64,000 nt of DNA from an uncultured Candidatus Saccharibacteria bacterium (GTDB lineage: Bacteria > Patescibacteriota > Minisyncoccia > Phycocordibacterales > JAKAEA01): the NCBI GenBank assembly GCA_964520645.1, contig CAZFND010000003.1, positions 881-64,880 on the forward strand, in the 5' to 3' direction. The position numbers and the translations under genes are program-made. The notes below the pieces were generated by a model. That model was not told the DNA's origin. It made no database searches and saw only the letters and a list, made by a program, of their open reading frames with translations. Shown here piece after piece: positions 1 to 64,000 of this stretch. The number at the start of each line of letters is the position of its first letter. The first letter of the stretch is position 1.

Positions 1-566
1 GGAGTACTGGTACCTACTGTTGTTGTTGCAGGGGGAGGAGGAATAGGATTACTTACTGATCCACCACCACCGCTGCCGCTACTAGAAACGCTACCTCCAG
101 CTCCACCACTGTATACAATTGTTGGAGTAGAAGAAGCTGTAGTTGGAGTGCCGTGAAGTAAGATATAAAGTAATTTTTGACGTGTTTTAAGAGCAACTAC
201 TCCAGTACCACGGGTGAGCTGAAGTGGTGTAAGAATATCAGCACGATATTTTTCCTGAAATTTAATAACTGCTTTTTCTGTGAGCCTTCCGTAATATGTT
301 GTTTCGTGCCCGGCAGATCCTACACCAAATAAAGCAATACGTGTATCAGGATCTTTATTTAAAAGTTTTTGGAGAGCAAGAACATCTTGACCTTTGCTTC
401 CATACCGAAGTGTTCGATTGATAAATGATGTTGTTGTACTTTGTGCTTGAATTTTTTCAACAAGAAAAGCAACACCAAATCCTTCAAGAAATAGAAATAC
501 AATAGCACCAATAACAAGACCAGTTTTTGATAACGCACTCAAATGTCGTTTGTGGAGAGATTTCAT
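1..566 (-). CDS. peptidoglycan-binding domain protein (5' part; C-terminus lies beyond window start)
   Basis: Minus-strand reading frame starting ATG at 564-566 (MKSLHKRHLSALSKTGLV..., N-terminal TM) runs to the window edge. Contains a PG_binding_1-like motif (GSKGQDVLALQKLL) and a Ser/Gly/Pro-rich tail. Absent from the ORF track, probably because it is edge-truncated. Confidence 0.4.
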   Translation of the reverse strand, partial: MKSLHKRHLSALSKTGLVIGAIVFLFLEGFGVAFLVEKIQAQSTTTSFINRTLRYGSKGQDVLALQKLLNKDPDTRIALFGVGSAGHETTYYGRLTEKAVIKFQEKYRADILTPLQLTRGTGVVALKTRQKLLYILLHGTPTTASSTPTIVYSGGAGGSVSSSGSGGGGSVSNPIPPPPATTTVGTST

Positions 567-568
567 GA

Positions 569-1357
569 TTAGTAGTAAGTATCAATATTTGCTAAGTGTT
601 CTTGGTATGAACGTGCAGTGTGAATACGGCCATTTTCGTCATGAATATAAAACAGGATATCAGACTTGGGAGGATTAAGTGCAGCCCAGATTGCATCTTC
701 ACTTGGACTTGAAATAGCCGTAGGTGGAAATCCTTTATAAAGATATGTATTGTATGGAGAATCAATCTTCAAATCAGATGACAATACACGTGGCCACCAG
801 CGAGTGCTTGTGCCCTTAACATATTGTATTGTTGCATCCATTTGAAGTGGCATACCTTGAAATATTCTATTCCAAATCACGGCAGAAATGATTTTCATAT
901 CACTTTTACTTCCTGCCTCACGTTGAATAATAGAAGCAATTTTTATTGCTGTATCAAGATTGATAATATTTTTATCCAGTCGTGGATTGTTGAGAATTCT
1001 TTGATTAAAATTATCTATAATTTTTCTGTTTGCTTCGTCTGGTGAGCCGTCGATAGAAATAACATAGTTGTCAGGAAAGAAATATCCTTCTTCAGTAGAA
1101 GTTTCTCGCTCATGCGCATCAAGAAAATATTGTCGTTCTGCTGGGGTCCAGTTCAAAAGTTTTGCAAAGCGATCAGCAACTTCTTCTTTGCGCATGCCTG
1201 GCTCAAGACGTACGATAACCACCGAAGGAGTGGCAAAATTTCTATATGCATCCCAGATATTTTTCCCTGGATGGGTAATCTGCCAATAACTAAATCCAGC
1301 TTCAGCGGCAATAAGGAGAAAGAGAAGAATAACAATAATTGTCTTCTTTAGATTCAT
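569..1357 (-). CDS. mltG: endolytic murein transglycosylase MltG (YceG-like)
   Basis: N-terminal TM anchor followed by a YceG/MltG-like domain (…IISAVIWNRI…, QMDATIQY). Start moved to MNLKK (ATG 1355-1357) inside the longer track ORF. Confidence 0.7.
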   Translation of the reverse strand: MNLKKTIIVILLFLLIAAEAGFSYWQITHPGKNIWDAYRNFATPSVVIVRLEPGMRKEEVADRFAKLLNWTPAERQYFLDAHERETSTEEGYFFPDNYVISIDGSPDEANRKIIDNFNQRILNNPRLDKNIINLDTAIKIASIIQREAGSKSDMKIISAVIWNRIFQGMPLQMDATIQYVKGTSTRWWPRVLSSDLKIDSPYNTYLYKGFPPTAISSPSEDAIWAALNPPKSDILFYIHDENGRIHTARSYQEHLANIDTYY

Positions 1358-1422
1358 ACTTATATAGTATACAACAACTTGATTAATAATGTATAAGGAA
1401 ATTTTTTGTATGTGAATACGTC

Positions 1423-1800
1423 TTGTATGGTATGTCACCCTATGAACTTTTTAAGAAAGAAAAAACACTCGTACAGCAGGCGGCTCAAAGTGAACAGGGG
1501 GAAATTATTCTCCGTAAACATATATATCCTCTTATAGAAAGCATTTCACTCTATTATTCGGCTCACTATAATGTTCCGTACAAAGAACTCATTCCAATAG
1601 GATGGACTCATTTTGAGTATGCATTAATAAATTATCGTAAAAGATTGCGAAAAATGAATGTACGAAATTTTCCACGGCGAGAAATGTATAGTTTCGGGTT
1701 ATATTTTGTGTGGTATATTCAGCAAAGTATTGAAACATACTTAGGAATATCAAAACGGCCGCTCATAGGAATCGTGCCCAAAAAATCATCACACAAATAA
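1423..1800 (+). pseudogene. sigma-70 family fragment (region 1.2/2 only), likely truncated remnant
   Basis: MYSFGLYFVWYIQQSIETYL resembles sigma-70 region 2 (FSTYATWWIRQAI…). Regions 3 and 4 are absent. The stop codon abuts the convergent trxB stop with 0 nt gap. Confidence 0.4.
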
Positions 1801-2724
1801 TTACTTGTGTTTGTGAAGGTAGAGATAAATATCTTCAAGTGCTTTTACAGCATCTCCTGCAGCGATGTTGTTTTGATGAAAAAGTCCATCAGTACAATCA
1901 CCAGCTGCCCAAATACCATCTGCTGATGTGCGTTGTGTACGAGGATCTACAATAATATGATTCCATTGATCAACGTTTACTAATTCTTTAAGAAAATCAG
2001 TGTTGGGAATAGAACCTATTTCGACAAATATACCTGAAACAGGCAGTGTGATAGTTGTATCTGAATTTTTTTCTTTGTATACGAGACCATTTACAAATTT
2101 ATCACCTTTTACTTCTACAATATCAGTATTTTTGATAGCTTTAAATTTTGGATCCTTGAGAGTTTTTTCTACGGTTATCGGATCAGCTTTGAAATCTGTG
2201 CGTGCTAGTAATGTTACTGATTTACAATAGGCTAATAGCTGAGCTGCTGTATCAAATGCAGCATTTCCTCCTCCTACAACGGCAACATCCATATCTGCAA
2301 AAAGGGGACCATCACAACTAGCACAGTAGGTAAGGCCTTTATTATCAAATTCTTGTGCTCCTGGGACATCGAGAGCTCGGCGGCGGCTTCCTGCAGTCAT
2401 AAGAACAGTACGAGCTGTGTATGTTGCATTATCAGTAGTAACTTCAAATTCAGAACCTACTTTTTTTACATGAGTTACATATTCTCCAGTTTTAACATCA
2501 ACACTTTCACCAGCGTAGGCCATAAGATGAGCTTCTAAGCTTTTTGCAAAATTTTCTCCCGTGATAGAAATAGTTCCAATCCAATTTTGGATATCAAGGG
2601 AGACAGTACTCTGACTCAAGAAATCTTTAGTGATAAAAACAGTTTTTAATCGTTTGCGAGCAGCATATACACCAGCTGCTACTCCAGCGGGGCCACCTCC
2701 AATAATTGCTAAGTCATAATTCAT
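1801..2724 (-). CDS. trxB: thioredoxin-disulfide reductase
   Basis: FAD motif GGGPAG at the N-terminus, redox-active CASCDG, and NAD(P) motif GGGNAA. Confidence 0.85.
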   Translation of the reverse strand: MNYDLAIIGGGPAGVAAGVYAARKRLKTVFITKDFLSQSTVSLDIQNWIGTISITGENFAKSLEAHLMAYAGESVDVKTGEYVTHVKKVGSEFEVTTDNATYTARTVLMTAGSRRRALDVPGAQEFDNKGLTYCASCDGPLFADMDVAVVGGGNAAFDTAAQLLAYCKSVTLLARTDFKADPITVEKTLKDPKFKAIKNTDIVEVKGDKFVNGLVYKEKNSDTTITLPVSGIFVEIGSIPNTDFLKELVNVDQWNHIIVDPRTQRTSADGIWAAGDCTDGLFHQNNIAAGDAVKALEDIYLYLHKHK

Positions 2725-2791
2725 AGTTGTACTAGTATATCAGAACTTTTATTGCTACCAAAACCCCTCTTTTTTAAAGAGGGGTAATGTT

Positions 2792-4000
2792 TTATTTTAT
2801 TTTAGATCTTCGCAAGAATGCTGGAATTGCTCCCCAGTCATCATCGTCATTTGATTCTTTTTTCTCATCTACAGGCTTGGCTGTAGAATCCTTAGGAGCA
2901 GGATTGATAGGATTTGGAGTAATTGTATTATAAATGCGTCCTCGTTCTGCTGGTTTCTCGTATTTGGGTTCTACGCGCTCTACAACCGGCTGTGGACGTT
3001 CTATAACTGGTTCGTCAGCTTGGTATGTTGTTCGTTTTCCAAGAGCTTCGGGGAAACCTGATGCGATTACGGTAACTTTGATTTCATTCTTCTTGAGCTT
3101 ATCATCGCGTACTGTACCGAAGATAACTTTTGCATTTGGATCAACAGATTCGGTAATGATTTTTGCCGCATCTTGGATTTCAAACATAGTAAGGTCATCA
3201 CCACCGGCAATAGAAAAGAGTACACCCTTTGCTCCATGAATAGAAAGATCGAGAAGTGGTGAATTGATTGCAGCTTTTGCTGCTTCTTCTGCACGCTTTT
3301 CTCCACTTGCTAGACCGATTCCCATGAGTGCAGATCCCGCATCATCAAGAATTGCTCTAATATCGGCAAAGTCTACGTTGATAACTCCAGGAGTTGTAAT
3401 AAGATCAGAAATACCTTCTACTGCTTGTTTAAGGATTTCATCACACATCATGAAGGCTTGCTTTGCAGTTGTATCTTTGCTGATCGTGTTAAGAATTCTG
3501 TCGTTTGGAATAATGATGATAGCGTCTACAGTTTTTCGAAGTTCTTCGATACCTTGTTCTGCAAATCGCATTCGTTGATTGCCTTCAAAGAAAAAGGGCT
3601 TTGTAACTACTCCAACAGTAAGTGCTCCAATTTCTTTTGCCACTTTTGCAACAATGGGTGCTGCACCTGTAGCAGTTCCTCCACCCATTCCACCAGCCAA
3701 GAAAATCATATCAGCACCTTTTAGTGCTTCTTGGATTTCTTCTTTAGTTTCTTCTGCAGCACGTTTGCCAAGCTCAGGATTCATTCCTGCTCCAAGTCCT
3801 CGAGTTACATTTTTTCCAATATGGATTTTTTTCTTTGCGAGTGAGTGATGAAGATCTTGTGCATCAGTGTTTACGGCAATAAACTCAACGCCCTTAACTT
3901 TAGAATTAACCATATGGTTAACGGCATTTTTACCAGATCCTCCCACGCCAACAACCTTTATTCGGGCAAATGTTTCTACTTCTGTTTTGACTTGTGGCAT
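2792..4000 (-). CDS. ftsZ: cell division GTPase FtsZ
   Basis: Tubulin signature GGGTATG and GVGGSGKNAVNHM; acidic C-terminal tail. Confidence 0.9.
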   Translation of the reverse strand: MPQVKTEVETFARIKVVGVGGSGKNAVNHMVNSKVKGVEFIAVNTDAQDLHHSLAKKKIHIGKNVTRGLGAGMNPELGKRAAEETKEEIQEALKGADMIFLAGGMGGGTATGAAPIVAKVAKEIGALTVGVVTKPFFFEGNQRMRFAEQGIEELRKTVDAIIIIPNDRILNTISKDTTAKQAFMMCDEILKQAVEGISDLITTPGVINVDFADIRAILDDAGSALMGIGLASGEKRAEEAAKAAINSPLLDLSIHGAKGVLFSIAGGDDLTMFEIQDAAKIITESVDPNAKVIFGTVRDDKLKKNEIKVTVIASGFPEALGKRTTYQADEPVIERPQPVVERVEPKYEKPAERGRIYNTITPNPINPAPKDSTAKPVDEKKESNDDDDWGAIPAFLRRSKIK

Positions 4001-4120
4001 ATGTATGTTTCTTGCTGATTAGTCGTTAGTTACACAATAATACTATACCTCTTTCTAAAAGGAAAACAGTTGATCTTATCAGGTATATATGCTCCAATGT
4101 TGCTAAAAAATAAGGAAAAT

Positions 4121-5296
4121 TTATGGTAAGAATTGTTTAATCCATGCCAAAATATTAGTTTTTGTTTTTTGTGCAATTTTAACTCCTATAGAAGGTTCCT
4201 CTCCTTGAGTAAATCCAAGAATACAAAGACCGTATGCAACAGCCCATGTAGGATTTTTGAGTCCACGTCCATCTCCGCTAAAATGTGTATCACCAATTTT
4301 TGCAGGAAGCTTTAATGATGATCGCGCCACATCTTCTATGTTAGAAATAGATGCACCTCCTCCAGTCATAATAATCCCAGCAGGTAATAATCCGTTTCGT
4401 CCAATCTTTTTTAGATGTGATTCAATGAGTTCAAAAATATCCGAGAGTCGTGCTTCAACAATTTCTTCTAATTTCTTTTTTGAATATGATGCATCTATAT
4501 GTGAGCCCGTTTTTAAAAGTTCTGCTTCTTCAAGAGAAATTTTTAAGCCAAGTGCAATGTCGTGAGTTACATCGATTGATCCAATGGGGAAGACTTCGAG
4601 TGAAATTGGAATATTATTTTCAAAGACAACAATTGAAACTGTTTCTGCTCCAATATTTGCCAAGACACAGCCAGCGATTTTTTGTGTTTTTGTAAGGGCA
4701 ACGAGGCTTGCTGCCAATGGTCCGGCCATGACATCCTCTACTTCAATACCAGCATCTCCCAACACTTGAATGAGATCTGTTAAATGTTGATCAAGACAGG
4801 TAATAAAAAGGGTACGAGCTTCAAGCTTCATTCCTTTCATTCCTTGAGGACGACCGAGTACAGTGCGTCCGTCTATTTTGTAAGAAATCGGAATAGAATG
4901 AATTACTTTTCTATTGATTGCAAAAGATGAAGGAAGTTCATTTTCACATGCTTCAAGTGTCTTTTTTACATCAAGGTCAGTAATTTCGGAATCTCCGCGA
5001 GAAACAATAACTGAACCTTGGCATACTGTACCGGTAAGTCCTAGGCCAGCGATAGAAATAAAAGCTTTTTTGATATCAACACCAGCTGTTTTTTCTGCTT
5101 GGCGGACTGCAGCTTTGACACTGCGCACTGCATCTGCATAGCTAATAACATATCCATGGCGAAGTCCTTTTGATTCTGATGAGCCGGTGCCAATGATTTT
5201 TGGGAATGGTTTATCTTTACCATGTACGAGTTCGGCCACCACCACCTTTACGTGATGCGTTCCAACATCTATTCCCACTGTAATATTACGAGCCAC
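4121..5296 (-). CDS. ftsA: cell division protein FtsA
   Basis: Actin-fold ATPase N-terminus (VGIDVGTHHVKVVVAE); lies immediately upstream of ftsZ. Confidence 0.85.
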   Translation of the reverse strand: MARNITVGIDVGTHHVKVVVAELVHGKDKPFPKIIGTGSSESKGLRHGYVISYADAVRSVKAAVRQAEKTAGVDIKKAFISIAGLGLTGTVCQGSVIVSRGDSEITDLDVKKTLEACENELPSSFAINRKVIHSIPISYKIDGRTVLGRPQGMKGMKLEARTLFITCLDQHLTDLIQVLGDAGIEVEDVMAGPLAASLVALTKTQKIAGCVLANIGAETVSIVVFENNIPISLEVFPIGSIDVTHDIALGLKISLEEAELLKTGSHIDASYSKKKLEEIVEARLSDIFELIESHLKKIGRNGLLPAGIIMTGGGASISNIEDVARSSLKLPAKIGDTHFSGDGRGLKNPTWAVAYGLCILGFTQGEEPSIGVKIAQKTKTNILAWIKQFLP

Positions 5297-5362
5297 TCTT
5301 ATAATGTTATGTTAATTTTTAACATTATAACACAGTGCCTAATTTGTGTTTTGCACAGGTAG

Positions 5363-5746
5363 CTAAATTTTAAATTTTTCTCGAATTTTTACTTCCTTTT
5401 GTTCCATTTCTTCACCGTGATCGAGGCCCGTGAGGTGCACAAGTCCATGTACAAATAAAAATGCAATATAATTTTCGTATGTTCGTTCAAAAAGATGTGC
5501 TTCTTTTTCTGAATATGATAAGCAAATAAAAATTTCTCCAGAAGACTCATCAAGAGGGAAGCTTAAAATATTTGTAGGTTTATCTTTTTGTCGGGTTTTG
5601 AGATTAAGCTCATGCATTTCTTTTTCATCGAGAAATACAAGGCTGAGTTCATAATCCTCACCTAAAGCGAAGTTTTTGATATCACGAAAAGGCAAGCTGG
5701 GAAGCTTGCCTTTAGTTTTATTGAGAATTTCGAATGCGTCCTGCAT
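5363..5746 (-). CDS. ybeY: rRNA maturation endoribonuclease YbeY
   Basis: HGLVHLTGLDHGEE metal-binding H3 motif. Its ATG overlaps the rpsU stop as TAATG, suggesting translational coupling. Confidence 0.8.
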   Translation of the reverse strand: MQDAFEILNKTKGKLPSLPFRDIKNFALGEDYELSLVFLDEKEMHELNLKTRQKDKPTNILSFPLDESSGEIFICLSYSEKEAHLFERTYENYIAFLFVHGLVHLTGLDHGEEMEQKEVKIREKFKI

Positions 5747-5985
5747 TATCTTCGAACGTATGCTTCCTGAGCTTTTCCAAGCTTCACTTGAAGTTCGTGT
5801 TCTGTTCGTCTTCGAAGTGTTTTGAGGGTCTTCTTCTTTCGAACGTATCGTGATTCATCTCGTTTTGCATAGCGGAGAGAACGTACTCGCGTAAGAATTC
5901 CTGCTCCTTGAACTCGCTTGGTAAAGCGTTTTAGAACGTTTGTGGCGTTCTCATTAGTGTTTTTCTGGACCTCTACATTTATCAT
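5746..5985 (-). CDS. rpsU: 30S ribosomal protein S21
   Basis: VLKRFTKRVQGAGILTRVR…YVRKKK follows the S21 pattern (RRFKR…AGVL…R); small basic protein. Confidence 0.7.
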   Translation of the reverse strand: MINVEVQKNTNENATNVLKRFTKRVQGAGILTRVRSLRYAKRDESRYVRKKKTLKTLRRRTEHELQVKLGKAQEAYVRR

Positions 5986-6013
5986 AATAGATCAAAGGTT
6001 AACATATTAAGCT

Positions 6014-7201
6014 TTATTTGACAAGCTTCTTCAAGAAATCAGCTGCCTCGGTAATTCGTACGGTTTCTTGAGACCGATTGGTCATTTCTCGTATAAGAAC
6101 AGTGTTTTCCATACTCTCTTTTTGTCCCATAATGAGTATGTATGAGACGTTAAGATACTCAGCACTCGAAAGCTGGGTGGTAAGTTTGTCTTTTGTAAGG
6201 GAATGGTAAACCACAATTTTGGCTCTTCGTAATGTTTCAATGAATCCGAGACTCTTGAGCTTCGCCTCTCGACCCATTTGAATAAAGTAGAGCTCTGGCT
6301 TTTTAATCTTCTTTGTAGAGTTTGATGCTTTTGCGCTTTTAGAAAGGTAGAGTACCGCACTAATCCCAGGAACATCTTTTTTCAAACCGATTTTCTTCCC
6401 TAAATTTGCCCAACGGATACCATATGCAAGCAGTTGTGGATCTTGTTTCTCTTTTCCCTTTCCCCATATTTTGAAGATAGTATGAGATGCGAATCCTTCA
6501 TTATCTATTAAGCAACTATTGATAGAATAGGGAATATCACTCATTTCGAGAAGCTCTAATACTTCTTTAAAGTGAGTTCGGGATGATTCTGAAAGATAGT
6601 TCATTGGCTTTGGAGCGCGAGACTTAATTTCAGCACAGCCAGGATGATCACACGTGAGCGTAGCAAGAGCACTTTTCTTTAAAAGCTGTCGGCAATCAGC
6701 ATGAAGTTCACTCAGGTGCTTTTTAAAGTAGGTAGTAAGATCTCGAACACAACGATTCATTGAATCTTTGTCTCCAATACTATTTATTTCTACTGAGATT
6801 TCGTCATATCCTTCACTCTGTATGATTTCGTAACAGGTTTTTATGACGGTTGCATCGGCAATACTTTTTCCGGTGCCGATAATATCAAGAGAGAGTTGAA
6901 TCTTATCTTTCTTTTTTTCACTTGAAGTAAGCTTGTTTTCATTCATCATCATAAGAGGTACCTGAGAAGGCATTTTGGTGAAATAGGTACGAAGAAGAGC
7001 GATTTTTTCTTCGGGATGAATGTGATGTTGATCTATTGGATTATCAAGAAAAGCCTTGGCATGATCATGATCAGCCTTTTCTATACTTACTGGTGAAGCA
7101 GGAGTAAATCCATAATAAAGACCGATTTCAAATGCTTTGTGAGTTTCGGGATATGTCCAATACTGTTCGTTCTTATCTTTATTCTTTTGTTTTTTTGTCA
7201 T
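6014..7201 (-). CDS. histidyl-tRNA-synthetase-like protein (divergent; canonical class II motifs not recognisable)
   Basis: The middle and C-terminal parts align by eye with HisRS (VEINSIGD ~ LELNSIGS; RTHFKEVLELLEMSDIPYSIN ~ [21 protein letters not shown]; C-terminal anticodon-binding-like ILIMGQKE…VLIREM). The N-terminal third, motif 2 (FRxE…QF) and the GGRYDGL block are not conserved. Start reassigned to MTKKQ (7199-7201). Confidence 0.55.
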   Translation of the reverse strand: MTKKQKNKDKNEQYWTYPETHKAFEIGLYYGFTPASPVSIEKADHDHAKAFLDNPIDQHHIHPEEKIALLRTYFTKMPSQVPLMMMNENKLTSSEKKKDKIQLSLDIIGTGKSIADATVIKTCYEIIQSEGYDEISVEINSIGDKDSMNRCVRDLTTYFKKHLSELHADCRQLLKKSALATLTCDHPGCAEIKSRAPKPMNYLSESSRTHFKEVLELLEMSDIPYSINSCLIDNEGFASHTIFKIWGKGKEKQDPQLLAYGIRWANLGKKIGLKKDVPGISAVLYLSKSAKASNSTKKIKKPELYFIQMGREAKLKSLGFIETLRRAKIVVYHSLTKDKLTTQLSSAEYLNVSYILIMGQKESMENTVLIREMTNRSQETVRITEAADFLKKLVK

Positions 7202-7205
7202 GATC

Positions 7206-7769
7206 TTACTTCGATTCTCTGAATGTACCAGGATGAACTGAAATCTTCTGGAATGGGAACAGTCGAATGAGAGGAGTACCAATAATTAAATTTCGTGGAA
7301 GTGTACCCCAAACTCGAGAGTCTGAACTTTGACGGCGATTATCTCCCATTACAAAGTAGTCTGTATCTTTGAGGGTGACTTTAATATTGTCTTCTTTTTC
7401 ATTTACTTCACTTATGTATGGCTCATCAAGCGTAAAGCCATTTGGATATGTCTTATTCTTTATCGTGACAGTTGTACCGTTGATTTCTACTGATTCTCCA
7501 GGAAGGCCAATGATTCTTTTAATAAAATATTTACTTGGATCTTTAGGATATTTGAAAATAACGACTTGGCCACGTTCTGGTTCCCCGATTCTATAACTTA
7601 ACTGATCAACGATGAGATATTCGCCCGTTTCAAATGTGGGATCCATTGATGCACCACTGACAATGAATGGTTGAGCTACAAAAAATCTAATAGGGAGTAC
7701 AACTATGAATGCAAGAATTCCAAATTTTATAAGATCTTTAAAAAAATGTTCTTTCTTTTCTTCATTCAT
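7206..7769 (-). CDS. lepB: signal peptidase I
   Basis: SGASMDPTF (Ser box) …GDNRRQSSDSRVWG (box E); N-terminal TM. Confidence 0.85.
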   Translation of the reverse strand: MNEEKKEHFFKDLIKFGILAFIVVLPIRFFVAQPFIVSGASMDPTFETGEYLIVDQLSYRIGEPERGQVVIFKYPKDPSKYFIKRIIGLPGESVEINGTTVTIKNKTYPNGFTLDEPYISEVNEKEDNIKVTLKDTDYFVMGDNRRQSSDSRVWGTLPRNLIIGTPLIRLFPFQKISVHPGTFRESK

Positions 7770-7860
7770 AGAGGTTATTGGACAATTTTAATACATGTAG
7801 CTGTTTGACACAAGATCTCCTTCAATGACACAATGAATTTACGTTAAAAAAATAAATCAC

Positions 7861-8469
7861 ATGGCATTCATTATTGCTGGTTTGGGTAATCCTGATCAAG
7901 AATACATTCATACACGACACAATACAGGACGGATTATCTTGAAAGATGTTGCAAAAAAGTTTTCATTTTCAGAATTTGAAGATAATTCAAAAATCAAAGC
8001 TCTTATTTCAGAAGGAAAAATTGGAAAAGAGAAGGTTGTTCTTCTTGAACCCAACAATTTCATGAATAATTCAGGTTTTAGTATTGCAAAATTTCTTGGA
8101 GCAAAAATTCCAAGCAAAAAAGGCTTTCCCAATGTCATTGTAATTTATGACGACTTGGATCTACCACTCGGCAAAATAAAAATATCATATAATAAAAGTT
8201 CTGGTGGTCATCGAGGACTAGAATCTATTATCAAAGCACTTAAGACTCAAGAATTTGTGCGCATTAGAGTTGGTATTTCACCTGTTACTCCAGCTGGTAA
8301 GCTCAAGAAGCCGATGGGTGAAGCTGCTGTTGAAAAGCATATTTTGGGGGAATTCAAACCTACAGAATTAGAATTACTTTCAAAAACTGCAGATTCAGTC
8401 TCAGGAATTATAGAAACTATTATTACAGAAGGTAGAGAACGAGCTATAAGTACGTTTGTGAATAAGTAG
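7861..8469 (+). CDS. pth: peptidyl-tRNA hydrolase
   Basis: N-terminal GLGNPDQEY…HTRHNTG and NNSG motif typical of Pth. Confidence 0.85.
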   Translation: MAFIIAGLGNPDQEYIHTRHNTGRIILKDVAKKFSFSEFEDNSKIKALISEGKIGKEKVVLLEPNNFMNNSGFSIAKFLGAKIPSKKGFPNVIVIYDDLDLPLGKIKISYNKSSGGHRGLESIIKALKTQEFVRIRVGISPVTPAGKLKKPMGEAAVEKHILGEFKPTELELLSKTADSVSGIIETIITEGRERAISTFVNK

Positions 8470-8561
8470 CTAGACTTTTCTATTACGTGTGTTTCACTAT
8501 AGATAGTGTGTGTTTGTTCACCCGCTTTTGCCTACAAGGAGGCAGAAATAAGGAGGAGAAA

Positions 8562-8780
8562 ATGCAATCAGATACATGGGTCCATTGGTTCCTGTGGCAC
8601 ATTCCCTTCTGGGGAATTAGGTTGAGTTGGGCAATTGCTGCCTATTTGCTGTTTACAGCATTGGTTATGTATTTGCCAATCCTCACAACTTCTGTGCTTG
8701 CATGGATCGGTGGAGGTCTCATTTGTGTATGTATACTATCCTATTTAATAGGAGTAAGACTTTCTAACGAAGGAGAATAA
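8562..8780 (+). CDS. small membrane protein (hypothetical)
   Basis: About 72 aa with two hydrophobic helices. Strong AGGAGG box at 8551-8556, 6 nt upstream of the ATG at 8562; followed by an intrinsic terminator. Confidence 0.4.
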   Translation: MQSDTWVHWFLWHIPFWGIRLSWAIAAYLLFTALVMYLPILTTSVLAWIGGGLICVCILSYLIGVRLSNEGE

Positions 8781-8795
8781 ATTCTGTTCAAAACA

Positions 8796-8836
8796 AAAAC
8801 CCGTTTCTGGAGGGGAGCCAGCCGGGTTTTTATTTT
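8796..8836. terminator. bidirectional rho-independent terminator
   Basis: aaaaacccg…(ctgg/ccag)…cgggttttt stem-loop with an A-run on the 5' side and a T-run on the 3' side. Sits between convergent genes (small membrane protein + / rpsA -). Confidence 0.6.
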
Positions 8837-8860
8837 TCTCAATTTATAATTTTTTAGAAA

Positions 8861-10024
8861 TTATTTCTTCTCCTTATCTACAAATGAGAGAGCCATCTTT
8901 TGTTCCTTTGGATCAAAGAGGGTGATCTTAAAGGTGTAGTTCTTTCCAAGTTCAAGCTTTGATCGAAGTTTTTCTTCTGAACCAAATTCTGAAACGTGTA
9001 CAAGACCTGCAATTCCTTCTTCGATAGATGCTAGAGCTCCATGCTTGTTGAATTTGATAACAACACCTTGAACCGTATCATCTTTCTTATATTTTGCAGA
9101 AGCTTCTTTCCAAGGATTTTCTTTGAGAGCCTTGATAGAAAGAGAAACTTTTCCTTCTTTGATTTCAATAATCTTTACATTGATCTTTTGACCAACTTTG
9201 AAGAGAAGTTTTGGATCTTCAACAAGTGACCAGTCGATTTCTGAGATGTGAACGAGTCCTTCAAGTCCTTCTTCAATCTTTACGAAGACACCGAAGTCTA
9301 CGATTCCTGTAATTTCACCTACAACTTCGTCGTTAATCTTGTATTTACCTATAATCTTTTCTTTATCTTTTTGTTCGAGATTCTTTTCTGAGAAAATGAG
9401 TTTTCCTTCTTTTGGAATAGCTGAAATAATAGAAACTGCAATTTTCTGTCCTACCAAGCGCTTGAGTTCTTCAAGAATTCGGTCTTTGTCACCATCAGCT
9501 ACTCGAGGGTAGTGTTCTGCCTTAAGCTGAGATGCAGGAAGGAATCCTTGAATACCTTGCCATGCGATGATAAGTCCACCTTTGTTTGCTTCTGTCACTG
9601 GAAGATCGAAGATCTTATGATCTCGGATAGCATCGAGAGCTTCACCCCAGATAAGCGCTTGTTTTGCTTCTTTAAGAGAAAGTTCTACATATCCATCCTT
9701 ATTGTTTGTATCAACAACTTTTGCTCCTACTTTGTCGCCAATTCCTATCTTTTTAATGATATCTCGAGCAGCAATAAATTCTCGGCCGTAAATAATACCA
9801 GTTCCGTATGGTGGAAGGTCGATAAAAATGGCACTCTTTTCAATGCCGATAACTGTTCCTTCTACTAAATCTCCTACTGTAGGAGGAGTAACACTATCGT
9901 TTAAAACCTTAGACATTAATGTCTCTTTCTTTGGTTTTAACTCTTTTTCTTGCTCAGATTTTGTATCTTCAGTGATATCTGAAGCAACAGGTTCTAAAAC
10001 TGCTGTTTTTGATTTTTTGTCCAT
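8861..10024 (-). CDS. rpsA: 30S ribosomal protein S1 (short 4-domain form)
   Basis: Four S1 repeats (GDLVEGTVIGIE…, GDKVGAKVV…, NDEVVGEITGIVDFGVFVKI…, DDTVQGVVIKFNKHGALASI…). Start chosen at MDKKSK. Confidence 0.8.
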   Translation of the reverse strand: MDKKSKTAVLEPVASDITEDTKSEQEKELKPKKETLMSKVLNDSVTPPTVGDLVEGTVIGIEKSAIFIDLPPYGTGIIYGREFIAARDIIKKIGIGDKVGAKVVDTNNKDGYVELSLKEAKQALIWGEALDAIRDHKIFDLPVTEANKGGLIIAWQGIQGFLPASQLKAEHYPRVADGDKDRILEELKRLVGQKIAVSIISAIPKEGKLIFSEKNLEQKDKEKIIGKYKINDEVVGEITGIVDFGVFVKIEEGLEGLVHISEIDWSLVEDPKLLFKVGQKINVKIIEIKEGKVSLSIKALKENPWKEASAKYKKDDTVQGVVIKFNKHGALASIEEGIAGLVHVSEFGSEEKLRSKLELGKNYTFKITLFDPKEQKMALSFVDKEKK

Positions 10025-10143
10025 AAACGAAAAATGCAATAAGTTCTGAACAATCTGACAGGTCGGGGCGTTCAGGGCTACTTATTGGCTTACTATTAAT
10101 AATGACCGGAGTATAGCGTAAAAGTAGGGGGTTGTAAAGAACA

Positions 10144-10236
10144 CCCCGCCTCACCCCAACCCCTCTCCCTACCGTGAGAGGGGAATACGATCCTCTCCTG
10201 GTAAGGAGAGGATGCCCGCAGGGCAGGTGAGGCGGG
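10144..10236. repeat. nested palindromic intergenic element, copy 1 (full length)
   Basis: ccgcctcacc … cccctctc/gagagggg hairpin … cctctcc/ggagagg hairpin … ggtgaggcgg closing the outer stem. The same architecture recurs at 28610-28707 and, truncated, at 42691-42728. Confidence 0.6.
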
Positions 10237-10274
10237 ATTTTCTAAAAATTAGAAAGCTGCTATACTACACCCAT

Positions 10275-10904
10275 ATGGTTATTACATTTCACGGAAATCA
10301 GTTTTTCAAGATGACGTTTGGAGACACCGTATTAGCCTTCAATCCCATCTCAAAAGATTCAAAACTCAAGTCATCCCGCTTTGGTGCAGATGTTAGTTTA
10401 ATTAGTATTAATAATCCAGATTTTAATGGTAGTGATCAGCTTTCATTTGGAGAAAAACAGCCTTTTGTGATTTCTGGTCCCGGAGAATATGAAGTGAAAG
10501 GCGTATTTATCAAAGGATTTCCTTCTACATCTACATATGGAGGTGAGGCTCTCATTAATACGGTGTATACGCTTGCACTAGACAGCATAAATATCTGTTT
10601 CTTGGGAGCACTTGATTCAAAAGAAATCACTCCTGAAATCAAGGGAGCACTCGATGAAGTAGATATTCTATTTATTCCAATTGGAGGAAAAGGTACTCTT
10701 TCTGCTGCTGATGCATATAAATTGGCTGTTCAATTCGAACCCAAAATAATTATCCCTATAGGGTATGATGATGATAAAGATGCGCTTAAGACATTTTTGA
10801 AAGAAGGAGGAGGTGAGCAATCAAAGCCTGTTGATAAATTGACGCTTAAACGAAAAGATTTGGAAGGCAAAGAAGGTGAAATAGTTATATTAGCAGCTAG
10901 CTAA
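10275..10904 (+). CDS. MBL-fold metal-dependent hydrolase (UlaG/UPF0173-like)
   Basis: MVITFHGNQ… N-terminus and DVLFIPIGG block typical of small metallo-beta-lactamase-fold hydrolases. Start reassigned to the ATG at 10275, preceded by TATACT. Confidence 0.55.
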   Translation: MVITFHGNQFFKMTFGDTVLAFNPISKDSKLKSSRFGADVSLISINNPDFNGSDQLSFGEKQPFVISGPGEYEVKGVFIKGFPSTSTYGGEALINTVYTLALDSINICFLGALDSKEITPEIKGALDEVDILFIPIGGKGTLSAADAYKLAVQFEPKIIIPIGYDDDKDALKTFLKEGGGEQSKPVDKLTLKRKDLEGKEGEIVILAAS

Positions 10905-10910
10905 ACATAT

Positions 10911-11189
10911 ATGAGTACATTTGATTCATTTAAACAAGTTTCTGATACCAAGAAAAAGCAATATGCTTTTGCAATAAGTAGTGTCATTATGATTGGAGTT
11001 ATTGGTATTTGGGCAGGTACATTACCAGCTCGATTTGCACAACCTGCTGCAGTACAAGAAGCTCCAGCTGTGCAGCCAATATCAGAAGCGGCTGGGCGAG
11101 CACAAGTAGAAAGTATTTTAAATGGTTCATCAAATGGTGTACAAATTATAGATTCAACAACTACTGCTCCATTGAATGGAAGTTATTAA
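10911..11189 (+). CDS. hypothetical membrane-anchored protein
   Basis: Single TM (AFAISSVIMIGVIGIWAG) then an Ala/Gln/Pro-rich segment; no recognisable domain. Confidence 0.3.
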   Translation: MSTFDSFKQVSDTKKKQYAFAISSVIMIGVIGIWAGTLPARFAQPAAVQEAPAVQPISEAAGRAQVESILNGSSNGVQIIDSTTTAPLNGSY

Positions 11190-11209
11190 TGATATAGGAT
11201 AATTCTCAT

Positions 11210-13678
11210 ATGGCTGAAAAAAACACCAAAAAATCGGCGGACATTGCTCCAGTACCACATATTAACGTTGTAGATCGAAGTATCTCGACAGAAATGCGCG
11301 AGTCTTTTATCGACTATGCCATGTCTGTTATTACAGATCGTGCGCTTCCTGACGTGCGAGACGGATTGAAACCGGTACACCGAAGAATTCTCTATGCTAT
11401 GCATGAGATGAATTTGACGGCATCTGCAAAGTTTCGAAAATCGGCTGCAGTAGTGGGAGAAGTGCTCGGTAACTATCACCCTCATGGTGATGTGGCTGTA
11501 TACGATTCTATGGTGAAGATGGCACAAGACTTTTCTATGCGCTATCCGCTTATTATGGGCCAAGGAAACTTTGGTTCTATTGATGGAGACTCAGCAGCGG
11601 CTATGCGATATACCGAAGCCAAGATGTCTCGTCCTGCAAGTGAATTGCTTCGAGATATTGAAAAGGATACGGTAGATTTTCGCCCTAATTACGATGGTAC
11701 CCGAAAGGAGCCATCAGTGTTACCTGCAGCTGTTCCCAATTTATTACTCAATGGAACTCTTGGTATTGCTGTAGGTATGGCAACAAACGTTCCTCCTCAC
11801 AATCTTGGAGAAATTGTAGATGCTACAGTTCATCTCGCAGAAAACAAAGATGCAACCAATGAAGATTTGATGGGCTTTATCAAAGGTCCAGATTTTCCTA
11901 CCGGAGGAGTTATGTATGGTGAAAAAGATATTCATCATGCATATGCAAATGGAAAGGGAGGTATTGTCGTACGAGGTGAAGCAGAAATAATCGAATCAAA
12001 GTCAGACAATTTTCAAATTATAATTACTTCTATTCCGTATCGAGTAAATAAGGCTGATCTTATTATGTCTATTGCTGATCTCGTTCGAGACAAAAAGCTC
12101 GAAGGAGTAAAAGGATTACGTGATGAATCATCAAAAGATATCCGTATTGTAATTGATTTAAAAAACGGTGTTCATCCACAAAAAGTTCTCAACTTTATAT
12201 ACAAGCACACACAGCTCGAAGAAACATTTCACTTAAACATTGTTGCGCTTGTAAATGGCGTACCACAAACCCTTCCACTCAAATCTATCCTTCAGGAATT
12301 TATTGCACACCGAATGGTGGTGGTGCGACGACGTACTGAATACGATCTTAAAAAAGCAGAAGAACGCGAGCACATTTTGATTGGTCTTAAGAAAGCACTC
12401 GATCATATCGATGAAATCATTGCGCTTATTAAACGATCAAAAGATACTCCAACTGCTCATGCCAATTTGATGAAGGAGTTTAAGTTTTCTGCGATTCAGG
12501 CAACTGCAATTTTGGAAATGAGATTGCAAAAGCTCGCCGGACTTGAACGAAAGAAGATTGAAGACGAACTCAAGGCGATTCAAGCACTTATCGAAGAGCT
12601 CAAATCTATTTTGGCTAGTCCAAAGAAGATGCTTACTATTATTAAAGATGAGCTTAAACTTATTAAAGAAAAGTACGGTGATGAACGAAAGACACGTCTT
12701 GTAAAAGGTGCAGTACAGACATTTTCTGAAGAAGATCTTGTTCCTGATGAAGAATCAGTACTTGTAATGACAGCAGGAGGTTATATTAAGCGTACTGATC
12801 CTGAAGAATATCGAAAGCAAAAGAGAGGTGGAGTAGGAGTTGTAGATCTTGATACTAAAGAAGAAGATTTTGTTACAGCACTTCTTACAACAAATACGCA
12901 TAGTGACTTGCTCTTCTTTACTGATAAAGGAAAAGCATATCAAATGAAGATGTATGAAATTCCAGAAGGACGTCGTGCTACTCGAGGAAAATCAATTATG
13001 AACTTCCTTGCACTCGAAGGCACTGAGAAGGTTACATCTATTATTGCAATGCCAAAGGCTGCAAAAGATAGTAGTTTGTCATTGCTTATGGTGACTCGCG
13101 ACGGAGTAGCTAAGAAAGTAGCTGCAGAAAGCTTCCACGATGTACGACGTTCTGGAATCATAGCTATCAAGCTTGCACCAAGTGATCAGCTTATCTCTGT
13201 ATCATTTGTAGATAAGGGAGACGATGCAATTGTTGTCACATCTGAGGGGCAATCTATTCGATTTAAAGAATCTGACGTTCGAGAAATGGGCCGTGGTGCT
13301 GCAGGAGTAACTGCAATACATTTAGGAAAAGGAGATAGTGTTATTTGTGCTGATATTGTGAAAAAAGATTTCAAAGATCCATCATTGCTTGTAGTAATGA
13401 AGAATGGTTATGGTAAAAAGACTGATTTGAAAGAGTACAAAGTTCAAAAACGAGGTGGATCAGGTATCAAGACTGCTCAAGTAACTGACAAAACAGGAAA
13501 TGTGATTGCTGCTAAGGTAGTAATAGAAGATGGCTCAGAGCTTGTTGCTATGTCTAAGAAGAGTCAGGTTATACGTGTAGATATTAATGAAGTTCCATCT
13601 CTTGGACGTCAAACTCAAGGTGTACGTATTATGAAACTTCGAGATGGTGATGCTATCGCTTCTGCGGTGTGTTTGTAA
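11210..13678 (+). CDS. gyrA: DNA gyrase subunit A
   Basis: [28 protein letters not shown], active-site [12 protein letters not shown], and C-terminal beta-pinwheel repeats. Confidence 0.95.
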
Positions 13679-13736
13679 AAAATTGTGTTGATAACTTTTG
13701 CTATTAGCATTTCTTCCAAACTGCTATACTAGAGCT

Positions 13737-14270
13737 ATGGCTTTTTCTGATCCAATAAAAAATTTAGAATCTCTCAGCTTGAGTGAAGGTGCTGTAGTTG
13801 CTGACCTTGGTGCGGGATCTGGTTTTTATACCGTTGCTGCAGCACAGCTTGTACAAGCTCATGGAAAAGTGTATGCAGTTGATGTTCAGCAAGACTTATT
13901 AAGTCGTCTTAAGAACACAGCACATGAAGCACGGCTCACTAATATTGAGTATGTGCATGGTAATGCAGAAAAAATAGGAGGAACACGTATACGCGATAAT
14001 TCAGTAGATGTTGTTTTGGCGTGCAATATATTCTTTCAAATAGAAGAAAAAGAAAATTTCTTAGCGGAGGCAAAAAGAATTCTCAAGCCGAGTGGTAGAA
14101 TATTGCTTGTAGATTGGGAAGATTCGTTTGGTGGAATGGGTCCACAACCGCAGCATGTGGTGGCACCTACAGAAGCACGAGAATATTTACAAAAAGCAGG
14201 ATTTACTAAGGTAAGTGATATTGATGCAGGAGAGCATCATTATGGCTTTATATATAGAAAACAATCATGA
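13737..14270 (+). CDS. class I SAM-dependent methyltransferase
   Basis: Motif I VADLGAGSGFY and ILKPSGRILLVDW. Start set at MAFSDP. Its stop overlaps the start of the next gene. Confidence 0.7.
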   Translation: MAFSDPIKNLESLSLSEGAVVADLGAGSGFYTVAAAQLVQAHGKVYAVDVQQDLLSRLKNTAHEARLTNIEYVHGNAEKIGGTRIRDNSVDVVLACNIFFQIEEKENFLAEAKRILKPSGRILLVDWEDSFGGMGPQPQHVVAPTEAREYLQKAGFTKVSDIDAGEHHYGFIYRKQS

Positions 14271-15556
14271 AAGGAAGCAATTTTCAAATTATATTTTTAG
14301 GAGTATGTATATTTTTAGCAATTGCAGGACTTCTTTATTTTGCAGCATTTAAAGCATCTGACCAAAAATCAGCAATTTCAATTGTAATTTGGGGTACATT
14401 ACCTAATAGTTCTGTAAATGGATATATTACGCAGCTTACAAAAGATAATGAAGATTATAGTATTGCCTATGTTCAAAAACGTGCAGACACATTTGATCAG
14501 GCTTTCCTTGAAGCATTAGCTTCTGGTACTGGTCCTGATGCTCTTTTGGTGAGTCAGGATACATTGCTTAAGTATAGGAATAAGATTGTTACATTGCCAT
14601 ATTCAAGCTTGTCTAAACAAGCATTTAAAGACACCTATATTTCAGCAGCAGAAGTATATTTAAATTCAGCAGGAACATTGGCGCTTCCATTTTCGATAGA
14701 TCCATTAGTAATGTATTGGAATCGAGATTTGTTTACTAATGCTCAAATTGCATTACCTCCTAAGACATGGGATGAATTTAATACCGTGGCACCTCAGATC
14801 ACTCAACGACAAGGGTTACTTAATATCACACAAAGTGCGGTAGGGTTGGGAGAATTTAGAAATATAACTCATGCCAAAGAAATCGTGAGTCTTCTTATGA
14901 TGCAGTCAGGAAATCCTATTGTAGTTGCAAATGATGCTGGATATTTTTCATCAGTAATAAGTAGTAATAAATCAACATCTGCTCTGACATTCTTTACTCA
15001 ATTTGCAAATCCAGACAAAGAAGCATATTCATGGAATCGTTCATTAGCTGAGTCAAAGAATTTATTTTTAGCTAATAAACTCGGTGTATATTTTGGATAT
15101 GCGAGCGAATTAGCAGAATTGAAAGCAAAAAATCCAAATCTTAATTTTAGTGTAGCAGTAGTTCCTCAATTAAAACCTACTACAAATGTCCCTCAAGTAA
15201 AAATGACCTACGGAGGCATGTATGGTCTTTCTATTGTACGAAATACAAAGAGTGTATCTGATACAGCAAAAGCTCTTATCTTTTTAACAAGCAAAGAGGG
15301 AAGTCCTATTTGGAATACAATTACTGGATTGCCTTCAGTAAGAAGAGATAGTGTTACAAGCCAAGGAAACAACGAAGCTTCTGGCGTCTTTGCAACATCT
15401 GCATTGTGGGCGCGAGCATGGCCAGATCCAAATGGTCCACTCACGAATAAAATCTTTCAAGACATGGTTGAAAATGTGACATCTGGTCGGCTTGATCCTG
15501 GTGGAGCAGTATCTCAAGCGCAAGGAGAAATTCAAAACGTGATCAATAAACAATAA
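14267..15556 (+). CDS. membrane-anchored extracellular solute-binding protein (SBP family 1-like)
   Basis: N-terminal TM, then IVIWGTLP… and GTGPDALLVSQDTLLKY pattern typical of MalE-type SBPs. No permease or ATPase is adjacent. Confidence 0.55.
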   Translation: MKGSNFQIIFLGVCIFLAIAGLLYFAAFKASDQKSAISIVIWGTLPNSSVNGYITQLTKDNEDYSIAYVQKRADTFDQAFLEALASGTGPDALLVSQDTLLKYRNKIVTLPYSSLSKQAFKDTYISAAEVYLNSAGTLALPFSIDPLVMYWNRDLFTNAQIALPPKTWDEFNTVAPQITQRQGLLNITQSAVGLGEFRNITHAKEIVSLLMMQSGNPIVVANDAGYFSSVISSNKSTSALTFFTQFANPDKEAYSWNRSLAESKNLFLANKLGVYFGYASELAELKAKNPNLNFSVAVVPQLKPTTNVPQVKMTYGGMYGLSIVRNTKSVSDTAKALIFLTSKEGSPIWNTITGLPSVRRDSVTSQGNNEASGVFATSALWARAWPDPNGPLTNKIFQDMVENVTSGRLDPGGAVSQAQGEIQNVINKQ

Positions 15557-15557
15557 T

Positions 15558-15998
15558 ATGAAGAAAATTATTCTCGTCTTATTCCTAACCATATTTTCAG
15601 TACAGTTTTTGTTTCCTACTTTTGCACGTGCTAATGGTGGTGGCTTCTCATTAGGACTAGTACCTTGTGGTCAGGGAGATAGAATAGTGAATAATGTTGT
15701 GCAATCATCACCACCATGTGATTTGCAGCAATTTGTAATCATGATTAGAAATATCATTGATTTTCTTGGTTTTCTTTCCATACCTATAGCCACCATTGCC
15801 ATCACTGTAGCTGGATTTGTTCTTATATTTGCTCGAGGAAATGTAGAGCGAATTAAATATGCTAAGAATATTCTGATAAAAGTACTCATTGGATTTTTGA
15901 TTGTGCTGTGTGCATGGGGATTGGTATATCTCATTACGAGTACCTTACTTGATCCATGTGCACAATATCTTGGTACTCCAAGTGCTGCATGTAAATAG
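15558..15998 (+). CDS. VirB2/TrbC-like (T4SS-pilin-like) small secreted two-TM protein, paralog 1
   Basis: Signal peptide (…FARA), four Cys, two C-terminal hydrophobic helices separated by a short basic loop (ARGNVERIKYAKN). Only 2 nt gap from the upstream SBP gene. Confidence 0.5.
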   Translation: MKKIILVLFLTIFSVQFLFPTFARANGGGFSLGLVPCGQGDRIVNNVVQSSPPCDLQQFVIMIRNIIDFLGFLSIPIATIAITVAGFVLIFARGNVERIKYAKNILIKVLIGFLIVLCAWGLVYLITSTLLDPCAQYLGTPSAACK

Positions 15999-16014
15999 TC
16001 ATCAATAAAAATAT

Positions 16015-16488
16015 ATGAAAAAAAATAGAATAATTATTATCACATTACTTTCACTCTGTATGTATACTGGATTTATTATAAGTAATGTTCAATTTGCTTA
16101 CGCGCAACTTGGTGGTACACAAGCAGGGCAAACAGGAGGAACTCAATCTGGTCAGACTGGAGGGACACAATCTGGACAAATAGGTGGTACACAAGCAGGA
16201 CAGCCTGGAGGAATATATACCGTTCCTAACCCTCTAAAAGGGCCTACAACCCTCCTTGGAGTGCTCGCGGTAGTATTGGATGTCGTAGTGCAAGTTGGAG
16301 CTGTTATAGCGGTTCTCTTTATTATTTGGTCAGGTTTCCTCTTTATCACTGCTCAGGGAAATCCAGAAAAAATAAGAATAGCAAAAAGTACTCTCTATAC
16401 CACACTCGTAGGAACAGCTTTGGTACTCGGATCAAGTGTAATTGCAAGTATTTTAGTAAATACAGTTAATAAAGTTACTAATAAATAA
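16015..16488 (+). CDS. VirB2/TrbC-like pilin-like protein, paralog 2 (with GGTQxGQ tandem repeats)
   Basis: Signal peptide, then (GGTQ[AS]GQ[TI]) x4 encoded by 21-nt tandem repeats at about 16110-16200, followed by the same two-helix core (…IIWSGFLFITAQGNPEKIRIAK…). Confidence 0.5.
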   Translation: MKKNRIIIITLLSLCMYTGFIISNVQFAYAQLGGTQAGQTGGTQSGQTGGTQSGQIGGTQAGQPGGIYTVPNPLKGPTTLLGVLAVVLDVVVQVGAVIAVLFIIWSGFLFITAQGNPEKIRIAKSTLYTTLVGTALVLGSSVIASILVNTVNKVTNK

Positions 16489-16492
16489 CTAC

Positions 16493-16870
16493 ATGAAAAA
16501 ATTAGGAATTATTATAAGTATAGCTGCTTTCCCGGGTATTATATATGCTGCTGATGTTACGGATTTATTGAGCTTGTTTAATTTTATGACGCAGCTCATC
16601 AATGCGTTTGTTCCACTATTATTTGGCCTTGCGATGCTTGCATTTTTATGGGGAATGGTGAAGTTTATTTACTATGCTGATGATCCAAAGCGTCGTGCCG
16701 ATGGGAAATATGTCATGATCTGGGGGGTCGTTGCTCTTGCCGTGATGATGTCTATGTGGGGATTGGCGCTTACGTTAAAAAATATGTTTTTCTCTAACTC
16801 TCCTGCACCAATAAATGTTTCTAACAATGGACATACTCAGTATGATGAGCCTATCGATAATAATTTATAG
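16493..16870 (+). CDS. VirB2/TrbC-like pilin-like protein, paralog 3
   Basis: Signal peptide; core LFGLAMLAFLWGMVKFIYYADDPKRRADGKYVMIWGVVALAVMMSMWGL matches the array consensus. Confidence 0.5.
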   Translation: MKKLGIIISIAAFPGIIYAADVTDLLSLFNFMTQLINAFVPLLFGLAMLAFLWGMVKFIYYADDPKRRADGKYVMIWGVVALAVMMSMWGLALTLKNMFFSNSPAPINVSNNGHTQYDEPIDNNL

Positions 16871-16991
16871 GCATAAGATATCCACATTCTTGTTGCAATT
16901 TTCTCATCAGTAGCTCATAATTTAGAAAGCTTTTTAGTTTTTGTATAAAAACAAAAAGGTCGTTAGTATTATTAGTTTATTTTTATTATAA

Positions 16992-17381
16992 ATGAAAAAA
17001 TTTTTAGTAGGTGCTTCATCAATAGCAGCACTTGCACTTCCAAGTCTTGCTTTTGCAAACTCAAACTCAATCAGTTTGAATCTTTCAGGTTTTCAAGGAT
17101 CAGTAGCAAGTCTTACTGATGCTGTAAACTCATTGGTTCCATTTGGTCTTGCTGTTGCTGTTATCGTATTTATTTACGGTATCATTCGATACATCATCGG
17201 AAAGGATGCTGGTGCACAGTCAGAAGCTCGAAGTTATATGATTTGGGGTGTTGTAGGTATTGCTGTTATCTTGGCAGTACTTGGACTTGCAAAGCTTCTT
17301 ACAAATCTTCTTGGAGTTCAGACAGGTTCAGGAGGTGTAGTTGGTAATGATCTTCCACAGGTTCCAAATAGTGCTAACTAA
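16992..17381 (+). CDS. VirB2/TrbC-like pilin-like protein, paralog 4
   Basis: Signal peptide (…LAFA); core FGLAVAVIVFIYGIIRYIIGKDAGAQSEARSYMIWGVVGIAVILAVLGL. Confidence 0.5.
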   Translation: MKKFLVGASSIAALALPSLAFANSNSISLNLSGFQGSVASLTDAVNSLVPFGLAVAVIVFIYGIIRYIIGKDAGAQSEARSYMIWGVVGIAVILAVLGLAKLLTNLLGVQTGSGGVVGNDLPQVPNSAN

Positions 17382-17403
17382 GTATTTATAGTATTTACGC
17401 TTC

Positions 17404-17745
17404 ATGCAATTATTTGGCACTCTCTATACTCCTCTTAAAACATATGTCATTTTTCCAGCAATAGGAATACTGTTTGGAGTAGCGATGATTTATTTTTTGT
17501 GGGGGATGGTAGTCTTCATTTGGAGTTCTAGTAACGAAGAAGGACGACAAAAAGGGAAGGAGCACATGATGTATGGAGTTTTGGGACTAGCTATTATGTT
17601 GTCAGTGTATGGTATTATGAATTTTATTCTTGCTACCATACGAAGTATTGGACCGGGTCTGCATTACGATGCCAATGGTATTCGTCAGGATAGGCCGGTT
17701 GAAAATCCTTCCACATTAATGGATCTTGAAGGTTCCAATAAGTAA
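17404..17745 (+). CDS. VirB2/TrbC-like pilin-like protein, paralog 5 (no cleavable signal peptide)
   Basis: Core LFGVAMIYFLWGMVVFIWSSSNEEGRQKGKEHMMYGVLGLAIMLSVYGI starts almost at the N-terminus; distinct C-terminal tail. Confidence 0.45.
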   Translation: MQLFGTLYTPLKTYVIFPAIGILFGVAMIYFLWGMVVFIWSSSNEEGRQKGKEHMMYGVLGLAIMLSVYGIMNFILATIRSIGPGLHYDANGIRQDRPVENPSTLMDLEGSNK

Positions 17746-17757
17746 CTACAAATAAAC

Positions 17758-17797
17758 AAAAACTACGTAATACTTTCTGGTATAACGTAGTTTTTGT
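17758..17797 (+). terminator. rho-independent terminator after the pilin-like array
   Basis: aaactacgt…acgtagttttt hairpin followed by a T-run. Confidence 0.55.
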
Positions 17798-17814
17798 TTG
17801 GGGAAATTAAGTAT

Positions 17815-17844
17815 GAAAAAAGCGGGACAACTATGTCGTCCCGC
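17815..17844 (-). terminator. rho-independent terminator of the high-GC cassette gene 1
   Basis: On the minus strand, gcgggacgacatagttgtcccgc followed by TTTTTT, about 30 nt after the stop at 17871. Confidence 0.6.
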
Positions 17845-17870
17845 TCTGGTTTAGCACGAAGTGCTGATGT

Positions 17871-19037
17871 TCAAATTCCTTTCGATCTTTCCGTGATGTC
17901 GTTGCGTTCCCAACGAATTCCTACACCCTTTTCAGGAGGCTCAACTGCCTGGAATCTCAATCCGTATATGACTCCGAGCGTTGTGCCCATATTCTCTGGC
18001 TCGCTTCCTGGCGGAAGTGGCCACAGAATTTGTTCAAATCGAGGCTTCCGAGTGAGGTTCTGGTTGTGGGTAGGACCATGGTCCACCTCGATAAGGATCC
18101 TACCTTTCGTAGGCAAATCCAAGAAGATGTTGTACAAATTTTCTTTCCCCCTGAAGTTGCCCTTGATTGGAGCTGACCATTGTCCCAATGGTACATCATG
18201 GTACTCATATCCTCCGTCTGCTGGATAGCAGAAGGGATGGAGTTTGTCGTACACCTGGGCCGCGGTCTGAGGTGTAGCTGGCGCCGGAGGATCAACTCCG
18301 ATGCTGAGCTTAGGCGCCTGCTTGGACGGTTGAGGTGTCTTTGCCTCAGCGATTCGCGCTTCGGCTTCTTTCTCTCTTGCCCTTGCTTCGGCAATTCGCA
18401 CAGCATCGGGTGATGCTGGCTGCTGCTTGGCTTTGACCAGAGCATGTTCCTTGGCGGCCAGCTTCTCCTTTTCCACCAGCTCTGCAATACGTGGAGCATA
18501 GTAGGTGTTGAAGTTGCCTAGGATAGTCACGATGTTGATCAGGATTGCTCCGGCACTCGTAGTTTTCCATAGTAGCAGCATCGCTTTTTGGACCCCGCTC
18601 ATTTTTGTCTTTTCATCTTTGCCTGGAGTCTGATCCTCCTTTTGGGCGATGGCAAACGGAATCGAAAAAACGATAATTCCGATTACCAGGAACCACCATT
18701 CATCGGTATATCGGTATACCGAAATAAAGTGGGTTGGAGTCAGAGACCTGATCGCAAACTCCACGAATATGAAGATGAAGCAGGCAACGAGCAGAATGAT
18801 GAGCTTGAGGCGGTGTTCAGTTGCTAGCCTACCCAAGCCTTTCTTTCCTGTGCTGTCTGAAGTTGAAGCAGTGTCATTTGCCTTCTGCTTGGTTTTGTCC
18901 CATTCAGGTTCTTGATGTCGTATGGTTTCTTGGATTTTTCCTATCACCCAAGAAATTAGTTTAACAAAAGCAACAATGCCACCGACGATCAGGACACATC
19001 CACATACGATGAGCGTAATCAAAACATTATCTGTCAT
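17871..19037 (-). CDS. polytopic membrane protein with Ala/Glu/Pro-rich coiled-coil linker and conserved C-terminal domain (high-GC cassette gene 1)
   Basis: Several TM helices, AEARAREKEAEARIAEAK coiled coil, C-terminal globular region. High third-position GC. Own promoter (TTGACT-17-TATTAT) and AAGGAGttcgcATG ribosome-binding site. Confidence 0.55.
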   Translation of the reverse strand: MTDNVLITLIVCGCVLIVGGIVAFVKLISWVIGKIQETIRHQEPEWDKTKQKANDTASTSDSTGKKGLGRLATEHRLKLIILLVACFIFIFVEFAIRSLTPTHFISVYRYTDEWWFLVIGIIVFSIPFAIAQKEDQTPGKDEKTKMSGVQKAMLLLWKTTSAGAILINIVTILGNFNTYYAPRIAELVEKEKLAAKEHALVKAKQQPASPDAVRIAEARAREKEAEARIAEAKTPQPSKQAPKLSIGVDPPAPATPQTAAQVYDKLHPFCYPADGGYEYHDVPLGQWSAPIKGNFRGKENLYNIFLDLPTKGRILIEVDHGPTHNQNLTRKPRFEQILWPLPPGSEPENMGTTLGVIYGLRFQAVEPPEKGVGIRWERNDITERSKGI

Positions 19038-19221
19038 GCGAACTCCTTAAGGTAAGGTGTGTTTAAATCGAAATTAACAAAGAACTTTATTGATAATAGC
19101 ATATAAAATATAAAAAGTCAAATATTATAATGTATAGAAAAAAGGCCGCAGTTACGGCCCTTTTAAGTGACAGGGAAGCGTTTCTTCCAAGCACTTTATT
19201 TTTTAATTTTTTCCTTTTGAC

Positions 19222-20394
19222 TTAACTAACGGGTGTTTGAATAACTGGAGATGCACCAGACCCATCAACTAGAGTCTGCCCCTTAAATCCAGCTACTCCC
19301 TTTGCTCGTTCTTGAGCAACAAGTACCTGAGGGGCATGTGCACCTAGTGCATTCACCTTTGCTGCTAGAACGTTAGCTTCTGCCTTACCTACTTGTGTGA
19401 TAGCACTTGCTTTACCTCGCGCTTCTTCACTTTCGGCATCTGCTTTAAGTGTAGCTGCTGTTCTTGCTTCCAGCGCTTGTTCAAGAGCAAAATTTGCGTC
19501 ATATCCAGCAGAGTTGTAGGCAGCTACACCCATGCCAGTTGTCTGAATGGTGCCACTGTTTCCTAAGCTGGCATTGAGTACTGCTTGTTCGAATTCTCCA
19601 GGAGTTGCTTTCCCATCTTTTCCAATCTTAGAAGTTGCTTTTTCCAACTCTCGGATTGCATCAAGGTTCATTTTTCGGAAAAAGTCATTAATGGCTCCTG
19701 CGATCGCATCATGCACATGGAAATAATAATTCCCATTCAAAAGAACGTAAGGTGTAAGAAAGTTGTGGGTAATGAGTGTTGCTGTTCCCCAGTTACGAAT
19801 CTTAGCCTGTCCTTTTGTTTCAACCCCATCTACGGTTGTGATGAATCCAGGCACTTCAATACCCTCTACATCAACCGAAATGACTTGCTGTAAAGGAAGG
19901 TCGGTTACCCATGTGGTTCGCGTGACTATTCCACGGGTATTGTCTATTTTGTAATGGTCTGGATTTTTTTCAGCTTTTTCCTTATCTCCTGGTTTCAACG
20001 GACGACGGTAACTGACTGGTACGCTTACCACTTTGTTTGGGGGGAAACCATAAAAATATGCTCCCAATGTTCGTTCTGACCAGGTAGGGGGGTCTGGTTG
20101 ATGAAATACCGCAGGTCCAGTGTCTGTTGCAGGTTGAGGAAAAAGGACGGCTCCTGTTAATTGGTCTATTCCATAACCTGGTGGTAGGCCATGCAGTATT
20201 TTTACTACCTTATTGCCCTTCGAGATGATCTGCGCATATCCCGATCTACGGAAAGTAAAAATTATTTTTCTATTAGCCATGTCAGTCACTATTGATCGAG
20301 CCGCGAGAAGTAAAAAGGGTGTGGCAATTGTAATTCCACCAATGGCCAGAAAAATAAACAAAGCAAACACCACAATCGCAATAATCCATAACAT
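19222..20394 (-). CDS. SPFH/band-7 (flotillin-like) membrane protein (high-GC cassette gene 2)
   Basis: N-terminal TM, a central SPFH-like core and an Ala/Glu-rich C-terminal region (EQALEARTAATLKADAESEEARGKA…). Preceded by AAGGAGttcagcATG and a TTGACT promoter. Confidence 0.45.
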   Translation of the reverse strand: MLWIIAIVVFALFIFLAIGGITIATPFLLLAARSIVTDMANRKIIFTFRRSGYAQIISKGNKVVKILHGLPPGYGIDQLTGAVLFPQPATDTGPAVFHQPDPPTWSERTLGAYFYGFPPNKVVSVPVSYRRPLKPGDKEKAEKNPDHYKIDNTRGIVTRTTWVTDLPLQQVISVDVEGIEVPGFITTVDGVETKGQAKIRNWGTATLITHNFLTPYVLLNGNYYFHVHDAIAGAINDFFRKMNLDAIRELEKATSKIGKDGKATPGEFEQAVLNASLGNSGTIQTTGMGVAAYNSAGYDANFALEQALEARTAATLKADAESEEARGKASAITQVGKAEANVLAAKVNALGAHAPQVLVAQERAKGVAGFKGQTLVDGSGASPVIQTPVS

Positions 20395-20518
20395 GCTGAA
20401 CTCCTTCCGTTACAAACGGTTTTGGGGGGTTGAATAGTTAAGTTCAATGTCAGAGAACAACTGTAATCTATTATGTAATATATAATAAAATACTAAAAAG
20501 TCAAGTAAAACGATGTTG

Positions 20519-20600
20519 TGCCGAGGAGAGGACTTGAACCTCCATGGGTTACCCCGCTTGCTCCTAAGGCAAGTGCGTCTGCCAATTTCGCCACCTCGGC
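20519..20600 (-). tRNA. tRNA-Leu (anticodon UAG)
   Basis: gccgaggtggcgaaattggcagacgc… with 3-bp D-stem, anticodon loop cuUAGga, long variable arm, T-loop ttcaagt. No encoded CCA. Confidence 0.8.
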
Positions 20601-20642
20601 ATTATTTGATTACGTAGCAATCAAAGATTCTGTTTATTATAG

Positions 20643-21986
20643 CTATTTTTTGTGTGTTAGCAATATAATATCTTTTTCTTCAAATGCTGTAATCCAACCC
20701 TCATTCTTTAAATCAGAAATAAATTGCTTATTATAAGTAGAAAATAGCACGCAATCTATAGAATGTTTTTTAAATTCTGCAGCACGATAATCTTTATCTT
20801 TTAGTATGTTGTTATAATTTTTAAAATAATCCTCTCCATTAAGCTTCCAGCTTGGCATACGACCATCTATATATACTTTGTGTGTTGGAAGTTTCCAGAT
20901 TAAATAGCCCCCATAATTGTAATAATTAAAAATAGTAGAGCAGGTGTTATTGGCTTTAATAAAATCAATTTCTTTTTCGGGGTATACGACATGATATCCT
21001 GTGGTGTTATAGATACCTCCTGCTGCAAGTCCTAATGCTAGACCAAAACTAATGTATATCATTTCCCATTTTTTTAGTTTTGTTTGTAGTGACGTTCGTA
21101 GATCTGCTAGCGCATATTCAAAATGCTTAAGCATTTCGGCACTAAAAAACAGGTAGTATCTAATAGATGAAAGTGACATAAGCAAAAATATCATTGGTAG
21201 AGAAATGATATTTTTCCATGTGAATTTCTTTGTAGCTAACAAAATTCCAAGAAGGGGAATAATTGTTACATAATAAAGTTGAGGGATTGCAAATCGTTTC
21301 CATTCAGAAACATAGACATGAAGATTGCTATCAAAAACTGTTCTAAATATTTCTATATATACTTTAAAACCATACGGATTGATACAGGTAGCAAGTACAG
21401 AAAGTCCAATAACATACCAGGGGATAGTATGCTCCTTAATTATTTTATAAAACAATAGTACTCCCAATCCTAAAATAAAACTGCCATGCATATTACTCCA
21501 GAGAAGTATGAGGAGAGGAATGAACCATACTATATTTTTTCGCGAGCTTTCAAGCAGCCGTTGTAAAAGCGCAAAAAATACTAGTGACCATGCTGATGGT
21601 CGAACAAAACTAAAGGAAAGAATAGACACACTCGTAGCGACAAGTACGACTTCGTCATACAAGCGTGAGGCAAGAAAAATTCCAAGCGTCCAGATGGCTG
21701 CAAACACAATAGCTAACAGATAAAAACCTCCAATATTGTATAGAAGTGCCGTAATCACATCACTGAGCCATTCATGATTGATCCATTCAAAATGAGATGC
21801 TGTGTACGTATACACGTCATAGTGGGGAACACCATGGCTTAAAATGTAATTTCCAGCTTGCAAGTGCCACCCAAAATCAGGATCAAAAAGAATAGATGTG
21901 TTAACCAAAAAAACAACAAAAACAATCGCAACACTAGAAGTAAATTTCCAATTAATGGGGGATAAATACTTCTTCAAGAAAAACAT
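20643..21986 (-). CDS. polytopic membrane protein, putative GT-C-type glycosyltransferase
   Basis: About 12 TM helices, an N-terminal loop motif DPDFGWHLQAG…, and a C-terminal soluble domain. Architecture resembles PMT/ArnT/YfhO-like GT-C enzymes. Confidence 0.4.
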   Translation of the reverse strand: MFFLKKYLSPINWKFTSSVAIVFVVFLVNTSILFDPDFGWHLQAGNYILSHGVPHYDVYTYTASHFEWINHEWLSDVITALLYNIGGFYLLAIVFAAIWTLGIFLASRLYDEVVLVATSVSILSFSFVRPSAWSLVFFALLQRLLESSRKNIVWFIPLLILLWSNMHGSFILGLGVLLFYKIIKEHTIPWYVIGLSVLATCINPYGFKVYIEIFRTVFDSNLHVYVSEWKRFAIPQLYYVTIIPLLGILLATKKFTWKNIISLPMIFLLMSLSSIRYYLFFSAEMLKHFEYALADLRTSLQTKLKKWEMIYISFGLALGLAAGGIYNTTGYHVVYPEKEIDFIKANNTCSTIFNYYNYGGYLIWKLPTHKVYIDGRMPSWKLNGEDYFKNYNNILKDKDYRAAEFKKHSIDCVLFSTYNKQFISDLKNEGWITAFEEKDIILLTHKK

Positions 21987-21992
21987 AAAATG

Positions 21993-22065
21993 TCCACCCA
22001 GCAGGATTCGAACCTGCGACCTACCGCTTAAGAGGCGGATGCTCTACCAACTGAGCTATAGGTGG
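21993..22065 (-). tRNA. tRNA-Lys (anticodon CUU)
   Basis: Cloverleaf folded by hand: acceptor ccaccta/tgggtgg, D-arm gctc…gagc, anticodon loop cuCUUaa, T-loop ttcgaat. Confidence 0.75.
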
Positions 22066-22117
22066 ATATAGGTTTTTATACCATATATTTCTTCAAAAAT
22101 CTAATGAGAAATGAATG

Positions 22118-22199
22118 TGCCCGGGGCGGGAATCGAACCCGCATCCCTTTCGAGACACGATTTTAAGTCGTGCGCGTATACCAGTTCCGCCACCCGGGC
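22118..22199 (-). tRNA. tRNA-Leu (anticodon UAA)
   Basis: gcccgggtggcggaactggtatacgc…, anticodon loop cuUAAaa, long variable arm, T-loop ttcgatt. Confidence 0.75.
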
Positions 22200-22254
22200 A
22201 TTGTAAAATGAACACACAATCAGATTATCATACAGATATGTATATAATCTAGTG

Positions 22255-22326
22255 AGGCCACGGCGAGAATCGAACTCGCGCATAGAGATTTTGCAGATCT
22301 CCGAATTACCACTTTTCTACGTGGCC
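22255..22326 (-). tRNA. tRNA-Cys (anticodon GCA)
   Basis: Acceptor ggccacg/cgtggcc, short D-arm, anticodon loop cuGCAaa, T-loop ttcgatt. Confidence 0.7.
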
Positions 22327-22330
22327 GTAT

Positions 22331-22657
22331 TTAATTTCCCAAACTTAATTCATCAATTCGCTGACGATTCTTTTCTCCAAAATCGACAGCAAAGTCGAAG
22401 AAGGGCAATCTACCAATCTTTGAATGCTCTTTTACATACTGTTTGAATTCTGAGCGTTTGCGCTTGGTGAATTCAAGAGCATCTTCCTGCTTATCATCTG
22501 GGAAGACTGTGAAAAAAATTGTAGCTTCTTTCATTTTATCACCAAGTTCTGCTCGTGTAACGGTAATAAGTGACTGCCCATTTGATTCTCGTTGAAGAAA
22601 ATCAGCAGCCAGGTTTTTGAGTTGTTCTTCTATTTTTATTTCTCGTGAGCCAGCCAT
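22331..22657 (-). CDS. rbfA: ribosome-binding factor A
   Basis: LITVTRAELGDKMKEATIFFTVF… RLPFFDF pattern of RbfA; immediately downstream of infB. Confidence 0.7.
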   Translation of the reverse strand: MAGSREIKIEEQLKNLAADFLQRESNGQSLITVTRAELGDKMKEATIFFTVFPDDKQEDALEFTKRKRSEFKQYVKEHSKIGRLPFFDFAVDFGEKNRQRIDELSLGN

Positions 22658-22661
22658 GGTA

Positions 22662-24167
22662 TTATTTTTCTACAATTCTGAATGATTCAATTTTATCTCC
22701 CGGAGCAATTTCTATCTTCGATTCGATGAGTGCTCCAAACTCCAATCCTTCACCGACTTCACTTACTTTCTTTTTGAGATGTTGTAATTCGCGAACACGT
22801 CCTTCTCCAATCTGGAAATTTCGACGAGTAATCTTTACTTCAGCTCCGAGCATGAGCATTCCTTGTTCTACTTTTCCTCCAAGTACTTGCTTGTCTTTGG
22901 TTTTACTGAAGATCTTAATGATTTTTGCGATACCGGTAGATTCTTCAGTTTTAACTTTTGGTGTTCGAGCTTCTACGACGGTCTGGAACCATTCAGTGAG
23001 TTTGTAGATGACATCGAATAGATGAATTTCAATTCCCATTTTTTCTGCTTGGCTTTGAGCTGATGCATCTATCTTTGTTCCAAATCCTACAATAAGAGTA
23101 TTTTCTCGAGCACTTGCTATTTTTACATCATTTTCGGAAATGTCGCCAATACCACTTTGGATAATTTTTATCTTGATTTTTTCGTTCTTAATTTTCTTCA
23201 GTTCATACTGAATGGCATCAAGTCCACCTGATTCATTCGCTTTAATAAGAATAGGGATGATAGCTACATCCTCTGCACTATGATCTTGAGATGTAAATTT
23301 TGTTGGAGAACTACTTTTTGCTGCAGTTACAGCAGCTTCTGCTTCTTTCTTTGTTGCATAGCTTTGGAATGTGAGACCTACTTGTGGTAATTCATTCCAT
23401 CCTATAATTCGTATTGGGCTTGAGAAGGTAGCTTCTTTAATCGGCTTTCCAAGAAAGTTCTCAATCATTCGGACAGGAGAGAGGGCAGTACCTGATACAA
23501 CTGTCATTCCTGTCTTGAGTGCACCGTCTTTTATGATAAGTGTAGCTGATATACCTTTCTTTTTATCAAGATTTGCTTCAATGATGACTCCTTCAGCTGG
23601 TTTTGCAGGATCTGCTTTTAATTCTTCTACTTCTGTTTGCAAAATAATAAGATCTAAAAGGTCAGAAATTCCTTGCCCAGTTTTTGCAGAAATAGGTACA
23701 AATGGAATTGTTCCTCCGTATCCTTCAACATAGATTTCATGTTCAGCAAGAGAATTTTTTGTGCGATCAATATCAGCACCAGGCTTATCCATTTTATTAA
23801 TCGCAACAATACATGGAATTTCTGCTTTTTGAATAGTTTTGAAAGCTTCTACTGTTTGAGGCTTTACTCCATCTTCACCAGATACAACTAAGATAGCAAT
23901 ATCCGCAACATGTGCTCCACGTGATCGAATAGCCGCAAATGATTCGTGGCCTGGAGTGTCAAGAAAGGTAATGGCATGTTCTTTACCATCTTTTGCCTTA
24001 TGCATTACTTCATATGCAGAGATTCGCTGGGTGATTCCACCAGCTTCAGTATCTACGATATTAGTTTTGCGAATATAATCCAGGAGAGTAGATTTTCCAT
24101 GGTCAATATGCCCCATTATGGCAATAACGGGAGAGCGCTCTATGAGGTTGTGTTGATTCTCTTTCAT
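22662..24167 (-). CDS. infB: translation initiation factor IF-2 (short form)
   Basis: G1 [26 protein letters not shown]; IF-2 domains II-IV follow. Confidence 0.9.
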
Positions 24168-24196
24168 ATAATGTGATGTATGCTCTCATAAGCAAA

Positions 24197-24676
24197 TTAC
24201 TTTGATAAGCTTTCTTTTGCTTTTTTGATTGCTTCTTTTTCTTCGTCAGTAAGCTCAAAATCTGATGTACCATTTTTAACAGGCTTTGCAAACATACTTA
24301 TCCTGTCTCGGGCGTACATGCTTGTCAATACGATGCCATTTTCTTTTTCTGAAAGAAATGCAGTACTGAAGCTGTTATTTCCACCTCCACCTGAGCCTTG
24401 AAAAGGATTGAATCGAATGGTTTCAATGCTTTGCACACTCATGTTGAGTCGTCGTTCTACTGTTGTAAGATATGATTCCATATCTTTGGTAAATGCCTTG
24501 AGTTGCTTCAAGTCTTGTGTAACATGCACAAGTGCTTCTTCAAGATTATTGGCATTTTTACCCATGAGCAGCTTCTTACATTTACCTTCAAGCCGCACCG
24601 CCCATGCAATTAATACAATGAACAATATTCCAATGCCTGACACACAACTTATAAGTATAGTATTGCTTATATACAT
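24197..24676 (-). CDS. membrane-anchored hypothetical protein (DUF4446-like)
   Basis: N-terminal TM, then a coiled-coil region, a GSGGGGNN linker and C-terminal MYARDRISMFAKPV. No catalytic motif. Confidence 0.3.
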   Translation of the reverse strand: MYISNTILISCVSGIGILFIVLIAWAVRLEGKCKKLLMGKNANNLEEALVHVTQDLKQLKAFTKDMESYLTTVERRLNMSVQSIETIRFNPFQGSGGGGNNSFSTAFLSEKENGIVLTSMYARDRISMFAKPVKNGTSDFELTDEEKEAIKKAKESLSK

Positions 24677-24721
24677 AAAAAGATTAAAGTGGGGTATTGC
24701 AATTTCATATAGTACAGTAAA

Positions 24722-25891
24722 ATGAGGAATATGAAAAGGAGAATATATTTAGATTATGCTTCAACTACGCCTTTAGACAAAAAGGTGTTTAAAGCCATGC
24801 TTCCGTATTATAGAGAGAATTTTGGTAATCCATCTGCACTTTATCAGGAAGGATTGCTCACAAAAGATGTCATAAAAACAGCTCGCAAGAACATTGCAGA
24901 CATTTTAGCAATAAAACCAGAAGAAATTATTTTTACTGCAAGTGGCACAGAATCAGATAACATGGCGCTTGTTGGAATATTCAATAAATATAAAAAAAAC
25001 TTTAAGCCTCACATTATTACGACAAATATAGAACACCCCGGCATTCTTGAAGTGTGTAAGCACATAGAAAAAGAGGGTGGAGAGGTAACATATGTACCGG
25101 TTGAGTCAGACGGCATAGTAAATCCAGAAAAAATTAAAGCTGCGCTCAAGCCTACAACTGTCTTAGTCTCAGTCATGTATGTAAATAACGAAATTGGTAC
25201 GATTCAGCCACTACGAGAAATTTCTAGAATAATAAAAGAATACAATACGAATACTACAGCTTCACACTTTGTAGCATTTCACACCGATGCGTGTCAGGCA
25301 GCAAATTATCTTGATCTTAGCTTCCAGAAGTTGGGTGTAGATATGATGACGCTTGATGCTTCAAAATTTTATGGCCCTAAGGGAATTGGATTATTGGCAA
25401 TTAAACGAAGTGTTGAAATTGAGCCAATGATACATGGAGGAGGGCAAGAAAGGGGATTGCGAGCTGGTACCGAAAACACTCCCGCAATAGTTGGAATGGC
25501 AGAGGCTCTTGTAATGGCTCAGTCAATGAAAGAAAAAGAAACCATTCGTTTATTAAAACTTAAAGAATATTTTATCTCAAATGTAATAAAGTATGTTCCA
25601 GGCGTCATTATTAACGGGGACACTGAGAAATCTCTTCCAAATACTGTTAATATTTGTATTCCCGATATCGATGCAGAGTTTGCTGTAATTAAGCTCGATT
25701 ATCTTGGTGTAGCATGCTCATCAGCAAGTGCATGTATGAATTTATCAAAAGATTCTTATTCATACGTGATAGATGCCCTTAATAAGGATTGTAGAGAATC
25801 ATCGTTGCGATTTACCTTTGGAAGAGCTACATCATTGAGAGAAGTCGAATTGACTTTACACAAAATTCAGTCTATAATTATTACACAATAA
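24722..25891 (+). CDS. iscS: cysteine desulfurase (NifS/IscS-like, aminotransferase class V)
   Basis: N-terminal YLDYASTTP, an SGTESDN-like block, PLP-binding DASKFYGPKG, and a C-terminal Cys (ASACM). Confidence 0.8.
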   Translation: MRNMKRRIYLDYASTTPLDKKVFKAMLPYYRENFGNPSALYQEGLLTKDVIKTARKNIADILAIKPEEIIFTASGTESDNMALVGIFNKYKKNFKPHIITTNIEHPGILEVCKHIEKEGGEVTYVPVESDGIVNPEKIKAALKPTTVLVSVMYVNNEIGTIQPLREISRIIKEYNTNTTASHFVAFHTDACQAANYLDLSFQKLGVDMMTLDASKFYGPKGIGLLAIKRSVEIEPMIHGGGQERGLRAGTENTPAIVGMAEALVMAQSMKEKETIRLLKLKEYFISNVIKYVPGVIINGDTEKSLPNTVNICIPDIDAEFAVIKLDYLGVACSSASACMNLSKDSYSYVIDALNKDCRESSLRFTFGRATSLREVELTLHKIQSIIITQ

Positions 25892-25909
25892 CTACTACTT
25901 TTTATTTAT

Positions 25910-28588
25910 ATGCCTCCATTACATCAATTTACAACAAAAGCCAAAGAGGCGATTCGGCGAGCGCATGAGCTTGCTATTGAACGTGGGCAAAATCACGTTA
26001 ATCCTCTTCACTTATTAGCTGCTCTTATTCTTCAAGAAGAAAGTATGGTTGCATCTGTACTCGATAAGCTTGAGGTAGACACAATGCTTCTTACTGATTC
26101 ATTACTTGAAGCTATCGAAGCTCCAGAAGGAGGTGCTACACTTAACCCTTCATACCAAATTTACCTTACTCCTGACCTTGCTCAGGCTATAGAAAGTGCC
26201 GTAAAAGTGGCAAAAAGCCTTAATGATGAGTTTATTTCAACAGAACACCTCTTTATAGCTATATTAGATATTAATGGCCCTGCAAAGGATCTTTTGACTA
26301 AATTTAGAATTGAAAAAGATTCTGTACTTCGCGTACTTGAAGAGCTCAAGAATAGTAAAGTTACTGATGTTCATACTCCAAAAAAATTTAAGGCACTTAA
26401 TAAATACACACGAAGTCTCACAAAGTTGGCCGCAGAAAACAGACTTGATCCTGTAGTTGGACGTGACACCGAAATTGGACGAATCATCCAAATTCTTTCT
26501 CGACGAACAAAAAACAACCCAATTCTTATTGGAGAAGCAGGAGTAGGAAAAACTGCAATTGCAGAAGGATTGGCGGTCCGAATGGCACAAGGTGATGTCC
26601 CAGAATCTCTTAAAGATAAAGAGCTTGTTTCACTTGATCTTGGTGCACTCGTTGCGGGTACAAAGTATCGTGGTGAATTTGAAGAACGACTCAAAAATAT
26701 TTTGAAAGAAATTGAACGATCAAATGGGAAAGTAATTCTTTTCATTGATGAAATTCATACTATTGTAGGTGCAGGAGCTGCAGAAGGATCTCTTGATGCT
26801 TCAAATATGTTGAAGCCAGCGCTTGCTCGTGGAGATTTGCGAGCGATTGGAGCAACGACCCTCAAAGAATATCAAAAGCATATTGAAAAAGATCCTGCAC
26901 TCACTCGAAGATTTCAGCCTGTATATGTAAATGAACCGTCTGTAGAAGATACAATCGCTATCTTGAGAGGATTGAAAGAAAAATATGAAAATTATCACGG
27001 AGTACGTATTACAGATGACGCAATTGTTGCAGCGGTAAATCTTTCAAGCCGATATATTACTGATCGTTTCCTTCCGGACAAAGCAGTAGATCTTATCGAT
27101 GAATCTGCATCATATTTAAAGATAACTCTTGAGAATATGCCGCCAATATTGCAAGAAACACACGCTCGTGTGATGCGTCTTGAAATTGAACGTGAAGCTC
27201 TCAAGAAAGAAACATCTCAAAAATTAAAGGATCGCGTTAAAGAAATTGAAAAAGAAATTGCAGATCTTAAAGAACAAACATCAGAAATAGAACTTAAGTG
27301 GAAAAATGAAAAAGAAATTCTTACTGATATAAAAACGCTCAAGAAAGATCTCGAATCTCTCCGATTGGATGCAGAAAGTGCAGAAGCTCGAGCAGATCTT
27401 GGAAAAGCTGCCGAAATTCGCTATGGAAAAATTCCTCAACTTGAAAAAGAATTGGATACAAAGATGAAGCGAATGAAAAAGCTTCAAAGTTCACGTCGAA
27501 TTCTTAAAGAAGAAATTACTGCTCAGGATATTGCTGATGTTGTTTCAAAGTGGACGACTATTCCAGTATCTAGAATGCTAGAAAAAGAAGCAGAAAAGCT
27601 TAGTCGAATGGAAGAAGATCTAAAGAAACGAATTATCGGTCAGGATGAAGCAGTGAAGAAGATTTCAGATACCGTAAAGCGATCACGAGCCGGTATTGCA
27701 GACCCAAATCGACCAATTGGCTCATTTATCTTCCTTGGTCCTACTGGTGTGGGTAAAACTGAGCTTACTAAGGCTCTTGCTGAATTCATGTTTGATGATG
27801 AAAAGGCACTCATCAGAATTGATATGTCTGAATTTATGGAAAAGCACTCAGTATCAAAGCTTATTGGTGCTCCTGCAGGATATGTAGGATATGATGAAGG
27901 AGGTAACTTTACAGAAATGATTCGTCATCGACCATACTCTGTAATTCTCTTGGATGAAATTGAAAAAGCACATCCAGAGGTATTCAACTTACTTCTTCAA
28001 GTCCTTGATAACGGCCATCTTACAGATGCAAAAGGCCGTCGTGTAAACTTCAAAAATACTATTATCATCATGACATCCAACTTGGGTGCTCAGTATATTG
28101 ATAAAATGCAGAAATTCGGTTTTGGAGAAGCTACATCAGAGCAAGCTGAATATTCTAATGTGAAAGATAAAGTCATGGAGAGTTTGAAAGAATTCTTCAG
28201 ACCTGAATTCTTAAACCGAATTGATGACATTGTTGTCTTCGACATTCTCAATCAGCAATCAATTGCAGAAATCGTAAAAATCCAAGTAGATCTCATCAAA
28301 GAGCGTCTTGCAGCAAAAGAAATTAAGCTCGATATAAACCAAGAAGTATATGATTATCTTTCAAAAGAAGGATACAATCCACAATACGGTGCACGACCTC
28401 TCAAGAGACTTATTCAAAATAAGATTCTTACTCCAGTCGCATCACTTATGATTTCTAAGGGCGTTATGAAAGGTGGAGAAATCAAAGTGGGTCTCAAAGA
28501 TAGCCAGTTTACGTTTGATGTAAAGAAGGGAAGAAAAGGAAGTATCTTCCGAGAAGAAATTATTTCTACGGACGAATTGGTGAAGTAA
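25910..28588 (+). CDS. clpB: ATP-dependent chaperone ClpB
   Basis: Clp-N repeats, two AAA+ modules (GEAGVGKT; GPTGVGKT) and a long middle coiled-coil domain characteristic of ClpB. Confidence 0.9.
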
Positions 28589-28609
28589 ATATACTATTCA
28601 CAACTTAAT

Positions 28610-28707
28610 TAACCGCCTCACCCCAGCCCCTCTCCTTACCAGGAGAGGGGTTTGTGGTATTTCCTCTCCTGGTAAGGAGAGGATGTCCGAAGGACAGGAG
28701 AGGCGGT
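28610..28707. repeat. nested palindromic intergenic element, copy 2 (full length)
   Basis: aaccgcctcacc … cccctctcc/ggagagggg … cctctcc/ggagagg … ggagaggcggtt. About 85% identical to copy 1. Confidence 0.6.
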
Positions 28708-28765
28708 TCACATTTGTACGGTTTTATGATAAGTTTGAATACACAACTTATATAACGTTGTAGAT

Positions 28766-28847
28766 GCGTAGGTACTCAAGTGGTCAACGAGGTCTGACTG
28801 TAAATCAGATGGCACCGCCTTCGGGGGTTCGAATCCCTCCCTACGCA
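28766..28847 (+). tRNA. tRNA-Tyr (anticodon GUA)
   Basis: gcgtagg acceptor, anticodon arm tctga-cuGUAaa-tcaga (matches the E. coli tRNA-Tyr loop ACUGUAAAU), long variable arm, T-loop ttcgaat. Only 3 nt from the ddl start. Confidence 0.75.
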
Positions 28848-28850
28848 CAA

Positions 28851-29861
28851 ATGAAGAAAAAGCTTACGGTAGGAATTCTATTTGGAGGAAAGTCTGCAGA
28901 GCATGAAGTCTCACTTCGTTCAGCAAAAAATGTTGCTGATGCAATGGATAAAAGTAAGTATGAAGTTGTATTTATTTGTATAGATAAATCTGGTGCATGG
29001 CCAAAAGGTTCTATCACCTCATTATTTGATAATGTTTCTACTACCTCTCTTGAACAACAAATAGATGTCGTCTTTCCTATTTTGCATGGACCATTTGGAG
29101 AAGATGGAACTGTTCAGGGCCTACTCAAGCTCGCGAATGTGCCATTTGTTGGTGCTGGAGTACTTGGATCTGCAGTAGGAATGGATAAAGATGTTATGAA
29201 ACGATTGCTGCGAGATGCAGGCATTCCTATATGCAAATTTATATCAGTAAAGAAGCATGAAGTAAGTGCAATTAATTTTAAAAAAGCTAAGAAAGAGTTG
29301 GGACTACCAATGTTTGTAAAGCCAGCAAATCTGGGCTCTTCTGTGGGAGTAAGCAAAGTAAAAAACGAAAAAGAATTCAAAAAAGCGCTCGATGAAGCAT
29401 TCATGTTTGATTCAAAAGTTATCATAGAAGAATTTATAAAAGGAAGGGAAATAGAATGTTCTGTATTAGGAAATGAAACTCCAATTGTTTCTGTGCCAGG
29501 AGAAATTGTCGTGAATGCAGACTTTTATTCTTATGATGCAAAATATATTGATGAAGATGGTGCTACCCTCCAAATTCCCGCAAAGCTTCCCAAAAATGTA
29601 ACTAAAAAAGTGCAAGATATAGCACTTAAAACATTTAAAGTATTAGAGTGTGAAGGAATGGCTCGAGTAGACTTTTTTGTAACAAAAACAGGCAAAGTGC
29701 TCGTAAATGAAATCAATACCATTCCGGGGTTTACAAATATCAGTATGTATCCTAAGCTCTGGGAAGCGAGCGGTATTTCTTATTCAAAATTGATTGATGC
29801 ACTTATACTTCTTGCTATAGAACGGCACAAAACTCAATCAAAACTTAAAACTTCTTACTAA
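28851..29861 (+). CDS. ddl: D-alanine--D-alanine ligase
   Basis: MKKKLTVGILFGGKSAEHEVSL N-terminus and an ATP-grasp C-terminal part. The track ORF is N-extended across the tRNA; start reset to the ATG at 28851. Confidence 0.85.
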   Translation: MKKKLTVGILFGGKSAEHEVSLRSAKNVADAMDKSKYEVVFICIDKSGAWPKGSITSLFDNVSTTSLEQQIDVVFPILHGPFGEDGTVQGLLKLANVPFVGAGVLGSAVGMDKDVMKRLLRDAGIPICKFISVKKHEVSAINFKKAKKELGLPMFVKPANLGSSVGVSKVKNEKEFKKALDEAFMFDSKVIIEEFIKGREIECSVLGNETPIVSVPGEIVVNADFYSYDAKYIDEDGATLQIPAKLPKNVTKKVQDIALKTFKVLECEGMARVDFFVTKTGKVLVNEINTIPGFTNISMYPKLWEASGISYSKLIDALILLAIERHKTQSKLKTSY

Positions 29862-29882
29862 TTATCTGTTAAGATTATATTC

Positions 29883-31031
29883 ATGAGCTCATCTAGGAAT
29901 ACAAAGGGATTAAGAACTTGGATCGATATAGATACAAAAAAACTGGATAGTAATATCCAGGCTTTTAGGGAGATTATTAAACCTGACGTAAAGCTCATGG
30001 GCGTTGTGAAGTCTAATGCCTATGGTCATGGTCTTGTAGGAATTTCTAAAGCTATAATCGATTCAGGAGTGGATTGGCTTGGTGTAGATTCTATTGTTGA
30101 AGCATTAAAATTGAGAGAAGAGGGAGTTACTAAACCAATACTTGTATTAGGCTATACGCTTCCAGAAATGATCGAACGTGCTGTTGAACATGATATTAGT
30201 ATCGCAGTCTCACATTCGTCTACATTAGACGTTCTAGAAACATCTGAGCTTTCTCAAAAAGTAAAAGTGCATATTAAAGTAGATACGGGTATGTATCGTC
30301 AGGGATTTGGAGAATCTCAAATAAATTCTGTTATTACCTCACTCCAACAACTTGAAAAAGCAGGGAAAATAAAAGTAGAAGGATTATTTACCCATTTTGC
30401 TTCTGCAAAGAATCCAAGTTTCCCTGAATATACAAAAAATCAAATCAAATCTTTTGAAGTGTGGCGTGAAGCTTTTGTTCAAGCAGGATTTTCTGTTATT
30501 GCACATGCATCTGCAACAGCAGGTACTCTTTTATTTCCCGAAGCTCACTACGATATGGTCAGAATTGGCATAGGACTCTATGGACTCTGGCCTTCTAAAG
30601 AATCAGAAGCATTTGCATCAGGAAGAGTTAAGCTGGAGCCAGTAATGACATGGAAGACTCTCATTGCAGAGACTAAACATGTGCCTGCAGGGTCTAAAAT
30701 AGGCTACGATGGCAGTGAGACGCTCACGAGAGATTCTATTATTGCAATTTGCCCTGTGGGCTACTGGCATGGGTTCCCTCGGGCTTTTTCTTCTGTTGGC
30801 CAAGTACTTGTAAATGGCAAACGAGCCAAGATAGTAGGCCGGGTAAGCATGGATATGATCATAATTGATATTACAAACTGTGGGGAAGTAGGTATTGGGG
30901 ATGAAGTAGTGTTATTGGGCAAGCAGGGAAATGCAGAAATATCTGCCGAACAGATGGCATATCTTGCAGATGGTTCATGGTACGAGATCATTACACGAAT
31001 CAACCCCTTAATTCGAAAAAACCATCTATAG
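29883..31031 (+). CDS. alr: alanine racemase
   Basis: PLP-lysine motif VKSNAYGHG; overall Alr architecture. Confidence 0.85.
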   Translation: MSSSRNTKGLRTWIDIDTKKLDSNIQAFREIIKPDVKLMGVVKSNAYGHGLVGISKAIIDSGVDWLGVDSIVEALKLREEGVTKPILVLGYTLPEMIERAVEHDISIAVSHSSTLDVLETSELSQKVKVHIKVDTGMYRQGFGESQINSVITSLQQLEKAGKIKVEGLFTHFASAKNPSFPEYTKNQIKSFEVWREAFVQAGFSVIAHASATAGTLLFPEAHYDMVRIGIGLYGLWPSKESEAFASGRVKLEPVMTWKTLIAETKHVPAGSKIGYDGSETLTRDSIIAICPVGYWHGFPRAFSSVGQVLVNGKRAKIVGRVSMDMIIIDITNCGEVGIGDEVVLLGKQGNAEISAEQMAYLADGSWYEIITRINPLIRKNHL

Positions 31032-31089
31032 CTTGCATTTCGGAGCATTTTATATTATTCTAATGGAACCTAATTTTTAAGACACGACT

Positions 31090-31248
31090 ATGTCACAAGA
31101 TCGATTAATCAAACTTGCCTGCACTAAATGCAAACGCATCAACTACTGGTCAAGTAAAAATAAGAGAAAAGTAGAGCGAAAGATAGAACTTTTGAAGTTT
31201 TGTAAGTGGTGCAAAAAGCAGACTCCACATAAAGAATCAAAGAAATAA
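31090..31248 (+). CDS. rpmG: 50S ribosomal protein L33
   Basis: 52-aa ORF MSQDRLIKLACTKCKRINYWSSKNKRKVERKIELLKFCKWCKKQTPHKESKK. Zinc-ribbon CxxC…CxxC and KNKR…LEL+KFC pattern of L33. Below the ORF-track length cut-off. Confidence 0.7.
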   Translation: MSQDRLIKLACTKCKRINYWSSKNKRKVERKIELLKFCKWCKKQTPHKESKK

Positions 31249-31254
31249 TAAAAA

Positions 31255-31284
31255 ATCCTTTCGCCACCGCGAAGGGATTTTTTA
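31255..31284 (+). terminator. rho-independent terminator after rpmG
   Basis: atcctttcg…cgaagggat stem followed by TTTTTTATT. Confidence 0.55.
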
Positions 31285-31311
31285 TTGAACTTATGTTAGT
31301 ATTTCCAGCAC

Positions 31312-31383
31312 GGGCCTATAGTTTCAATGGTAAAACAACGGTCTCCAAAACTGTAGTTGCAGGTTCGAGTCCTGCTGGGCCCG
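31312..31383 (+). tRNA. tRNA-Trp (anticodon CCA)
   Basis: gggccta acceptor, D-arm gttt…aaac, anticodon loop cuCCAaa, T-loop ttcgagt, acceptor tgggccc. Confidence 0.75.
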
Positions 31384-31440
31384 CCTTCGGTCGCCGTAGC
31401 TCCCTACGGCGGGCAATGCCCGCGTGGAGCGAAGGTGATA

Positions 31441-32337
31441 TTATTTGGCAGTAAACCTTATCACTTCTTTCTCAATCTTCTTCAAGTTTGCTGGCTTAGT
31501 AGAGAACCATTTAATTCTTGTGTCTTTCTTAAACCACGTCATTTGGCGCTTTGCATAGTGCCAGATTTCTAGATTAAGCTTCTCTATCATCTCTTGTTTA
31601 GAAATTTTATTTTGCAAATATAAAGCTTGATACTTGTATTCTAATCCTAAAGCTTCCATGCGCTTCCAGCTCAAGCCTTTTTTGTGCAGATTTTGTGCTT
31701 CTGTAATCATCCCTGATTTAATTCTTTTTAATAATCTAGTTTTGATTTTTTCTTTTAATATGTTCTCTTCTGTCTTTAAACCAATTTGCAAAGAAGTATA
31801 GAGTGGCTCTTTTTTAATTTCTGGCACAGTGCCAAGATAAGTGGCAATTTCTATAGCTCGAATAAGACGTACTTTGTTATGCACATCAATAGTTGCAGCT
31901 CTTCTGATATCTAGCTTAGCGAGCTGGTTGAAAAGACTTTCTAAACTCTTTTTTTCTAATCTTTTTCTTAATTTAAGATTAGCAGGAACTTCGGGCAGTA
32001 TTATGTTATCTACTATAGACTGAATATAAAATCCTGTGCCGCCGCAGATAATTGGTAGTTTATTTTTATGTAAAATTTCCTGAATAGCTTTATCTGCTAA
32101 TATTTTGAAATCATGGACTGAAAATACTTTCTTAGGAGATACAACATCAAGAAGATGATGAGGAATACCAGCCATTTCTTTTTTTGTAATTTTTCCAGAG
32201 CCGATATCAAGACCTTTGTAGACTTGTCGTGAATCAGCAGAAATAACCTCACCATTAAATTGTTTGGCAAGTTGCACAGCAAGATCACTTTTGCCCGAAG
32301 CTGTCGGGCCGAGAATAACCAATATTTTTGGGTGCAT
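31441..32337 (-). CDS. miaA: tRNA dimethylallyltransferase
   Basis: P-loop ILGPTASGKS and …ISADSRQVYKGLDIGSGK…. Start reset to MHPKIL (ATG 32335-32337). Confidence 0.85.
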   Translation of the reverse strand: MHPKILVILGPTASGKSDLAVQLAKQFNGEVISADSRQVYKGLDIGSGKITKKEMAGIPHHLLDVVSPKKVFSVHDFKILADKAIQEILHKNKLPIICGGTGFYIQSIVDNIILPEVPANLKLRKRLEKKSLESLFNQLAKLDIRRAATIDVHNKVRLIRAIEIATYLGTVPEIKKEPLYTSLQIGLKTEENILKEKIKTRLLKRIKSGMITEAQNLHKKGLSWKRMEALGLEYKYQALYLQNKISKQEMIEKLNLEIWHYAKRQMTWFKKDTRIKWFSTKPANLKKIEKEVIRFTAK

Positions 32338-32429
32338 AAATAGTAAACTACTTGACTTTACTATTTGTTTTGGTATTATGCAAACACATTCGGCGATTTG
32401 CCGCGGCCCCACCCACAAGGTGGGGAATA

Positions 32430-32585
32430 TTATTTATAGAGTTCTTGAAATCTAGTTTTTACTCTCTTAAAATCCTCTTCATCTAAAATCCACCAAAGAT
32501 CTCGCTCACTAACTAAGGGTGGACCTTTTTGTATTGTATGTAATTTTTCTTTTAATCTTATCCACTCAAAAAATCTTTTAATCAT
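32430..32585 (-). CDS. small hypothetical protein (51 aa)
   Basis: Uninterrupted minus-strand ORF MIKRFFEWIRLKEKLHTIQKGPPLVSERDLWWILDEEDFKRVKTRFQELYK between miaA and tRNA-Leu. Below the track cut-off; no homology recognised. Confidence 0.2.
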   Translation of the reverse strand: MIKRFFEWIRLKEKLHTIQKGPPLVSERDLWWILDEEDFKRVKTRFQELYK

Positions 32586-32640
32586 CCAATAATCATATCT
32601 TTATAGGTATGAATAAAAGATAAAATAAAGTTAAAACGTG

Positions 32641-32722
32641 TGCCGGGAGGGAGAATCGAACTCCCATGGATTACTCCGCACGATTTTGAGTCGTGTGCGT
32701 CTACCAATTCCGCCATCCCGGC
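32641..32722 (-). tRNA. tRNA-Leu (anticodon CAA)
   Basis: gccgggatggcggaattggtagacgc…, anticodon loop cuCAAaa, long variable arm, T-loop ttcgatt. Confidence 0.75.
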
Positions 32723-32823
32723 ATTGAAGTCAGTCTACTTAAAATCGCTCTAAAAATCAATTAAACTTTAAATTTGTGAAGTAATGGGTGTGTGCTAAAA
32801 TACATCAATCAAACGATTATTTT

Positions 32824-33819
32824 ATGTCTCAATTTTACAACGATTCAATATTCTGGATAGAAGTAGAGAAGATTAAGCCGAATCCATTTCAGCCTCGAAA
32901 GGAATTTGATCCTATACAACTTCAAGCACTTTCGGATTCTATTAGGCAGTACGGTGTGCTCCAGGCGCTTGTAGTGACCCGTAAAGAGGTAGTGAAGCCT
33001 GATGGTGGCTTAGCTGTCGAATATGAGCTTATTGCAGGTGAACGACGTCTCCGCGCTTCCAAGCTTGCTGGCCTTTCACAAGTTCCATGTCTCATCAAGA
33101 CTGGAGAAGACAATGATCTCATGAAGCTTGAGCTTGCTATTATCGAAAACGTGCAGCGTGAAGATCTCAATCCTGTCGATCGAGCTCGAGCCTTTCAACG
33201 TCTTGTTGCAGAATTTGGATTTAAACATTCACAAATTGGAGAAAAGATAGGCAAGAGTCGTGAATATGTTTCTAACACGCTTCGACTTCTTTCACTTCCT
33301 TCAGATATTCTTGATGCACTTTCTCAAGGAAAAATTTCAGAAGGTCACACACGACCACTCATGATGCTTAATGATAGACCAGAAGAGCAATCAACATTGT
33401 TCAAAGAAATAATGTTTAGAAAGCTCACTGTGCGTGAAGCAGAAGTTATTGCACGCAAGATTGCTGTTGAGAAAGTTCGTAAGAAGGACTTTGGTGCTGA
33501 TCCTGAGGTTCAAGAAATAGAAGAAAAAATGGCACAGTCTCTTGGAACGCGTGTTCATATTGAACGAAAAGAAGTGGGAGGAAAAGTGATGATTGATTTC
33601 TTTTCAAAAGATGATTTGCGAATGATTCTTGATTTACTTGAAAAAAATAGATTAAACGCTGCGCAATCTCAATCACCTGTCGCGACCCAAACAGTAGAAG
33701 AAATAAAAACATTGGCAGCAGCTACACCCCTCGAAGCACCACTTGATGACAGAACAGGGGAACAAGTAAAAGAAGATGATAATGCTGATATTTATTCAGT
33801 AAGTGGATTTTCTATATAA
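32824..33819 (+). CDS. parB: ParB/Spo0J-family partition protein (no adjacent parA)
   Basis: ParB box LIAGERRLRASKLAG and HTH region. Start reset to MSQFYN (ATG at 32824). Confidence 0.8.
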   Translation: MSQFYNDSIFWIEVEKIKPNPFQPRKEFDPIQLQALSDSIRQYGVLQALVVTRKEVVKPDGGLAVEYELIAGERRLRASKLAGLSQVPCLIKTGEDNDLMKLELAIIENVQREDLNPVDRARAFQRLVAEFGFKHSQIGEKIGKSREYVSNTLRLLSLPSDILDALSQGKISEGHTRPLMMLNDRPEEQSTLFKEIMFRKLTVREAEVIARKIAVEKVRKKDFGADPEVQEIEEKMAQSLGTRVHIERKEVGGKVMIDFFSKDDLRMILDLLEKNRLNAAQSQSPVATQTVEEIKTLAAATPLEAPLDDRTGEQVKEDDNADIYSVSGFSI

Positions 33820-33947
33820 ATCCTTTATAGAATCTTTAAGATTATTTTATCACTCATGTTTTAGAATTGACCAGTGCTTGAAAAAGTACTGGTCGATTTC
33901 TATTACCGTGAAATATAAAAATAATTACTAATAACAATTAAATTAAT

Positions 33948-34748
33948 ATGCATAAAAAATATAAATATATATCAGTGAGCGTGATGATCCTGGGTATGAT
34001 TGTCGGGGGTATATGGGGAATGATGCTCACGATAGGACAGCAATCTACTGCTGCACAACCAAAAGAATTTGTAGCTGGATCAGAAACCAATGAACGTATC
34101 GAGCAGCTCAAATCTGAGCTTGAAAAGACAGCTCAATATGAAATGGTGTATGGATGTACAGAAAATGATCAATTAGGACAAAAGGTATTTTGTGGTGCAT
34201 CCAAAACTAAGATTGATAAGCTTGGACAAGAAATACAGAATGAAATACTGAAGCAAACTAAAAGAAGTGACAGAGATATAGCAGAAGTTAAAAGTAAGAT
34301 TAAAAAAATAAGAGAAGATAATAGCTTAACATTTGAATTTCAAGGTAAGTTTACAAATCCATATACAGAAAAGAATAATAAAAAAGTAGAGTACTACAAA
34401 GATAATAAAGGTATAGAATATTCAGTCGATCCAACTACAAATGAAGTAATAGAATTTACAGATGATTCTATTAGAGAAGCAAAAGTCAAAAATATAGATA
34501 TGGCTGGGCTGCGAGCAAAAGCAGAAGCATACTTACAAAAGAATGTTGCAGATTTTGATCGCGTAAAAAAGACATTTACTTTTGAAGGAGGAGGTAAAGG
34601 GGATAGCCAAGGAGATTCTATGATTGCCTTTCGATGGAATGCACCAGAGAAAGTGAATGGTGAAGAAATGGTGCCATTTGTAATGATAAAGCTTTCTCCA
34701 TCGGGGAAGATTATTGGATTTAGTGACACACGAAGTCTTTATAAATAA
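33948..34748 (+). CDS. membrane-anchored hypothetical protein
   Basis: N-terminal TM followed by a Lys/Glu-rich soluble domain; no motif recognised. Confidence 0.3.
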   Translation: MHKKYKYISVSVMILGMIVGGIWGMMLTIGQQSTAAQPKEFVAGSETNERIEQLKSELEKTAQYEMVYGCTENDQLGQKVFCGASKTKIDKLGQEIQNEILKQTKRSDRDIAEVKSKIKKIREDNSLTFEFQGKFTNPYTEKNNKKVEYYKDNKGIEYSVDPTTNEVIEFTDDSIREAKVKNIDMAGLRAKAEAYLQKNVADFDRVKKTFTFEGGGKGDSQGDSMIAFRWNAPEKVNGEEMVPFVMIKLSPSGKIIGFSDTRSLYK

Positions 34749-34749
34749 T

Positions 34750-35295
34750 ATGAATAAACTTATTATGAAATCATATATTGTAAAAATTGTTCTTGTGGCA
34801 CTTCTCATGATCAGCTTTGCCCATCATGCATCTGCTGCGATCTATTATCAAGCTAATGGAGGATCATATTGGACTCAAAATGGGTCTTCATGGAGCAGAG
34901 TAAATAATGATGGCTACTGTGTCTCAGGGCGAGGTCCGTGCGGCTCAAGTTTGTGGTATCAGCAATGGACATACAATCATGCTGGCTGTGGCTATGATGA
35001 ATCAGGGACATGGAATATGGCAAGTGTAGTACCTTATAGCGGAAAAGTATCAGCATGGATAGATGGTTATATGGGAGGGACAATGCCATCTGCGGATTAT
35101 ACCGTTTCAAACAATTACGGTTCTGCAAATCATGTAGGTATTAATCAGAATAATTATTACGAGCAATTTGTACCACTCGGAACTTTCTTTAGAGTTCAGT
35201 CGGTATCTCTTACTGATAGTTGGGGACCTGGTTATACATGTAATGGAATAGGAGGATATCGAGTAGAGTTTGATGAAATTAAGTTAGAGGTGTAA
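34750..35295 (+). CDS. secreted hypothetical protein
   Basis: Signal peptide (…HHASA); a Gly/Trp/Tyr/Asn-rich mature region with six Cys. Confidence 0.35.
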   Translation: MNKLIMKSYIVKIVLVALLMISFAHHASAAIYYQANGGSYWTQNGSSWSRVNNDGYCVSGRGPCGSSLWYQQWTYNHAGCGYDESGTWNMASVVPYSGKVSAWIDGYMGGTMPSADYTVSNNYGSANHVGINQNNYYEQFVPLGTFFRVQSVSLTDSWGPGYTCNGIGGYRVEFDEIKLEV

Positions 35296-35324
35296 TAACA
35301 TTTCTTACAATAAATTAAGAAAAA

Positions 35325-35352
35325 TAAAACCGAGCTTTATAGTTCGGTTTTA
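35325..35352 (+). terminator. rho-independent terminator
   Basis: aaaaccgag…ctcggtttt hairpin followed by a T-run. Confidence 0.55.
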
Positions 35353-35554
35353 TATATTTAGATAATAAAAAACACCCATGCAACGCGGAAGCGACGACGC
35401 AGTTGCATGGGTGGAGACTCTTGGCGGTGGGCGACTATATTTCCCTGCCAAGAGGTGGATGAAGTCGGTCGATTGAAACGGACACAACCGAGGACCTCAC
35501 ACTCTCTGATGTTCTAATAGAAGAGTATACGTATAAATTCTAAAAAGTCAAAAA

Positions 35555-37726
35555 CTAAGCTTTTACGAGTTTGTGAGGATTATGATTTGGGCAGGTTTTG
35601 TTAGAACATCGCTCTGGGATTGTTTTTGTTCCTTCCATCATCATTGATTGGCATAGGATACAAATATTACCAGTAGGTTTACTTTTGAGAATATTTTTAC
35701 ATGCAGGATAATTTGAACAGCCATAGAATACTCCAAATCGTCCACGCTTCTGAGTCATTTCTCCGACATTACATACAGCGCATTTTACTCCCGTTGAGTT
35801 TTGCTTTTCGAGTTCTGGATCTTTTTTAATATGCTTACACTTAGGATAATTTGAACAAGCAATAAAGCGGCCATATCGTCCATCTCGTTCTACGAGCATT
35901 CCGTTTTCACAATCTGGACATTTTTCTCCTGTTTCCTTTGGTCCAGCGAGCTCTTTTCCTTCTTCTGTTCGAGCACCCGTACATTCAGGAAATCGAGAAC
36001 AACTCATAAATTTTCCTGTTCGAGAAATCTTCCATACCATACTACTTCCACAAACAGGGCACTTGAATTCATCCGGTACAGGACCAATATCAGTAATTTT
36101 TTCTGATGTTTTTGATTTTGTTTTTACTTCTTTGAGGAATGGTCCATAGAAGTCTTTGAGAATTTTTACATACTCTTTTTCACCTCGAGCAATATCATCG
36201 AGTTTGTCTTCCATTTCAGCAGTAAAAGAGTCACTAATATAGTCAGCAAAGTTTTTCTCCAGGAATGTACTTACTACCATTCCTGTATCAGTAGGCTTGA
36301 GAGCTTTTTGGATTTTTTCTACATATCCACGATCAACAATAGTCTTAATAATAGACGCGTATGTAGAAGGTCTACCTATGCCACGCTTTTCGAGTTCTTT
36401 AATAAGACCTGCTTCGGAATATCGTGGAGGTGGCTCGGTTTCTTTTTCTTCTGTTTTGATTTCAATAAGTTTTAATTTTTCTCCGACATCTACTTTAGGA
36501 AGTTCAACATCATCTTGTCGAGCCCCTGGATCTGCCTTAATCCATCCATCAAAGAGAATTCGAGATCCATTAATTTCAAAATCAGGAATTTTACCATTAC
36601 CCACTTGTACCGTGAGCTTTGTTCGAAGAGTGTTCGCATCTGCCATTTGTGAGGCAACAGTTCGCTGCCAAATAAGTCGGTACAATTTTTTTTGCTCATC
36701 TGTTGTTCCACCAGAAAGCTTTAAAATATCTGTAGGACGAATAGCTTCGTGTGCTTCCTGAGCATTTTTACTCTTTTTATTGTATGTTCTGAATTCGAGA
36801 TAATTTTTACCGTAATTTTTTTCTACAACTGTTGCAATTTGACCTAGTGCTTGCTTGCTCAATGTTGTACTATCGGTACGCATGTAGGTTATTGCACCTG
36901 ATTCGTAAAGCTTCTGTGCAATACTCATAGTCTTACTTGGCGCAAAGCCAAGACGAGAACTGGCAGATTGTTGCAGTGTAGAGGTAATAAAAGGTGCTTT
37001 TGGTGCACGTTTTACTTCAGTTTCTTTAATCCCTTTTACAATCCAATCTTCTTTTTTACCAATTTCTAAGATTTTTTCTACAAGTTTGAAATCAGTAGGC
37101 TGTTCTGAACAGGTAAGGGTAAGTTTATCTTTTGTCTTGTTTTCTGTATCAGCAGTAATGACCCAAAATTTGTGAGAAATAAATGCTCGAATTTCTCGTT
37201 CGCGTTCAGCAAGAATACGTAGTGCAGGGGATTGTACGCGGCCAGCAGAAAGGCCATAACGAACCTTTTTCCAGATTAAGCCTGAGAGATCGTATCCTAC
37301 CAATCGATCGAGTACGCGACGTGCTTCTTGTGCTTGCTTGAGATTGTCATCAATATCTCGAGGATGAAGAATCGCTTCTTGTACCGCATCTTTGGTAATT
37401 TCATGAAATACAACTCGTTTAGGATTCTTAAGATGAGCTGCTTGGCTAATGTGCCATGCAATAGCTTCACCTTCTCGGTCGGGGTCGGTTGCGAGTAAAA
37501 CCTCATCAGCTTTTTTTGCAAGAGCTTGAATTTCTGCTACCACAGCTTCTTTACCTTTCGAAATTTCGTAAGTAGGAATGAAGCCACCTTCGATGTCGAT
37601 GGCTTTTTTATTACTCTTTGGTAAATCGCGAATGTGACCGACGGATGCTTTGACAGTATATTTACCATCAAGGTATTTAGAAATTGTTTTTGCTTTTGCA
37701 GGTGATTCTACAATAAGTAACTTCAT
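35555..37726 (-). CDS. topA: DNA topoisomerase I
   Basis: Toprim N-terminus MKLLIVESPAKAKTI, catalytic Tyr region, and several C-terminal C4 zinc ribbons. Confidence 0.9.
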   Translation of the reverse strand: MKLLIVESPAKAKTISKYLDGKYTVKASVGHIRDLPKSNKKAIDIEGGFIPTYEISKGKEAVVAEIQALAKKADEVLLATDPDREGEAIAWHISQAAHLKNPKRVVFHEITKDAVQEAILHPRDIDDNLKQAQEARRVLDRLVGYDLSGLIWKKVRYGLSAGRVQSPALRILAEREREIRAFISHKFWVITADTENKTKDKLTLTCSEQPTDFKLVEKILEIGKKEDWIVKGIKETEVKRAPKAPFITSTLQQSASSRLGFAPSKTMSIAQKLYESGAITYMRTDSTTLSKQALGQIATVVEKNYGKNYLEFRTYNKKSKNAQEAHEAIRPTDILKLSGGTTDEQKKLYRLIWQRTVASQMADANTLRTKLTVQVGNGKIPDFEINGSRILFDGWIKADPGARQDDVELPKVDVGEKLKLIEIKTEEKETEPPPRYSEAGLIKELEKRGIGRPSTYASIIKTIVDRGYVEKIQKALKPTDTGMVVSTFLEKNFADYISDSFTAEMEDKLDDIARGEKEYVKILKDFYGPFLKEVKTKSKTSEKITDIGPVPDEFKCPVCGSSMVWKISRTGKFMSCSRFPECTGARTEEGKELAGPKETGEKCPDCENGMLVERDGRYGRFIACSNYPKCKHIKKDPELEKQNSTGVKCAVCNVGEMTQKRGRFGVFYGCSNYPACKNILKSKPTGNICILCQSMMMEGTKTIPERCSNKTCPNHNPHKLVKA

Positions 37727-37776
37727 ATGATTTATCAATTAGTACTATATAAAATTGTTTTACGCAAGTTAACAAC

Positions 37777-38652
37777 TCAAAAGATGAGGTGTAATTGCCC
37801 AAGATTTTCTTTGATATATCCCTTCATCTCCAAGAGAGAAATCAAAATATTTACTTCATGAGTGGGTAATTCAATTTTTCTGATAAGATCATCGCGTGTT
37901 TGAGCATCTTGGAGTATATGTAGAATCTTTTTTTCAGTTTCACTGCAGTCTGGATATCTTTCTTCAAACGTTAAAGATAATTTTTGAGTTTCATGTGGTA
38001 GGGCAAAGCCGAGTGCTTCATGTAAATCTTCTGAGCATGTAATCGGTGTCGCCCCAAGTTTCAATAATAGATGTGGCCCTTCAGAATTGGGAGAAAATAT
38101 AGAGCCAGGAATAGTCAGTACATCTCTATTATAGTCTGTTGCAAGGCGAGCAGTAATAAGAGTTCCTGACTTTTTCTCTGCTTCTATTATAAGAACAGCA
38201 TGTGAGATCCCTGACATTATTCTATTACGCTTGGGGAATGCCCATATAGTAGAAGCAAAGTCTGGTTCAAATTCTGACAATAGCCCACCACCTGCTTCCA
38301 CAATTTGCTCTGCAAACTTTCTGTTAGCATTTGGATAAAGCACATCTTTACCCAGTCCTGAGCCGGGAACGGCTAATGTGTGCAAACCTGCATTCAGTGC
38401 CGCTTTGTGCGCTACGGTGTCTATTCCAATAGCTAAGCCGGATACTATACTTACATTCTTTCCTTTAAGACTTGAGATGAGTTTTTCACATACGTCTTTG
38501 CCATACTGCGTATGTCTTCGTGCTCCAACGACACACAAGACTTTGGCATCCGGTGGTGGCAAATTGCCATGCACCCACAAATCTTTAGGTGGAGCAGGGA
38601 TTTCTAATAATTGTGGGGGGAATTCTGATTTTGATAGTTTTTTTATTTGCAT
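37777..38652 (-). CDS. dprA: DNA-processing protein DprA (Smf)
   Basis: Rossmann-like core VVGARRHTQYG…SGLAIGIDTVAHKAAL. Classic dprA-topA linkage. Confidence 0.8.
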   Translation of the reverse strand: MQIKKLSKSEFPPQLLEIPAPPKDLWVHGNLPPPDAKVLCVVGARRHTQYGKDVCEKLISSLKGKNVSIVSGLAIGIDTVAHKAALNAGLHTLAVPGSGLGKDVLYPNANRKFAEQIVEAGGGLLSEFEPDFASTIWAFPKRNRIMSGISHAVLIIEAEKKSGTLITARLATDYNRDVLTIPGSIFSPNSEGPHLLLKLGATPITCSEDLHEALGFALPHETQKLSLTFEERYPDCSETEKKILHILQDAQTRDDLIRKIELPTHEVNILISLLEMKGYIKENLGQLHLIF

Positions 38653-38779
38653 ACTATAAAGAAAAATAAGATTTGAAAGTCTTAGGGTCGCTGCGCTCAA
38701 CCAGACTTCCAAATCTCACTTTTCTTTCCCAATTCTACAATTTTTGATATGATGAAAAGATCAATTTTTCTTAAAAATC

Positions 38780-40054
38780 ATGTTAGATATTAAATTCATC
38801 AGAGAGAACAAGGATCTTGTTAAAGAGGGAGCACGGAAGAAACATATAGACTTTAATGTTGAAGACCTCATTGCAAGTGATGACAAACGGCGAGAAATTC
38901 TTGCAATTGTTGAACAAAAGCGTGGTGAGCAAAATGCTGCCAGTGAAAAGATTGCTCGTGCTGCAACTCCGGAAGAGCGCCAAGCGCTTATCGACTCAAT
39001 GCAAGAAGTAAAGAAGACACTTCAGGCTGAAGAGGAGAAACTCAAAGAAGTTATGAAAGAATGGCAAGGACTCATGGTGCGAGTTCCTAATATTCCTGAT
39101 ATTTCTGTCCCAGAAGGTGAGAGTGATGCTCAAAATATGGAAGTACGAACATGGGGTGAAATTCCAAAATTTTCGTTTACTCCAAAGTCTCACATTGATC
39201 TCATGACTGCACATAACATGGTAGACCTGGATAGAGGTTCTAAAGTAGCAGGCTTCCGAGGATACTTTTTAAAGAATGATGGTGCATTACTTTCTTTTGC
39301 GCTCTGGCAATATGTGCTTGAAGTATTTACAGGAACAAAAGGCTTTACTCCCATGATTGCACCATCTCTTGTAAACAGACAACCATTTATTGGAACAGGA
39401 TATCTTCCACAAAGTGAAGAAGATCTCTACAAGACTCAAGATGGAGATTATCTTGCTGGAACTGCAGAAGTTTCTACTATGGGATATTTTATGGATGAAA
39501 TGATTGATAAAGAAAAGCTTCCTATGAAATTTATTTCATTTTCTCCATGTTTCCGACGTGAAGCAGGAAGTCATGGTAAAGATACAAAGGGAATCATGCG
39601 TGTTCATGAATTTTATAAATTAGAACAAGTAGTTCTCTGTACAGCCGATCATCAAGAGTCAGTAAAGCTTCATGAAGAGCTCACAGCAAATGCAGAAGAA
39701 CTTCTTCAGGCGCTCAATCTCCCATATCATGTCGTCGTAAACTGCGGAGGAGATCTCGGACTTGGTCAGGTGAAGAAATATGACATAGAGTCATGGGTTC
39801 CGTCTGAGAATAAATACAGAGAGACACATTCTTCATCATACTTTCACGATTTCCAGACAAGAAGATTAAATATTAGATATAAAGATGCGGATGGAAAGCT
39901 CAAATTTGCACACTCTCTCAATAATACAGCGTTGGCAAGTCCCCGAATTCTGATTTCACTTATCGAAAACAATCAGCAAGAAGATGGATCAATCAAAATT
40001 CCAGAAGTATTGAGAAAGTATATGGGTGGTAGAGAATTTATTAAGAATGTTTAA
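38780..40054 (+). CDS. serS: serine--tRNA ligase
   Basis: N-terminal coiled-coil arm (MLDIKFIREN…) and class II catalytic core (FRRE…GxxGxxR). Confidence 0.9.
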   Translation: MLDIKFIRENKDLVKEGARKKHIDFNVEDLIASDDKRREILAIVEQKRGEQNAASEKIARAATPEERQALIDSMQEVKKTLQAEEEKLKEVMKEWQGLMVRVPNIPDISVPEGESDAQNMEVRTWGEIPKFSFTPKSHIDLMTAHNMVDLDRGSKVAGFRGYFLKNDGALLSFALWQYVLEVFTGTKGFTPMIAPSLVNRQPFIGTGYLPQSEEDLYKTQDGDYLAGTAEVSTMGYFMDEMIDKEKLPMKFISFSPCFRREAGSHGKDTKGIMRVHEFYKLEQVVLCTADHQESVKLHEELTANAEELLQALNLPYHVVVNCGGDLGLGQVKKYDIESWVPSENKYRETHSSSYFHDFQTRRLNIRYKDADGKLKFAHSLNNTALASPRILISLIENNQQEDGSIKIPEVLRKYMGGREFIKNV

Positions 40055-40898
40055 AAAATCTCCCCTCAAAGCTACACGACTCGTACGCCGAAAGCGTCGC
40101 ATACGCAATATTAAGATTGCTGCAATAATTATTGCAGTAATTTTGTTTGTTGCTGGAGCATCTTTTGTTACAAAATTAAAAACATTTGCTATTGCTACTA
40201 TTACTGTAGAAGGTAATTCGGCAATAGACGCAGGTGATATTGAGAGATTAGTCAAAAAAGATATTTCTGGAAGCTATCTCTATTTGTTCTCAAAATCAAA
40301 TATATTTTTATACCCTAAGAAAATAGTGCTTAATGATATTTCTACATTATTTAAAAGAGTAGATAATGTAACTATTTCTCGATCAGGATTGAATACGCTT
40401 ATTGTATCTATCCAAGAACGTGTGCCAGCATATACATGGTGCAAAGGCGAGCCGCCAGCAAAAAGAGATTGTTATTTAGTTGATGGACAAGGATATATTT
40501 TCTCAGAAGCACCAGTATTCTCGGGAAATGCATTCTTTGGATTTTATGGAAATTACACAGGTACAGAGCCTATTGGGGCAACTTACCTTAATGCAGAAAA
40601 ATTTAAATATATTGATACATTGATTGCATGGCTCAAAGAAAATGAAATACCTACCTATGCACTTTTGGCAAAAGATAATGATATGTACGAACTCTCATTA
40701 AATTCTGGAGGAAAAATAATATTTAAGAATTTGAAAAATGCGGAGGCTGTTTCTCTTTTAGAATCTACAATTAAAACGGTGATGCTTAATACCGATGTAT
40801 TCTCAAAAAATAGTGGATTGGAATACATAGATTTGCGATATGGTAATAAAGTGTACTACAAATTTACAGGGCAAAAGGACGTTAAGGAATCGCAGTAA
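40047..40898 (+). CDS. FtsQ/DivIB-like cell division protein (POTRA domain)
   Basis: Basic cytoplasmic N-terminus, single TM, and POTRA-like ITVEGNSAIDAGDIERLV. Confidence 0.5.
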   Translation: MFKKSPLKATRLVRRKRRIRNIKIAAIIIAVILFVAGASFVTKLKTFAIATITVEGNSAIDAGDIERLVKKDISGSYLYLFSKSNIFLYPKKIVLNDISTLFKRVDNVTISRSGLNTLIVSIQERVPAYTWCKGEPPAKRDCYLVDGQGYIFSEAPVFSGNAFFGFYGNYTGTEPIGATYLNAEKFKYIDTLIAWLKENEIPTYALLAKDNDMYELSLNSGGKIIFKNLKNAEAVSLLESTIKTVMLNTDVFSKNSGLEYIDLRYGNKVYYKFTGQKDVKESQ

Positions 40899-40989
40899 AA
40901 CATTCTCTTGAGCTTGATTTTTAGGCTATTTGTGTTATATTACATGCGGTGTCTTGTTCCTGTTTCAAGTCTTTTTGAAAGGGTCTTCC

Positions 40990-41391
40990 ATGAAAGCGTT
41001 CGGGTTTCTCATTGCCCTGATCATCAGCTTGGCGCTCTTTGCGCCAACTGCCAGGGCGGACCATGTTCGGGTGAACGTGAGCATCGGTGCCCGGTACTGT
41101 GCACCACCTCCGGTGGTGTACAGGCACTACCGCCGTCCGGTGTACTGCGAGACCCGGGTTGTCTATGTGGAACCACCTCCTGTGGTGGTCTACCGGCAAC
41201 CTGTGGTCTGCGAACCTCCGCCGCGTGTCGTCTACGTTCAGCCGGTCCAAGTCTGTGAACCCCGTGTCGTGTATTACACCCCGCCACCCAAGCCCTGCTT
41301 CAACACGGCGCCGAGTTGGGATCCATGCACCAATGAACCGGTGCGGGTCTACTACAACGCCAGTTGGCAGACCAACGGTTTCTGTCGGTGA
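40990..41391 (+). CDS. small secreted Pro-rich, Cys-containing repeat protein (high-GC islet)
   Basis: Signal peptide MKAFGFLIALIISLALFAPTARA; repeats of PPPVV(V)YR and CE(T/P)R; about 8 Cys. A 60-nt hand count in the islet gives ~67% GC against ~33% in a flanking sample. Confidence 0.5.
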   Translation: MKAFGFLIALIISLALFAPTARADHVRVNVSIGARYCAPPPVVYRHYRRPVYCETRVVYVEPPPVVVYRQPVVCEPPPRVVYVQPVQVCEPRVVYYTPPPKPCFNTAPSWDPCTNEPVRVYYNASWQTNGFCR

Positions 41392-41411
41392 TACCCGTCT
41401 CTCTCCCCACC

Positions 41412-41449
41412 GCCGCTGCTGTTCCACTGTGGGACTGCAGCGGCTTTTT
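41412..41449 (+). terminator. GC-rich rho-independent terminator of the islet gene
   Basis: gccgctgc…gcagcggc followed by TTTTTATTT. Confidence 0.6.
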
Positions 41450-41489
41450 ATTTATATATTTTATAGTATAGTCATTTCATTATTTAAAT

Positions 41490-42455
41490 ATGAAAAATTT
41501 TTGGTCAGAATTAAAAAAGCCTTTCTTTGTACTGGCACCAATGGCAGATGTTACCGATGCTGCTTTTCGACGTGTCATCGCAAAATATGGAAAGCCTGAT
41601 GTGACATGGACAGAGTTTGTTTCTGCTGATGGCTTGGCATTTGCTCCCGAAGAAGGAAGAAAAAAGTTACTTCGCGATCTTATTTTTACTGAAGCAGAGC
41701 GGCCAATAGTAGCCCAATTTTTTACATCCAACCCCGAAAGCATGAGAAAAGCAGCCGAGCTTGCCTATGAACTTGGCTTTGATGGTATTGATATCAATAT
41801 GGGATGCCCTGATAAATCTATTGAAAAGCAGGGAGCAGGTGCTGCGATGATAAAAAATCCAAAGCTCGCACGTGAAGTTATTCGAGCTGCTCAAGAAGGT
41901 TCACATGGTCTTCCTGTTTCTGTTAAGACTCGAATTGGATTTAATAAAATAGAAATCGAAACCTGGTTGCCAGAACTTCTTGCAGAAAATCCTGTAGCTA
42001 TTACCGTGCATGCTCGTACTCGAAAAGAAATGTCAAAAGTTCCAGCTCAGTGGAATATGGTAAAGCGTGCAGTCGAAATTCGTAACGAATTAAAAAGTTC
42101 TACTCTTATTTTAGGGAACGGTGATGCAAAAGATCTTGTAGATGCAGAACATAAAATCAAAGAATCTGGTGCCGACGGCGTGATGCTTGGGAGAGCGATC
42201 TTCGGCAACCCTTGGCTGTTTAAAGAAAAAAATAACATATATCAACCCTCTATTAAAGAAAAGCTCGAAGTACTTGTAGAACACACAAAACTTTTTCAAG
42301 AACTGTTGGGGGATATAAAAAGCTTTGCAATTATGAAGAAGCACTATAAAGCATATGTGAATAATTTTGACGGTGCTGCCGAACTTCGCGGTAAACTTAT
42401 GGAGACTACGAGTGCAGAAGAGGTGGAGGCGATAATTAAAGATTTTCTAAAATAA
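41490..42455 (+). CDS. dusB: tRNA-dihydrouridine synthase
   Basis: LAPMADVTDAAFR…, DINMGCP FMN/TIM-barrel motifs. Confidence 0.8.
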   Translation: MKNFWSELKKPFFVLAPMADVTDAAFRRVIAKYGKPDVTWTEFVSADGLAFAPEEGRKKLLRDLIFTEAERPIVAQFFTSNPESMRKAAELAYELGFDGIDINMGCPDKSIEKQGAGAAMIKNPKLAREVIRAAQEGSHGLPVSVKTRIGFNKIEIETWLPELLAENPVAITVHARTRKEMSKVPAQWNMVKRAVEIRNELKSSTLILGNGDAKDLVDAEHKIKESGADGVMLGRAIFGNPWLFKEKNNIYQPSIKEKLEVLVEHTKLFQELLGDIKSFAIMKKHYKAYVNNFDGAAELRGKLMETTSAEEVEAIIKDFLK

Positions 42456-42504
42456 TTTTGCAATTTTTTATTAATATAGTAGATTTATCTATGGAGTTTG
42501 GTAT

Positions 42505-42641
42505 TGATTTTTCTCATTCACTCTTTTGCAAGGAGACGTCATGTACCACCAGACGGTCAAAGTCATCTTTCATCCTTGCGAATCGTGAAAGGGGGTGATC
42601 CACATCTAGAGAGTGAAACCACTGGGTAGTAACTCTCGAAA
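42505..42641 (+). ncRNA. candidate structured small RNA (unassigned family)
   Basis: ORF-free region with nested long-range helices (42517-24/42610-17 ttcactct/agagtgaa; 42528-34/42573-79 gcaagga/tccttgc). Ends in a canonical intrinsic terminator. Confidence 0.25.
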
Positions 42642-42684
42642 GGGCGGACAAAGCACTTCGTGTTGTGTCCGCCCTTTTATTTTA
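42642..42684 (+). terminator. rho-independent terminator
   Basis: gggcggaca…tgtccgccc followed by TTTTATTTTA. Confidence 0.7.
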
Positions 42685-42690
42685 CTTAAA

Positions 42691-42728
42691 AACCGCCTCA
42701 CCCTAACCCTCTCCTTACCAGGAGAGGG
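42691..42728. repeat. nested palindromic intergenic element, copy 3 (5' half only)
   Basis: aaccgcctcaccc…ccctctcc-ttacca-ggagaggg. Lacks the second hairpin and closing arm. Immediately precedes the dnaX -10 box. Confidence 0.5.
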
Positions 42729-42738
42729 AATTGTTTGT

Positions 42739-42744
42739 TATAAT
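42739..42744 (+). promoter_or_regulatory. TATAAT -10 element 6 nt upstream of the dnaX ATG (near-leaderless)
   Basis: ttgtttgtTATAATgtcgcaATG; no SD sequence. Confidence 0.35.
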
Positions 42745-42750
42745 GTCGCA

Positions 42751-43830
42751 ATGGCAAAACAAATCCAAGAAACTCATAGCGCTCTCTATCGCAAATATCG
42801 ACCTCAGAAATTCAGTGATGTTGTAGGACAAGATCATATTGTAAAAGTTCTTGAAGGCTCAATTAAACAAGGCAATATTGCCCATGCATACCTTTTTGCA
42901 GGAAGCCGTGGAACTGGCAAAACTTCTATTGCCCGCATTGTGTCACGAGAAATTGGTACGACTACAAATGATCTCTATGAAATCGACGCTGCATCTAATA
43001 GAGGTATCGACGATATTCGAGAAATTCGTGATGGAGTAAATACGCTTCCATTCGAATCAAAGTATAAGGTCTATATAATAGATGAAGTGCATATGCTTAC
43101 CAAAGAAGCATTCAATGCGCTCTTGAAGACCCTCGAAGAGCCACCAGCACATGCAGTTTTTATTCTCGCTACAACTGAGACTGACAAATTGCCTGAGACT
43201 GTCGTATCTCGTTGCCAAGTATTTACCTTCAAAAAGCCAAATCAGAAAATTCTAAAAGATGTCGTGCTCGACATTGCAAAGCAAGAAGGATTTACCCTCG
43301 AGCCTTCTTCTGCCGAGCTCATTGCACTACTTGGTGATGGATCATTCCGTGATACAGAAGGAATTTTGCAGAAAGTATTAAGCTCGTCACCGATCCCGCC
43401 TTCGCATGGCTCCGGCGAGGCAAAGAAAAAGATTTCCCAGCAGGAAGTAGAGCTCGTAACTGGCGCACCAAAGTCTGAGCTCATTAATAATTTTATTAAA
43501 GCATTGGATGAAAAGAATGCATCATTGGGACTCACATCGCTTCATGATGCATCTGCGCATAATATAGACATGGCAGTATTTACCAAGCTTGTGCTCTACA
43601 AGCTTCGCGCTGTCTTATTGCTCCGATACAGTCCAGATATGAAAGCGACAATAGAAGAAGAATTTTCTGAAACAGATTTCAAGCTTATTCAATCTCTTGC
43701 AGATAAGAAAGAATCAGGAATCAATTCAAAAGCTATTCTCGAAATTCTCAAAGCTCAAGAAAATAGTCGCTATTCACCAATCGCAGAATTGCCACTTGAG
43801 ATTGCTGTGGCGAATCTTACTGCAAATTAA
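42751..43830 (+). CDS. dnaX: DNA polymerase III subunit gamma/tau (short)
   Basis: YRKYRPQKF…VVGQDH, P-loop GSRGTGKTS, DEVHML, and an SRC sensor motif. Start reset to MAKQIQ (42751). Confidence 0.85.
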   Translation: MAKQIQETHSALYRKYRPQKFSDVVGQDHIVKVLEGSIKQGNIAHAYLFAGSRGTGKTSIARIVSREIGTTTNDLYEIDAASNRGIDDIREIRDGVNTLPFESKYKVYIIDEVHMLTKEAFNALLKTLEEPPAHAVFILATTETDKLPETVVSRCQVFTFKKPNQKILKDVVLDIAKQEGFTLEPSSAELIALLGDGSFRDTEGILQKVLSSSPIPPSHGSGEAKKKISQQEVELVTGAPKSELINNFIKALDEKNASLGLTSLHDASAHNIDMAVFTKLVLYKLRAVLLLRYSPDMKATIEEEFSETDFKLIQSLADKKESGINSKAILEILKAQENSRYSPIAELPLEIAVANLTAN

Positions 43831-44119
43831 AAACCGCCAGAAATTGAAGTTTTAGATATCCAAACTCGCAAGGTGATCTTCCTTGGTTATTTGAAGTCAT
43901 ATTCTCATCAATCTCTGACGGCCGTGATGGGTAGTACCAGGTAGTAAGGTTTTGAGTGGGTAATTAAGGGGTCCGGACCCCAGCGCTGAAGAAACCTGGC
44001 ACAAATGCAACAGTCCATTCTTACATTATAGGAGGGAATTACTGAAGTCAACTTGTGGGTTTGTCTTTAAGCCATTTTTGTAGTATTTTAGTCATACACC
44101 TTGCTTCATGCAGGTATTT

Positions 44120-44190
44120 TGCGGGATCGTCTAATGGTAGGACATATGCCTTTGGCGCATAGTATCTAGGTTCGAGTCCTAGTCCCGCAG
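44120..44190 (+). tRNA. tRNA-Gln (anticodon UUG)
   Basis: U1-A72 acceptor (tgcggga/tcccgca) typical of tRNA-Gln; anticodon loop cuUUGgc; T-loop ttcgagt. Confidence 0.7.
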
Positions 44191-44349
44191 CAGTCATGTG
44201 AGATATACCGAGACTCCTAAATCGGTCATGTTTCTAAATAATTTCTTTGAACCAGTCATGGGCTCGAACCGCCTTGAGGGGTGATGCAAAGGTATTAAAC
44301 CATTACGTCATAAGTTACAAAATTGAATAGTTGTGGTATTGTTTAATAT

Positions 44350-45000
44350 ATGAAAAAGATATACTTTGTACGCCATGGGGCTACTGGTGGTAATGAAAAA
44401 AACGAGTTCCAACATGGGCATATCCCACTATCTGACATGGGCTTAAAACAGGCAGAATTCGTTGCTGAACGGTTTAAAACTATTCATATAGACATTGTTG
44501 TTGCAAGTGATATGACGAGGGCAGCTCAAACAGCTGATACTGTCGCTAAAAAATTGGGTAAAGAGGTAGTCCATTCAAGTCTATTTCAGGAAATACTTCG
44601 TCCGAGCCATGTGCGCGGAAAGAGCAAGGATGATCCTGAGGTAAAAAAGATAATGGATGAAGTAAAAGCAAATTTTGATAATGCTGACTGGCATCATTCA
44701 GATGAGGAGAATTTTTTTGATATAAAAAATAGAGCAGTCAAAGCTCTTGACTACATTAGATCTCTTCCCGAAGAGAATATCTTGGTTGTAACACATGGCA
44801 ATTTTTTAGTTATGCTTATTGCAGTTATGGGATTTGGTGAAAATTTCACTTCAAAGCACTATAAACAAATGCAAAAATTCTTAATTGCTAAGAATACAGG
44901 TGTGACAATGGTAGATGAACATAAAGGAGAGTATTTCTTGTTGACATGGAACGACTATGCTCACTTAGGTGATGTAGATATTAAGCACGTATACTCTTAA
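44350..45000 (+). CDS. histidine phosphatase family protein (PGAM-like)
   Basis: N-terminal RHG motif (YFVRHGATGGN) and a second catalytic His region. Confidence 0.7.
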   Translation: MKKIYFVRHGATGGNEKNEFQHGHIPLSDMGLKQAEFVAERFKTIHIDIVVASDMTRAAQTADTVAKKLGKEVVHSSLFQEILRPSHVRGKSKDDPEVKKIMDEVKANFDNADWHHSDEENFFDIKNRAVKALDYIRSLPEENILVVTHGNFLVMLIAVMGFGENFTSKHYKQMQKFLIAKNTGVTMVDEHKGEYFLLTWNDYAHLGDVDIKHVYS

Positions 45001-45021
45001 ATCACTAAGAAGATCAACTTT

Positions 45022-46065
45022 ATGAATCCCGAATCTATAAATATATACGATCGATTGCCCGATGATCACGAATTAATTGAAAAATATCAACCTAAATTTA
45101 TAAATCGTGGTGGTGATCATCTTGTATATGAAGTTGTTGATCATCCTGAAATAGTTATTAAAGCATCAACTTTCAAAATTAAAGATATTATTAGTGAAAA
45201 TGCTGAATCTGGTGGTGAGCTGAATTCGTTGTCAGACATACAAAGAGAGAATTTGCAGAAAGAGTTAGACGAGAAAAATCAGCAAATTAAGGAACTACGT
45301 CAATACTTTGGTAAGGAGCACACCTTATCTGAAAGGAGGTACTTAATGAAAGTCCCAATCTCAAAACAAATACTCGACGAAATATTTTTTGATGATTGGA
45401 AAAACCGTGAATTACCAATAGGTTCAGACGATCTCAATGAAGTATGGTCAGCTGTAATTGTTCAAAAATATACTGAAGAGATCAGTAATCCAGAACATTT
45501 AAGCTTGAATTTTGGTGGCTTTTTAGAAGAGAGGGGATATGATTCAGCAGAGTATAAAAAAATAAATGACGCGTTTATTTTAAGGCATAATGTAAGTTCA
45601 GAGGATATAGAATTATTCTTTAAACTCCAGGATAATCCGGAGAAGCATGCTTTAGCTGACATAATCAATAAAGCAGAATCGGATCAAAAACTCAGGGATG
45701 TACTTGAAGATTTTATAACGAGAACTATAAAGTATACTAATGAAACAGGGAACATTCTTGCGCTTTCAGGTCAAGATAATATTATTTTGTATGAGAAAGA
45801 TGGTGACTGGCAATACCTTTTAGTTGACGCAGTTCCTGTGCATAATGAGCCAGTTTTTAAGGATGCTCAGGATGCAATTGATAGATATCTACAGGGTGAA
45901 GAATTATCAAAGCATGAAATGACATTGATCATGAAATCATTAAATTTTACGCGAGTAATAAATGGTATCTCGAGTAGTTTAGCTTTTAGTGATGGCCTTA
46001 ATTTAGTTGAACAATTGGGTGATAACAAGGATATTGATTTCGAAAAGCTGTTAAATAACAGTTAG
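45022..46065 (+). CDS. hypothetical protein, possibly protein-kinase-like fold
   Basis: Gly-rich loop INRGGDHLVYEV followed by VIK and a later LLVDAVPV. Weak assignment made by eye only. Confidence 0.25.
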   Translation: MNPESINIYDRLPDDHELIEKYQPKFINRGGDHLVYEVVDHPEIVIKASTFKIKDIISENAESGGELNSLSDIQRENLQKELDEKNQQIKELRQYFGKEHTLSERRYLMKVPISKQILDEIFFDDWKNRELPIGSDDLNEVWSAVIVQKYTEEISNPEHLSLNFGGFLEERGYDSAEYKKINDAFILRHNVSSEDIELFFKLQDNPEKHALADIINKAESDQKLRDVLEDFITRTIKYTNETGNILALSGQDNIILYEKDGDWQYLLVDAVPVHNEPVFKDAQDAIDRYLQGEELSKHEMTLIMKSLNFTRVINGISSSLAFSDGLNLVEQLGDNKDIDFEKLLNNS

Positions 46066-46074
46066 ATATAGAAA

Positions 46075-47121
46075 ATGAATAAACTAGCAAGCAATGAACA
46101 TTCAGCTGAAGTAAAAGTACCAGTTGATCTAAGATGGAAAGATGATCAGTTATTTGTTGTTCTATTTACTATGAAAAGAACTCATTTTCGTGACCCGTTT
46201 TTTATTGATTCATTGGCTAAAGTATACGACATTCTCCACTCACAAATTAAATTACCTGAGGAAAATGAACCATTAGCACGACCTATTTTTTATGATGAAA
46301 ATAGTCCATACGTGACATTAGTACCAATATCTCAATTTATTAGAGAATATAATGTAGCTGTTAAAGAAAAAAGACTAAATTTTATATTTCATATGTCCCG
46401 ATGTGGTTCAACATTAGCGTCACAGATGCTTGCTACATGTGATAGATTTTTTGTGTTATCAGAACCAATAATTATTAACGCAGTATTAGATCCTGCTCTT
46501 AATGTTTCTGTTGATGAGAGAAAGAAGTTGTTTTCTGCATGTATTAACGCTTTAGTTTCTATTGCACCAGAATCATCTGAGGAGGTCTTTGTTAAATTCA
46601 GGAGTTGGAACATCTTCTATTTAGATTTGATTATCAGTGAGTTCCCACTTGTAAGATGGATCTATATTCACCGTAATGGTGTTGAGGTATTGTCATCTGT
46701 ACTGGCAAAACCACCTGGTTGGTTAAGGAGCCGTATTAGTTATGCAAAATACTTTGCCGAGTTATTAAGTGTTAAAAGTGAATTAATTAGGCAAATGACT
46801 ATGGATGAGTTTGTTGCAAGAATATTAGGTGTGTTTTGCCGAACCGCGTTAGCTCACAAGTCAGACAGGTCATGTTTTCTGGAATATACCTATTTAAAGA
46901 AAGATTTCATAAATATTTTATCTAGTCATAATAATATTGTTGTAAGTAAAGATGAGAAAAAGAGAATGATAGAAGCATCTGAAATATACTCAAAAGACAC
47001 GAAAAAGGAAAAGACTTTTGTTCCAGATAGTGACGCAAAAAGATTGAGTGCAACACAGGATCAGGTTGAATTAGTAAATAGATTTGTCGAGAGTGAGCGT
47101 GTAAGGTTAATTAATAATTAA
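46075..47121 (+). CDS. sulfotransferase family protein (PAPS-binding motifs)
   Basis: 5'-PSB-like FIFHMSRCGSTLAS and 3'-PB-like RWIYIHRNGVEVLSS (an RxPxD-type motif). Confidence 0.55.
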   Translation: MNKLASNEHSAEVKVPVDLRWKDDQLFVVLFTMKRTHFRDPFFIDSLAKVYDILHSQIKLPEENEPLARPIFYDENSPYVTLVPISQFIREYNVAVKEKRLNFIFHMSRCGSTLASQMLATCDRFFVLSEPIIINAVLDPALNVSVDERKKLFSACINALVSIAPESSEEVFVKFRSWNIFYLDLIISEFPLVRWIYIHRNGVEVLSSVLAKPPGWLRSRISYAKYFAELLSVKSELIRQMTMDEFVARILGVFCRTALAHKSDRSCFLEYTYLKKDFINILSSHNNIVVSKDEKKRMIEASEIYSKDTKKEKTFVPDSDAKRLSATQDQVELVNRFVESERVRLINN

Positions 47122-47131
47122 AAGTGAATAT

Positions 47132-47749
47132 ATGAACATACTTTCAAATGATGCCGAAATAGAATCATTTTTGGATAAGTGTTATCAAGGTGAAATACCA
47201 ATGAAAGGATGGGTACACCCACTTGGATTCATTCACGTGAAAGTTTTACTAAACGGTAATGATGATAATAAGATCCGTTTTAGATTTTGGCCTACCAAAA
47301 TGGATGTGTCGACGCTGGGCGTTACAGACAGAATTCATAATCATGCATTTGATTTCACTAGTTTTATTTTGTGTGGAGATGTAGTAGAAAAGCGTTACGA
47401 CATAATTTTTGATTCATTTGGTACACACAGTATATGGGAGGTTGAAAATCTCGGTGGGAGTTCAACCTTAAGAAAGACCACTGTTAAGTGCATTCTTAAA
47501 GAGAGTGAAAATATTGATCACTCCTCAAGATCTTCTTATAAAATGAAGGCAGGTTTATTCCATGACGCTATAAGTGCAACAGATTGTACCGCAACACTTG
47601 TTTTTGAAACCCCAAGACCAGAAGTAGCTTCACTAGTTATTTGTCCCAATGATGTGGAGAAAATTGGAGATAATAAATGGCCTGAAGTTGCCCAGCAAGA
47701 AATTGTGAATTTAATAGACAAAGTTCTTGAGAAGCGTAGAAATTCCTAA
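47132..47749 (+). CDS. cupin-domain protein (possible thiol-dioxygenase-like)
   Basis: RIHNHAFDF…FILCGD…EK resembles cupin motif 1 (HxH…) and loosely the CDO IHDH…C arrangement; later LFHDAIS. Confidence 0.35.
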   Translation: MNILSNDAEIESFLDKCYQGEIPMKGWVHPLGFIHVKVLLNGNDDNKIRFRFWPTKMDVSTLGVTDRIHNHAFDFTSFILCGDVVEKRYDIIFDSFGTHSIWEVENLGGSSTLRKTTVKCILKESENIDHSSRSSYKMKAGLFHDAISATDCTATLVFETPRPEVASLVICPNDVEKIGDNKWPEVAQQEIVNLIDKVLEKRRNS

Positions 47750-47759
47750 TTATACTTAC

Positions 47760-48266
47760 ATGAACAAAAATGATGAAAAATACATTCTTAAATGTATAGA
47801 ACTTGCAGAAAAATGTACAAAATATGGTGAATTTCCATTTGGTTCAGTTATAGTTTTTAACGATGAGATAGTTGCTGAGCGTCATAATGAATCTCTAAGC
47901 AAAAATGAGGTTTATAGACATGCTGAGATGCTTGCGCTTTTAGACGCTCAAAGCAAGCTTACACCAGAAGAGTTATCTCAGTGCATCATATATAGTAATG
48001 TTGAACCATGCCCAATGTGTTCATTTGCCATTCAAGAGCTTAATATTAGAAAGGTTGTCTTTGGAATGAGATCACCTATTATGGGTGGGTATAGTAAATG
48101 GAAAATCTTGCAAGACGAAGAAATTAACGCTACATTTCCAAATACATTTGGTAATACTCCTGAAATAGTACCTGATGTTTTAACTCATAAAGTAATTGAA
48201 GGCTGGAAAGAATGGAATAAAAAGAAATGGGATAGATTAGTAAAAAACGGCGTATTTAAAGAATAA
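47760..48266 (+). CDS. tadA: CMP/dCMP-type zinc deaminase, TadA-like
   Basis: HAEMLAL … PCPMC zinc-binding motifs; about 170 aa. Start reset to MNKNDE. Confidence 0.55.
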   Translation: MNKNDEKYILKCIELAEKCTKYGEFPFGSVIVFNDEIVAERHNESLSKNEVYRHAEMLALLDAQSKLTPEELSQCIIYSNVEPCPMCSFAIQELNIRKVVFGMRSPIMGGYSKWKILQDEEINATFPNTFGNTPEIVPDVLTHKVIEGWKEWNKKKWDRLVKNGVFKE

Positions 48267-48275
48267 ATTAAACAT

Positions 48276-49505
48276 ATGATTTTTAATATAATAAAGGATT
48301 TACAAGATTTGAATGAGAGTGAATTCGAAGTGGTTGAACGAAAGGGTAGAGGTCATCCTGATACGTTATCTGACAGATTAGCAGAACTGTTGTCTAGAAC
48401 ATATAGCAAATATACTCTTGAGAAATATGGTGCAGTGCTTAGACATCAGTTTGATAAACTTTCATTGATGGGTGGTAAAACTGAAGTTCGATTTGGTGGG
48501 GGTAACTTTCGATCACCCATAAGACTACTTATAAATGGACGAGTTACTTCAAAAATGGGCGATGAGGATCTGTTCTTTAGAGATATGTTAGTGAGTACTG
48601 CAAAGAAATTTCTAGAAGCAGAACTTAGAAATTTTGACTTTACAATTGATTGCAGGGTTATCATGGAGACAACATCAAATCGAACGAGAGGTATGTCAGA
48701 TGATACACGAAAAGGTTCATCTCCTATTAACTTTAGATTTAGCCCACGTTCACTAAATGATATTCCAGAGGCTAAGCGGCCAGTATCAAATGATACTGCT
48801 GTTGGATGTGGATGGGCACCATATACCAGTCTTGAGAGACTGATCCTTGAGGTTGAGAATAGTCTCACATCAGATAGTGCTAGAGAAAAATATCCTTGGT
48901 TAGGCTCTGACGTTAAGATCATGACTTCTAGAATCAAAGATGAAGTTAATTTGACTATTGCGTGCCCCCAAATTTCAACATTAGTATCTTCAGCTGATGA
49001 GTATAAGAAAAATCTTGTTACAATTCGTGAAATTATCGATGGTGTAGTAAAAAAATACTCTGAGTTCAAAACAGTAAATATTAATCTAAACACTGGTGAC
49101 AATCATGATCAAGAAATGTTTTATCTGCTTTATACAGGGTCATGTATTGAATCTGGAGATGAAGGACAGGTAAGTAGAGGAAATCGCCTGGGAGGAGTGA
49201 TTTCATCATGCAGGCCATTTAGTGTTGAGGGGCTTAGTGGTAAAAATCCTTCATACCACGCAGGTAAGATATATTCTGTGGCTGCATTAGATATTGCAAA
49301 TAAAATTTGGGAAGAACAAAACGTCCCAAGTGAAGTGTATATTATAAGTCAGATTGATCGACTATTAGATGATCCATGGGTAGTGGTTATAAATTCTGTT
49401 AAAGAAATTGACATGGCTAAAGCAGAAGAGTCAGCAAGAAGTGTTCTAGGTAATCTTCCTCAGGTTACTCAGAATCTTCTTGATGGAAAATATCCTCTTG
49501 TGTAG
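48276..49505 (+). CDS. S-adenosylmethionine synthetase, archaeal type (MAT, PF01941-like)
   Basis: VVERKGRGHPDTLSDRLAE…LMGGKTEVRFGGGNFRSPIRLLINGRVT and …GDEGQVSRGNRLGGVISSCRPFSVEGLSGKNPSYHAGKIY align closely by eye with the M. jannaschii MAT (IVERKGLGHPDSICD…; [40 protein letters not shown]). Bacterial MetK motifs are absent. Confidence 0.75.
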   Translation: MIFNIIKDLQDLNESEFEVVERKGRGHPDTLSDRLAELLSRTYSKYTLEKYGAVLRHQFDKLSLMGGKTEVRFGGGNFRSPIRLLINGRVTSKMGDEDLFFRDMLVSTAKKFLEAELRNFDFTIDCRVIMETTSNRTRGMSDDTRKGSSPINFRFSPRSLNDIPEAKRPVSNDTAVGCGWAPYTSLERLILEVENSLTSDSAREKYPWLGSDVKIMTSRIKDEVNLTIACPQISTLVSSADEYKKNLVTIREIIDGVVKKYSEFKTVNINLNTGDNHDQEMFYLLYTGSCIESGDEGQVSRGNRLGGVISSCRPFSVEGLSGKNPSYHAGKIYSVAALDIANKIWEEQNVPSEVYIISQIDRLLDDPWVVVINSVKEIDMAKAEESARSVLGNLPQVTQNLLDGKYPLV

Positions 49506-49517
49506 TATCTACCATTT

Positions 49518-51314
49518 ATGGATAGCCGAAAAGAAATACTGCTAGATGTTCTTAGAAATCATATAACTTACATTCAAGGTAAGGTTAATGAATCGATAAC
49601 TGAAGTAACAATTCAAAATTCAAAGGGTGCAAAGGAAGCTCGGTCTTTACGTCGTGAAGATCAAGTTGTTTTTTGGAATATTAAAGCCCAATATGAAAAG
49701 AGGTTAGAAGAACTCGCAGAGCTATATAAAGCACCTTACTTTGTGAAGTGTGAACTTAGGTATGACAATGAAACAGAAAGTGTAACGTATCATTTTGCAA
49801 AATTTCAATTTTCCCAGGAATCAATATATTCTTGGGTCGCGCCTATTTCATCAGTTCGATTTGAAAAGCCAGGTAAGGTTTCGTATATCGTACCAAGCGG
49901 GGAAGTTAGGACTGCCACTCTTATAGCTAAAGAACAATATATGATTCTTGATGGCAAAGTAATGTTCTTTACCAGAGAGACAATAGATTCTCCACGAGAT
50001 CTTATTTATCAAGAACACTTTGCAACCAGAAAAGCTGGTTTTGTTTTGCCTGAGATCGTAGCTCAAATGGAAAAAGCTCAGGATCAAGTCATTAGAACCC
50101 ATTATAAGGGTCCTTTAGTTATTTCTGGACCAGCAGGATCAGGAAAAACAACGTTAGCTTTCCACAGAATCGCTTATTTAGTACAAGCTCCTGATACTGC
50201 TCTGCTTTTTCCAAGTAGGTCAATTGCTATTTTTGTCCAAGATGATGGGACTAAGGAATATTTTTCACAGCTGCTTCCAGAACTCGGCATTAAGAATGTG
50301 AGAATTACTACGTTCTCAGAATGGGCATTTAAAATATTAGGTATTAAAGAAGATTTTACTCATGTGACTAGGTATCTTTCTCAAAATGAAGAAGAAGATG
50401 ATATTTACGAATATGAAAAACTTAAGATATTAAGAACGGAGGAAATAATAGAATTTAACTCACGCCCCTTTGCGACACTTGATACGGTGTTTTCTAAGTG
50501 TTTATCAGGTTCAAGTTATAAGGTGTTTTTAAGACAAAAAAAAGAGAAGGTATTAGATAGAATCGATTTAACTATATTGTTAAAAGCTTATAATCAAAAG
50601 CGAGGCAAACTGAAATTCCACAAGGATAAAGATGAAATATTGTACCCACTTATTCTTGTAGATGAATTTCAGAACTATTTGCCAGAGCAACTCCAAATTT
50701 TTAAGAGTTGTCTTGATACAAAGACTAACTCTATGTTGTATGTGGGGGATCTGGCTCAACAAATTAACCTTGGTACGATAAAGTCGTGGCAAGATATATC
50801 AGAAGAGATTGCTGATGAAAGAAGTATTTCACTTAAAAAAGTATATCGAAATACAAAAAATATCCTTTCGTATATTAATAGCTTAGGATATGCCGTATCT
50901 ATTCCAGAAGGTATACGAGAGGGTGATGATGTTAAAGAGGAAATCATAGACTCCATTGAGAGTGAAATTGAATATATAAAAAATGTTATTAAAGTTGATC
51001 AGAATAGAACTATAGGAATCATTACTAAAAATAAGCACTATCTAAAGAAGTTTGAAGTTGAATTTTCAAAAAATCCAAACATCCATTTACTTACCATGAG
51101 CCAATCTCAGGGAGTGGAATTTGATGTCGTATGCATTGTTGGGATCAATCAAGAGACTTTTAATGTCGAACATAATAAAAGCATATCGATAGAACATTAT
51201 GAGGAGAGAAAGCGAATTCAGAAGGATTTATTGTATGTTGCCTTAACTCGTGCTATATCTGAATTGTATATACTAGGCACGCATAAGTTAAAAGAAATGA
51301 TACTATATAGATAA
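49518..51314 (+). CDS. SF1 UvrD-like DNA helicase with ~190-aa N-terminal extension (HelD-like)
   Basis: Walker A GPAGSGKTT, Walker B/motif II LILVDEFQNY, motif VI LYVALTRA. Confidence 0.7.
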   Translation: MDSRKEILLDVLRNHITYIQGKVNESITEVTIQNSKGAKEARSLRREDQVVFWNIKAQYEKRLEELAELYKAPYFVKCELRYDNETESVTYHFAKFQFSQESIYSWVAPISSVRFEKPGKVSYIVPSGEVRTATLIAKEQYMILDGKVMFFTRETIDSPRDLIYQEHFATRKAGFVLPEIVAQMEKAQDQVIRTHYKGPLVISGPAGSGKTTLAFHRIAYLVQAPDTALLFPSRSIAIFVQDDGTKEYFSQLLPELGIKNVRITTFSEWAFKILGIKEDFTHVTRYLSQNEEEDDIYEYEKLKILRTEEIIEFNSRPFATLDTVFSKCLSGSSYKVFLRQKKEKVLDRIDLTILLKAYNQKRGKLKFHKDKDEILYPLILVDEFQNYLPEQLQIFKSCLDTKTNSMLYVGDLAQQINLGTIKSWQDISEEIADERSISLKKVYRNTKNILSYINSLGYAVSIPEGIREGDDVKEEIIDSIESEIEYIKNVIKVDQNRTIGIITKNKHYLKKFEVEFSKNPNIHLLTMSQSQGVEFDVVCIVGINQETFNVEHNKSISIEHYEERKRIQKDLLYVALTRAISELYILGTHKLKEMILYR

Positions 51315-51357
51315 GTAGTAGTAATATAGTAAGGTTCATTTGTAAAATATTAAAAAT

Positions 51358-51762
51358 ATGAAATGTTTGTTTTGTGACATTATAAATAATAAAGTGCCTG
51401 CTGCTAAAATCTGGGAAGATGAAAATTTTCTAGCTTTTTTAGATATTAATCCTATTAATCCTGGTCACACACTTTTAATTCCTAAAACACATGTAGAGGA
51501 TGTTTTTGAACTATCTGATGATTCTTTTCAACATCTCTTTTTAACTGCAAAAAATATTGCTCCAATTTTACAAAAAGCTACATCTGCAAAAAGAATGGGT
51601 ATTGCAGTTGAAGGTTTTGGAGTGCCGCATGTACATATTCATCTTGTTCCAGTAAATAATGGAAATGAATTAAATCCTGAAAGAGCAAAGAAGTCTACGG
51701 AGTCAGAATTACAGAAAATGAAAATTCGTTTTGAGGAAGCTATGAAAACGCAGATAAGCTAA
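51358..51762 (+). CDS. HIT family hydrolase
   Basis: Histidine triad HVHIHLVP; INPGHTLLIPK. Confidence 0.8.
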   Translation: MKCLFCDIINNKVPAAKIWEDENFLAFLDINPINPGHTLLIPKTHVEDVFELSDDSFQHLFLTAKNIAPILQKATSAKRMGIAVEGFGVPHVHIHLVPVNNGNELNPERAKKSTESELQKMKIRFEEAMKTQIS

Positions 51763-51859
51763 ATCGGTAGTCTAATGAATGAAATACTTCAAGGAAAACT
51801 TGCAGCACACAAACGATAAGAAGTACTTTCTTAAACGTTCTATTTAAAGCAATATAATA

Positions 51860-52360
51860 ATGCAACTAAAATCTACCCATACTGATCGTTTAGGAAGAAG
51901 TCTGAATGTAGCTTATTCAGAAAGTGATCCTCTAAATGATCTTGAAGATAAGATCCTTAATGTTGTCCATGCATTTTGTTTTTATAAAGACCAAATGGTA
52001 TTGGTACTTCATCCTAAAAGTGGATGGATGCCGCCAGGAGGATCTATAGAATCTGGTGAAACATATGAAGAGGCCGTTATACGAGAAGTTAAAGAAGAGA
52101 CCAATATGAAAGTTATTACTCAAAAGCTCATTGGTTTTCAAGATGTTTATGAACCAGACAGAATCGTACGACAAACACGAAGTTTTTGTATTGTTGAAAA
52201 GTATGGAGAATTTGTATCAGATCCTGATGGTGAAATTATGGAAATTAAACTCATTGATCCAAAAGATTATAAGAAATATTTTGATTGGGGAGAAATTGGA
52301 GATAGAATTATGAATAGGGCAATAGAGTTTAAAACTCAATATAATTCTGATAAAAAATAA
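51860..52360 (+). CDS. NUDIX hydrolase
   Basis: Nudix box GGSIESGETYEEAVIREVKEETN. Confidence 0.8.
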   Translation: MQLKSTHTDRLGRSLNVAYSESDPLNDLEDKILNVVHAFCFYKDQMVLVLHPKSGWMPPGGSIESGETYEEAVIREVKEETNMKVITQKLIGFQDVYEPDRIVRQTRSFCIVEKYGEFVSDPDGEIMEIKLIDPKDYKKYFDWGEIGDRIMNRAIEFKTQYNSDKK

Positions 52361-52406
52361 CATATGCAGAAAATTAGGGTCAGGTATCTTTAACATTATA
52401 AAATAT

Positions 52407-52850
52407 ATGGAACGAAAAATTAGTCCCGGCGTTGGTGCATTCATTATTTATAACAATACATTTTTGTTACAGCTTCGTGATAACAAACCAGACATTTCTA
52501 ATCCCAACCGCTGGGGATCTGTCGGTGGTGGTATTGAGGGAAATGAAGTGCCGCTTGAAGCCATGAAACGTGAATGCAGAGAAGAAATTGGTTTTATACC
52601 AAATGATATTCGTTATGTGGGTCGTAACCTTGATAGTAAATATCGTTATTGTATCTATCTTTCTGAAGAAGAAGTTTCGCATATTGTACGTGGAGAAGGA
52701 CAAGAACTTAAATTTTTTACATTAGATGAAATTCCTTTAGAGCGTTGTACACCCATTGCTCAATTATTTTTTACTAAGTATCGACAGGTAACTGAAAAGT
52801 TATTACAAGGTATTAGTATAGAACCTGAAGAATTGGATTTAATAAAATAG
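52407..52850 (+). CDS. NUDIX hydrolase (second paralog)
   Basis: Nudix box GGGIEGNEVPLEAMKRECREEIGF. Confidence 0.8.
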   Translation: MERKISPGVGAFIIYNNTFLLQLRDNKPDISNPNRWGSVGGGIEGNEVPLEAMKRECREEIGFIPNDIRYVGRNLDSKYRYCIYLSEEEVSHIVRGEGQELKFFTLDEIPLERCTPIAQLFFTKYRQVTEKLLQGISIEPEELDLIK

Positions 52851-52914
52851 ATCTTGCTTTAGATAGGTTGTACTGACATAGACGCCTGCATTCTATGATG
52901 CTATATTTTGATAT

Positions 52915-53367
52915 ATGCAAAAAATTCATTTTTCTATACAAATAAATGCTCCACGGGAAAAGGTGTGGGATGTGATGTTGAGTGACAAGACCTATCGAGA
53001 ATGGACAAGTGCCTTTAATCCTGGAGGATACTATAAAGGTGATTGGAATGAGGGATCAAAGATTTTATTCGTTGGGCAAGATCCTAAAACAGGATTGGAG
53101 GGCGGTATGGTGAGTCGAATCAAAGAAAGCCGAAAGCCTGAGTTTGTTTCTATTCAACATCTTGGTATCGTAAATAACGGCGTTGAGGATACAACCAGCG
53201 AGCAGGCTAAGAAATGGACGCCTGCATTTGAAAATTATACATTTACAGAAAAAGACGGTGCGACTCAACTTGATGTTGATGTGGATACCGTAGATGAAAT
53301 GAAGGAGGAATTTGAAGGCATGTGGCCTAAGGCGCTTGAATCACTCAAAGAGATTGCTGAGAGATAG
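52915..53367 (+). CDS. SRPBCC superfamily protein (AHSA1/START-like)
   Basis: INAPREKVWDVM… typical N-terminus of the Aha1-domain/polyketide-cyclase-like fold. Confidence 0.55.
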   Translation: MQKIHFSIQINAPREKVWDVMLSDKTYREWTSAFNPGGYYKGDWNEGSKILFVGQDPKTGLEGGMVSRIKESRKPEFVSIQHLGIVNNGVEDTTSEQAKKWTPAFENYTFTEKDGATQLDVDVDTVDEMKEEFEGMWPKALESLKEIAER

Positions 53368-53379
53368 TAAATAACATCT

Positions 53380-53814
53380 ATGGCCGAACTAAAGACAAAA
53401 GTTAATACAGCGAGTGTTGAGAAATTTTTGAATACAATCAAAGATGAGGAGAAACGCAGCGATTGTTTTGCAATTTCTAGTATGATGGAGAAGGCGACAA
53501 AGTCTAAGCCAGAAATGTGGGGCGCATCTATTGTTGGCTTTGGTCGCAGAAAGTATACGTATGCAAATGGTAAAGAAGGAGAGTGGATGGTAATAGGCTT
53601 TGCTCCTCGTAAACAAAATATTGCTCTCTATGGATTAAAAGTTTTTACTATGACTCACGGGGGTTTGAAAGAAAATAAAGGCGAAAACGATTTTCTTCTA
53701 AAATTAGGTAAATATAAAGAAGGAGGAGGATGTCTCTATATCAACAAACTTTCTGATATTAATACAAAAGAGCTTGAGAAAATTATTAAGCTTGCGGTGA
53801 GTAGGAAGAAATAA
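53380..53814 (+). CDS. DUF1801 (YdhG-like) domain protein
   Basis: SVEKFL…EEKRSD…PEMWGASIVGFGRRKYTYANG…GFAPRKQNIALY pattern. Confidence 0.5.
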   Translation: MAELKTKVNTASVEKFLNTIKDEEKRSDCFAISSMMEKATKSKPEMWGASIVGFGRRKYTYANGKEGEWMVIGFAPRKQNIALYGLKVFTMTHGGLKENKGENDFLLKLGKYKEGGGCLYINKLSDINTKELEKIIKLAVSRKK

Positions 53815-53844
53815 GAAGTTCAATTTTATATTTATTAGCGTATA

Positions 53845-54234
53845 ATGCTAGCTATGTATATTTATTTTGCTACCCTAATTATTTTTTCTATTATTGATGG
53901 TACATGGCTCTATTTTATGGGCGCACAGTATAAGATATGGCTCAGCACGTTATTTGCTCCTCAATTCAACCTCGTGCCAGCAATCCTGTTTTATTTTCTG
54001 TACAGTGCCGGTTTGCTTTTCTTTGTAATTAATCCATCTCTCAGAAATCATACTTCACTTATATCAGTGTTTCTTGCTGGAGCATTCTTAGGCTTGTGCG
54101 CATATGGTACATACGATCTTACAAATCAATCAGTACTTCGAGACTGGCCATTAATTGTTACCGTGATTGATATCGCCTGGGGAGCATTTGCTACTGGAGT
54201 AGCATGTAGTATTGTCGTTTCGATTTTTAAATAA
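53845..54234 (+). CDS. small integral membrane protein (DUF2177-like)
   Basis: Four predicted TM helices; no soluble domain. Confidence 0.35.
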   Translation: MLAMYIYFATLIIFSIIDGTWLYFMGAQYKIWLSTLFAPQFNLVPAILFYFLYSAGLLFFVINPSLRNHTSLISVFLAGAFLGLCAYGTYDLTNQSVLRDWPLIVTVIDIAWGAFATGVACSIVVSIFK

Positions 54235-54235
54235 T

Positions 54236-54709
54236 ATGAAGAGTTCTTCTATGCTAAAAATTCTTCCCCCAATATGGTTTTTCATATTTCTTTTATTAGC
54301 TTTAGCACTGCACTTTTTTGTTACGGCAGCGCATGTGTTTAATCTTTCTGGATTCATACTATATAAGATAATTGGAATTGTAATTTTCATAGTTGGAATG
54401 GGACTCAGTCTTCAGGCAAGTAAACAGTTTAAAGAAGAAAATACAGAGATAATTCCCACATCACCAACTAACAGAGTTCTTATCATTAAAGGTGCATTTA
54501 AGTATTCACGTAATCCTATGTATCTTGGAATGGTACTGTCATTAATAGGTATTGGATTATTTGTAGGAACACTTCCTGTACTTGTTGCTGCTCTTGCACA
54601 ATTTGTAGTTCTAAACTTTTTCTTTATTCCTTTTGAAGAAGAAAAAATGGCACGACAATTTGGAGATACATATACTGCATACAAATCGTCAGTGAGAAGA
54701 TGGATATAG
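54236..54709 (+). CDS. isoprenylcysteine carboxyl methyltransferase / phospholipid methyltransferase family
   Basis: FKYSRNPMYLGMV (RNPMY motif) in a multi-TM protein. Confidence 0.65.
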   Translation: MKSSSMLKILPPIWFFIFLLLALALHFFVTAAHVFNLSGFILYKIIGIVIFIVGMGLSLQASKQFKEENTEIIPTSPTNRVLIIKGAFKYSRNPMYLGMVLSLIGIGLFVGTLPVLVAALAQFVVLNFFFIPFEEEKMARQFGDTYTAYKSSVRRWI

Positions 54710-54765
54710 ATAAAGGAAACACAAGAACTTTTTATAGATTTGATTTACTGAGTGATATCAGCTAA

Positions 54766-54936
54766 TTACCAACGATGAAGGCGGAAACCAATTAAAATTC
54801 CAATAAAACCCCCAAGAATAGCAAGAATAATTGATGGGCGTGAAAAAAATGGTGCCCCCCATAATAATGGGATAGTTGCTCCTATAACAGCACCAATCCA
54901 CAAACAAAATGGAATCATTGATTTTGTATAGTCCAT
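54766..54936 (-). CDS. small membrane protein (56 aa, hypothetical)
   Basis: Minus-strand ORF MDYTKSMIPFCLWIGAVIGATIPLLWGAPFFSRPSIILAILGGFIGILIGFRLHRW with two hydrophobic helices. Below the track cut-off. Confidence 0.25.
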   Translation of the reverse strand: MDYTKSMIPFCLWIGAVIGATIPLLWGAPFFSRPSIILAILGGFIGILIGFRLHRW

Positions 54937-55039
54937 AATGATTATTTTAAGAGAATATTTCAGTTTTGTCTAATATGAATAAAGCTGGATCAGACCAATC
55001 CCTTGATTTTTCTATAAAACGTGATATGGTTGGTGAACT

Positions 55040-55402
55040 ATGACAAATTACAGCCAACGTTCTAAATCAGGAAAATCTAGTTTTAAGCGTGATGAAGGAA
55101 GAGATTATGGACGAAATAATGAGATCCATACTACTAAATGTGCTGATTGTGGAAAATCATGCCAGGTTCCCTTTAAGCCAAATGGAAAGAAACCAGTATA
55201 TTGTAATGATTGTTTTGCAAAAAATGGTGGACAAGGTACACCTCGTACATACTCTGCAAAACCTGAACGATCTTCATACAGTCCTACATCCCAGCCACAC
55301 AATGATTCAAAGAAATTTGATCAAATGTCTACTCAGCTAAAAGCATTGAATGAAAAGTTCGATAAAGTTATTGCGTTATTGGAACAGCAGATTTCTAAAT
55401 AG
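55040..55402 (+). CDS. CxxC-x(n)-CxxC zinc-ribbon protein
   Basis: CADCGKSC…PVYCNDCF zinc ribbon, basic N-terminus, C-terminal helix. Confidence 0.45.
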   Translation: MTNYSQRSKSGKSSFKRDEGRDYGRNNEIHTTKCADCGKSCQVPFKPNGKKPVYCNDCFAKNGGQGTPRTYSAKPERSSYSPTSQPHNDSKKFDQMSTQLKALNEKFDKVIALLEQQISK

Positions 55403-55463
55403 ATATTCAACCGTTTTTGTGTTGGATATACAATACTACCGCTATTTATTGCTTTAAAAATAG

Positions 55464-55946
55464 GTGTATACTATATATATGAATACACAGATCAAAAAAG
55501 AAGCGTTGGATTTTCTTATGTCTCAGAAAGTAGGTGTTCTTGCCACAGTTGTTGATGGACAGCCTCAGGCTTCATATATTTATTACATTGTCGATGAAGA
55601 TTTCAGTGTCTATTTTGCGACGGTGGTAAATAGTCGAAAGCATGACAACATTCAATCAAATAGTAAGGTTGCATTCACGGTGGGTACAATAAAGCCTCCT
55701 TTTACCGTACAACTTGAAGGAGTTGCCGAAGTTGTCGTTGATGAAAATACTATAAAAGCTGTTACCGCAAATTATTATGATATTGCGACAGAAAATAATC
55801 ATTATCCTGTACCTATAACAAAGCTTGATGTCAGAAATGGCTTGGTGGTATATAAAATAAAACCAATATGGCTGCGTTTCTCAGATTTTACTAATAGAAA
55901 AAATAAGGGAGATCACGGTATTTCTGAAGTCCTTATAGGAAATTAA
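55464..55946 (+). CDS. pyridoxamine-5'-phosphate-oxidase-like FMN-binding protein
   Basis: EALDFLMSQKVGVLATV…YFAT pattern of a PNPOx-like split barrel. Confidence 0.55.
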   Translation: MYTIYMNTQIKKEALDFLMSQKVGVLATVVDGQPQASYIYYIVDEDFSVYFATVVNSRKHDNIQSNSKVAFTVGTIKPPFTVQLEGVAEVVVDENTIKAVTANYYDIATENNHYPVPITKLDVRNGLVVYKIKPIWLRFSDFTNRKNKGDHGISEVLIGN

Positions 55947-55955
55947 TTCACAATT

Positions 55956-56438
55956 ATGACAAACAACGAACAAGCAAAAAAAGATGCAGTTTCATTTTTA
56001 AGAGAAAATGTAACAGCAGTAGTAGCGACTTCATTCAATGATGAACCACGTGCTTCGACTATTTACTATTACATGGACGATGCTTTCAATTTTTATTTTA
56101 TTACAAAAAGAAATACAAGTAAGTACATAAATATTGAAATGAATCCTCGAGCTGCACTTGTGATAGGTATGGGGCCAGAACATATTACAGTACAAGCACG
56201 TGGTAAAGCCGAGCTTATTACCGATGATCAAGAACGAGAAAAAATAGTGAACAGTCTTATGGAGATTCATGCGCGTGAACACATAAAAACATGGCCTATC
56301 GAAGAATTGGAGAAATTTAAAGACAGAAATAGGGTTGTGTTTAAGATTAGTCCTACACAGGTATTGTTTATGAATCTTGATAGTACTGCATATCCCAATT
56401 CGATAAGTGATGAATATGTAGAAGTGTTTTCACAGTAA
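55956..56438 (+). CDS. pyridoxamine-5'-phosphate-oxidase-like FMN-binding protein (tandem paralog)
   Basis: Same architecture (DAVSFLRENVTAVVAT…YFIT). Tandem duplicate of the upstream gene. Confidence 0.55.
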   Translation: MTNNEQAKKDAVSFLRENVTAVVATSFNDEPRASTIYYYMDDAFNFYFITKRNTSKYINIEMNPRAALVIGMGPEHITVQARGKAELITDDQEREKIVNSLMEIHAREHIKTWPIEELEKFKDRNRVVFKISPTQVLFMNLDSTAYPNSISDEYVEVFSQ

Positions 56439-56472
56439 GTAATATAATAGATTATTAATATAATTAATTTTT

Positions 56473-57015
56473 ATGTCACACGTTATTGTAGAAGAATCAC
56501 CAGTTTCAAAATTTCTTTTTTCAAATACTAAAATGTCATGGTTTTGGCTTGTTGTACGTCTCTATGTTGGATGGCAATGGCTCGAAGCTGGATGGGCAAA
56601 AATTAATAGTGATGCTTGGGTAGGACAAAATGCAGGAAGTGCACTTACTGGTTTCCTTAAAGCAGCACTTACTAAGACAGGAGGTGCGCATCCTGATGTG
56701 CAGGGATGGTATGCAGTTTTTCTAAAAACTGTTGTATTACCACATGCGAGTGCTTGGGCATTTACTGTAGCGTGGGGAGAAGTCTTAGTGGGTGTGGCGC
56801 TTATTCTGGGAGCATTTGTTGGAGTAGCTGCATTTTTTGGTTTGTTTATGAATCTCAATTATTTACTCGCAGGTACCGTAAGTACAAATCCAATTTTGTT
56901 CACACTCGGTATAGGCTTGATTCTCGCATGGAAGAGTGCGGGATACTATGGTGTTGATCGATATTTGTTGCCATTACTAGGTACTCCATGGCAAAAAGTA
57001 AGAGTGGAAAAATAG
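56473..57015 (+). CDS. DoxX/DoxD-like membrane protein
   Basis: WLVVRLYVGWQWLEAGWAKI and four TM helices typical of DoxX. Confidence 0.55.
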   Translation: MSHVIVEESPVSKFLFSNTKMSWFWLVVRLYVGWQWLEAGWAKINSDAWVGQNAGSALTGFLKAALTKTGGAHPDVQGWYAVFLKTVVLPHASAWAFTVAWGEVLVGVALILGAFVGVAAFFGLFMNLNYLLAGTVSTNPILFTLGIGLILAWKSAGYYGVDRYLLPLLGTPWQKVRVEK

Positions 57016-57103
57016 AGTTTGTGTGAAATGTGTGCTATAATTTTTGCGAAATAATCTTATTGAACAGTGCATTTAACCTCAAAATAAATAAATTAACGTA
57101 TAC

Positions 57104-58630
57104 ATGGGAAAAATTAAAAAATTCGTCAAAAATTATAAATATTCGATTCCAGTTGCAGTAGTCATTATTATTGTACTTATTTTTGCTTTCACTCGTGGAG
57201 GTAAAAAAGTTACAAGTGAATCTATTACACTTGGACGTACGACGTTGGCACAAGAAATTAGTGTAACAGGACGAGTTCATCCTGCAGAAAATGTAGATCT
57301 TGCTGTACAGTCTGGAGGACGAGTGAGTGAAATACGAGTAGCAGTTGGACAGACTGTTACTGCGGGAGAGACATTGCTAAGAGTAGACTCATCTGATTTG
57401 CAGATTAGATTGGGACGACAGCAAGCAGCTTTGCAAAAGGCGCAGCTCGCTCTCGCAAATCAGCAGCCTGGAGCAGGGAATGCAACAGACGATCTCAAGA
57501 AGGCATATGAAGATGGCTTCAATACTATTGCTGACACATTTCTTGATATCCCTGGAGTTATCACAGGAGTTGATAATATGATTAATAAAAGTAGTACATA
57601 TTCTCCGTATTTAGATCAAGAAAGTATTCGCCCTCTTGGACAAACTGCTCTTGATATGAGACAAGCTCTTGTAAAAGAATACAATCTCGTAAATGAACAA
57701 TATCAAGCATTGTTTACAAAATATAAATCATTTTCTCGAGCTGCAACTCCTGCTGAGCTCGAAGTAATGCTCAATCAAACCTATGATGTGACAAAGCTTA
57801 TTGCGAATACAATAAAAAGCACACGCAATTTGGTAGACTATGTTGAAAATCAACGAACAAATGCGACTGCCGATGTGATAGCAGATATTGATGCTGATCA
57901 AGCAACTCTTTCTACCTATACTCAAAATACAAATACAGATTTGTCAGCACTTCTTACAATAAAAAATACTATTAAAAATTCTCGAGATGCAATTAATAGT
58001 CAAACAAATAATACTGAAAGTAGTAGTATCGATATTCGACAAGCACAGCTTGATATTCAGGACACTCTCGTTCAGATTAACAACCGCACAATTAAATCTC
58101 CAATAGATGGTATTGTCACAAAAATTGATGCAAAGGTAGGAGAAACACTTTCACCGACAGTAAATGCTGTATCAGTTATTTCTCAAGGTCAATTTGAAAT
58201 TGAAGCAAACATTCCAGAAGCTGATATCGCAAAATTGCAGGTAGGTCAGGCCGCAGATGTTACTATGGACGCATACGGAAGTGATGTAATCTTTAAAGCA
58301 CAAGTAAGTATTATTGATCCAGCAGAAACATTGATTGATGGAGTTGCAACTTACAAGACTACATTCACATTTATAGAAAAGGATGAGCGAATTAAATCAG
58401 GTATGACTGCGGATATTGTAGTGAAGGGTGCTCAAAAAGAAAATGTTCTTGCTATTCCACAACGTGCGGTCATTATGAAAAATGGTGGTAAATACGTACA
58501 AGTAATTCAGGGAGAAAAAATTGTTGAGAAACAAGTAGAAACAGGATTTAGAGGCTCAGATGGACGAGTAGAAATCGTCAGTGGTCTTACTGAAGGAGAG
58601 AACGTGGTTGTGTTCACTGATCAGAAATAA
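57104..58630 (+). CDS. efflux ABC periplasmic adaptor (HlyD/MFP family)
   Basis: N-terminal TM, lipoyl-like motifs (GRVHPAENVDLAVQSGGRVSEIRVAVGQTVTAGETLL…), long coiled coil, C-terminal beta domains. Confidence 0.75.
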   Translation: MGKIKKFVKNYKYSIPVAVVIIIVLIFAFTRGGKKVTSESITLGRTTLAQEISVTGRVHPAENVDLAVQSGGRVSEIRVAVGQTVTAGETLLRVDSSDLQIRLGRQQAALQKAQLALANQQPGAGNATDDLKKAYEDGFNTIADTFLDIPGVITGVDNMINKSSTYSPYLDQESIRPLGQTALDMRQALVKEYNLVNEQYQALFTKYKSFSRAATPAELEVMLNQTYDVTKLIANTIKSTRNLVDYVENQRTNATADVIADIDADQATLSTYTQNTNTDLSALLTIKNTIKNSRDAINSQTNNTESSSIDIRQAQLDIQDTLVQINNRTIKSPIDGIVTKIDAKVGETLSPTVNAVSVISQGQFEIEANIPEADIAKLQVGQAADVTMDAYGSDVIFKAQVSIIDPAETLIDGVATYKTTFTFIEKDERIKSGMTADIVVKGAQKENVLAIPQRAVIMKNGGKYVQVIQGEKIVEKQVETGFRGSDGRVEIVSGLTEGENVVVFTDQK

Positions 58631-58631
58631 T

Positions 58632-59348
58632 ATGTCGCTCGTTACGGTACGAAATCTTAAAAAAACATATTACAACGAGGGTACTGCGACGCCTGTATTG
58701 CATGGTATCAACTTTACTATTGAACCAGGAGAATTCGTAGCGGTGATGGGGCCATCAGGATCTGGAAAATCAACATTACTCCAAATTCTGGGATTTCTTG
58801 ATGGCCATACTTCGGGAGAATATATATTTGAAGGGCGGGAAGTGTCTGGATATTCAAAAGCAGAAGTAGCAAAAATTCGTAATCAAAAATTAGGATTTAT
58901 TTTTCAAGCATTCAACTTGCTGGCCCGTACGACCGTGCTTGAAAATGTAAAATTGCCGCTTCTCTATTCTGATATTCCAGAATCTGAGTGGGACAAACGA
59001 GCCAAGAAAGCTATCGAATCGGTAGGACTGTCTCACCGAATCGATCATGAACCAGCTCAGCTTTCTGGTGGAGAAAAGCAGCGTGTGGCGATTGCACGAG
59101 CACTTGTCTGTGAACCAAGTATTATTTTTGCAGACGAGCCAACAGGAAACCTCGACTCAAAATCAGGCCAGACAGTCATGGAAATCATTCAAAAATTAAA
59201 TGAAGAAGGTCATACTGTTCTTCTTATTACTCACGAAACATCTACAGCCGAGCATGCGCAACGTATAATTCATATCAAAGACGGTCTTATAGAAAGTGAT
59301 ACAAAAGTTAAGAATCGTCGAAAGGCGACTGATAACTATAGTAAATAA
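58632..59348 (+). CDS. ABC transporter ATP-binding protein (MacB/LolD type)
   Basis: Walker [10 protein letters not shown], signature LSGGEKQR, Walker B IIFADEPT. Start reset to MSLVTV. Confidence 0.85.
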
Positions 59349-60583
59349 TGGTATTAAAGCATCGTATAAAAACTGCGTTTACGGGATTAACTACTAACAA
59401 ATCTCGCTCCTTGCTTACTATTTTGGGAATAGTAATTGGTATTACGGCTATCATAATTGTGATGGCTATTGGCCAAGGTGCGCAGCATTTGATTTTAAGC
59501 CAGGTAGAAGGATTTGGAGCGACTACTATTAGTATCGATGCAGGCAAGCAGCCCAATGGTCCATCAGGGGTGGGAGAATTGTATACTGATTCTCTTAAAC
59601 AAAAGGATGTAGATGCCCTCATGAAGCCATCCAATGTGCAAGGATTAAAAGCGATTACACCGATTGTCTTACAGCCTGCTTCTATCATTTCTGAAAATGA
59701 AACAAAGCGTTCTACTGTCTATGGTGTGTCAGAAGTATTTGGAGATATCTTAAGCTTGTACCCTAATCAAGGGCAATTTTTTACTGCTGATGATGTAAAG
59801 CAAAAAGCTCGGGTAATAGTACTAGGCTCAAAAGTAAAAGAAGATTTGTTTGGATTATCTGATGCTCTTGGAAAAAGCGTGAGAATAAAAGATCAATCTT
59901 TTAGAGTTGTAGGAATTTTCCCAGAAAAAGGGCAATCAATTTTTAATGTAGATGATACGGCACTTATTCCATACACGACCGTGCAGCAATATTTGTCGGG
60001 TACCAATTATTTTAATTCTTTGATGGTACAGGCAAAGAGCGAAGAAAATCTTGATCGAGTAGTATACGATCTTGAAGCAACCCTCCGCGAATCACATGGT
60101 ATTACTGATCCTGCCAACGATGATTTTCATGTTACAACACAAGCAGATGCAGTAGCTATTGTAGGAACAATTACTACTGTGCTCACTGCATTACTGGGGT
60201 CAGTTGCAGCAATTTCACTTATTGTAGGAGGAATAGGAATTATGAATATTATGTTGGTCTCTGTCACCGAGCGAACACGAGAAATTGGTTTGCGAAAAGC
60301 ATTGGGAGCAACAGAACGAGATATTTTGTTTCAGTTTTTGATTGAATCAATGATGCTTACAGGTTTCGGAGGAATCATTGGAATTATTCTTGGCGCAGGG
60401 ATTTCATTTATTGCAGCACTTATATTAAGTGCCACGGTAGCTGCTGGATGGACATTCGTATTTCCTGTGATGGGAGCACTATTGGGATTGGGAGTATCTG
60501 GAGCTATTGGATTTATCTTTGGAATTTATCCCGCAAAACGCGCCGCAGCTAAGAGTCCTATGGAAGCGTTGAGATATGAATAA
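59348..60583 (+). CDS. ABC transporter permease (FtsX/MacB family)
   Basis: N-terminal TM, MacB periplasmic domain, and a C-terminal 3-TM FtsX module. Confidence 0.8.
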   Translation: MVLKHRIKTAFTGLTTNKSRSLLTILGIVIGITAIIIVMAIGQGAQHLILSQVEGFGATTISIDAGKQPNGPSGVGELYTDSLKQKDVDALMKPSNVQGLKAITPIVLQPASIISENETKRSTVYGVSEVFGDILSLYPNQGQFFTADDVKQKARVIVLGSKVKEDLFGLSDALGKSVRIKDQSFRVVGIFPEKGQSIFNVDDTALIPYTTVQQYLSGTNYFNSLMVQAKSEENLDRVVYDLEATLRESHGITDPANDDFHVTTQADAVAIVGTITTVLTALLGSVAAISLIVGGIGIMNIMLVSVTERTREIGLRKALGATERDILFQFLIESMMLTGFGGIIGIILGAGISFIAALILSATVAAGWTFVFPVMGALLGLGVSGAIGFIFGIYPAKRAAAKSPMEALRYE

Positions 60584-60633
60584 TACTTTTTCTTCCTTTA
60601 ACTTTTGTACCCATAGTGGTAAAATGAAAGGGT

Positions 60634-61530
60634 ATGAAAAAAATCATTATTGCAATCGTTGTTCTTATTTTATTAGGCTTAGGAATTTATTTTATTAGTA
60701 AAGGTGCGTCACAAAATAGTAATGTTGTTTCTAATCAGAATACAACAAGTGAGGATAATACTCAGCAACCCACAACAGTAGATAAGACAAAGTCAGTGCT
60801 TGGTAAATCAGTAGAAGGTCGTGACATTACTGCGTATCATTTTGGTACTGGTAGTACAGAACTTCTCTTTATTGGAGGAATTCACGGAGGATATGAATGG
60901 AACACCGTTCTTGTCGCTCAGCAATTAATTGATTATCTCAAGCAAACTCCAAGTGCTATCCCTGCAAATGTAAAAGTAACAGTTATTCCCGTTATGAATC
61001 CAGATGGATTAAATAAAGTGGTAGGAACTGCAGATGCAAATTTCACTGCATCAGATGTGTCTTCAAATTCAAACACAGTTATCTCAGGACGATTTAATGG
61101 AAATAATGTAGACCTCAGTCGAAACTTTGATTGTGATTGGAAATCTCAAGGAACATGGCAGACACGAACTGTAAATGGAGGAACAAAAGCATTTTCTGAA
61201 CCAGAAAGTCAGGCTATCAAAAGTTATGTAGAAGCTCATACTCCTGCTGCTATTGTCACATGGTACAGTGCTGCTGGTGGAGTCTTTGCCTCAAATTGTC
61301 ATAATGGAGTCTCTTCAGAAACAAACACTCTTACTCAGAAGTATGCAACTGCTTCAGGATATCCTGCATATCAGAAGTTTGATTTCTATGCTCTCACCGG
61401 TGATATGGTAAATTGGTTTGCAAAAGAAAACATTCCTGCAATAAGTGTTCTTCTTACAAATCACTCAGATACAGAATGGAATAAGAACAAAGCTGGTGTA
61501 GATGCTCTCCTTAAATACTACGCTAAATAA
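60634..61530 (+). CDS. M14-family peptidase-like protein, predicted inactive paralog
   Basis: GGIHGGYEWN, NPDG and DLSRNFD M14 blocks are present. The third zinc-ligand position reads WYS (Y instead of H), and the catalytic Glu position reads SVLL (L instead of E). Confidence 0.5.
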   Translation: MKKIIIAIVVLILLGLGIYFISKGASQNSNVVSNQNTTSEDNTQQPTTVDKTKSVLGKSVEGRDITAYHFGTGSTELLFIGGIHGGYEWNTVLVAQQLIDYLKQTPSAIPANVKVTVIPVMNPDGLNKVVGTADANFTASDVSSNSNTVISGRFNGNNVDLSRNFDCDWKSQGTWQTRTVNGGTKAFSEPESQAIKSYVEAHTPAAIVTWYSAAGGVFASNCHNGVSSETNTLTQKYATASGYPAYQKFDFYALTGDMVNWFAKENIPAISVLLTNHSDTEWNKNKAGVDALLKYYAK

Positions 61531-62411
61531 TGCAATCTTTCTCAAAGAATCAGCTCATAGCAAGTATAAGTATTGTACTTATACTTGCTATTGCGTTGCT
61601 TGCTTTTCTCTTCTTTAGACAAAGTAATGAAGTTGTCGTCATGCTTCCGGTAGCAACGACATCTCCTGTATATAAAATCATAGGAACATCCGTAGAAGGT
61701 CGCAAGATCGAATCGTATACCTATGGAAAGGGAAGTACAACTCTGGCATTTGTAGGAGGAATTCATGGTGGATATGAATGGAATAGTGTATTGCTAGCAT
61801 ATGAAGCAATGGATTATCTCAAACAAAATCCAAAAGCTATTCCAAGTAATGTAAAAATTACAATTATTCCTTCACTCAATCCTGATGCAGTATACAAAGT
61901 GACCGGTAAAGAAGGACGGTTTGCTGAATGGGAAGTAACAAAAGATACAAAGGTATTAACTTCAGCACGATTTAATTCTCACACAGTAGATCTCAATCGT
62001 AACTTTGACTGCAAATGGCAGCCAAAAAGTACATGGCAAAACAAAACAGTAAGTGCCGGCTCTGGAGTATTTTCTGAGCCTGAAGCACAAGCTCTTCGTG
62101 ATTTTGCGCTTCAAGAGAAGCCTGTCGGAGTAGTATTCTGGCATAGCCAAGCAAATGCTGTGTATGCTTCTGAATGCAAAAATGGAGTGCTACCCACAAC
62201 TCTGGATATTATGAATGCCTATGCACAAGCAAGTGGATACAAAGCTGTAAAATCATTTGATGCATATCCAGTAAGTGGTGATGCAGAAAGCTGGCTTGCT
62301 TCTATCAACATTCCAGCAATTTCTGTTGAACTCAAAACGCATGAGACTATTGAATGGGAAAAGAACTTGGCTGGTATTAAAGCACTTATGAATTATTATA
62401 GTAAGAAATAA
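61530..62411 (+). CDS. M14-family zinc peptidase (MpaA/gamma-D-Glu-Dap peptidase-like)
   Basis: GGIHGGYEWN, NPD, DLNRNFD, FWHSQ (third His retained) and SVELK (catalytic Glu retained). Confidence 0.55.
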   Translation: MQSFSKNQLIASISIVLILAIALLAFLFFRQSNEVVVMLPVATTSPVYKIIGTSVEGRKIESYTYGKGSTTLAFVGGIHGGYEWNSVLLAYEAMDYLKQNPKAIPSNVKITIIPSLNPDAVYKVTGKEGRFAEWEVTKDTKVLTSARFNSHTVDLNRNFDCKWQPKSTWQNKTVSAGSGVFSEPEAQALRDFALQEKPVGVVFWHSQANAVYASECKNGVLPTTLDIMNAYAQASGYKAVKSFDAYPVSGDAESWLASINIPAISVELKTHETIEWEKNLAGIKALMNYYSKK

Positions 62412-62419
62412 TTACTACT

Positions 62420-63517
62420 ATGAAAAAAGTATATATAATTCTTTCTCTTATTTTAGTTGTGATTGGAGCAGTTGTTGTGATCAATCGTACTCCTAAGTCA
62501 GTAGATATTAAACCCACAAATACTCCTAACTATTCAGGAAAAGATTTTTCACTTACATATCCTGAAGGCTATACCGTAGATGAATCATATAAATATCAAG
62601 CTCTTGGACCTGGAAAAGAAGTGTCTGGAGTAAAATTCACTATTCCAACCTCTTTTGCGACAGGAACAAATCTCTCTGCTGATTCATATATAAGTGTAGA
62701 GCATGTAGCAAATCTTCCTGAATGTTCTGTCATCCCATTTACGATGAAAGGAACTACTGCAAGTATTGTAAGAGATGGGGGAACTACATATCTTATCGCC
62801 ACATCAAGTGATGCTGCTGCAGGGAATCGATATGACGAAACTATCTATGCAATTCCAGGAACTAATCCATGTATTGCTATTCGATACTTTATTCACTCAA
62901 CTGTTTTTGAAAATTATCCAGCAGGAAGTATACTGCAATTTGATAAACAAGCGCTTATTAATCAGTTTGATCAGATACGAAGAACCTTGGTTGTGCATCC
63001 TGTAGTTTCAGAAAACACTGATTCTTCAAATATAAAATGTTTAGAGAGCCCAAAGTATGTTGCTGTTCAGAGAAACATCAAAGATGATGTCGGTTCTGAT
63101 ATTCTGGTAAAATTTAAAACATCTGCTGATCAAAAGATCCCTTGTAAATATTCCGTCGCTCCTGGTGATTTTGAAGTGAAAGAGAATGGAAGTGCACAGT
63201 ATTTTCTTGTATTTACCACAAATTTTCTAGCACTAGACAGTAGTGTTGATCAAGACCCACGTACACTTACCATCTATAACTTAAATACCAAGAAACAAGT
63301 ATATGAAGACACGTATTCAAAGCCGATAACACAGGAAGGAGATGTCCTTACGTATTGGACTCCTACAAATACTAAAGCAACAGCTCAAAACTGTACTCAA
63401 TATAAAGAATACACATCAAAATACACGGGAGCATTTATCGAATCTCAAGTGAGACTTGATTTAAGCACATTAACTAAAAAAGAATTAGGTGAATCACGAT
63501 GTATGCCTTTGCAATAA
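62420..63517 (+). CDS. membrane-anchored hypothetical protein
   Basis: N-terminal TM; the soluble domain has several Cys; no motif recognised. Confidence 0.3.
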   Translation: MKKVYIILSLILVVIGAVVVINRTPKSVDIKPTNTPNYSGKDFSLTYPEGYTVDESYKYQALGPGKEVSGVKFTIPTSFATGTNLSADSYISVEHVANLPECSVIPFTMKGTTASIVRDGGTTYLIATSSDAAAGNRYDETIYAIPGTNPCIAIRYFIHSTVFENYPAGSILQFDKQALINQFDQIRRTLVVHPVVSENTDSSNIKCLESPKYVAVQRNIKDDVGSDILVKFKTSADQKIPCKYSVAPGDFEVKENGSAQYFLVFTTNFLALDSSVDQDPRTLTIYNLNTKKQVYEDTYSKPITQEGDVLTYWTPTNTKATAQNCTQYKEYTSKYTGAFIESQVRLDLSTLTKKELGESRCMPLQ

Positions 63518-63531
63518 TGACCTGTACACTT

Positions 63532-64000
63532 TTAGTGCTGAGTTGTAGTATCAATAATCCAATTGATAGGCTGAGTACTTCGTGAGATAAGATTAAAGAC
63601 GATGGCGACGGTGAGAAGTGCAAATGAAAGCTGTGTATTATAAAAGCTGAGGCCAATTGCTATCGTTGCACATGCAATAGGAATAATGGTTCTAATTAAT
63701 CCTCGGCGAAGCTCAGATTTTTTTACATATTGATGATCGATATTTCCCGATTTGAGTACATAGTCTCGCATCCACAATAGAGACAATCCGATACAGATAA
63801 TATTAATAGAATAAATAGTAATTGCTAATTGAGTATTGCTGTATTCTCCAAGAAGGCGAGATGAGAAGGGAATGAGGGCAATAAAAAAGAAAAAGAATGC
63901 ATTTATAGTTGTCAGTCTCACATTAATATTTTTTGCATAGACTGATGCAATAAAGTGATGAGCACGCCAGTAGGTGAAGATCAGGGCAAAACTGAGAATA
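63532..64000 (-). CDS. integral membrane protein (3' part; the frame continues past the window end)
   Basis: The minus-strand ORF is open to the window edge (…ILSFALIFTYWRAHHFIASVYAKNINVRLTTINAFFFF…). Multiple TM helices. Confidence 0.35.
   Translation of the reverse strand, partial: ILSFALIFTYWRAHHFIASVYAKNINVRLTTINAFFFFFIALIPFSSRLLGEYSNTQLAITIYSINIICIGLSLLWMRDYVLKSGNIDHQYVKKSELRRGLIRTIIPIACATIAIGLSFYNTQLSFALLTVAIVFNLISRSTQPINWIIDTTTQH

What the first reader, a model, noticed from the sequence alone, without database searches (positions are those of the whole stretch)
15558..17745. Tandem array of five paralogous VirB2/TrbC-like pilin-type proteins
Five consecutive small genes share an architecture: a signal peptide, then two closely spaced hydrophobic helices joined by a short basic loop (…F.WG.V.FI…P…R…G.…G…A.M.S.WG…). 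This is the layout of conjugative VirB2/TrbC pilins. The cluster holds no other T4SS component.

Paralog 2 carries GGTQxGQ repeats, paralog 1 has four Cys, and paralog 5 has lost its signal peptide. That pattern points to diversification of a surface-exposed family. The array follows gyrA, a methyltransferase and an anchored solute-binding protein with only 2 nt gaps, so it is probably co-transcribed.

In episymbiotic ultra-small bacteria, surface appendage subunits are plausible host-contact determinants.
Basis: partly seen in the sequence, partly recalled or inferred. Interest (0 to 1): 0.65.

Follow-up and report, generated by a model that had tools for sequence, protein, structure and literature searches.

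The report
Five-gene VirB2-like pilin array in Paceibacteria
Five adjacent small genes encode secretion-system "pilin"-type membrane hairpin proteins, a gene array already described in ultra-small Patescibacteria; what is new is that in this lineage the array has a fixed gene order and always follows a sugar-type binding-protein gene, away from any secretion ATPase gene.

Summary
Five consecutive + strand ORFs (15558-17745) each score above Pfam's own cut-off for PF18895 T4SS_pilin. P1-P4 have a signal peptide plus two transmembrane helices; P5 has only the two helices. No other T4SS gene was found in the 64-kb window.

Tandem arrays of 2-11 divergent VirB2-like pilins are reported in 383 Patescibacteria assemblies (PMC12102498) and are essential in Southlakia epibionticum (PMC10633639). 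NCBI already names relatives "pilin".

Comparative work here adds three points:
- The paralogs are old, not recently diversified. Across five genomes they cluster by position, and the order type1-type2-middle-terminal recurs in 55 species. The window has the commonest form.
- Lack of a signal peptide is the usual state of the terminal paralog, not a recent loss.
- In 55 of 55 Paceibacteria species representatives, a membrane-anchored MalE-like binding protein is directly followed by such an array. A methyltransferase and gyrA usually lie upstream, and no VirB4-like ORF was identified within 10 kb.

Direct similarity to Agrobacterium VirB2 and to solved pilus structures is weak. Whether a pilus forms, and whether it depends on a distant VirB4, was not tested.

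The parts
13698..14270 (+). Class I SAM-dependent methyltransferase with no signal peptide. It is a co-conserved upstream neighbour; its functional link to the array is unknown.
   Evidence: Pfam Methyltransf_11/25/31. Directly upstream of the SBP ortholog in 65 of 74 evaluable species loci. Overlaps the SBP start by 4 nt.
14267..15556 (+). Membrane-anchored MalE-like (sugar-type) solute-binding protein. It lies directly upstream of the array and its ortholog is followed by a pilin array in every species examined.
   Evidence: Pfam SBP_bac_8 and SBP_bac_1. Best native solved relative is sugar ABC SBP 4qrz, E = 1.6e-11, followed by MalE entries. The N-terminal hydrophobic anchor is visible in the sequence. 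In 55 of 55 loci with at least 3 kb downstream it is followed by a pilin array, with a gap of 27 nt or less in 46 of 55.
15558..15998 (+). P1, type-1 pilin (subfamily A). Signal peptide, then a short outside segment with a Cys pair (LVPCG...PPCD), two TM helices, and a C-terminal tail with a second Cys pair.
   Evidence: PF18895 34.9 bits (cut-off 26.6); TrbC PF04956 21.9 bits, E = 2e-4, below cut-off. Hydropathy and Cys positions. Position-1 clade across five genomes. Position-1 orthologs in relatives carry large N-terminal regions of 370-541 aa in total length.
16015..16488 (+). P2, type-2 pilin (subfamily A, the most TrbC-like). Signal peptide, four GGTQ[AS]GQ repeats (DNA 16110-16211), then two TM helices.
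   Evidence: PF18895 31.2 bits; TrbC E = 0.0095. TRF period 24, 4.2 copies. The L002 ortholog has a different low-complexity repeat (PGSPAG) at the same place. The L005 ortholog has a PF04956 hit recorded at E <= 1e-5.
16493..16870 (+). P3, middle-type pilin (subfamily B; F.WG...MIWG...WGL motif).
   Evidence: PF18895 38.5 bits. AlphaFold2 model: hairpin of helices 25-60 and 65-99, mean pLDDT 78.8; mature form 80.3. In relatives this position can be a two-module fusion, e.g. L005 237 aa.
16871..16991 (+). 121-nt spacer inside the array, with a promoter-like site (TTGCAA, 17 nt, CATAAT at 16893-16921) ahead of P4.
   Evidence: Promoter scan (the total count is not above chance). The -10-like box aligns across window, L002 and L005 spacers. 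Median largest internal gap in 55 arrays is 106 nt. RNA fold not significant, z = -1.78. A promoter role is inferred.
16992..17381 (+). P4, middle-type pilin (subfamily B).
   Evidence: PF18895 31.7 bits. Signal-like segment plus two TM segments. 61% identical to the L002 ortholog.
17404..17745 (+). P5, terminal-type pilin (subfamily B). It has no cleavable signal peptide and only about 20 residues before TM1.
   Evidence: PF18895 32.2 bits; NF045849 E = 1.2e-7. An in-frame stop 15 nt upstream of the ATG. The last-position clade is shared by five genomes. Last-position genes in 54 species have a median of 91.5 aa with about 20 residues before TM1.
17753..17800 (.). Long AT-rich hairpin flanked by an A-run and a T-run, lying between P5 and the convergent downstream ORF. 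It is a likely bidirectional intrinsic terminator that ends the array's transcript.
   Evidence: ViennaRNA minimum free energy -23.3 kcal/mol for 17750-17805. Sequence read. The consensus scan missed it because the stem is AT-rich. Terminator function is inferred.

Best explanation
What is shown. The five genes encode members of the Patescibacterial T4SS_pilin family (PF18895), which belongs with the VirB2/TrbC-like conjugative pilins. They form a fixed, non-redundant set. It has two subfamily-A members with variable outside N-terminal segments (P1 with a Cys loop, P2 with Gly/Gln repeats). It has two 'middle' subfamily-B members (P3, P4) and one terminal subfamily-B member without a signal peptide (P5). 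The set is part of a conserved Paceibacteria block, (gyrA)-methyltransferase-SBP-pilins. It lies away from any VirB4 gene.

Proposed mechanism (inferred).
1. P1-P4 are inserted through Sec and cut by signal peptidase I after their A-x-A sites. P5 inserts without cleavage.
2. Each subunit sits in the membrane as an N-out/C-out helical hairpin with a short, charged cytoplasmic loop.
3. A VirB4-type, monoderm-like T4SS encoded elsewhere extracts this membrane pool and assembles it into a heteromeric surface filament or conduit used in contact with a host cell.
4. P3-P5 make up the body. P1 and P2, whose orthologs carry large outside N-terminal regions in relatives, act as minor or adhesive subunits.
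5. The MalE-like binding protein encoded 1 nt upstream works with the structure, for example by recognising host glycans or capturing sugars.
For: Family membership:
- All five proteins are above the PF18895 cut-off.
- 35 of 35 aligned relatives hit PF18895 and 33 of 35 hit NF045849, 'pilin-like conjugal transfer protein', best E = 1.7e-12.
- TrbC/VirB2 cross-hits occur for P1 and P2 and for position-2 orthologs.
- The best PDB sequence hit of the family profile is the pKM101 pilin TraM, 8cw4, E = 0.025.
- AlphaFold2 predicts a two-helix hairpin. Its top Foldseek hit for the mature form is the Aeropyrum conjugative pilus 8dfu, although that match is not significant.

Topology: hydropathy profile and A-x-A sites.

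Old, fixed, non-redundant set:
- Modules cluster by position, not by genome.
- The order '12mmz' is seen in 19 of 55 species, and 1-2-m(n)-z is seen overall.
- Orthologs are 41-61% identical, against 90% for GyrA.

Conserved block: 55 of 55 SBP loci carry an array.

A T4SS elsewhere is plausible: two genomes that carry the same block (L063, L069) are listed as VirB4-positive in Table S1 of PMC12102498. That paper reports pilin genes away from virB4 in many assemblies.

Functional precedent: the pilin array of S. epibionticum lies within its T4SS gene cluster and is essential.
Against: - No T4SS gene lies in the 64-kb window. None was found within 10 kb of the array in the four annotated relatives or among the larger ORFs of the 80 species loci. 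The link to a T4SS rests on homology and on other lineages.
- Direct profile-profile comparison with Agrobacterium VirB2 is weak: E = 0.025 and 0.072, probability below 2%.
- Foldseek finds no significant structural match; the best E-values are 0.89 and 2.0. A two-helix hairpin is a non-specific fold.
- Relatives include single polypeptides with up to 17 pilin modules. These are hard to fit into a helical pilus unless they are cleaved.
- No pilus has been seen in any Paceibacterium, as far as the papers read here say.
Confidence: 0.6

Rival explanations
1. The five hairpin proteins and the upstream binding protein form a membrane complex of their own that does not depend on a T4SS. It could be an uptake or sensing device in which the MalE-like protein hands a ligand to an oligomer of two-TM subunits. 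In this view the pilin homology reflects ancestry only.
For: - The SBP and the array are coupled in 55 of 55 species, mostly with gaps of -4 to +27 nt, while both flanks vary.
- No VirB4-like ORF was identified beside the array in this clade.
- No ABC permease or ATPase for the SBP is conserved nearby.
- Fused proteins with 2-17 modules resemble polytopic membrane proteins more than pilus subunits.
Against: - Family-level homology points to conjugation pilin-like proteins.
- In other Patescibacteria classes the same family sits next to virB4, and it is essential there.
- Genomes carrying the block do have VirB4.
- No known transporter is built from such subunits.
Confidence: 0.15
2. The paralogs are interchangeable alternative major pilins, kept for antigenic variation or host-range variation, as proposed for the virB2 paralog arrays of Bartonella and Anaplasma.
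For: - Pairwise identity among the paralogs is low, 20-34%.
- Orthologs evolve fast, 41-61% identity against 90% for GyrA.
- The repeat and outside segments of P1 and P2 vary between genomes.
- The idea was raised in PMC12102498.
Against: - Each paralog type is an old orthogroup held at a fixed position in 55 species.
- Only the number of middle-type genes varies.
- The types differ structurally, in presence of a signal peptide and in outside N-terminal regions. That argues for distinct roles in one assembly.
Confidence: 0.1
3. The genes encode generic small two-TM membrane proteins, and the Pfam match reflects hydrophobic composition and not pilin ancestry.
For: - The fold is a simple hairpin with no significant structural hits.
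- Several weak hits to unrelated membrane families appear at E = 0.004-1.
- hhalign against true VirB2 is weak.
Against: - All five proteins exceed a curated cut-off.
- 33 of 35 relatives hit an independent conjugation-pilin model down to E = 1.7e-12.
- Non-hydrophobic loop motifs are conserved, GN.E...AK and EEAKK.GK.
- The family has 11,147 cluster representatives at E <= 1e-10.
Confidence: 0.03

Closest known systems
VirB2-like pilin arrays of Patescibacteria. Quinonero-Coronel et al. 2025 (PMC12102498) report 441 arrays of 2-11 genes in 383 assemblies. Wang et al. 2023 (PMC10633639) describe the essential array within the T4SS gene cluster (SEML1_0006-0019) of Southlakia epibionticum ML1.
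   Same: - Same Pfam family, PF18895.
- Tandem small genes with about 25% mutual identity.
- Signal peptide plus two TM helices.
- Monoderm ultra-small host.
- Five genes falls within the reported range.
   Different: - Here the array is not in a T4SS cluster. It lies downstream of gyrA-methyltransferase-SBP, with no VirB4 in 64 kb.
- The host class is Paceibacteria, not Saccharimonadia.
- The papers read do not mention SBP linkage, a fixed subtype order, or a terminal member without a signal peptide.
TrbC/VirB2 pilins of diderm MPF_T systems (Pfam PF04956), e.g. Agrobacterium VirB2 and pKM101 TraM
   Same: - Small size, a cleavable leader, and a two-helix hydrophobic hairpin with a charged connecting loop.
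- Weak sequence signals: P1 E = 2e-4 to PF04956, and TraM 8cw4 is the top PDB sequence hit.
   Different: - Scores are below the PF04956 cut-off.
- hhalign to Agrobacterium VirB2 is not significant.
- The host is a monoderm with no outer membrane.
- There are five co-ordered paralogs, not a single major pilin gene sitting next to virB1 and virB3.
Mbov_0395 / MMCAP2_0565 family of pilin-like conjugal transfer proteins from mycoplasma ICEs (NCBIfam NF045849)
   Same: The hairpin core is homologous. All five window proteins hit at E = 1e-7 to 7e-4, and 33 of 35 relatives hit with best E = 1.7e-12. The host is wall-less or monoderm, which fits the MPF_FATA ancestry proposed for the Patescibacterial T4SS.
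   Different: - Scores of 19-31 bits are below the equivalog cut-off of 40.
- The ICE protein is encoded inside a mobile conjugative element, whereas this array is chromosomal, syntenic and flanked by housekeeping genes.
virB2 paralog arrays of Bartonella and Anaplasma
   Same: Several divergent VirB2 copies in tandem. They are cited as the precedent in PMC12102498.
   Different: Those copies are thought to be alternative variants for immune evasion. Here the copies are ancient, position-specific types.
Archaeal conjugative (Ced/Ted-type) pili, e.g. Aeropyrum pernix 8dfu
   Same: Top Foldseek hit of the mature P3 model; a VirB2-like hairpin subunit in an organism with a single membrane.
   Different: The match is not significant (E = 2.0, TM-score 0.44/0.53), and no sequence similarity was detected.

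Membership tests
Pfam PF18895 T4SS_pilin | Whole-protein score at or above the curated gathering score of 26.6 bits | tested here: met
   P1 34.9, P2 31.2, P3 38.5, P4 31.7 and P5 32.2 bits. 35 of 35 aligned relatives also match.
Pfam PF18895 T4SS_pilin | Architecture: N-terminal signal peptide followed by two TM helices joined by a short charged loop | tested here: met
   The hydropathy scan shows this in P1-P4. P5 has the two helices but no leader, as is usual for its orthogroup. The AlphaFold2 hairpin has pLDDT 79-80. No dedicated signal-peptide predictor was available.
Pfam PF18895 T4SS_pilin | Encoded with, or in a genome that has, a VirB4-type T4SS | tested here: inconclusive
   No T4SS family was found in the 64-kb window or within 10 kb in relatives. 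The rest of this genome is not available. Two genomes with the same block are VirB4-positive in Table S1 of PMC12102498.
Patescibacterial VirB2-like pilin array (as described in PMC12102498) | 2-11 pilin genes in tandem or separated by one non-pilin gene, with low mutual identity (mean about 25%, maximum 54%) | tested here: met
   Five adjacent genes with gaps of 4-121 nt. Identity is 20-28% over full length and 25-34% over the core. The definition is quoted.
Pfam PF04956 TrbC/VirB2 | Score at or above the gathering score of 27.9 bits | tested here: not met
   P1 21.9 bits (E = 2e-4) and P2 16.6 bits (E = 0.0095). P3-P5 have no hit. Some position-2 orthologs in relatives do have recorded PF04956 hits.
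Pfam PF04956 TrbC/VirB2 | Demonstrable profile-level homology to prototype VirB2 | tested here: inconclusive
   hhalign of the family profiles against an alignment of annotated Agrobacterium and Acetobacter VirB2 gave E = 0.025 and 0.072 with probability below 2%, although the hairpin aligns in register. hmmsearch against PDB sequences has pKM101 TraM as top hit at E = 0.025.
Pfam PF04956 TrbC/VirB2 | Fold matches solved conjugative pilins | tested here: inconclusive
Pfam PF04956 TrbC/VirB2 | Polymerises into an extracellular pilus; processing or cyclisation of the subunit | not testable with these tools
   Needs microscopy, proteomics or biochemistry.
NCBIfam NF045849 Mbov_0395 pilin-like conjugal transfer protein (equivalog) | Score at or above the cut-off of 40 bits | tested here: not met
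   19.2-31.3 bits for the five proteins. They are homologous but not equivalogs. 33 of 35 relatives hit at E <= 0.01.

The most novel reading that the evidence does not exclude
In Paceibacteria, the MalE-like binding protein and the ordered five-type pilin set form one dedicated surface apparatus, distinct from the virB4-linked pilin clusters of other Patescibacteria. In this reading a VirB2-derived heteromeric filament or channel is functionally coupled to a sugar-binding protein. The coupling would serve to recognise host surface glycans or to capture and import host-derived carbohydrate. That would give a new functional context for conjugative-type pilins. The multi-module 'poly-pilin' proteins would be fused versions of the same assembly.
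Probability: 0.2. Interest if true: 0.75.

Novelty: new member of a known kind. Interest (0 to 1): 0.38.

Why it matters
The role of the T4SS-like system and its pilin arrays in Patescibacteria is an open question. A 2024 perspective calls the T4SS role in Saccharibacteria 'completely unknown', although the system is essential in the one species tested.

This locus adds no new kind of element. It does show three things for the very large class Paceibacteria:
- The pilin set is a stable, ordered, five-type unit.
- It is separate from the ATPase genes.
- It always follows a sugar-type binding protein.

These give concrete hypotheses about subunit roles, stoichiometry and a binding-protein partner. 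They also give a simple genomic marker, SBP followed by a 1-2-m-m-z array, for comparative and structural work.

Tried and rejected
Tools that failed or were unavailable:
- The search for related loci with the pilin alignment failed because it has no conserved 7-10-column stretch. The SBP alignment was used for that scan instead.
- Exact look-ups of P1 and P4 found no contig on record. P3 was found only on a 1.2-kb Logan contig.

Tests that gave weak or null results:
- Foldseek against PDB, with the full-length and the mature model, gave no significant hit.
- hhalign against real VirB2 sequences was weak. A subfamily-A profile against PDB sequences gave only chance GPCR hits.
- PHROGs found nothing for P1 or P3, so there is no phage link.
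- The P3-P4 spacer does not fold better than shuffled sequence (z = -1.78). Rfam found only tRNAs in the window.
- Promoter and terminator consensus counts in 10000-18200 do not exceed chance. The promoter-like site and the hairpin are therefore inferences.

Ideas rejected:
- The small-ORF run at 51-57 kb was first suspected to be a second pilin or type IV pilus cluster. It encodes HIT, NUDIX, AHSA1-like, PNPOx and DoxX proteins and similar.
- The two unknown ORFs downstream of the array were considered as T4SS parts. They have no family hits and are absent from the 80 more distant loci.
Full report
**1. What is there**

ORF listing confirms five consecutive + strand genes:
- P1 15558-15998, 146 aa
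- P2 16015-16488, 157 aa
- P3 16493-16870, 125 aa
- P4 16992-17381, 129 aa
- P5 17404-17745, 113 aa

The genes upstream on the same strand are gyrA (11210-13678), a class I methyltransferase (13698-14270) and a solute-binding protein with an N-terminal anchor (14267-15556). The gaps are 19, -4, 1, 16, 4, 121 and 22 nt.

After P5 there is a long AT-rich hairpin at 17753-17800, with a minimum free energy of -23.3 kcal/mol. An A-run and a T-run flank it, and it faces a convergent ORF. I read it as a bidirectional terminator, which is an inference.

A hydropathy scan gives P1-P4 a signal-like N-terminus plus two transmembrane segments, and gives P5 only the two segments. An in-frame stop 15 nt upstream of the P5 ATG excludes a longer reading frame.

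The GGTQ[AS]GQ repeat in P2 is a real 24-nt tandem repeat of 4.2 copies at 16110-16211. P1 has five Cys, four of them in the predicted outside tails.

**2. Family assignment**

- All five proteins exceed the curated cut-off of Pfam PF18895 T4SS_pilin, scoring 31.2-38.5 bits against 26.6.
- P1 and P2 also give sub-threshold hits to TrbC/VirB2 PF04956, at E = 2e-4 and 0.0095.
- All five give sub-threshold hits to NCBIfam NF045849, the mycoplasma-ICE 'pilin-like conjugal transfer protein'. Across 35 aligned relatives, 35 hit PF18895 and 33 hit NF045849, with best E = 1.7e-12.
- The family profile's best hit among PDB sequences is the pKM101 VirB2-type pilin TraM (8cw4), at E = 0.025.
- AlphaFold2 predicts a two-helix hairpin for P3, with pLDDT 78.8 for the full length and 80.3 for the mature form.
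- Foldseek against PDB finds nothing significant. The Aeropyrum conjugative pilus 8dfu ranks fourth for the full-length model and first for the mature one (E = 1.5 and 2.0).
- I retrieved annotated VirB2 genes from Ti-type plasmids and compared profiles. hhalign aligns the hairpin in register, but only at E = 0.025-0.07 and probability below 2%.

Membership of PF18895 is therefore firm. The link to prototype VirB2 rests on weak signals that all point the same way. NCBI already names some relatives 'pilin'.

**3. Context in the window**

Pfam scans of the larger ORFs of the 64-kb window give only housekeeping families. These include FtsZ/FtsA, signal peptidase I, IF2, ClpB, Ddl, Alr, ParB, TopA, DprA, SerRS, DnaX, archaeal-type SAM synthetase and a MacB-type ABC system. 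No VirB4, VirB6, VirD4 or type IV pilus ATPase appears. A family HMM finds no sixth pilin-like ORF.

**4. Who it is**

The window's proteins are held from an unnamed 72.6-kb NCBI contig. Homologs come from 'Candidatus Paceibacterota', Nomurabacteria, Taylorbacteria, Zambryskibacteria and Adlerbacteria. Table S1 of PMC12102498 places related genomes in the GTDB class Paceibacteria.

**5. Already known**

- Quinonero-Coronel et al. 2025 (PMC12102498) searched 3,035 Patescibacteria genomes with PF18895, PF04956 and diderm pilin profiles. They found VirB2-like pilins in 1,948 VirB4-positive assemblies, near virB4 in 1,135 of them.
- They also found 441 arrays of 2-11 pilin genes in 383 assemblies, with mean identity 25%.
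- Wang et al. 2023 (PMC10633639) showed that a series of pilin genes inside the T4SS cluster of Southlakia epibionticum is essential.
- A 2025 review repeats this finding.

The finding is thus a further example of a described phenomenon.

**6. What the comparison adds**

(a) *Synteny.* Four other genomes (L002, L003, L005, L007) carry the same block. It runs HisRS, signal peptidase, Pth, S1, MBL, a small ORF (absent in L007), gyrA, MT, SBP and then 5-6 pilin genes. No T4SS Pfam family lies within 10 kb.

(b) *Old paralogs.* A neighbour-joining tree of the hairpin cores groups the modules by position, not by genome. There is a position-1 clade, a position-2 clade and a last-position clade, each spanning all five genomes. 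The middle group is more fluid, with duplications and two-module fusions. Window and L002 orthologs are 41-61% identical. By comparison GyrA is 90%, S1 is 93% and the SBP is 55%. The pilins therefore evolve fast, like other envelope proteins, but within fixed types.

(c) *Fixed order.* With subtype HMMs, 55 species loci show 1-2-m(n)-z. The window's '12mmz' is the commonest form, seen in 19 loci. '12mmmz' occurs in 9, '12mmmmz' in 8 and '2mmz' in 9.

(d) *Terminal type.* Last-position genes have a median of 91.5 aa, with about 20 residues before TM1, and most lack a leader on inspection. The leaderless state of P5 is typical. L002's leader-bearing ortholog is the exception.

(e) *SBP coupling.* A scan of one genome per species with the SBP alignment found at least 589 relatives. 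Of the best 80 loci, all 55 with at least 3 kb downstream have a + strand pilin array right after the SBP.
   - Array size is 2-8 genes, most often 5. The gap is 27 nt or less in 46 of the 55.
   - The methyltransferase is adjacent upstream in 65 of 74 evaluable loci. gyrA is within 10 kb upstream in 53 of 61.
   - Downstream genes vary between loci.
   - None of the larger ORFs in these loci looks like VirB4.
   - The SBP is MalE- or sugar-type. No conserved ABC permease lies nearby.
   - The 2025 paper does not mention SBP or gyrA.

(f) *VirB4 elsewhere.* Two genomes with the block, GW2011_GWA2_40_14 (L069) and Zambryskibacteria RIFOXYC1_FULL_39_10 (L063), are listed as VirB4-positive in Table S1 of PMC12102498.

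**7. Mechanism**

Shown:
- family membership;
- the hairpin architecture;
- five distinct conserved types in a fixed order;
- tight linkage to the SBP;
- separation from T4SS genes.

Inferred:
- Sec insertion and signal peptidase I cleavage of P1-P4;
- leaderless insertion of P5;
- N-out/C-out topology with the charged loop in the cytoplasm;
- extraction and polymerisation by a VirB4-type machine encoded elsewhere;
- a heteromeric filament in which P3-P5 form the body, while P1 and P2 act as minor or adhesive subunits. P1 and P2 have variable outside segments here, and position-1 orthologs reach 370-541 aa in relatives;
- co-transcription of MT, SBP, P1, P2 and P3, with a possible internal promoter before P4. 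This rests on a promoter-like site at 16893-16921 and a -10-like box aligned in three genomes.

**8. Doubts**

- The T4SS link is indirect in this clade.
- The family includes proteins with 2 to 17 modules in one chain. That fits a pilus poorly unless the chains are cleaved.
- The hairpin fold is not specific.

For these reasons I keep a rival in which the SBP and the hairpin set form their own membrane complex (confidence 0.15). The antigenic-variation reading is disfavoured by the positional orthology (0.10).

**9. Verdict**

- Novelty: a new member of a known kind.
- The conserved SBP-pilin block, its fixed subtype order and the leaderless terminal type were not found in the papers I read, and they are testable. 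They are refinements of a known system.
- Interest: 0.38.

Noticed in passing
Related proteins P0149, P0263, P0184, P0205, P0220, P0134, P0122; also L005 10001-10714: The family includes single polypeptides with 2, 3 and up to 17 T4SS_pilin modules; P0149 is 1775 aa with 17 matched stretches. The linkers are predicted to lie outside the membrane, and there are no internal leaders. In relatives of the window, position 3 of the array is a two-module fusion (L005, 237 aa). These 'poly-pilins' are fused counterparts of the gene arrays. They are hard to reconcile with a simple helical pilus unless they are cleaved.
   Followed up: partly
window 17871-19037 (-) and 19222-20394 (-): Two ORFs of 388 and 390 aa run convergent to the array, in a stretch with 45.6% GC against about 37% elsewhere. 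They have N-terminal TM segments and Ala/Glu/Lys-rich stretches. They have no Pfam, NCBIfam or PHROG match. Orthologs exist in L002 at only 23% and 39% identity. The 390-aa protein found no match in the 80 more distant loci, and the 388-aa protein's result there was not examined. They are followed by tRNA-Leu at 20518-20600.
   Followed up: partly
L003 8205-9599, L005 8472-9584, L055 4722-6347: Position-1 pilins in some relatives carry large N-terminal regions, predicted to lie outside the membrane, fused to the hairpin module (464, 370 and 541 aa in total). The window's P1 has only about 35 such residues. This suggests that the position-1 type is the adhesin-bearing or tip-like member.
   Followed up: partly
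window 16871-16991; L002 9879-10000; L005 10715-10829: Most arrays have one internal spacer of about 105-120 nt, which in the window and L002 precedes the penultimate pilin gene (the median largest internal gap over 55 arrays is 106 nt). In the window and L002 the spacer sequence is well conserved, including a -35/-10-like pair and a following A/T-rich hairpin. A -10-like box also aligns in L005.
   Followed up: partly
window 14267-15556: The MalE-like binding protein is an orphan. No BPD-type ABC permease or matching ATPase lies in the 64-kb window; the only ABC system is a MacB/FtsX-HlyD set at 57104-60583. No permease is conserved near its orthologs in the 80 species loci.
   Followed up: partly
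window 20518-22326 (-): A cluster of four tRNA genes (Leu-tag, Lys-ctt, Leu-taa, Cys-gca) lies between the unknown ORFs, a 447-aa polytopic membrane protein, and rbfA-infB.
   Followed up: no
window 48276-49505 (+): The S-adenosylmethionine synthetase is of the archaeal type (PF01941, E = 4.5e-98).
   Followed up: no
window 28764-29861 (+) and 28766-28848 (+): The listed ORF for D-Ala-D-Ala ligase starts 2 nt before a tRNA-Tyr gene on the same strand. The Ddl N-terminal domain match begins at residue 36, so the true start codon is probably downstream of the tRNA.
   Followed up: no
L001 (Logan SRR14271372 contig, 1220 bp): A public sequencing run contains a short contig that encodes P3 exactly and a 157-aa T4SS_pilin gene at P2's position. 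The same or a nearly identical organism is therefore present in that sample.
   Followed up: no

Follow-up and report, generated by a model that had tools for sequence, protein, structure and literature searches.

Two adjacent genes on the minus strand of this DNA, situated directly at the 3' end of a tRNA-Leu(UAG) gene, look foreign: they are richer in GC than their surroundings and are led by canonical Shine-Dalgarno (SD) sites in a genome that hardly uses them. The question that this locus raises is whether the pair was acquired from a higher-GC donor at a tRNA hotspot, as an earlier note on this DNA had proposed, or whether it is an old part of the genome. Here, we analyse it within the window, i.e. 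the whole stretch of 64,000 nucleotides, and in related lineages (denoted by L numbers). Probably the pair is a native, vertically inherited envelope module of a clade of CPR/Patescibacteria whose anomaly in GC and SD use is kept by a locus-specific force, and no recently integrated island. The features of the locus are the following.

15558-17745, plus strand: five VirB2-like T4SS_pilin (PF18895) paralogs, convergent on the pair (Pfam E-values 1e-7 to 1e-9)
17754-17799, plus strand: AT-rich 20-bp hairpin closing the convergent pilin array (inverted repeat 95% complementary; -23.3 kcal/mol)
17815-17847, minus strand: intrinsic terminator of gene A (GC-rich hairpin of 13 bp with TTTTTT behind it; -20.6 kcal/mol)
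17871-19037, minus strand: gene A, 388 aa, polytopic membrane protein with three hydrophobic segments by hydropathy, possibly a fourth
19043-19048, minus strand: SD site AAGGAG of gene A, 5 nt before ATG (anti-SD duplex -8.7 kcal/mol)
19093-19121, minus strand: promoter-like site of gene A from a scan, TTGACT-17-TATTAT with TG before the second hexamer
19138-19164, minus strand: intrinsic terminator of gene B (GGCCG/CGGCC hairpin with a T run behind it; -16.3 kcal/mol)
19222-20394, minus strand: gene B, 390 aa; an N-terminal membrane anchor precedes a divergent SPFH domain (stomatin/HflKC-like) and predicted C-terminal helices rich in Ala/Glu
20401-20406, minus strand: SD site AAGGAG of gene B, 6 nt before ATG (anti-SD duplex -8.3 kcal/mol)
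20477-20504, minus strand: promoter-like site of gene B, TTGACT-16-TATATT (scan score 10/12)
20494-20504, minus strand: exact TTGACTTTTTA of gene B (exact-copy scan)
20518-20600, minus strand: tRNA-Leu(UAG) (ARAGORN; 56 bits with Rfam tRNA), conserved anchor on the upstream side

The whole window has about 37% GC and its 1-kb segment 18001-19000 reaches 49.5%. Hand counts in the earlier note of about 63% GC at 18241-18300 versus 33% at 16501-16560 were accurate (63.3% and 33.3%). GC-rich third codon positions, which had been claimed for the entire cassette, are a property of gene A only. Relative to the 61 other ORFs of the window (mean GC3 0.260, sd 0.044) this gene has a GC content of 0.489 (+4.8 sd) and a GC3 of 0.509 (+5.6 sd), and both C-ending and G-ending codons are raised, with G/(A+G) of 0.55 versus 0.29 and a four-fold G+C of 0.43 versus 0.19. 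Measured against the same ORFs, gene B shows a moderate GC content (0.442, +2.9 sd) and an ordinary GC3 (0.312, +1.2 sd); its excess is located in codon positions 1 and 2, the protein being rich in Ala (12%) and Gly (9%). Promoters and intergenic spacers within the cassette are AT-rich, as is the host genome. In the window, CUG codons are enriched in the pair, with CUR representing 36% versus 9% of Leu codons (p = 1e-6). A bldA-like dependence of the pair on the adjacent tRNA-Leu(UAG) via rare CUA/CUG codons was rejected since CUA is not consistently enriched in relatives; the CUG excess is therefore merely the GC3 shift.

With a near-consensus promoter, a canonical SD site and an intrinsic terminator each, the two genes would form separate transcription units. 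The promoter box recognized earlier in both of them is indeed shared as the exact TTGACTTTTTA, with spacers of 16 (gene B) and 17 (gene A). It is not private to the cassette, for a third exact copy at 35541-35551 apparently drives an unrelated, small structured RNA candidate, which means that the boxes are of the genome's own type. A TTGAC(T) box is found upstream of B homologs in relatives too. Strong SD sites, defined by an anti-SD duplex of -6 kcal/mol or lower, precede only 4 of the 63 ORFs of the window, and so the contrast drawn earlier between the pair and most genes of the window is real. The 16S rRNA gene is absent from the window. The claim of one terminator per gene was likewise correct (GC hairpin plus T run in both cases). 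A terminator and a new promoter separate B from A in the window as in L003, L010, L011, L044, L046 and L047, which speaks against co-transcription; stop and start codons of the two genes overlap only in the distant L004 copy.

The cassette adjoins the tRNA gene as described, with 14 nt between the tRNA 3' end and the -35 box of gene B. That no integrase and no att duplication are present could be corroborated: integrase families had no match in the eight neighbouring genes scanned, and a direct repeat of the tRNA 3' end (attL/attR) was not found in 17300-21000 with a seed of 8. The scanned neighbours are pilins, an SBP, a methyltransferase, GyrA, RbfA and a membrane protein with nothing but a sub-threshold glycosyl-hydrolase match. 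The gene beyond RbfA, named from its sequence alone, is presumably IF-2. Neither gene A nor gene B gave a match in viral, phage and JGI metagenome searches or to any defence system.

Gene B was described by the earlier note as SPFH/flotillin-like, and the first half of this assignment is upheld by family profiles. The protein alone matches neither Pfam Band_7 (PF01145) nor any PDB entry, nothing significant appeared in PHROGs, NCBIfam and PADLOC, and the flotillin subfamily (PF15975) drops out with E = 0.1 and 13.1 bits versus a cut-off of 27. In a word-index homology search each of the two proteins found nothing but itself, and the profile of the B family (A1) added one further member. By exhaustive phmmer 35 relatives were collected (representatives of clusters formed at 50% identity, out of 1.8 billion), of which six match Band_7; the positional ortholog in L017 does so with E = 1e-4. 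Profiles of the 7 and of the 16 closest relatives reach neither an SPFH structure nor Pfam Band_7. The A1 profile matches the PH stomatin structure 3bk6 with E = 4.6e-9, and a profile built from the family's distant half (A4) finds 3bk6 (4e-11), PH1511 (9e-6) and QmcA (2e-4), with prohibitin, HflC and stomatin following at E-values of about 1e-3 to 1e-2. This distant half is connected with the profile of gene B and its 15 closest relatives (A3) by hhalign at a probability of 100% (E = 1.7e-69, 328 columns). Judged from these comparisons, gene B is a very divergent member of the SPFH/stomatin superfamily, visible only via family profiles and by a transitive link.

Its residues 1-36 are hydrophobic (Kyte-Doolittle 2.98), as expected of a membrane anchor that may be either a single span or a re-entrant hairpin, and AF2 predicts a helix over residues 2-41 with pLDDT 81-92. 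With an overall pLDDT of 43 the single-sequence AlphaFold model is too poor to serve as evidence for the fold. Between anchor and SPFH core the alignment reveals an insertion of ~100 residues. Ala/Glu-rich helices are predicted at residues 289-368 in this low-confidence model, and the corresponding C-terminal region of the family can be aligned with E-values of about 2e-3 to 5e-3 to the coiled-coil wall regions in HflC, HflK and prohibitin, the HflC/HflK coiled coil being placed on the region of residues 289-368 by the family profile at E about 2.5e-3.

Gene A has no significant match in Pfam, PHROG, NCBIfam, PADLOC or PDB, and among 5.8 billion proteins it matches only itself. A charged helical stretch at ~residues 180-232 is followed by a Pro/Ala linker and a C-terminal domain of ~125 aa. 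The single-sequence AF2 model (pLDDT 50) is helical up to ~residue 227 and beyond it disordered or of low confidence, with residues 234-388 below pLDDT 50. Every relative carries at this place a gene of the same architecture. In agreement with the earlier note, the partner lacks the signature of NfeD (PF01957), which was undetected at E up to 0.1 in gene A and in six proteins occupying its slot in relatives. Homology among the slot proteins is detectable by BLASTP and hhalign for three pairs only (window/L003, L010/L014, L044/L004_A2), and across sublineages none was detected, with hhalign probabilities below 10%. This means that one fast-evolving partner family and a slot refilled by unrelated genes are inseparable here.

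The age of the locus can be read from its surroundings in relatives. At least nine other CPR lineages have the same layout, in which tRNA-Leu(UAG), SPFH gene and partner are followed by a convergent array of VirB2-like pilins and then by SBP, methyltransferase and GyrA. Every sampled in-clade context of a B relative (L003, L009, L010, L011, L012/13, L014/15, L016 and L047, with L017 and L044 as layout variants) shows the order tRNA-Leu(UAG), SPFH gene, partner and convergent pilin array. Full synteny was found in L003 (GCA_034680565.1), whose GyrA is 90% identical and where GyrA, methyltransferase, SBP, five pilins, a 342-aa partner, a 446-aa B homolog, tRNA-Leu(UAG) and the membrane protein are collinear, and also in L010, L012/13, L014/15 and L047; L009, L011 and L016 offer shorter spans and L017 contains additional inserted genes. 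In L003, L010, L011, L014, L016 and L047 the B homolog is immediately preceded by this tRNA gene, and contig L009 starts with the 3' part of the tRNA gene. After the pair the pilin array follows also in L003, L010, L012, L014, L047 and L017, and even after the more distant L004 copy. Among the related lineages sampled no empty site was found, the closest relative being the one with 90% GyrA identity. More distant relatives, with a GyrA identity of 52-58% (L018, L019, L022 and L026), possess the GyrA-to-pilin block near tRNA-Leu(UAG), but no SPFH gene was found less than 10 kb away, and so a single gain of the pair in the common ancestor of the clade is possible.

Phylogenetic reconstruction of B gives two groups, ((window,(L003,L009)),L011) and ((L010,L014),(L012,L016)), followed by L004 and with L017 as outermost branch, and this tree is congruent with those of GyrA, SBP and methyltransferase. 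The closest relative of the L014 pilin is the L010 pilin (64%), the same pairing as for the B proteins. In blastn, L003 aligns collinearly with the window at 11250-17658 and 20517-22201 and shows no DNA similarity across 17659-20516. At protein level their identity decreases from GyrA (90%) via methyltransferase (68%), membrane protein (55%) and SBP (54%) to pilins (38-63%), B (38%) and A (about 20%). An identical ranking is seen between L010 and L014 with pilin 64%, B 42% and A 33%. Between lineages B differs at 56-74% of its residues.

The compositional anomaly is shared as well. In most low-GC relatives both genes are GC-rich and SD-led and their neighbours are not. GC3 of B and of the A-slot gene amounts to 0.55/0.69 versus 0.23-0.32 in the flanks of L003, 0.58/0.66 versus 0.33-0.47 in L010, 0.48/0.60 versus 0.30-0.40 in L047, 0.63/0.70 versus 0.40 in L016 and 0.36/0.42 versus 0.23-0.39 in L012, compared to 0.31/0.51 versus 0.26 in the window. 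SD sites precede 11 of 12 B genes of relatives and nearly all A-slot genes and are rare in the flanks. It follows that the anomaly belongs to the module itself, which is native and fast-evolving, and is conserved with it. According to the earlier note, the same genes at the same position with similarly high GC in relatives and without a discontinuity would indicate an old, native feature; genes, position and GC content (similar or even higher) agree with this, but the discontinuity persists in the relatives too. Thus, the locus is old and native without being compositionally ordinary.

How could such a composition have arisen? A recent islet from a GC-richer donor, integrated beside the tRNA-Leu(UAG) 3' end, would account for the outlying GC3 of gene A, for SD sites that look foreign in an SD-less genome, for the contact with the tRNA gene and for the missing DNA similarity to L003. 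This reading is highly improbable in view of the recurrence of these genes at this position in nine or more other lineages, collinearity with L003 on both sides, a B phylogeny congruent with the flanking genes, a GC3 of gene B already at genome level, promoter boxes of the genome's own type (the third copy at the small RNA candidate) and the absence of integrase and att repeat. A single ancient import from a GC-rich donor into the clade's ancestor, with subsequent amelioration that was passive and is as yet incomplete, fits with the missing pair in the equivalent region of more distant relatives, with raised G- and C-ending codons and GC-rich amino acids as expected of a formerly GC-rich gene, and with a GC3 gradient among lineages in which B of the window is nearly equilibrated. 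We nevertheless regard it as rather unlikely. The B copies of window and L003 differ by 0.24 in GC3 though their GyrA proteins are 90% identical, and this shift together with the B divergence of 56-74% means that there was ample time for synonymous sites to equilibrate, but L003, L009, L010, L016 and L047 still have GC3 values of 0.48-0.70 versus 0.23-0.47 in their flanks. Passive decay also leaves the retention of SD sites on both genes in almost every lineage unexplained.

Repeated refilling of the slot between tRNA and pilins by homologous recombination with alleles of GC-rich clade members would have suitable donors, since GC-rich sister lineages of the same layout exist (L014-like with 63% GC, L017-like with 54% GC). 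It would also agree with the cassette being the sole DNA-unalignable segment of a collinear block and with partner proteins that are unalignable between sublineages. Against it stand the B tree, which follows the flank trees, the AT-rich and host-like promoters and spacers inside the cassette, and the sister-pair identities of B (42%) and A (33%), which are below that of the adjacent pilin (64%) whereas a recent import would be more similar; we consider this scenario improbable. Finally, the high GC could be nothing unusual and be due solely to the amino acids encoded or to codon selection for translation where expression is high. Gene B, with its excess in positions 1 and 2 and its normal GC3, would agree with this, and strong promoter, SD site and terminator let high expression be predicted. 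However, in gene A and in most copies of relatives GC3 is strongly elevated, G-ending codons included. A GC3 of 0.17-0.36 is found in the ORFs at 51.3-57.0 kb, which resemble a ribosomal-protein gene cluster, so there is no sign of high expression raising GC3 here, and this explanation has very little probability.

We thus return to the native module. Since raised GC and SD sites were kept throughout lineages in which the remaining genes are AT-rich and without SD sites, and the pair was inherited vertically, the anomaly points to a locus-specific force and is not the scar of a recent transfer. Candidates for the cause of the high GC are GC-biased recombination and selection on mRNA; the most likely forces would be GC-biased repair at an often-recombining, fast-evolving surface locus or such mRNA selection. 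In the lineage of the window this force has presumably weakened, as GC3 of gene B has almost decayed to genome level. By analogy with stomatin, QmcA, HflK/C and flotillin, the product of gene B would most likely oligomerize into a ring or cage at the membrane, and gene A would be the client or partner organised by this scaffold, with an NfeD- or FtsH-like role without homology and an apparently rapidly evolving C-terminal domain. The conserved position between tRNA-Leu(UAG) and the convergent pilin array suggests a cell-surface or pilus-related role of the pair.

A stronger version is a tentative possibility at best: two surface-related genes next to the pilin array might be held actively GC-rich and SD-dependent in a lineage that has given up SD-led initiation and drifted to low GC. 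Their mRNAs could be read by a distinct ribosome state, as for rpsU in Flavobacteriia, or the locus could be a recombination hotspot at which GC-biased conversion shapes the composition and at the same time makes the proteins of a complex facing host or phage evolve very fast. If true, this would be a vertically inherited compositional island that standard island-finding logic misreads as horizontal gene transfer.

Among known systems the SPFH-NfeD pairs (PH1511/PH1510, Escherichia coli QmcA/YbbJ, Bacillus subtilis FloT/YuaF) are similar in having a membrane-anchored SPFH gene beside a multi-pass partner that ends in a small soluble domain, and PH stomatin, PH1511 and QmcA are matched by the B family profile. 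NfeD is usually encoded upstream of the SPFH gene in one operon. In contrast, gene A is found downstream of B with promoter and terminator of its own and without the NfeD signature, and gene B, with its insertion before the SPFH core, is too divergent for Pfam Band_7. With the HflK/HflC-FtsH complex and other SPFH cages of QmcA, stomatin, prohibitin and flotillin (cryo-EM entries 7vhp, 8z5g, 9wkz and 8rrh; PMC11260169) the pair may have in common the predicted C-terminal helices, which in the family align to the coiled-coil wall, and the suggested ring or cage around a membrane client; it differs in that there is neither a protease nor another recognisable client, and a single SPFH gene is found instead of a paralog pair.

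The pilins on which the pair converges belong to the VirB2-like arrays of Patescibacteria, which comprise 2-11 genes of low mutual identity and are commonest in Saccharimonadia and Microgenomatia (PMC12102498). As cited in that paper, they were reported to be essential in one cultured Saccharibacterium. A search of its text for the terms SPFH, stomatin and Band_7 found no mention, and the linkage of the array to tRNA-Leu(UAG), SBP, methyltransferase and GyrA is documented here only. The relatives of B are an unannotated, highly divergent SPFH subfamily with a non-NfeD partner, tightly linked to VirB2-like pilin arrays. This makes the pair a concrete candidate component of the poorly understood cell surface of these episymbionts.

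With tRNA-linked islands and phage "morons" the cassette shares the contact with a tRNA 3' end, the deviant composition and the autonomous promoter-gene-terminator units, but it lacks integrase, att repeat and phage genes and was inherited vertically at the same site across the clade. It is a clean counter-example to composition-based island calling, being an outlier in GC, codon use and SD sites beside a tRNA gene. Lineages blind to SD sites are known to keep strong, conserved ones on a few genes, e.g. rpsU in Flavobacteriia (PMC9976891, PMC7797042, PMC13000453). The present case resembles this exception in that a lineage hardly using SD sites keeps strong ones on very few specific genes; unlike there, the genes concerned are predicted envelope proteins and not bS21. 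Their conservation on just these genes of an SD-less genome offers a handle on translation initiation in CPR bacteria. As minor observations, the 447-aa membrane protein compared with the genome contigs matched two loci only, both non-syntenic and 34-35% identical, and no differences were seen (100% identity) between contigs that encode the same B protein and come from different samples.

The gene pair between tRNA-Leu(UAG) and the convergent array of VirB2-like pilin genes differs in composition from the rest of the window. Overall GC content is about 37%, the 1-kb bin 18001-19000 has 49.5%, and at 200-nt resolution a peak of 0.58 is found around 18.2-18.5 kb; two 60-nt hand counts of the earlier note (63.3% and 33.3% GC) proved exact. 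The features concerned are:

19222-20394, minus strand: gene B, long ORF of 390 aa, SPFH-like
17871-19037, minus strand: gene A, long ORF of 388 aa, membrane partner
20518-20600, minus strand: tRNA-Leu(UAG), on the same strand as gene B and directly upstream of it

Compared with 61 other ORFs (GC 0.370 ± 0.025, GC3 0.260 ± 0.044), gene A deviates both in GC (0.489, +4.8 sd) and in GC3 (0.509, +5.6 sd), whereas gene B deviates in GC (0.442, +2.9 sd) and far less in GC3 (0.312, +1.2 sd). The GC-rich third codon positions previously ascribed to both genes are thus a property of gene A only, and the GC excess of gene B resides in codon positions 1 and 2, a consequence of the high Ala (12%) and Gly (9%) content of its product. 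In gene A C-ending as well as G-ending codons are elevated, with 4-fold sites showing a G+C of 0.43 (background 0.19) and a G/(A+G) of 0.55 (background 0.29). A second and stronger compositional island comprises a single 133-aa ORF (40990-41391, plus strand; GC 0.60, GC3 0.69, +9.8 sd) located between an FtsQ-like gene and dus and equipped with its own promoter-like site and terminator. Its product, which has no match in Pfam or PADLOC, carries a signal peptide and repeats rich in Pro, Val and Cys (PPPVVVY); like the pair, the ORF may represent a class of stand-alone envelope genes with high GC.

Most expression signals described in the earlier note were found as stated. An exact copy of the promoter box TTGACTTTTTA lies ahead of each gene, within a site that scores 10/12 against the sigma-70 consensus, and both genes end in a GC hairpin followed by a T run (-16.3 kcal/mol for B and -20.6 kcal/mol for A). 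Since a third exact copy of TTGACTTTTTA occurs elsewhere (35541-35551, minus strand), this box represents the genome's own strong -35 element and is not exceptional. The third copy lies 5' of some 145 nt of GC-rich non-coding sequence downstream of topA, closed by a strong hairpin plus T run (box and stretch together 35372-35551, minus strand). Its transcript (MFE -59.8 kcal/mol, z = -5.4 versus shuffles; no family in an Rfam search) is a candidate for a small structured RNA. The Shine-Dalgarno (SD) motif AAGGAG is situated 5-6 nt ahead of ATG in both genes, with anti-SD pairing energies of -8.3 (B) and -8.7 (A) kcal/mol. This is exceptional, as just 4 of 63 ORFs in the window reach -6 kcal/mol or lower, among them none of those at 51-57 kb, which look ribosomal-protein-like but are unconfirmed by tools. 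The genome is essentially SD-less, and SD sequences are likewise rare in the flanking genes of related loci, including the GC-rich L014. The one other strong SD in the window, AAGGAGAGG (locus 10190-10214), lies within the perfect 8-bp hairpin CCTCTCCT-GGTA-AGGAGAGG directly 5' of the start codon (ATG) of a gene of the Lactamase_B_3 family (10212-10904), and the hairpin may sequester the SD or may be the terminator of the upstream unit.

The pair is surrounded by five PF18895 VirB2-like pilins, a solute-binding protein (SBP), a methyltransferase, GyrA, a 447-aa membrane protein, further tRNAs and RbfA, after which an ORF reads as IF-2 (named from sequence, unscanned). Relatives of B led to a series of related loci, the closest of which (L003, GCA_034680565.1; GyrA 90% identical) contains on a 241-kb contig GyrA, methyltransferase, SBP, five pilins, a 342-aa membrane protein, a 446-aa B homolog, tRNA-Leu(UAG), a membrane protein and tRNA-Lys. 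With blastn the two are collinear over 11250-17658 and 20517-22201 and the sole gap is the cassette. The same gene order occurs in L010, L012/13, L014/15 and L047 and, over the span of their short contigs, in L009, L011 and L016. The more distant L044 and L046 have kept the paired units, each with own promoter, SD and terminator, and in L044 a convergent pilin-like gene follows the pair. In L017 (GyrA 73%) two genes adjoin the pilins, one of 197 aa and a Band_7-like one of 346 aa (E = 1e-4), and in L004-L008, which are more distant still, an SPFH gene adjoins the pilin array. Contigs that encode the same B protein in different samples are identical. In L003 the 447-aa polytopic membrane protein encoded at 20643-21986, upstream of tRNA-Leu(UAG), has two tandem counterparts (4971-7690), paralogs of 456 and 449 aa that share 59% identity. 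In L009, L011, L013, L016, L044 and L046 (contigs of 1.7-2.9 kb) the assembly breaks right at the pair edges, with break points that fall within tRNA-Leu, immediately behind it or in the interval from B to its partner, which could reflect strain heterogeneity or just the short contigs typical of these collections.

The anomaly in composition recurs together with the gene order.

GC3 of the B gene, of the gene at the position of A (A slot) and of flanking genes in the window and in related loci
L003: B 0.55; A slot 0.69; flanks 0.23-0.32
L010: B 0.58; A slot 0.66; flanks 0.33-0.47
L047: B 0.48; A slot 0.60; flanks 0.30-0.40
L016: B 0.63; A slot 0.70; flanks 0.40
L012: B 0.36; A slot 0.42; flanks 0.23-0.39
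Window: B 0.31; A slot 0.51; flanks 0.26

In the GC-rich relatives L014 (63% GC) and L017 (54% GC) the composition of the pair equals that of the genome. An SD precedes 11 of 12 B genes and nearly all partner genes in the relatives (the L003 partner being counted with its second ATG taken as start), and conservation extends to the TTGAC(T) promoter boxes and to the terminators that separate the two genes. The pair is a vertically inherited compositional and translational island. Its vertical inheritance is deduced from the recurring layout and from neighbour-joining trees, in which B agrees with GyrA, SBP and methyltransferase (window with L003, then L010 and L012, with L017 outside). Moreover, the L014 pilin is nearest to the L010 pilin, and the same holds for their B and A-slot proteins. 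Within the block the pair is the fastest-evolving part: between the window and L003 identity amounts to 90% for GyrA, 68% for the methyltransferase, 55% for the 447-aa membrane protein, 54% for SBP, 38-63% for the pilins and 38% for B.

These data bear directly on how the unusual composition arose. The earlier note had proposed a recent import from a GC-richer donor at a tRNA hotspot; the observation behind it is partly confirmed, but in its recent form this interpretation is rejected because relatives hold the same genes at the same place with similar high GC. In agreement with the earlier note, the tRNA 3' end proved not to be repeated in 17300-21000, and none of the neighbouring genes scanned was an integrase. 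More distant genomes without the pair exist and leave room for a single ancient gain, which may have occurred. Some of these carry other GC-rich genes in the vicinity of the pilin array and of tRNA-Leu(UAG), namely L018 (16095-18232; GC 0.44-0.45 versus 0.37), L019 (4302-6776 and 7676-8116) and L026 (16859-18317), all with GC above their own genome and, except for a Gly-zipper domain, with no Pfam assignment. Repeated replacement of the pair from GC-rich relatives is disfavoured by the congruence of the B tree with those of the flanks and by sister pairs, in which B and A are less alike than the adjacent pilin. Translational codon selection is disfavoured as well, since G-ending codons are elevated and the putative ribosomal-protein cluster (51.3-57.0 kb) is not GC3-rich.

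That the inherited pair is a passive relic is hard to sustain because GC3 of window and L003 is already 0.24 apart at a GyrA identity of 90%, and deeper lineages still show 0.48-0.70. From this we infer a maintaining force that acts in most lineages and is relaxed in that of the window. One candidate would be GC-biased gene conversion, a process documented across bacteria (PMC4450053), at a frequently recombining locus; it would be consistent as well with the faster evolution of the proteins and their elevated content of GC-rich amino acids. Another would be mRNA selection tied to SD-dependent initiation, and in SD-blind Bacteroidia conserved SD sites persist on specific genes (PMC9976891, PMC7797042). 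The sister lineages L014/L015 and L010 (Logan runs SRR29305599, SRR29305604) share gene order and have an adjacent pilin of 64% identity, and L014/L015 contigs have a GC of 0.63 and GC3 of about 0.84 versus 0.45 and 0.33-0.47 in L010, so genomic GC shifts fast within this clade.

Neither A nor B has a significant match in Pfam, PHROGs, NCBIfam, PADLOC or PDB, and a word-indexed search of 5.8 billion proteins returned self matches only. Exhaustive phmmer search of 1.84 billion representatives revealed 35 relatives of B (best 39% identical; 16 at E <= 1e-10), and 6 of 35 family members reach Pfam Band_7. The family profile matches Pyrococcus horikoshii stomatin (E = 4.6e-9) and, at E of about 1e-3 to 1e-2, HflC, HflK, prohibitin and QmcA. 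Profiles built from only the 7 or 16 closest relatives fail to match SPFH structures. The link is transitive via the distant half of the family: the near set joins 20 more distant members (hhalign probability 100%, E = 1.7e-69, 328 columns), and the distant set matches stomatin (4e-11), PH1511 (9e-6) and QmcA (2e-4). On these profile comparisons B is a highly divergent SPFH-superfamily protein, and its earlier naming as SPFH-like stands through the family although not by direct Pfam or PDB search. Its N-terminal anchor (residues 1-36) is hydrophobic, about 100 inserted residues separate the anchor from the SPFH core, and the C-terminal helices are rich in Ala and Glu. Single-sequence AlphaFold models (pLDDT 43 for B, 50 for A) are of too low quality for use.

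Gene A encodes three clear hydrophobic segments, possibly a fourth. Next come a charged helical stretch (about residues 180-232) and a linker of Pro and Ala, and some 125 residues make up the C-terminal region. Database-wide protein searches detect no relatives. In a single comparison it is about 20% identical to the L003 partner (E = 6e-4), and partner-slot proteins have a common architecture with homology undetectable across sublineages. Judged by its sequence A falls outside the NfeD family, in accordance with the earlier note: it has no PF01957 match and, in contrast with the usual NfeD arrangement, lies downstream of the SPFH gene and is predicted to be transcribed separately.

By analogy with the solved SPFH assemblies matched by the family profiles (HflK/C, QmcA, stomatin, prohibitin), to which the flotillin cage can be added (PMC11260169), B probably assembles into a ring or cage attached to the membrane. 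Being always encoded next to B, A is most likely its client or partner and, despite lacking the NfeD domain, is proposed as functional analogue of NfeD/FtsH. VirB2-like pilin arrays were described in Patescibacteria (PMC12102498), and a term search of that paper gave no mention of SPFH proteins. What emerges is a new, divergent SPFH subfamily that has a non-NfeD partner, conserved synteny with pilin arrays and a conserved anomaly in GC and SD. The invariant convergence of pair and pilin array points to a function at the cell surface or in connection with pili, and the extreme divergence of the C-terminal part of A suggests exposure to hosts or phages.
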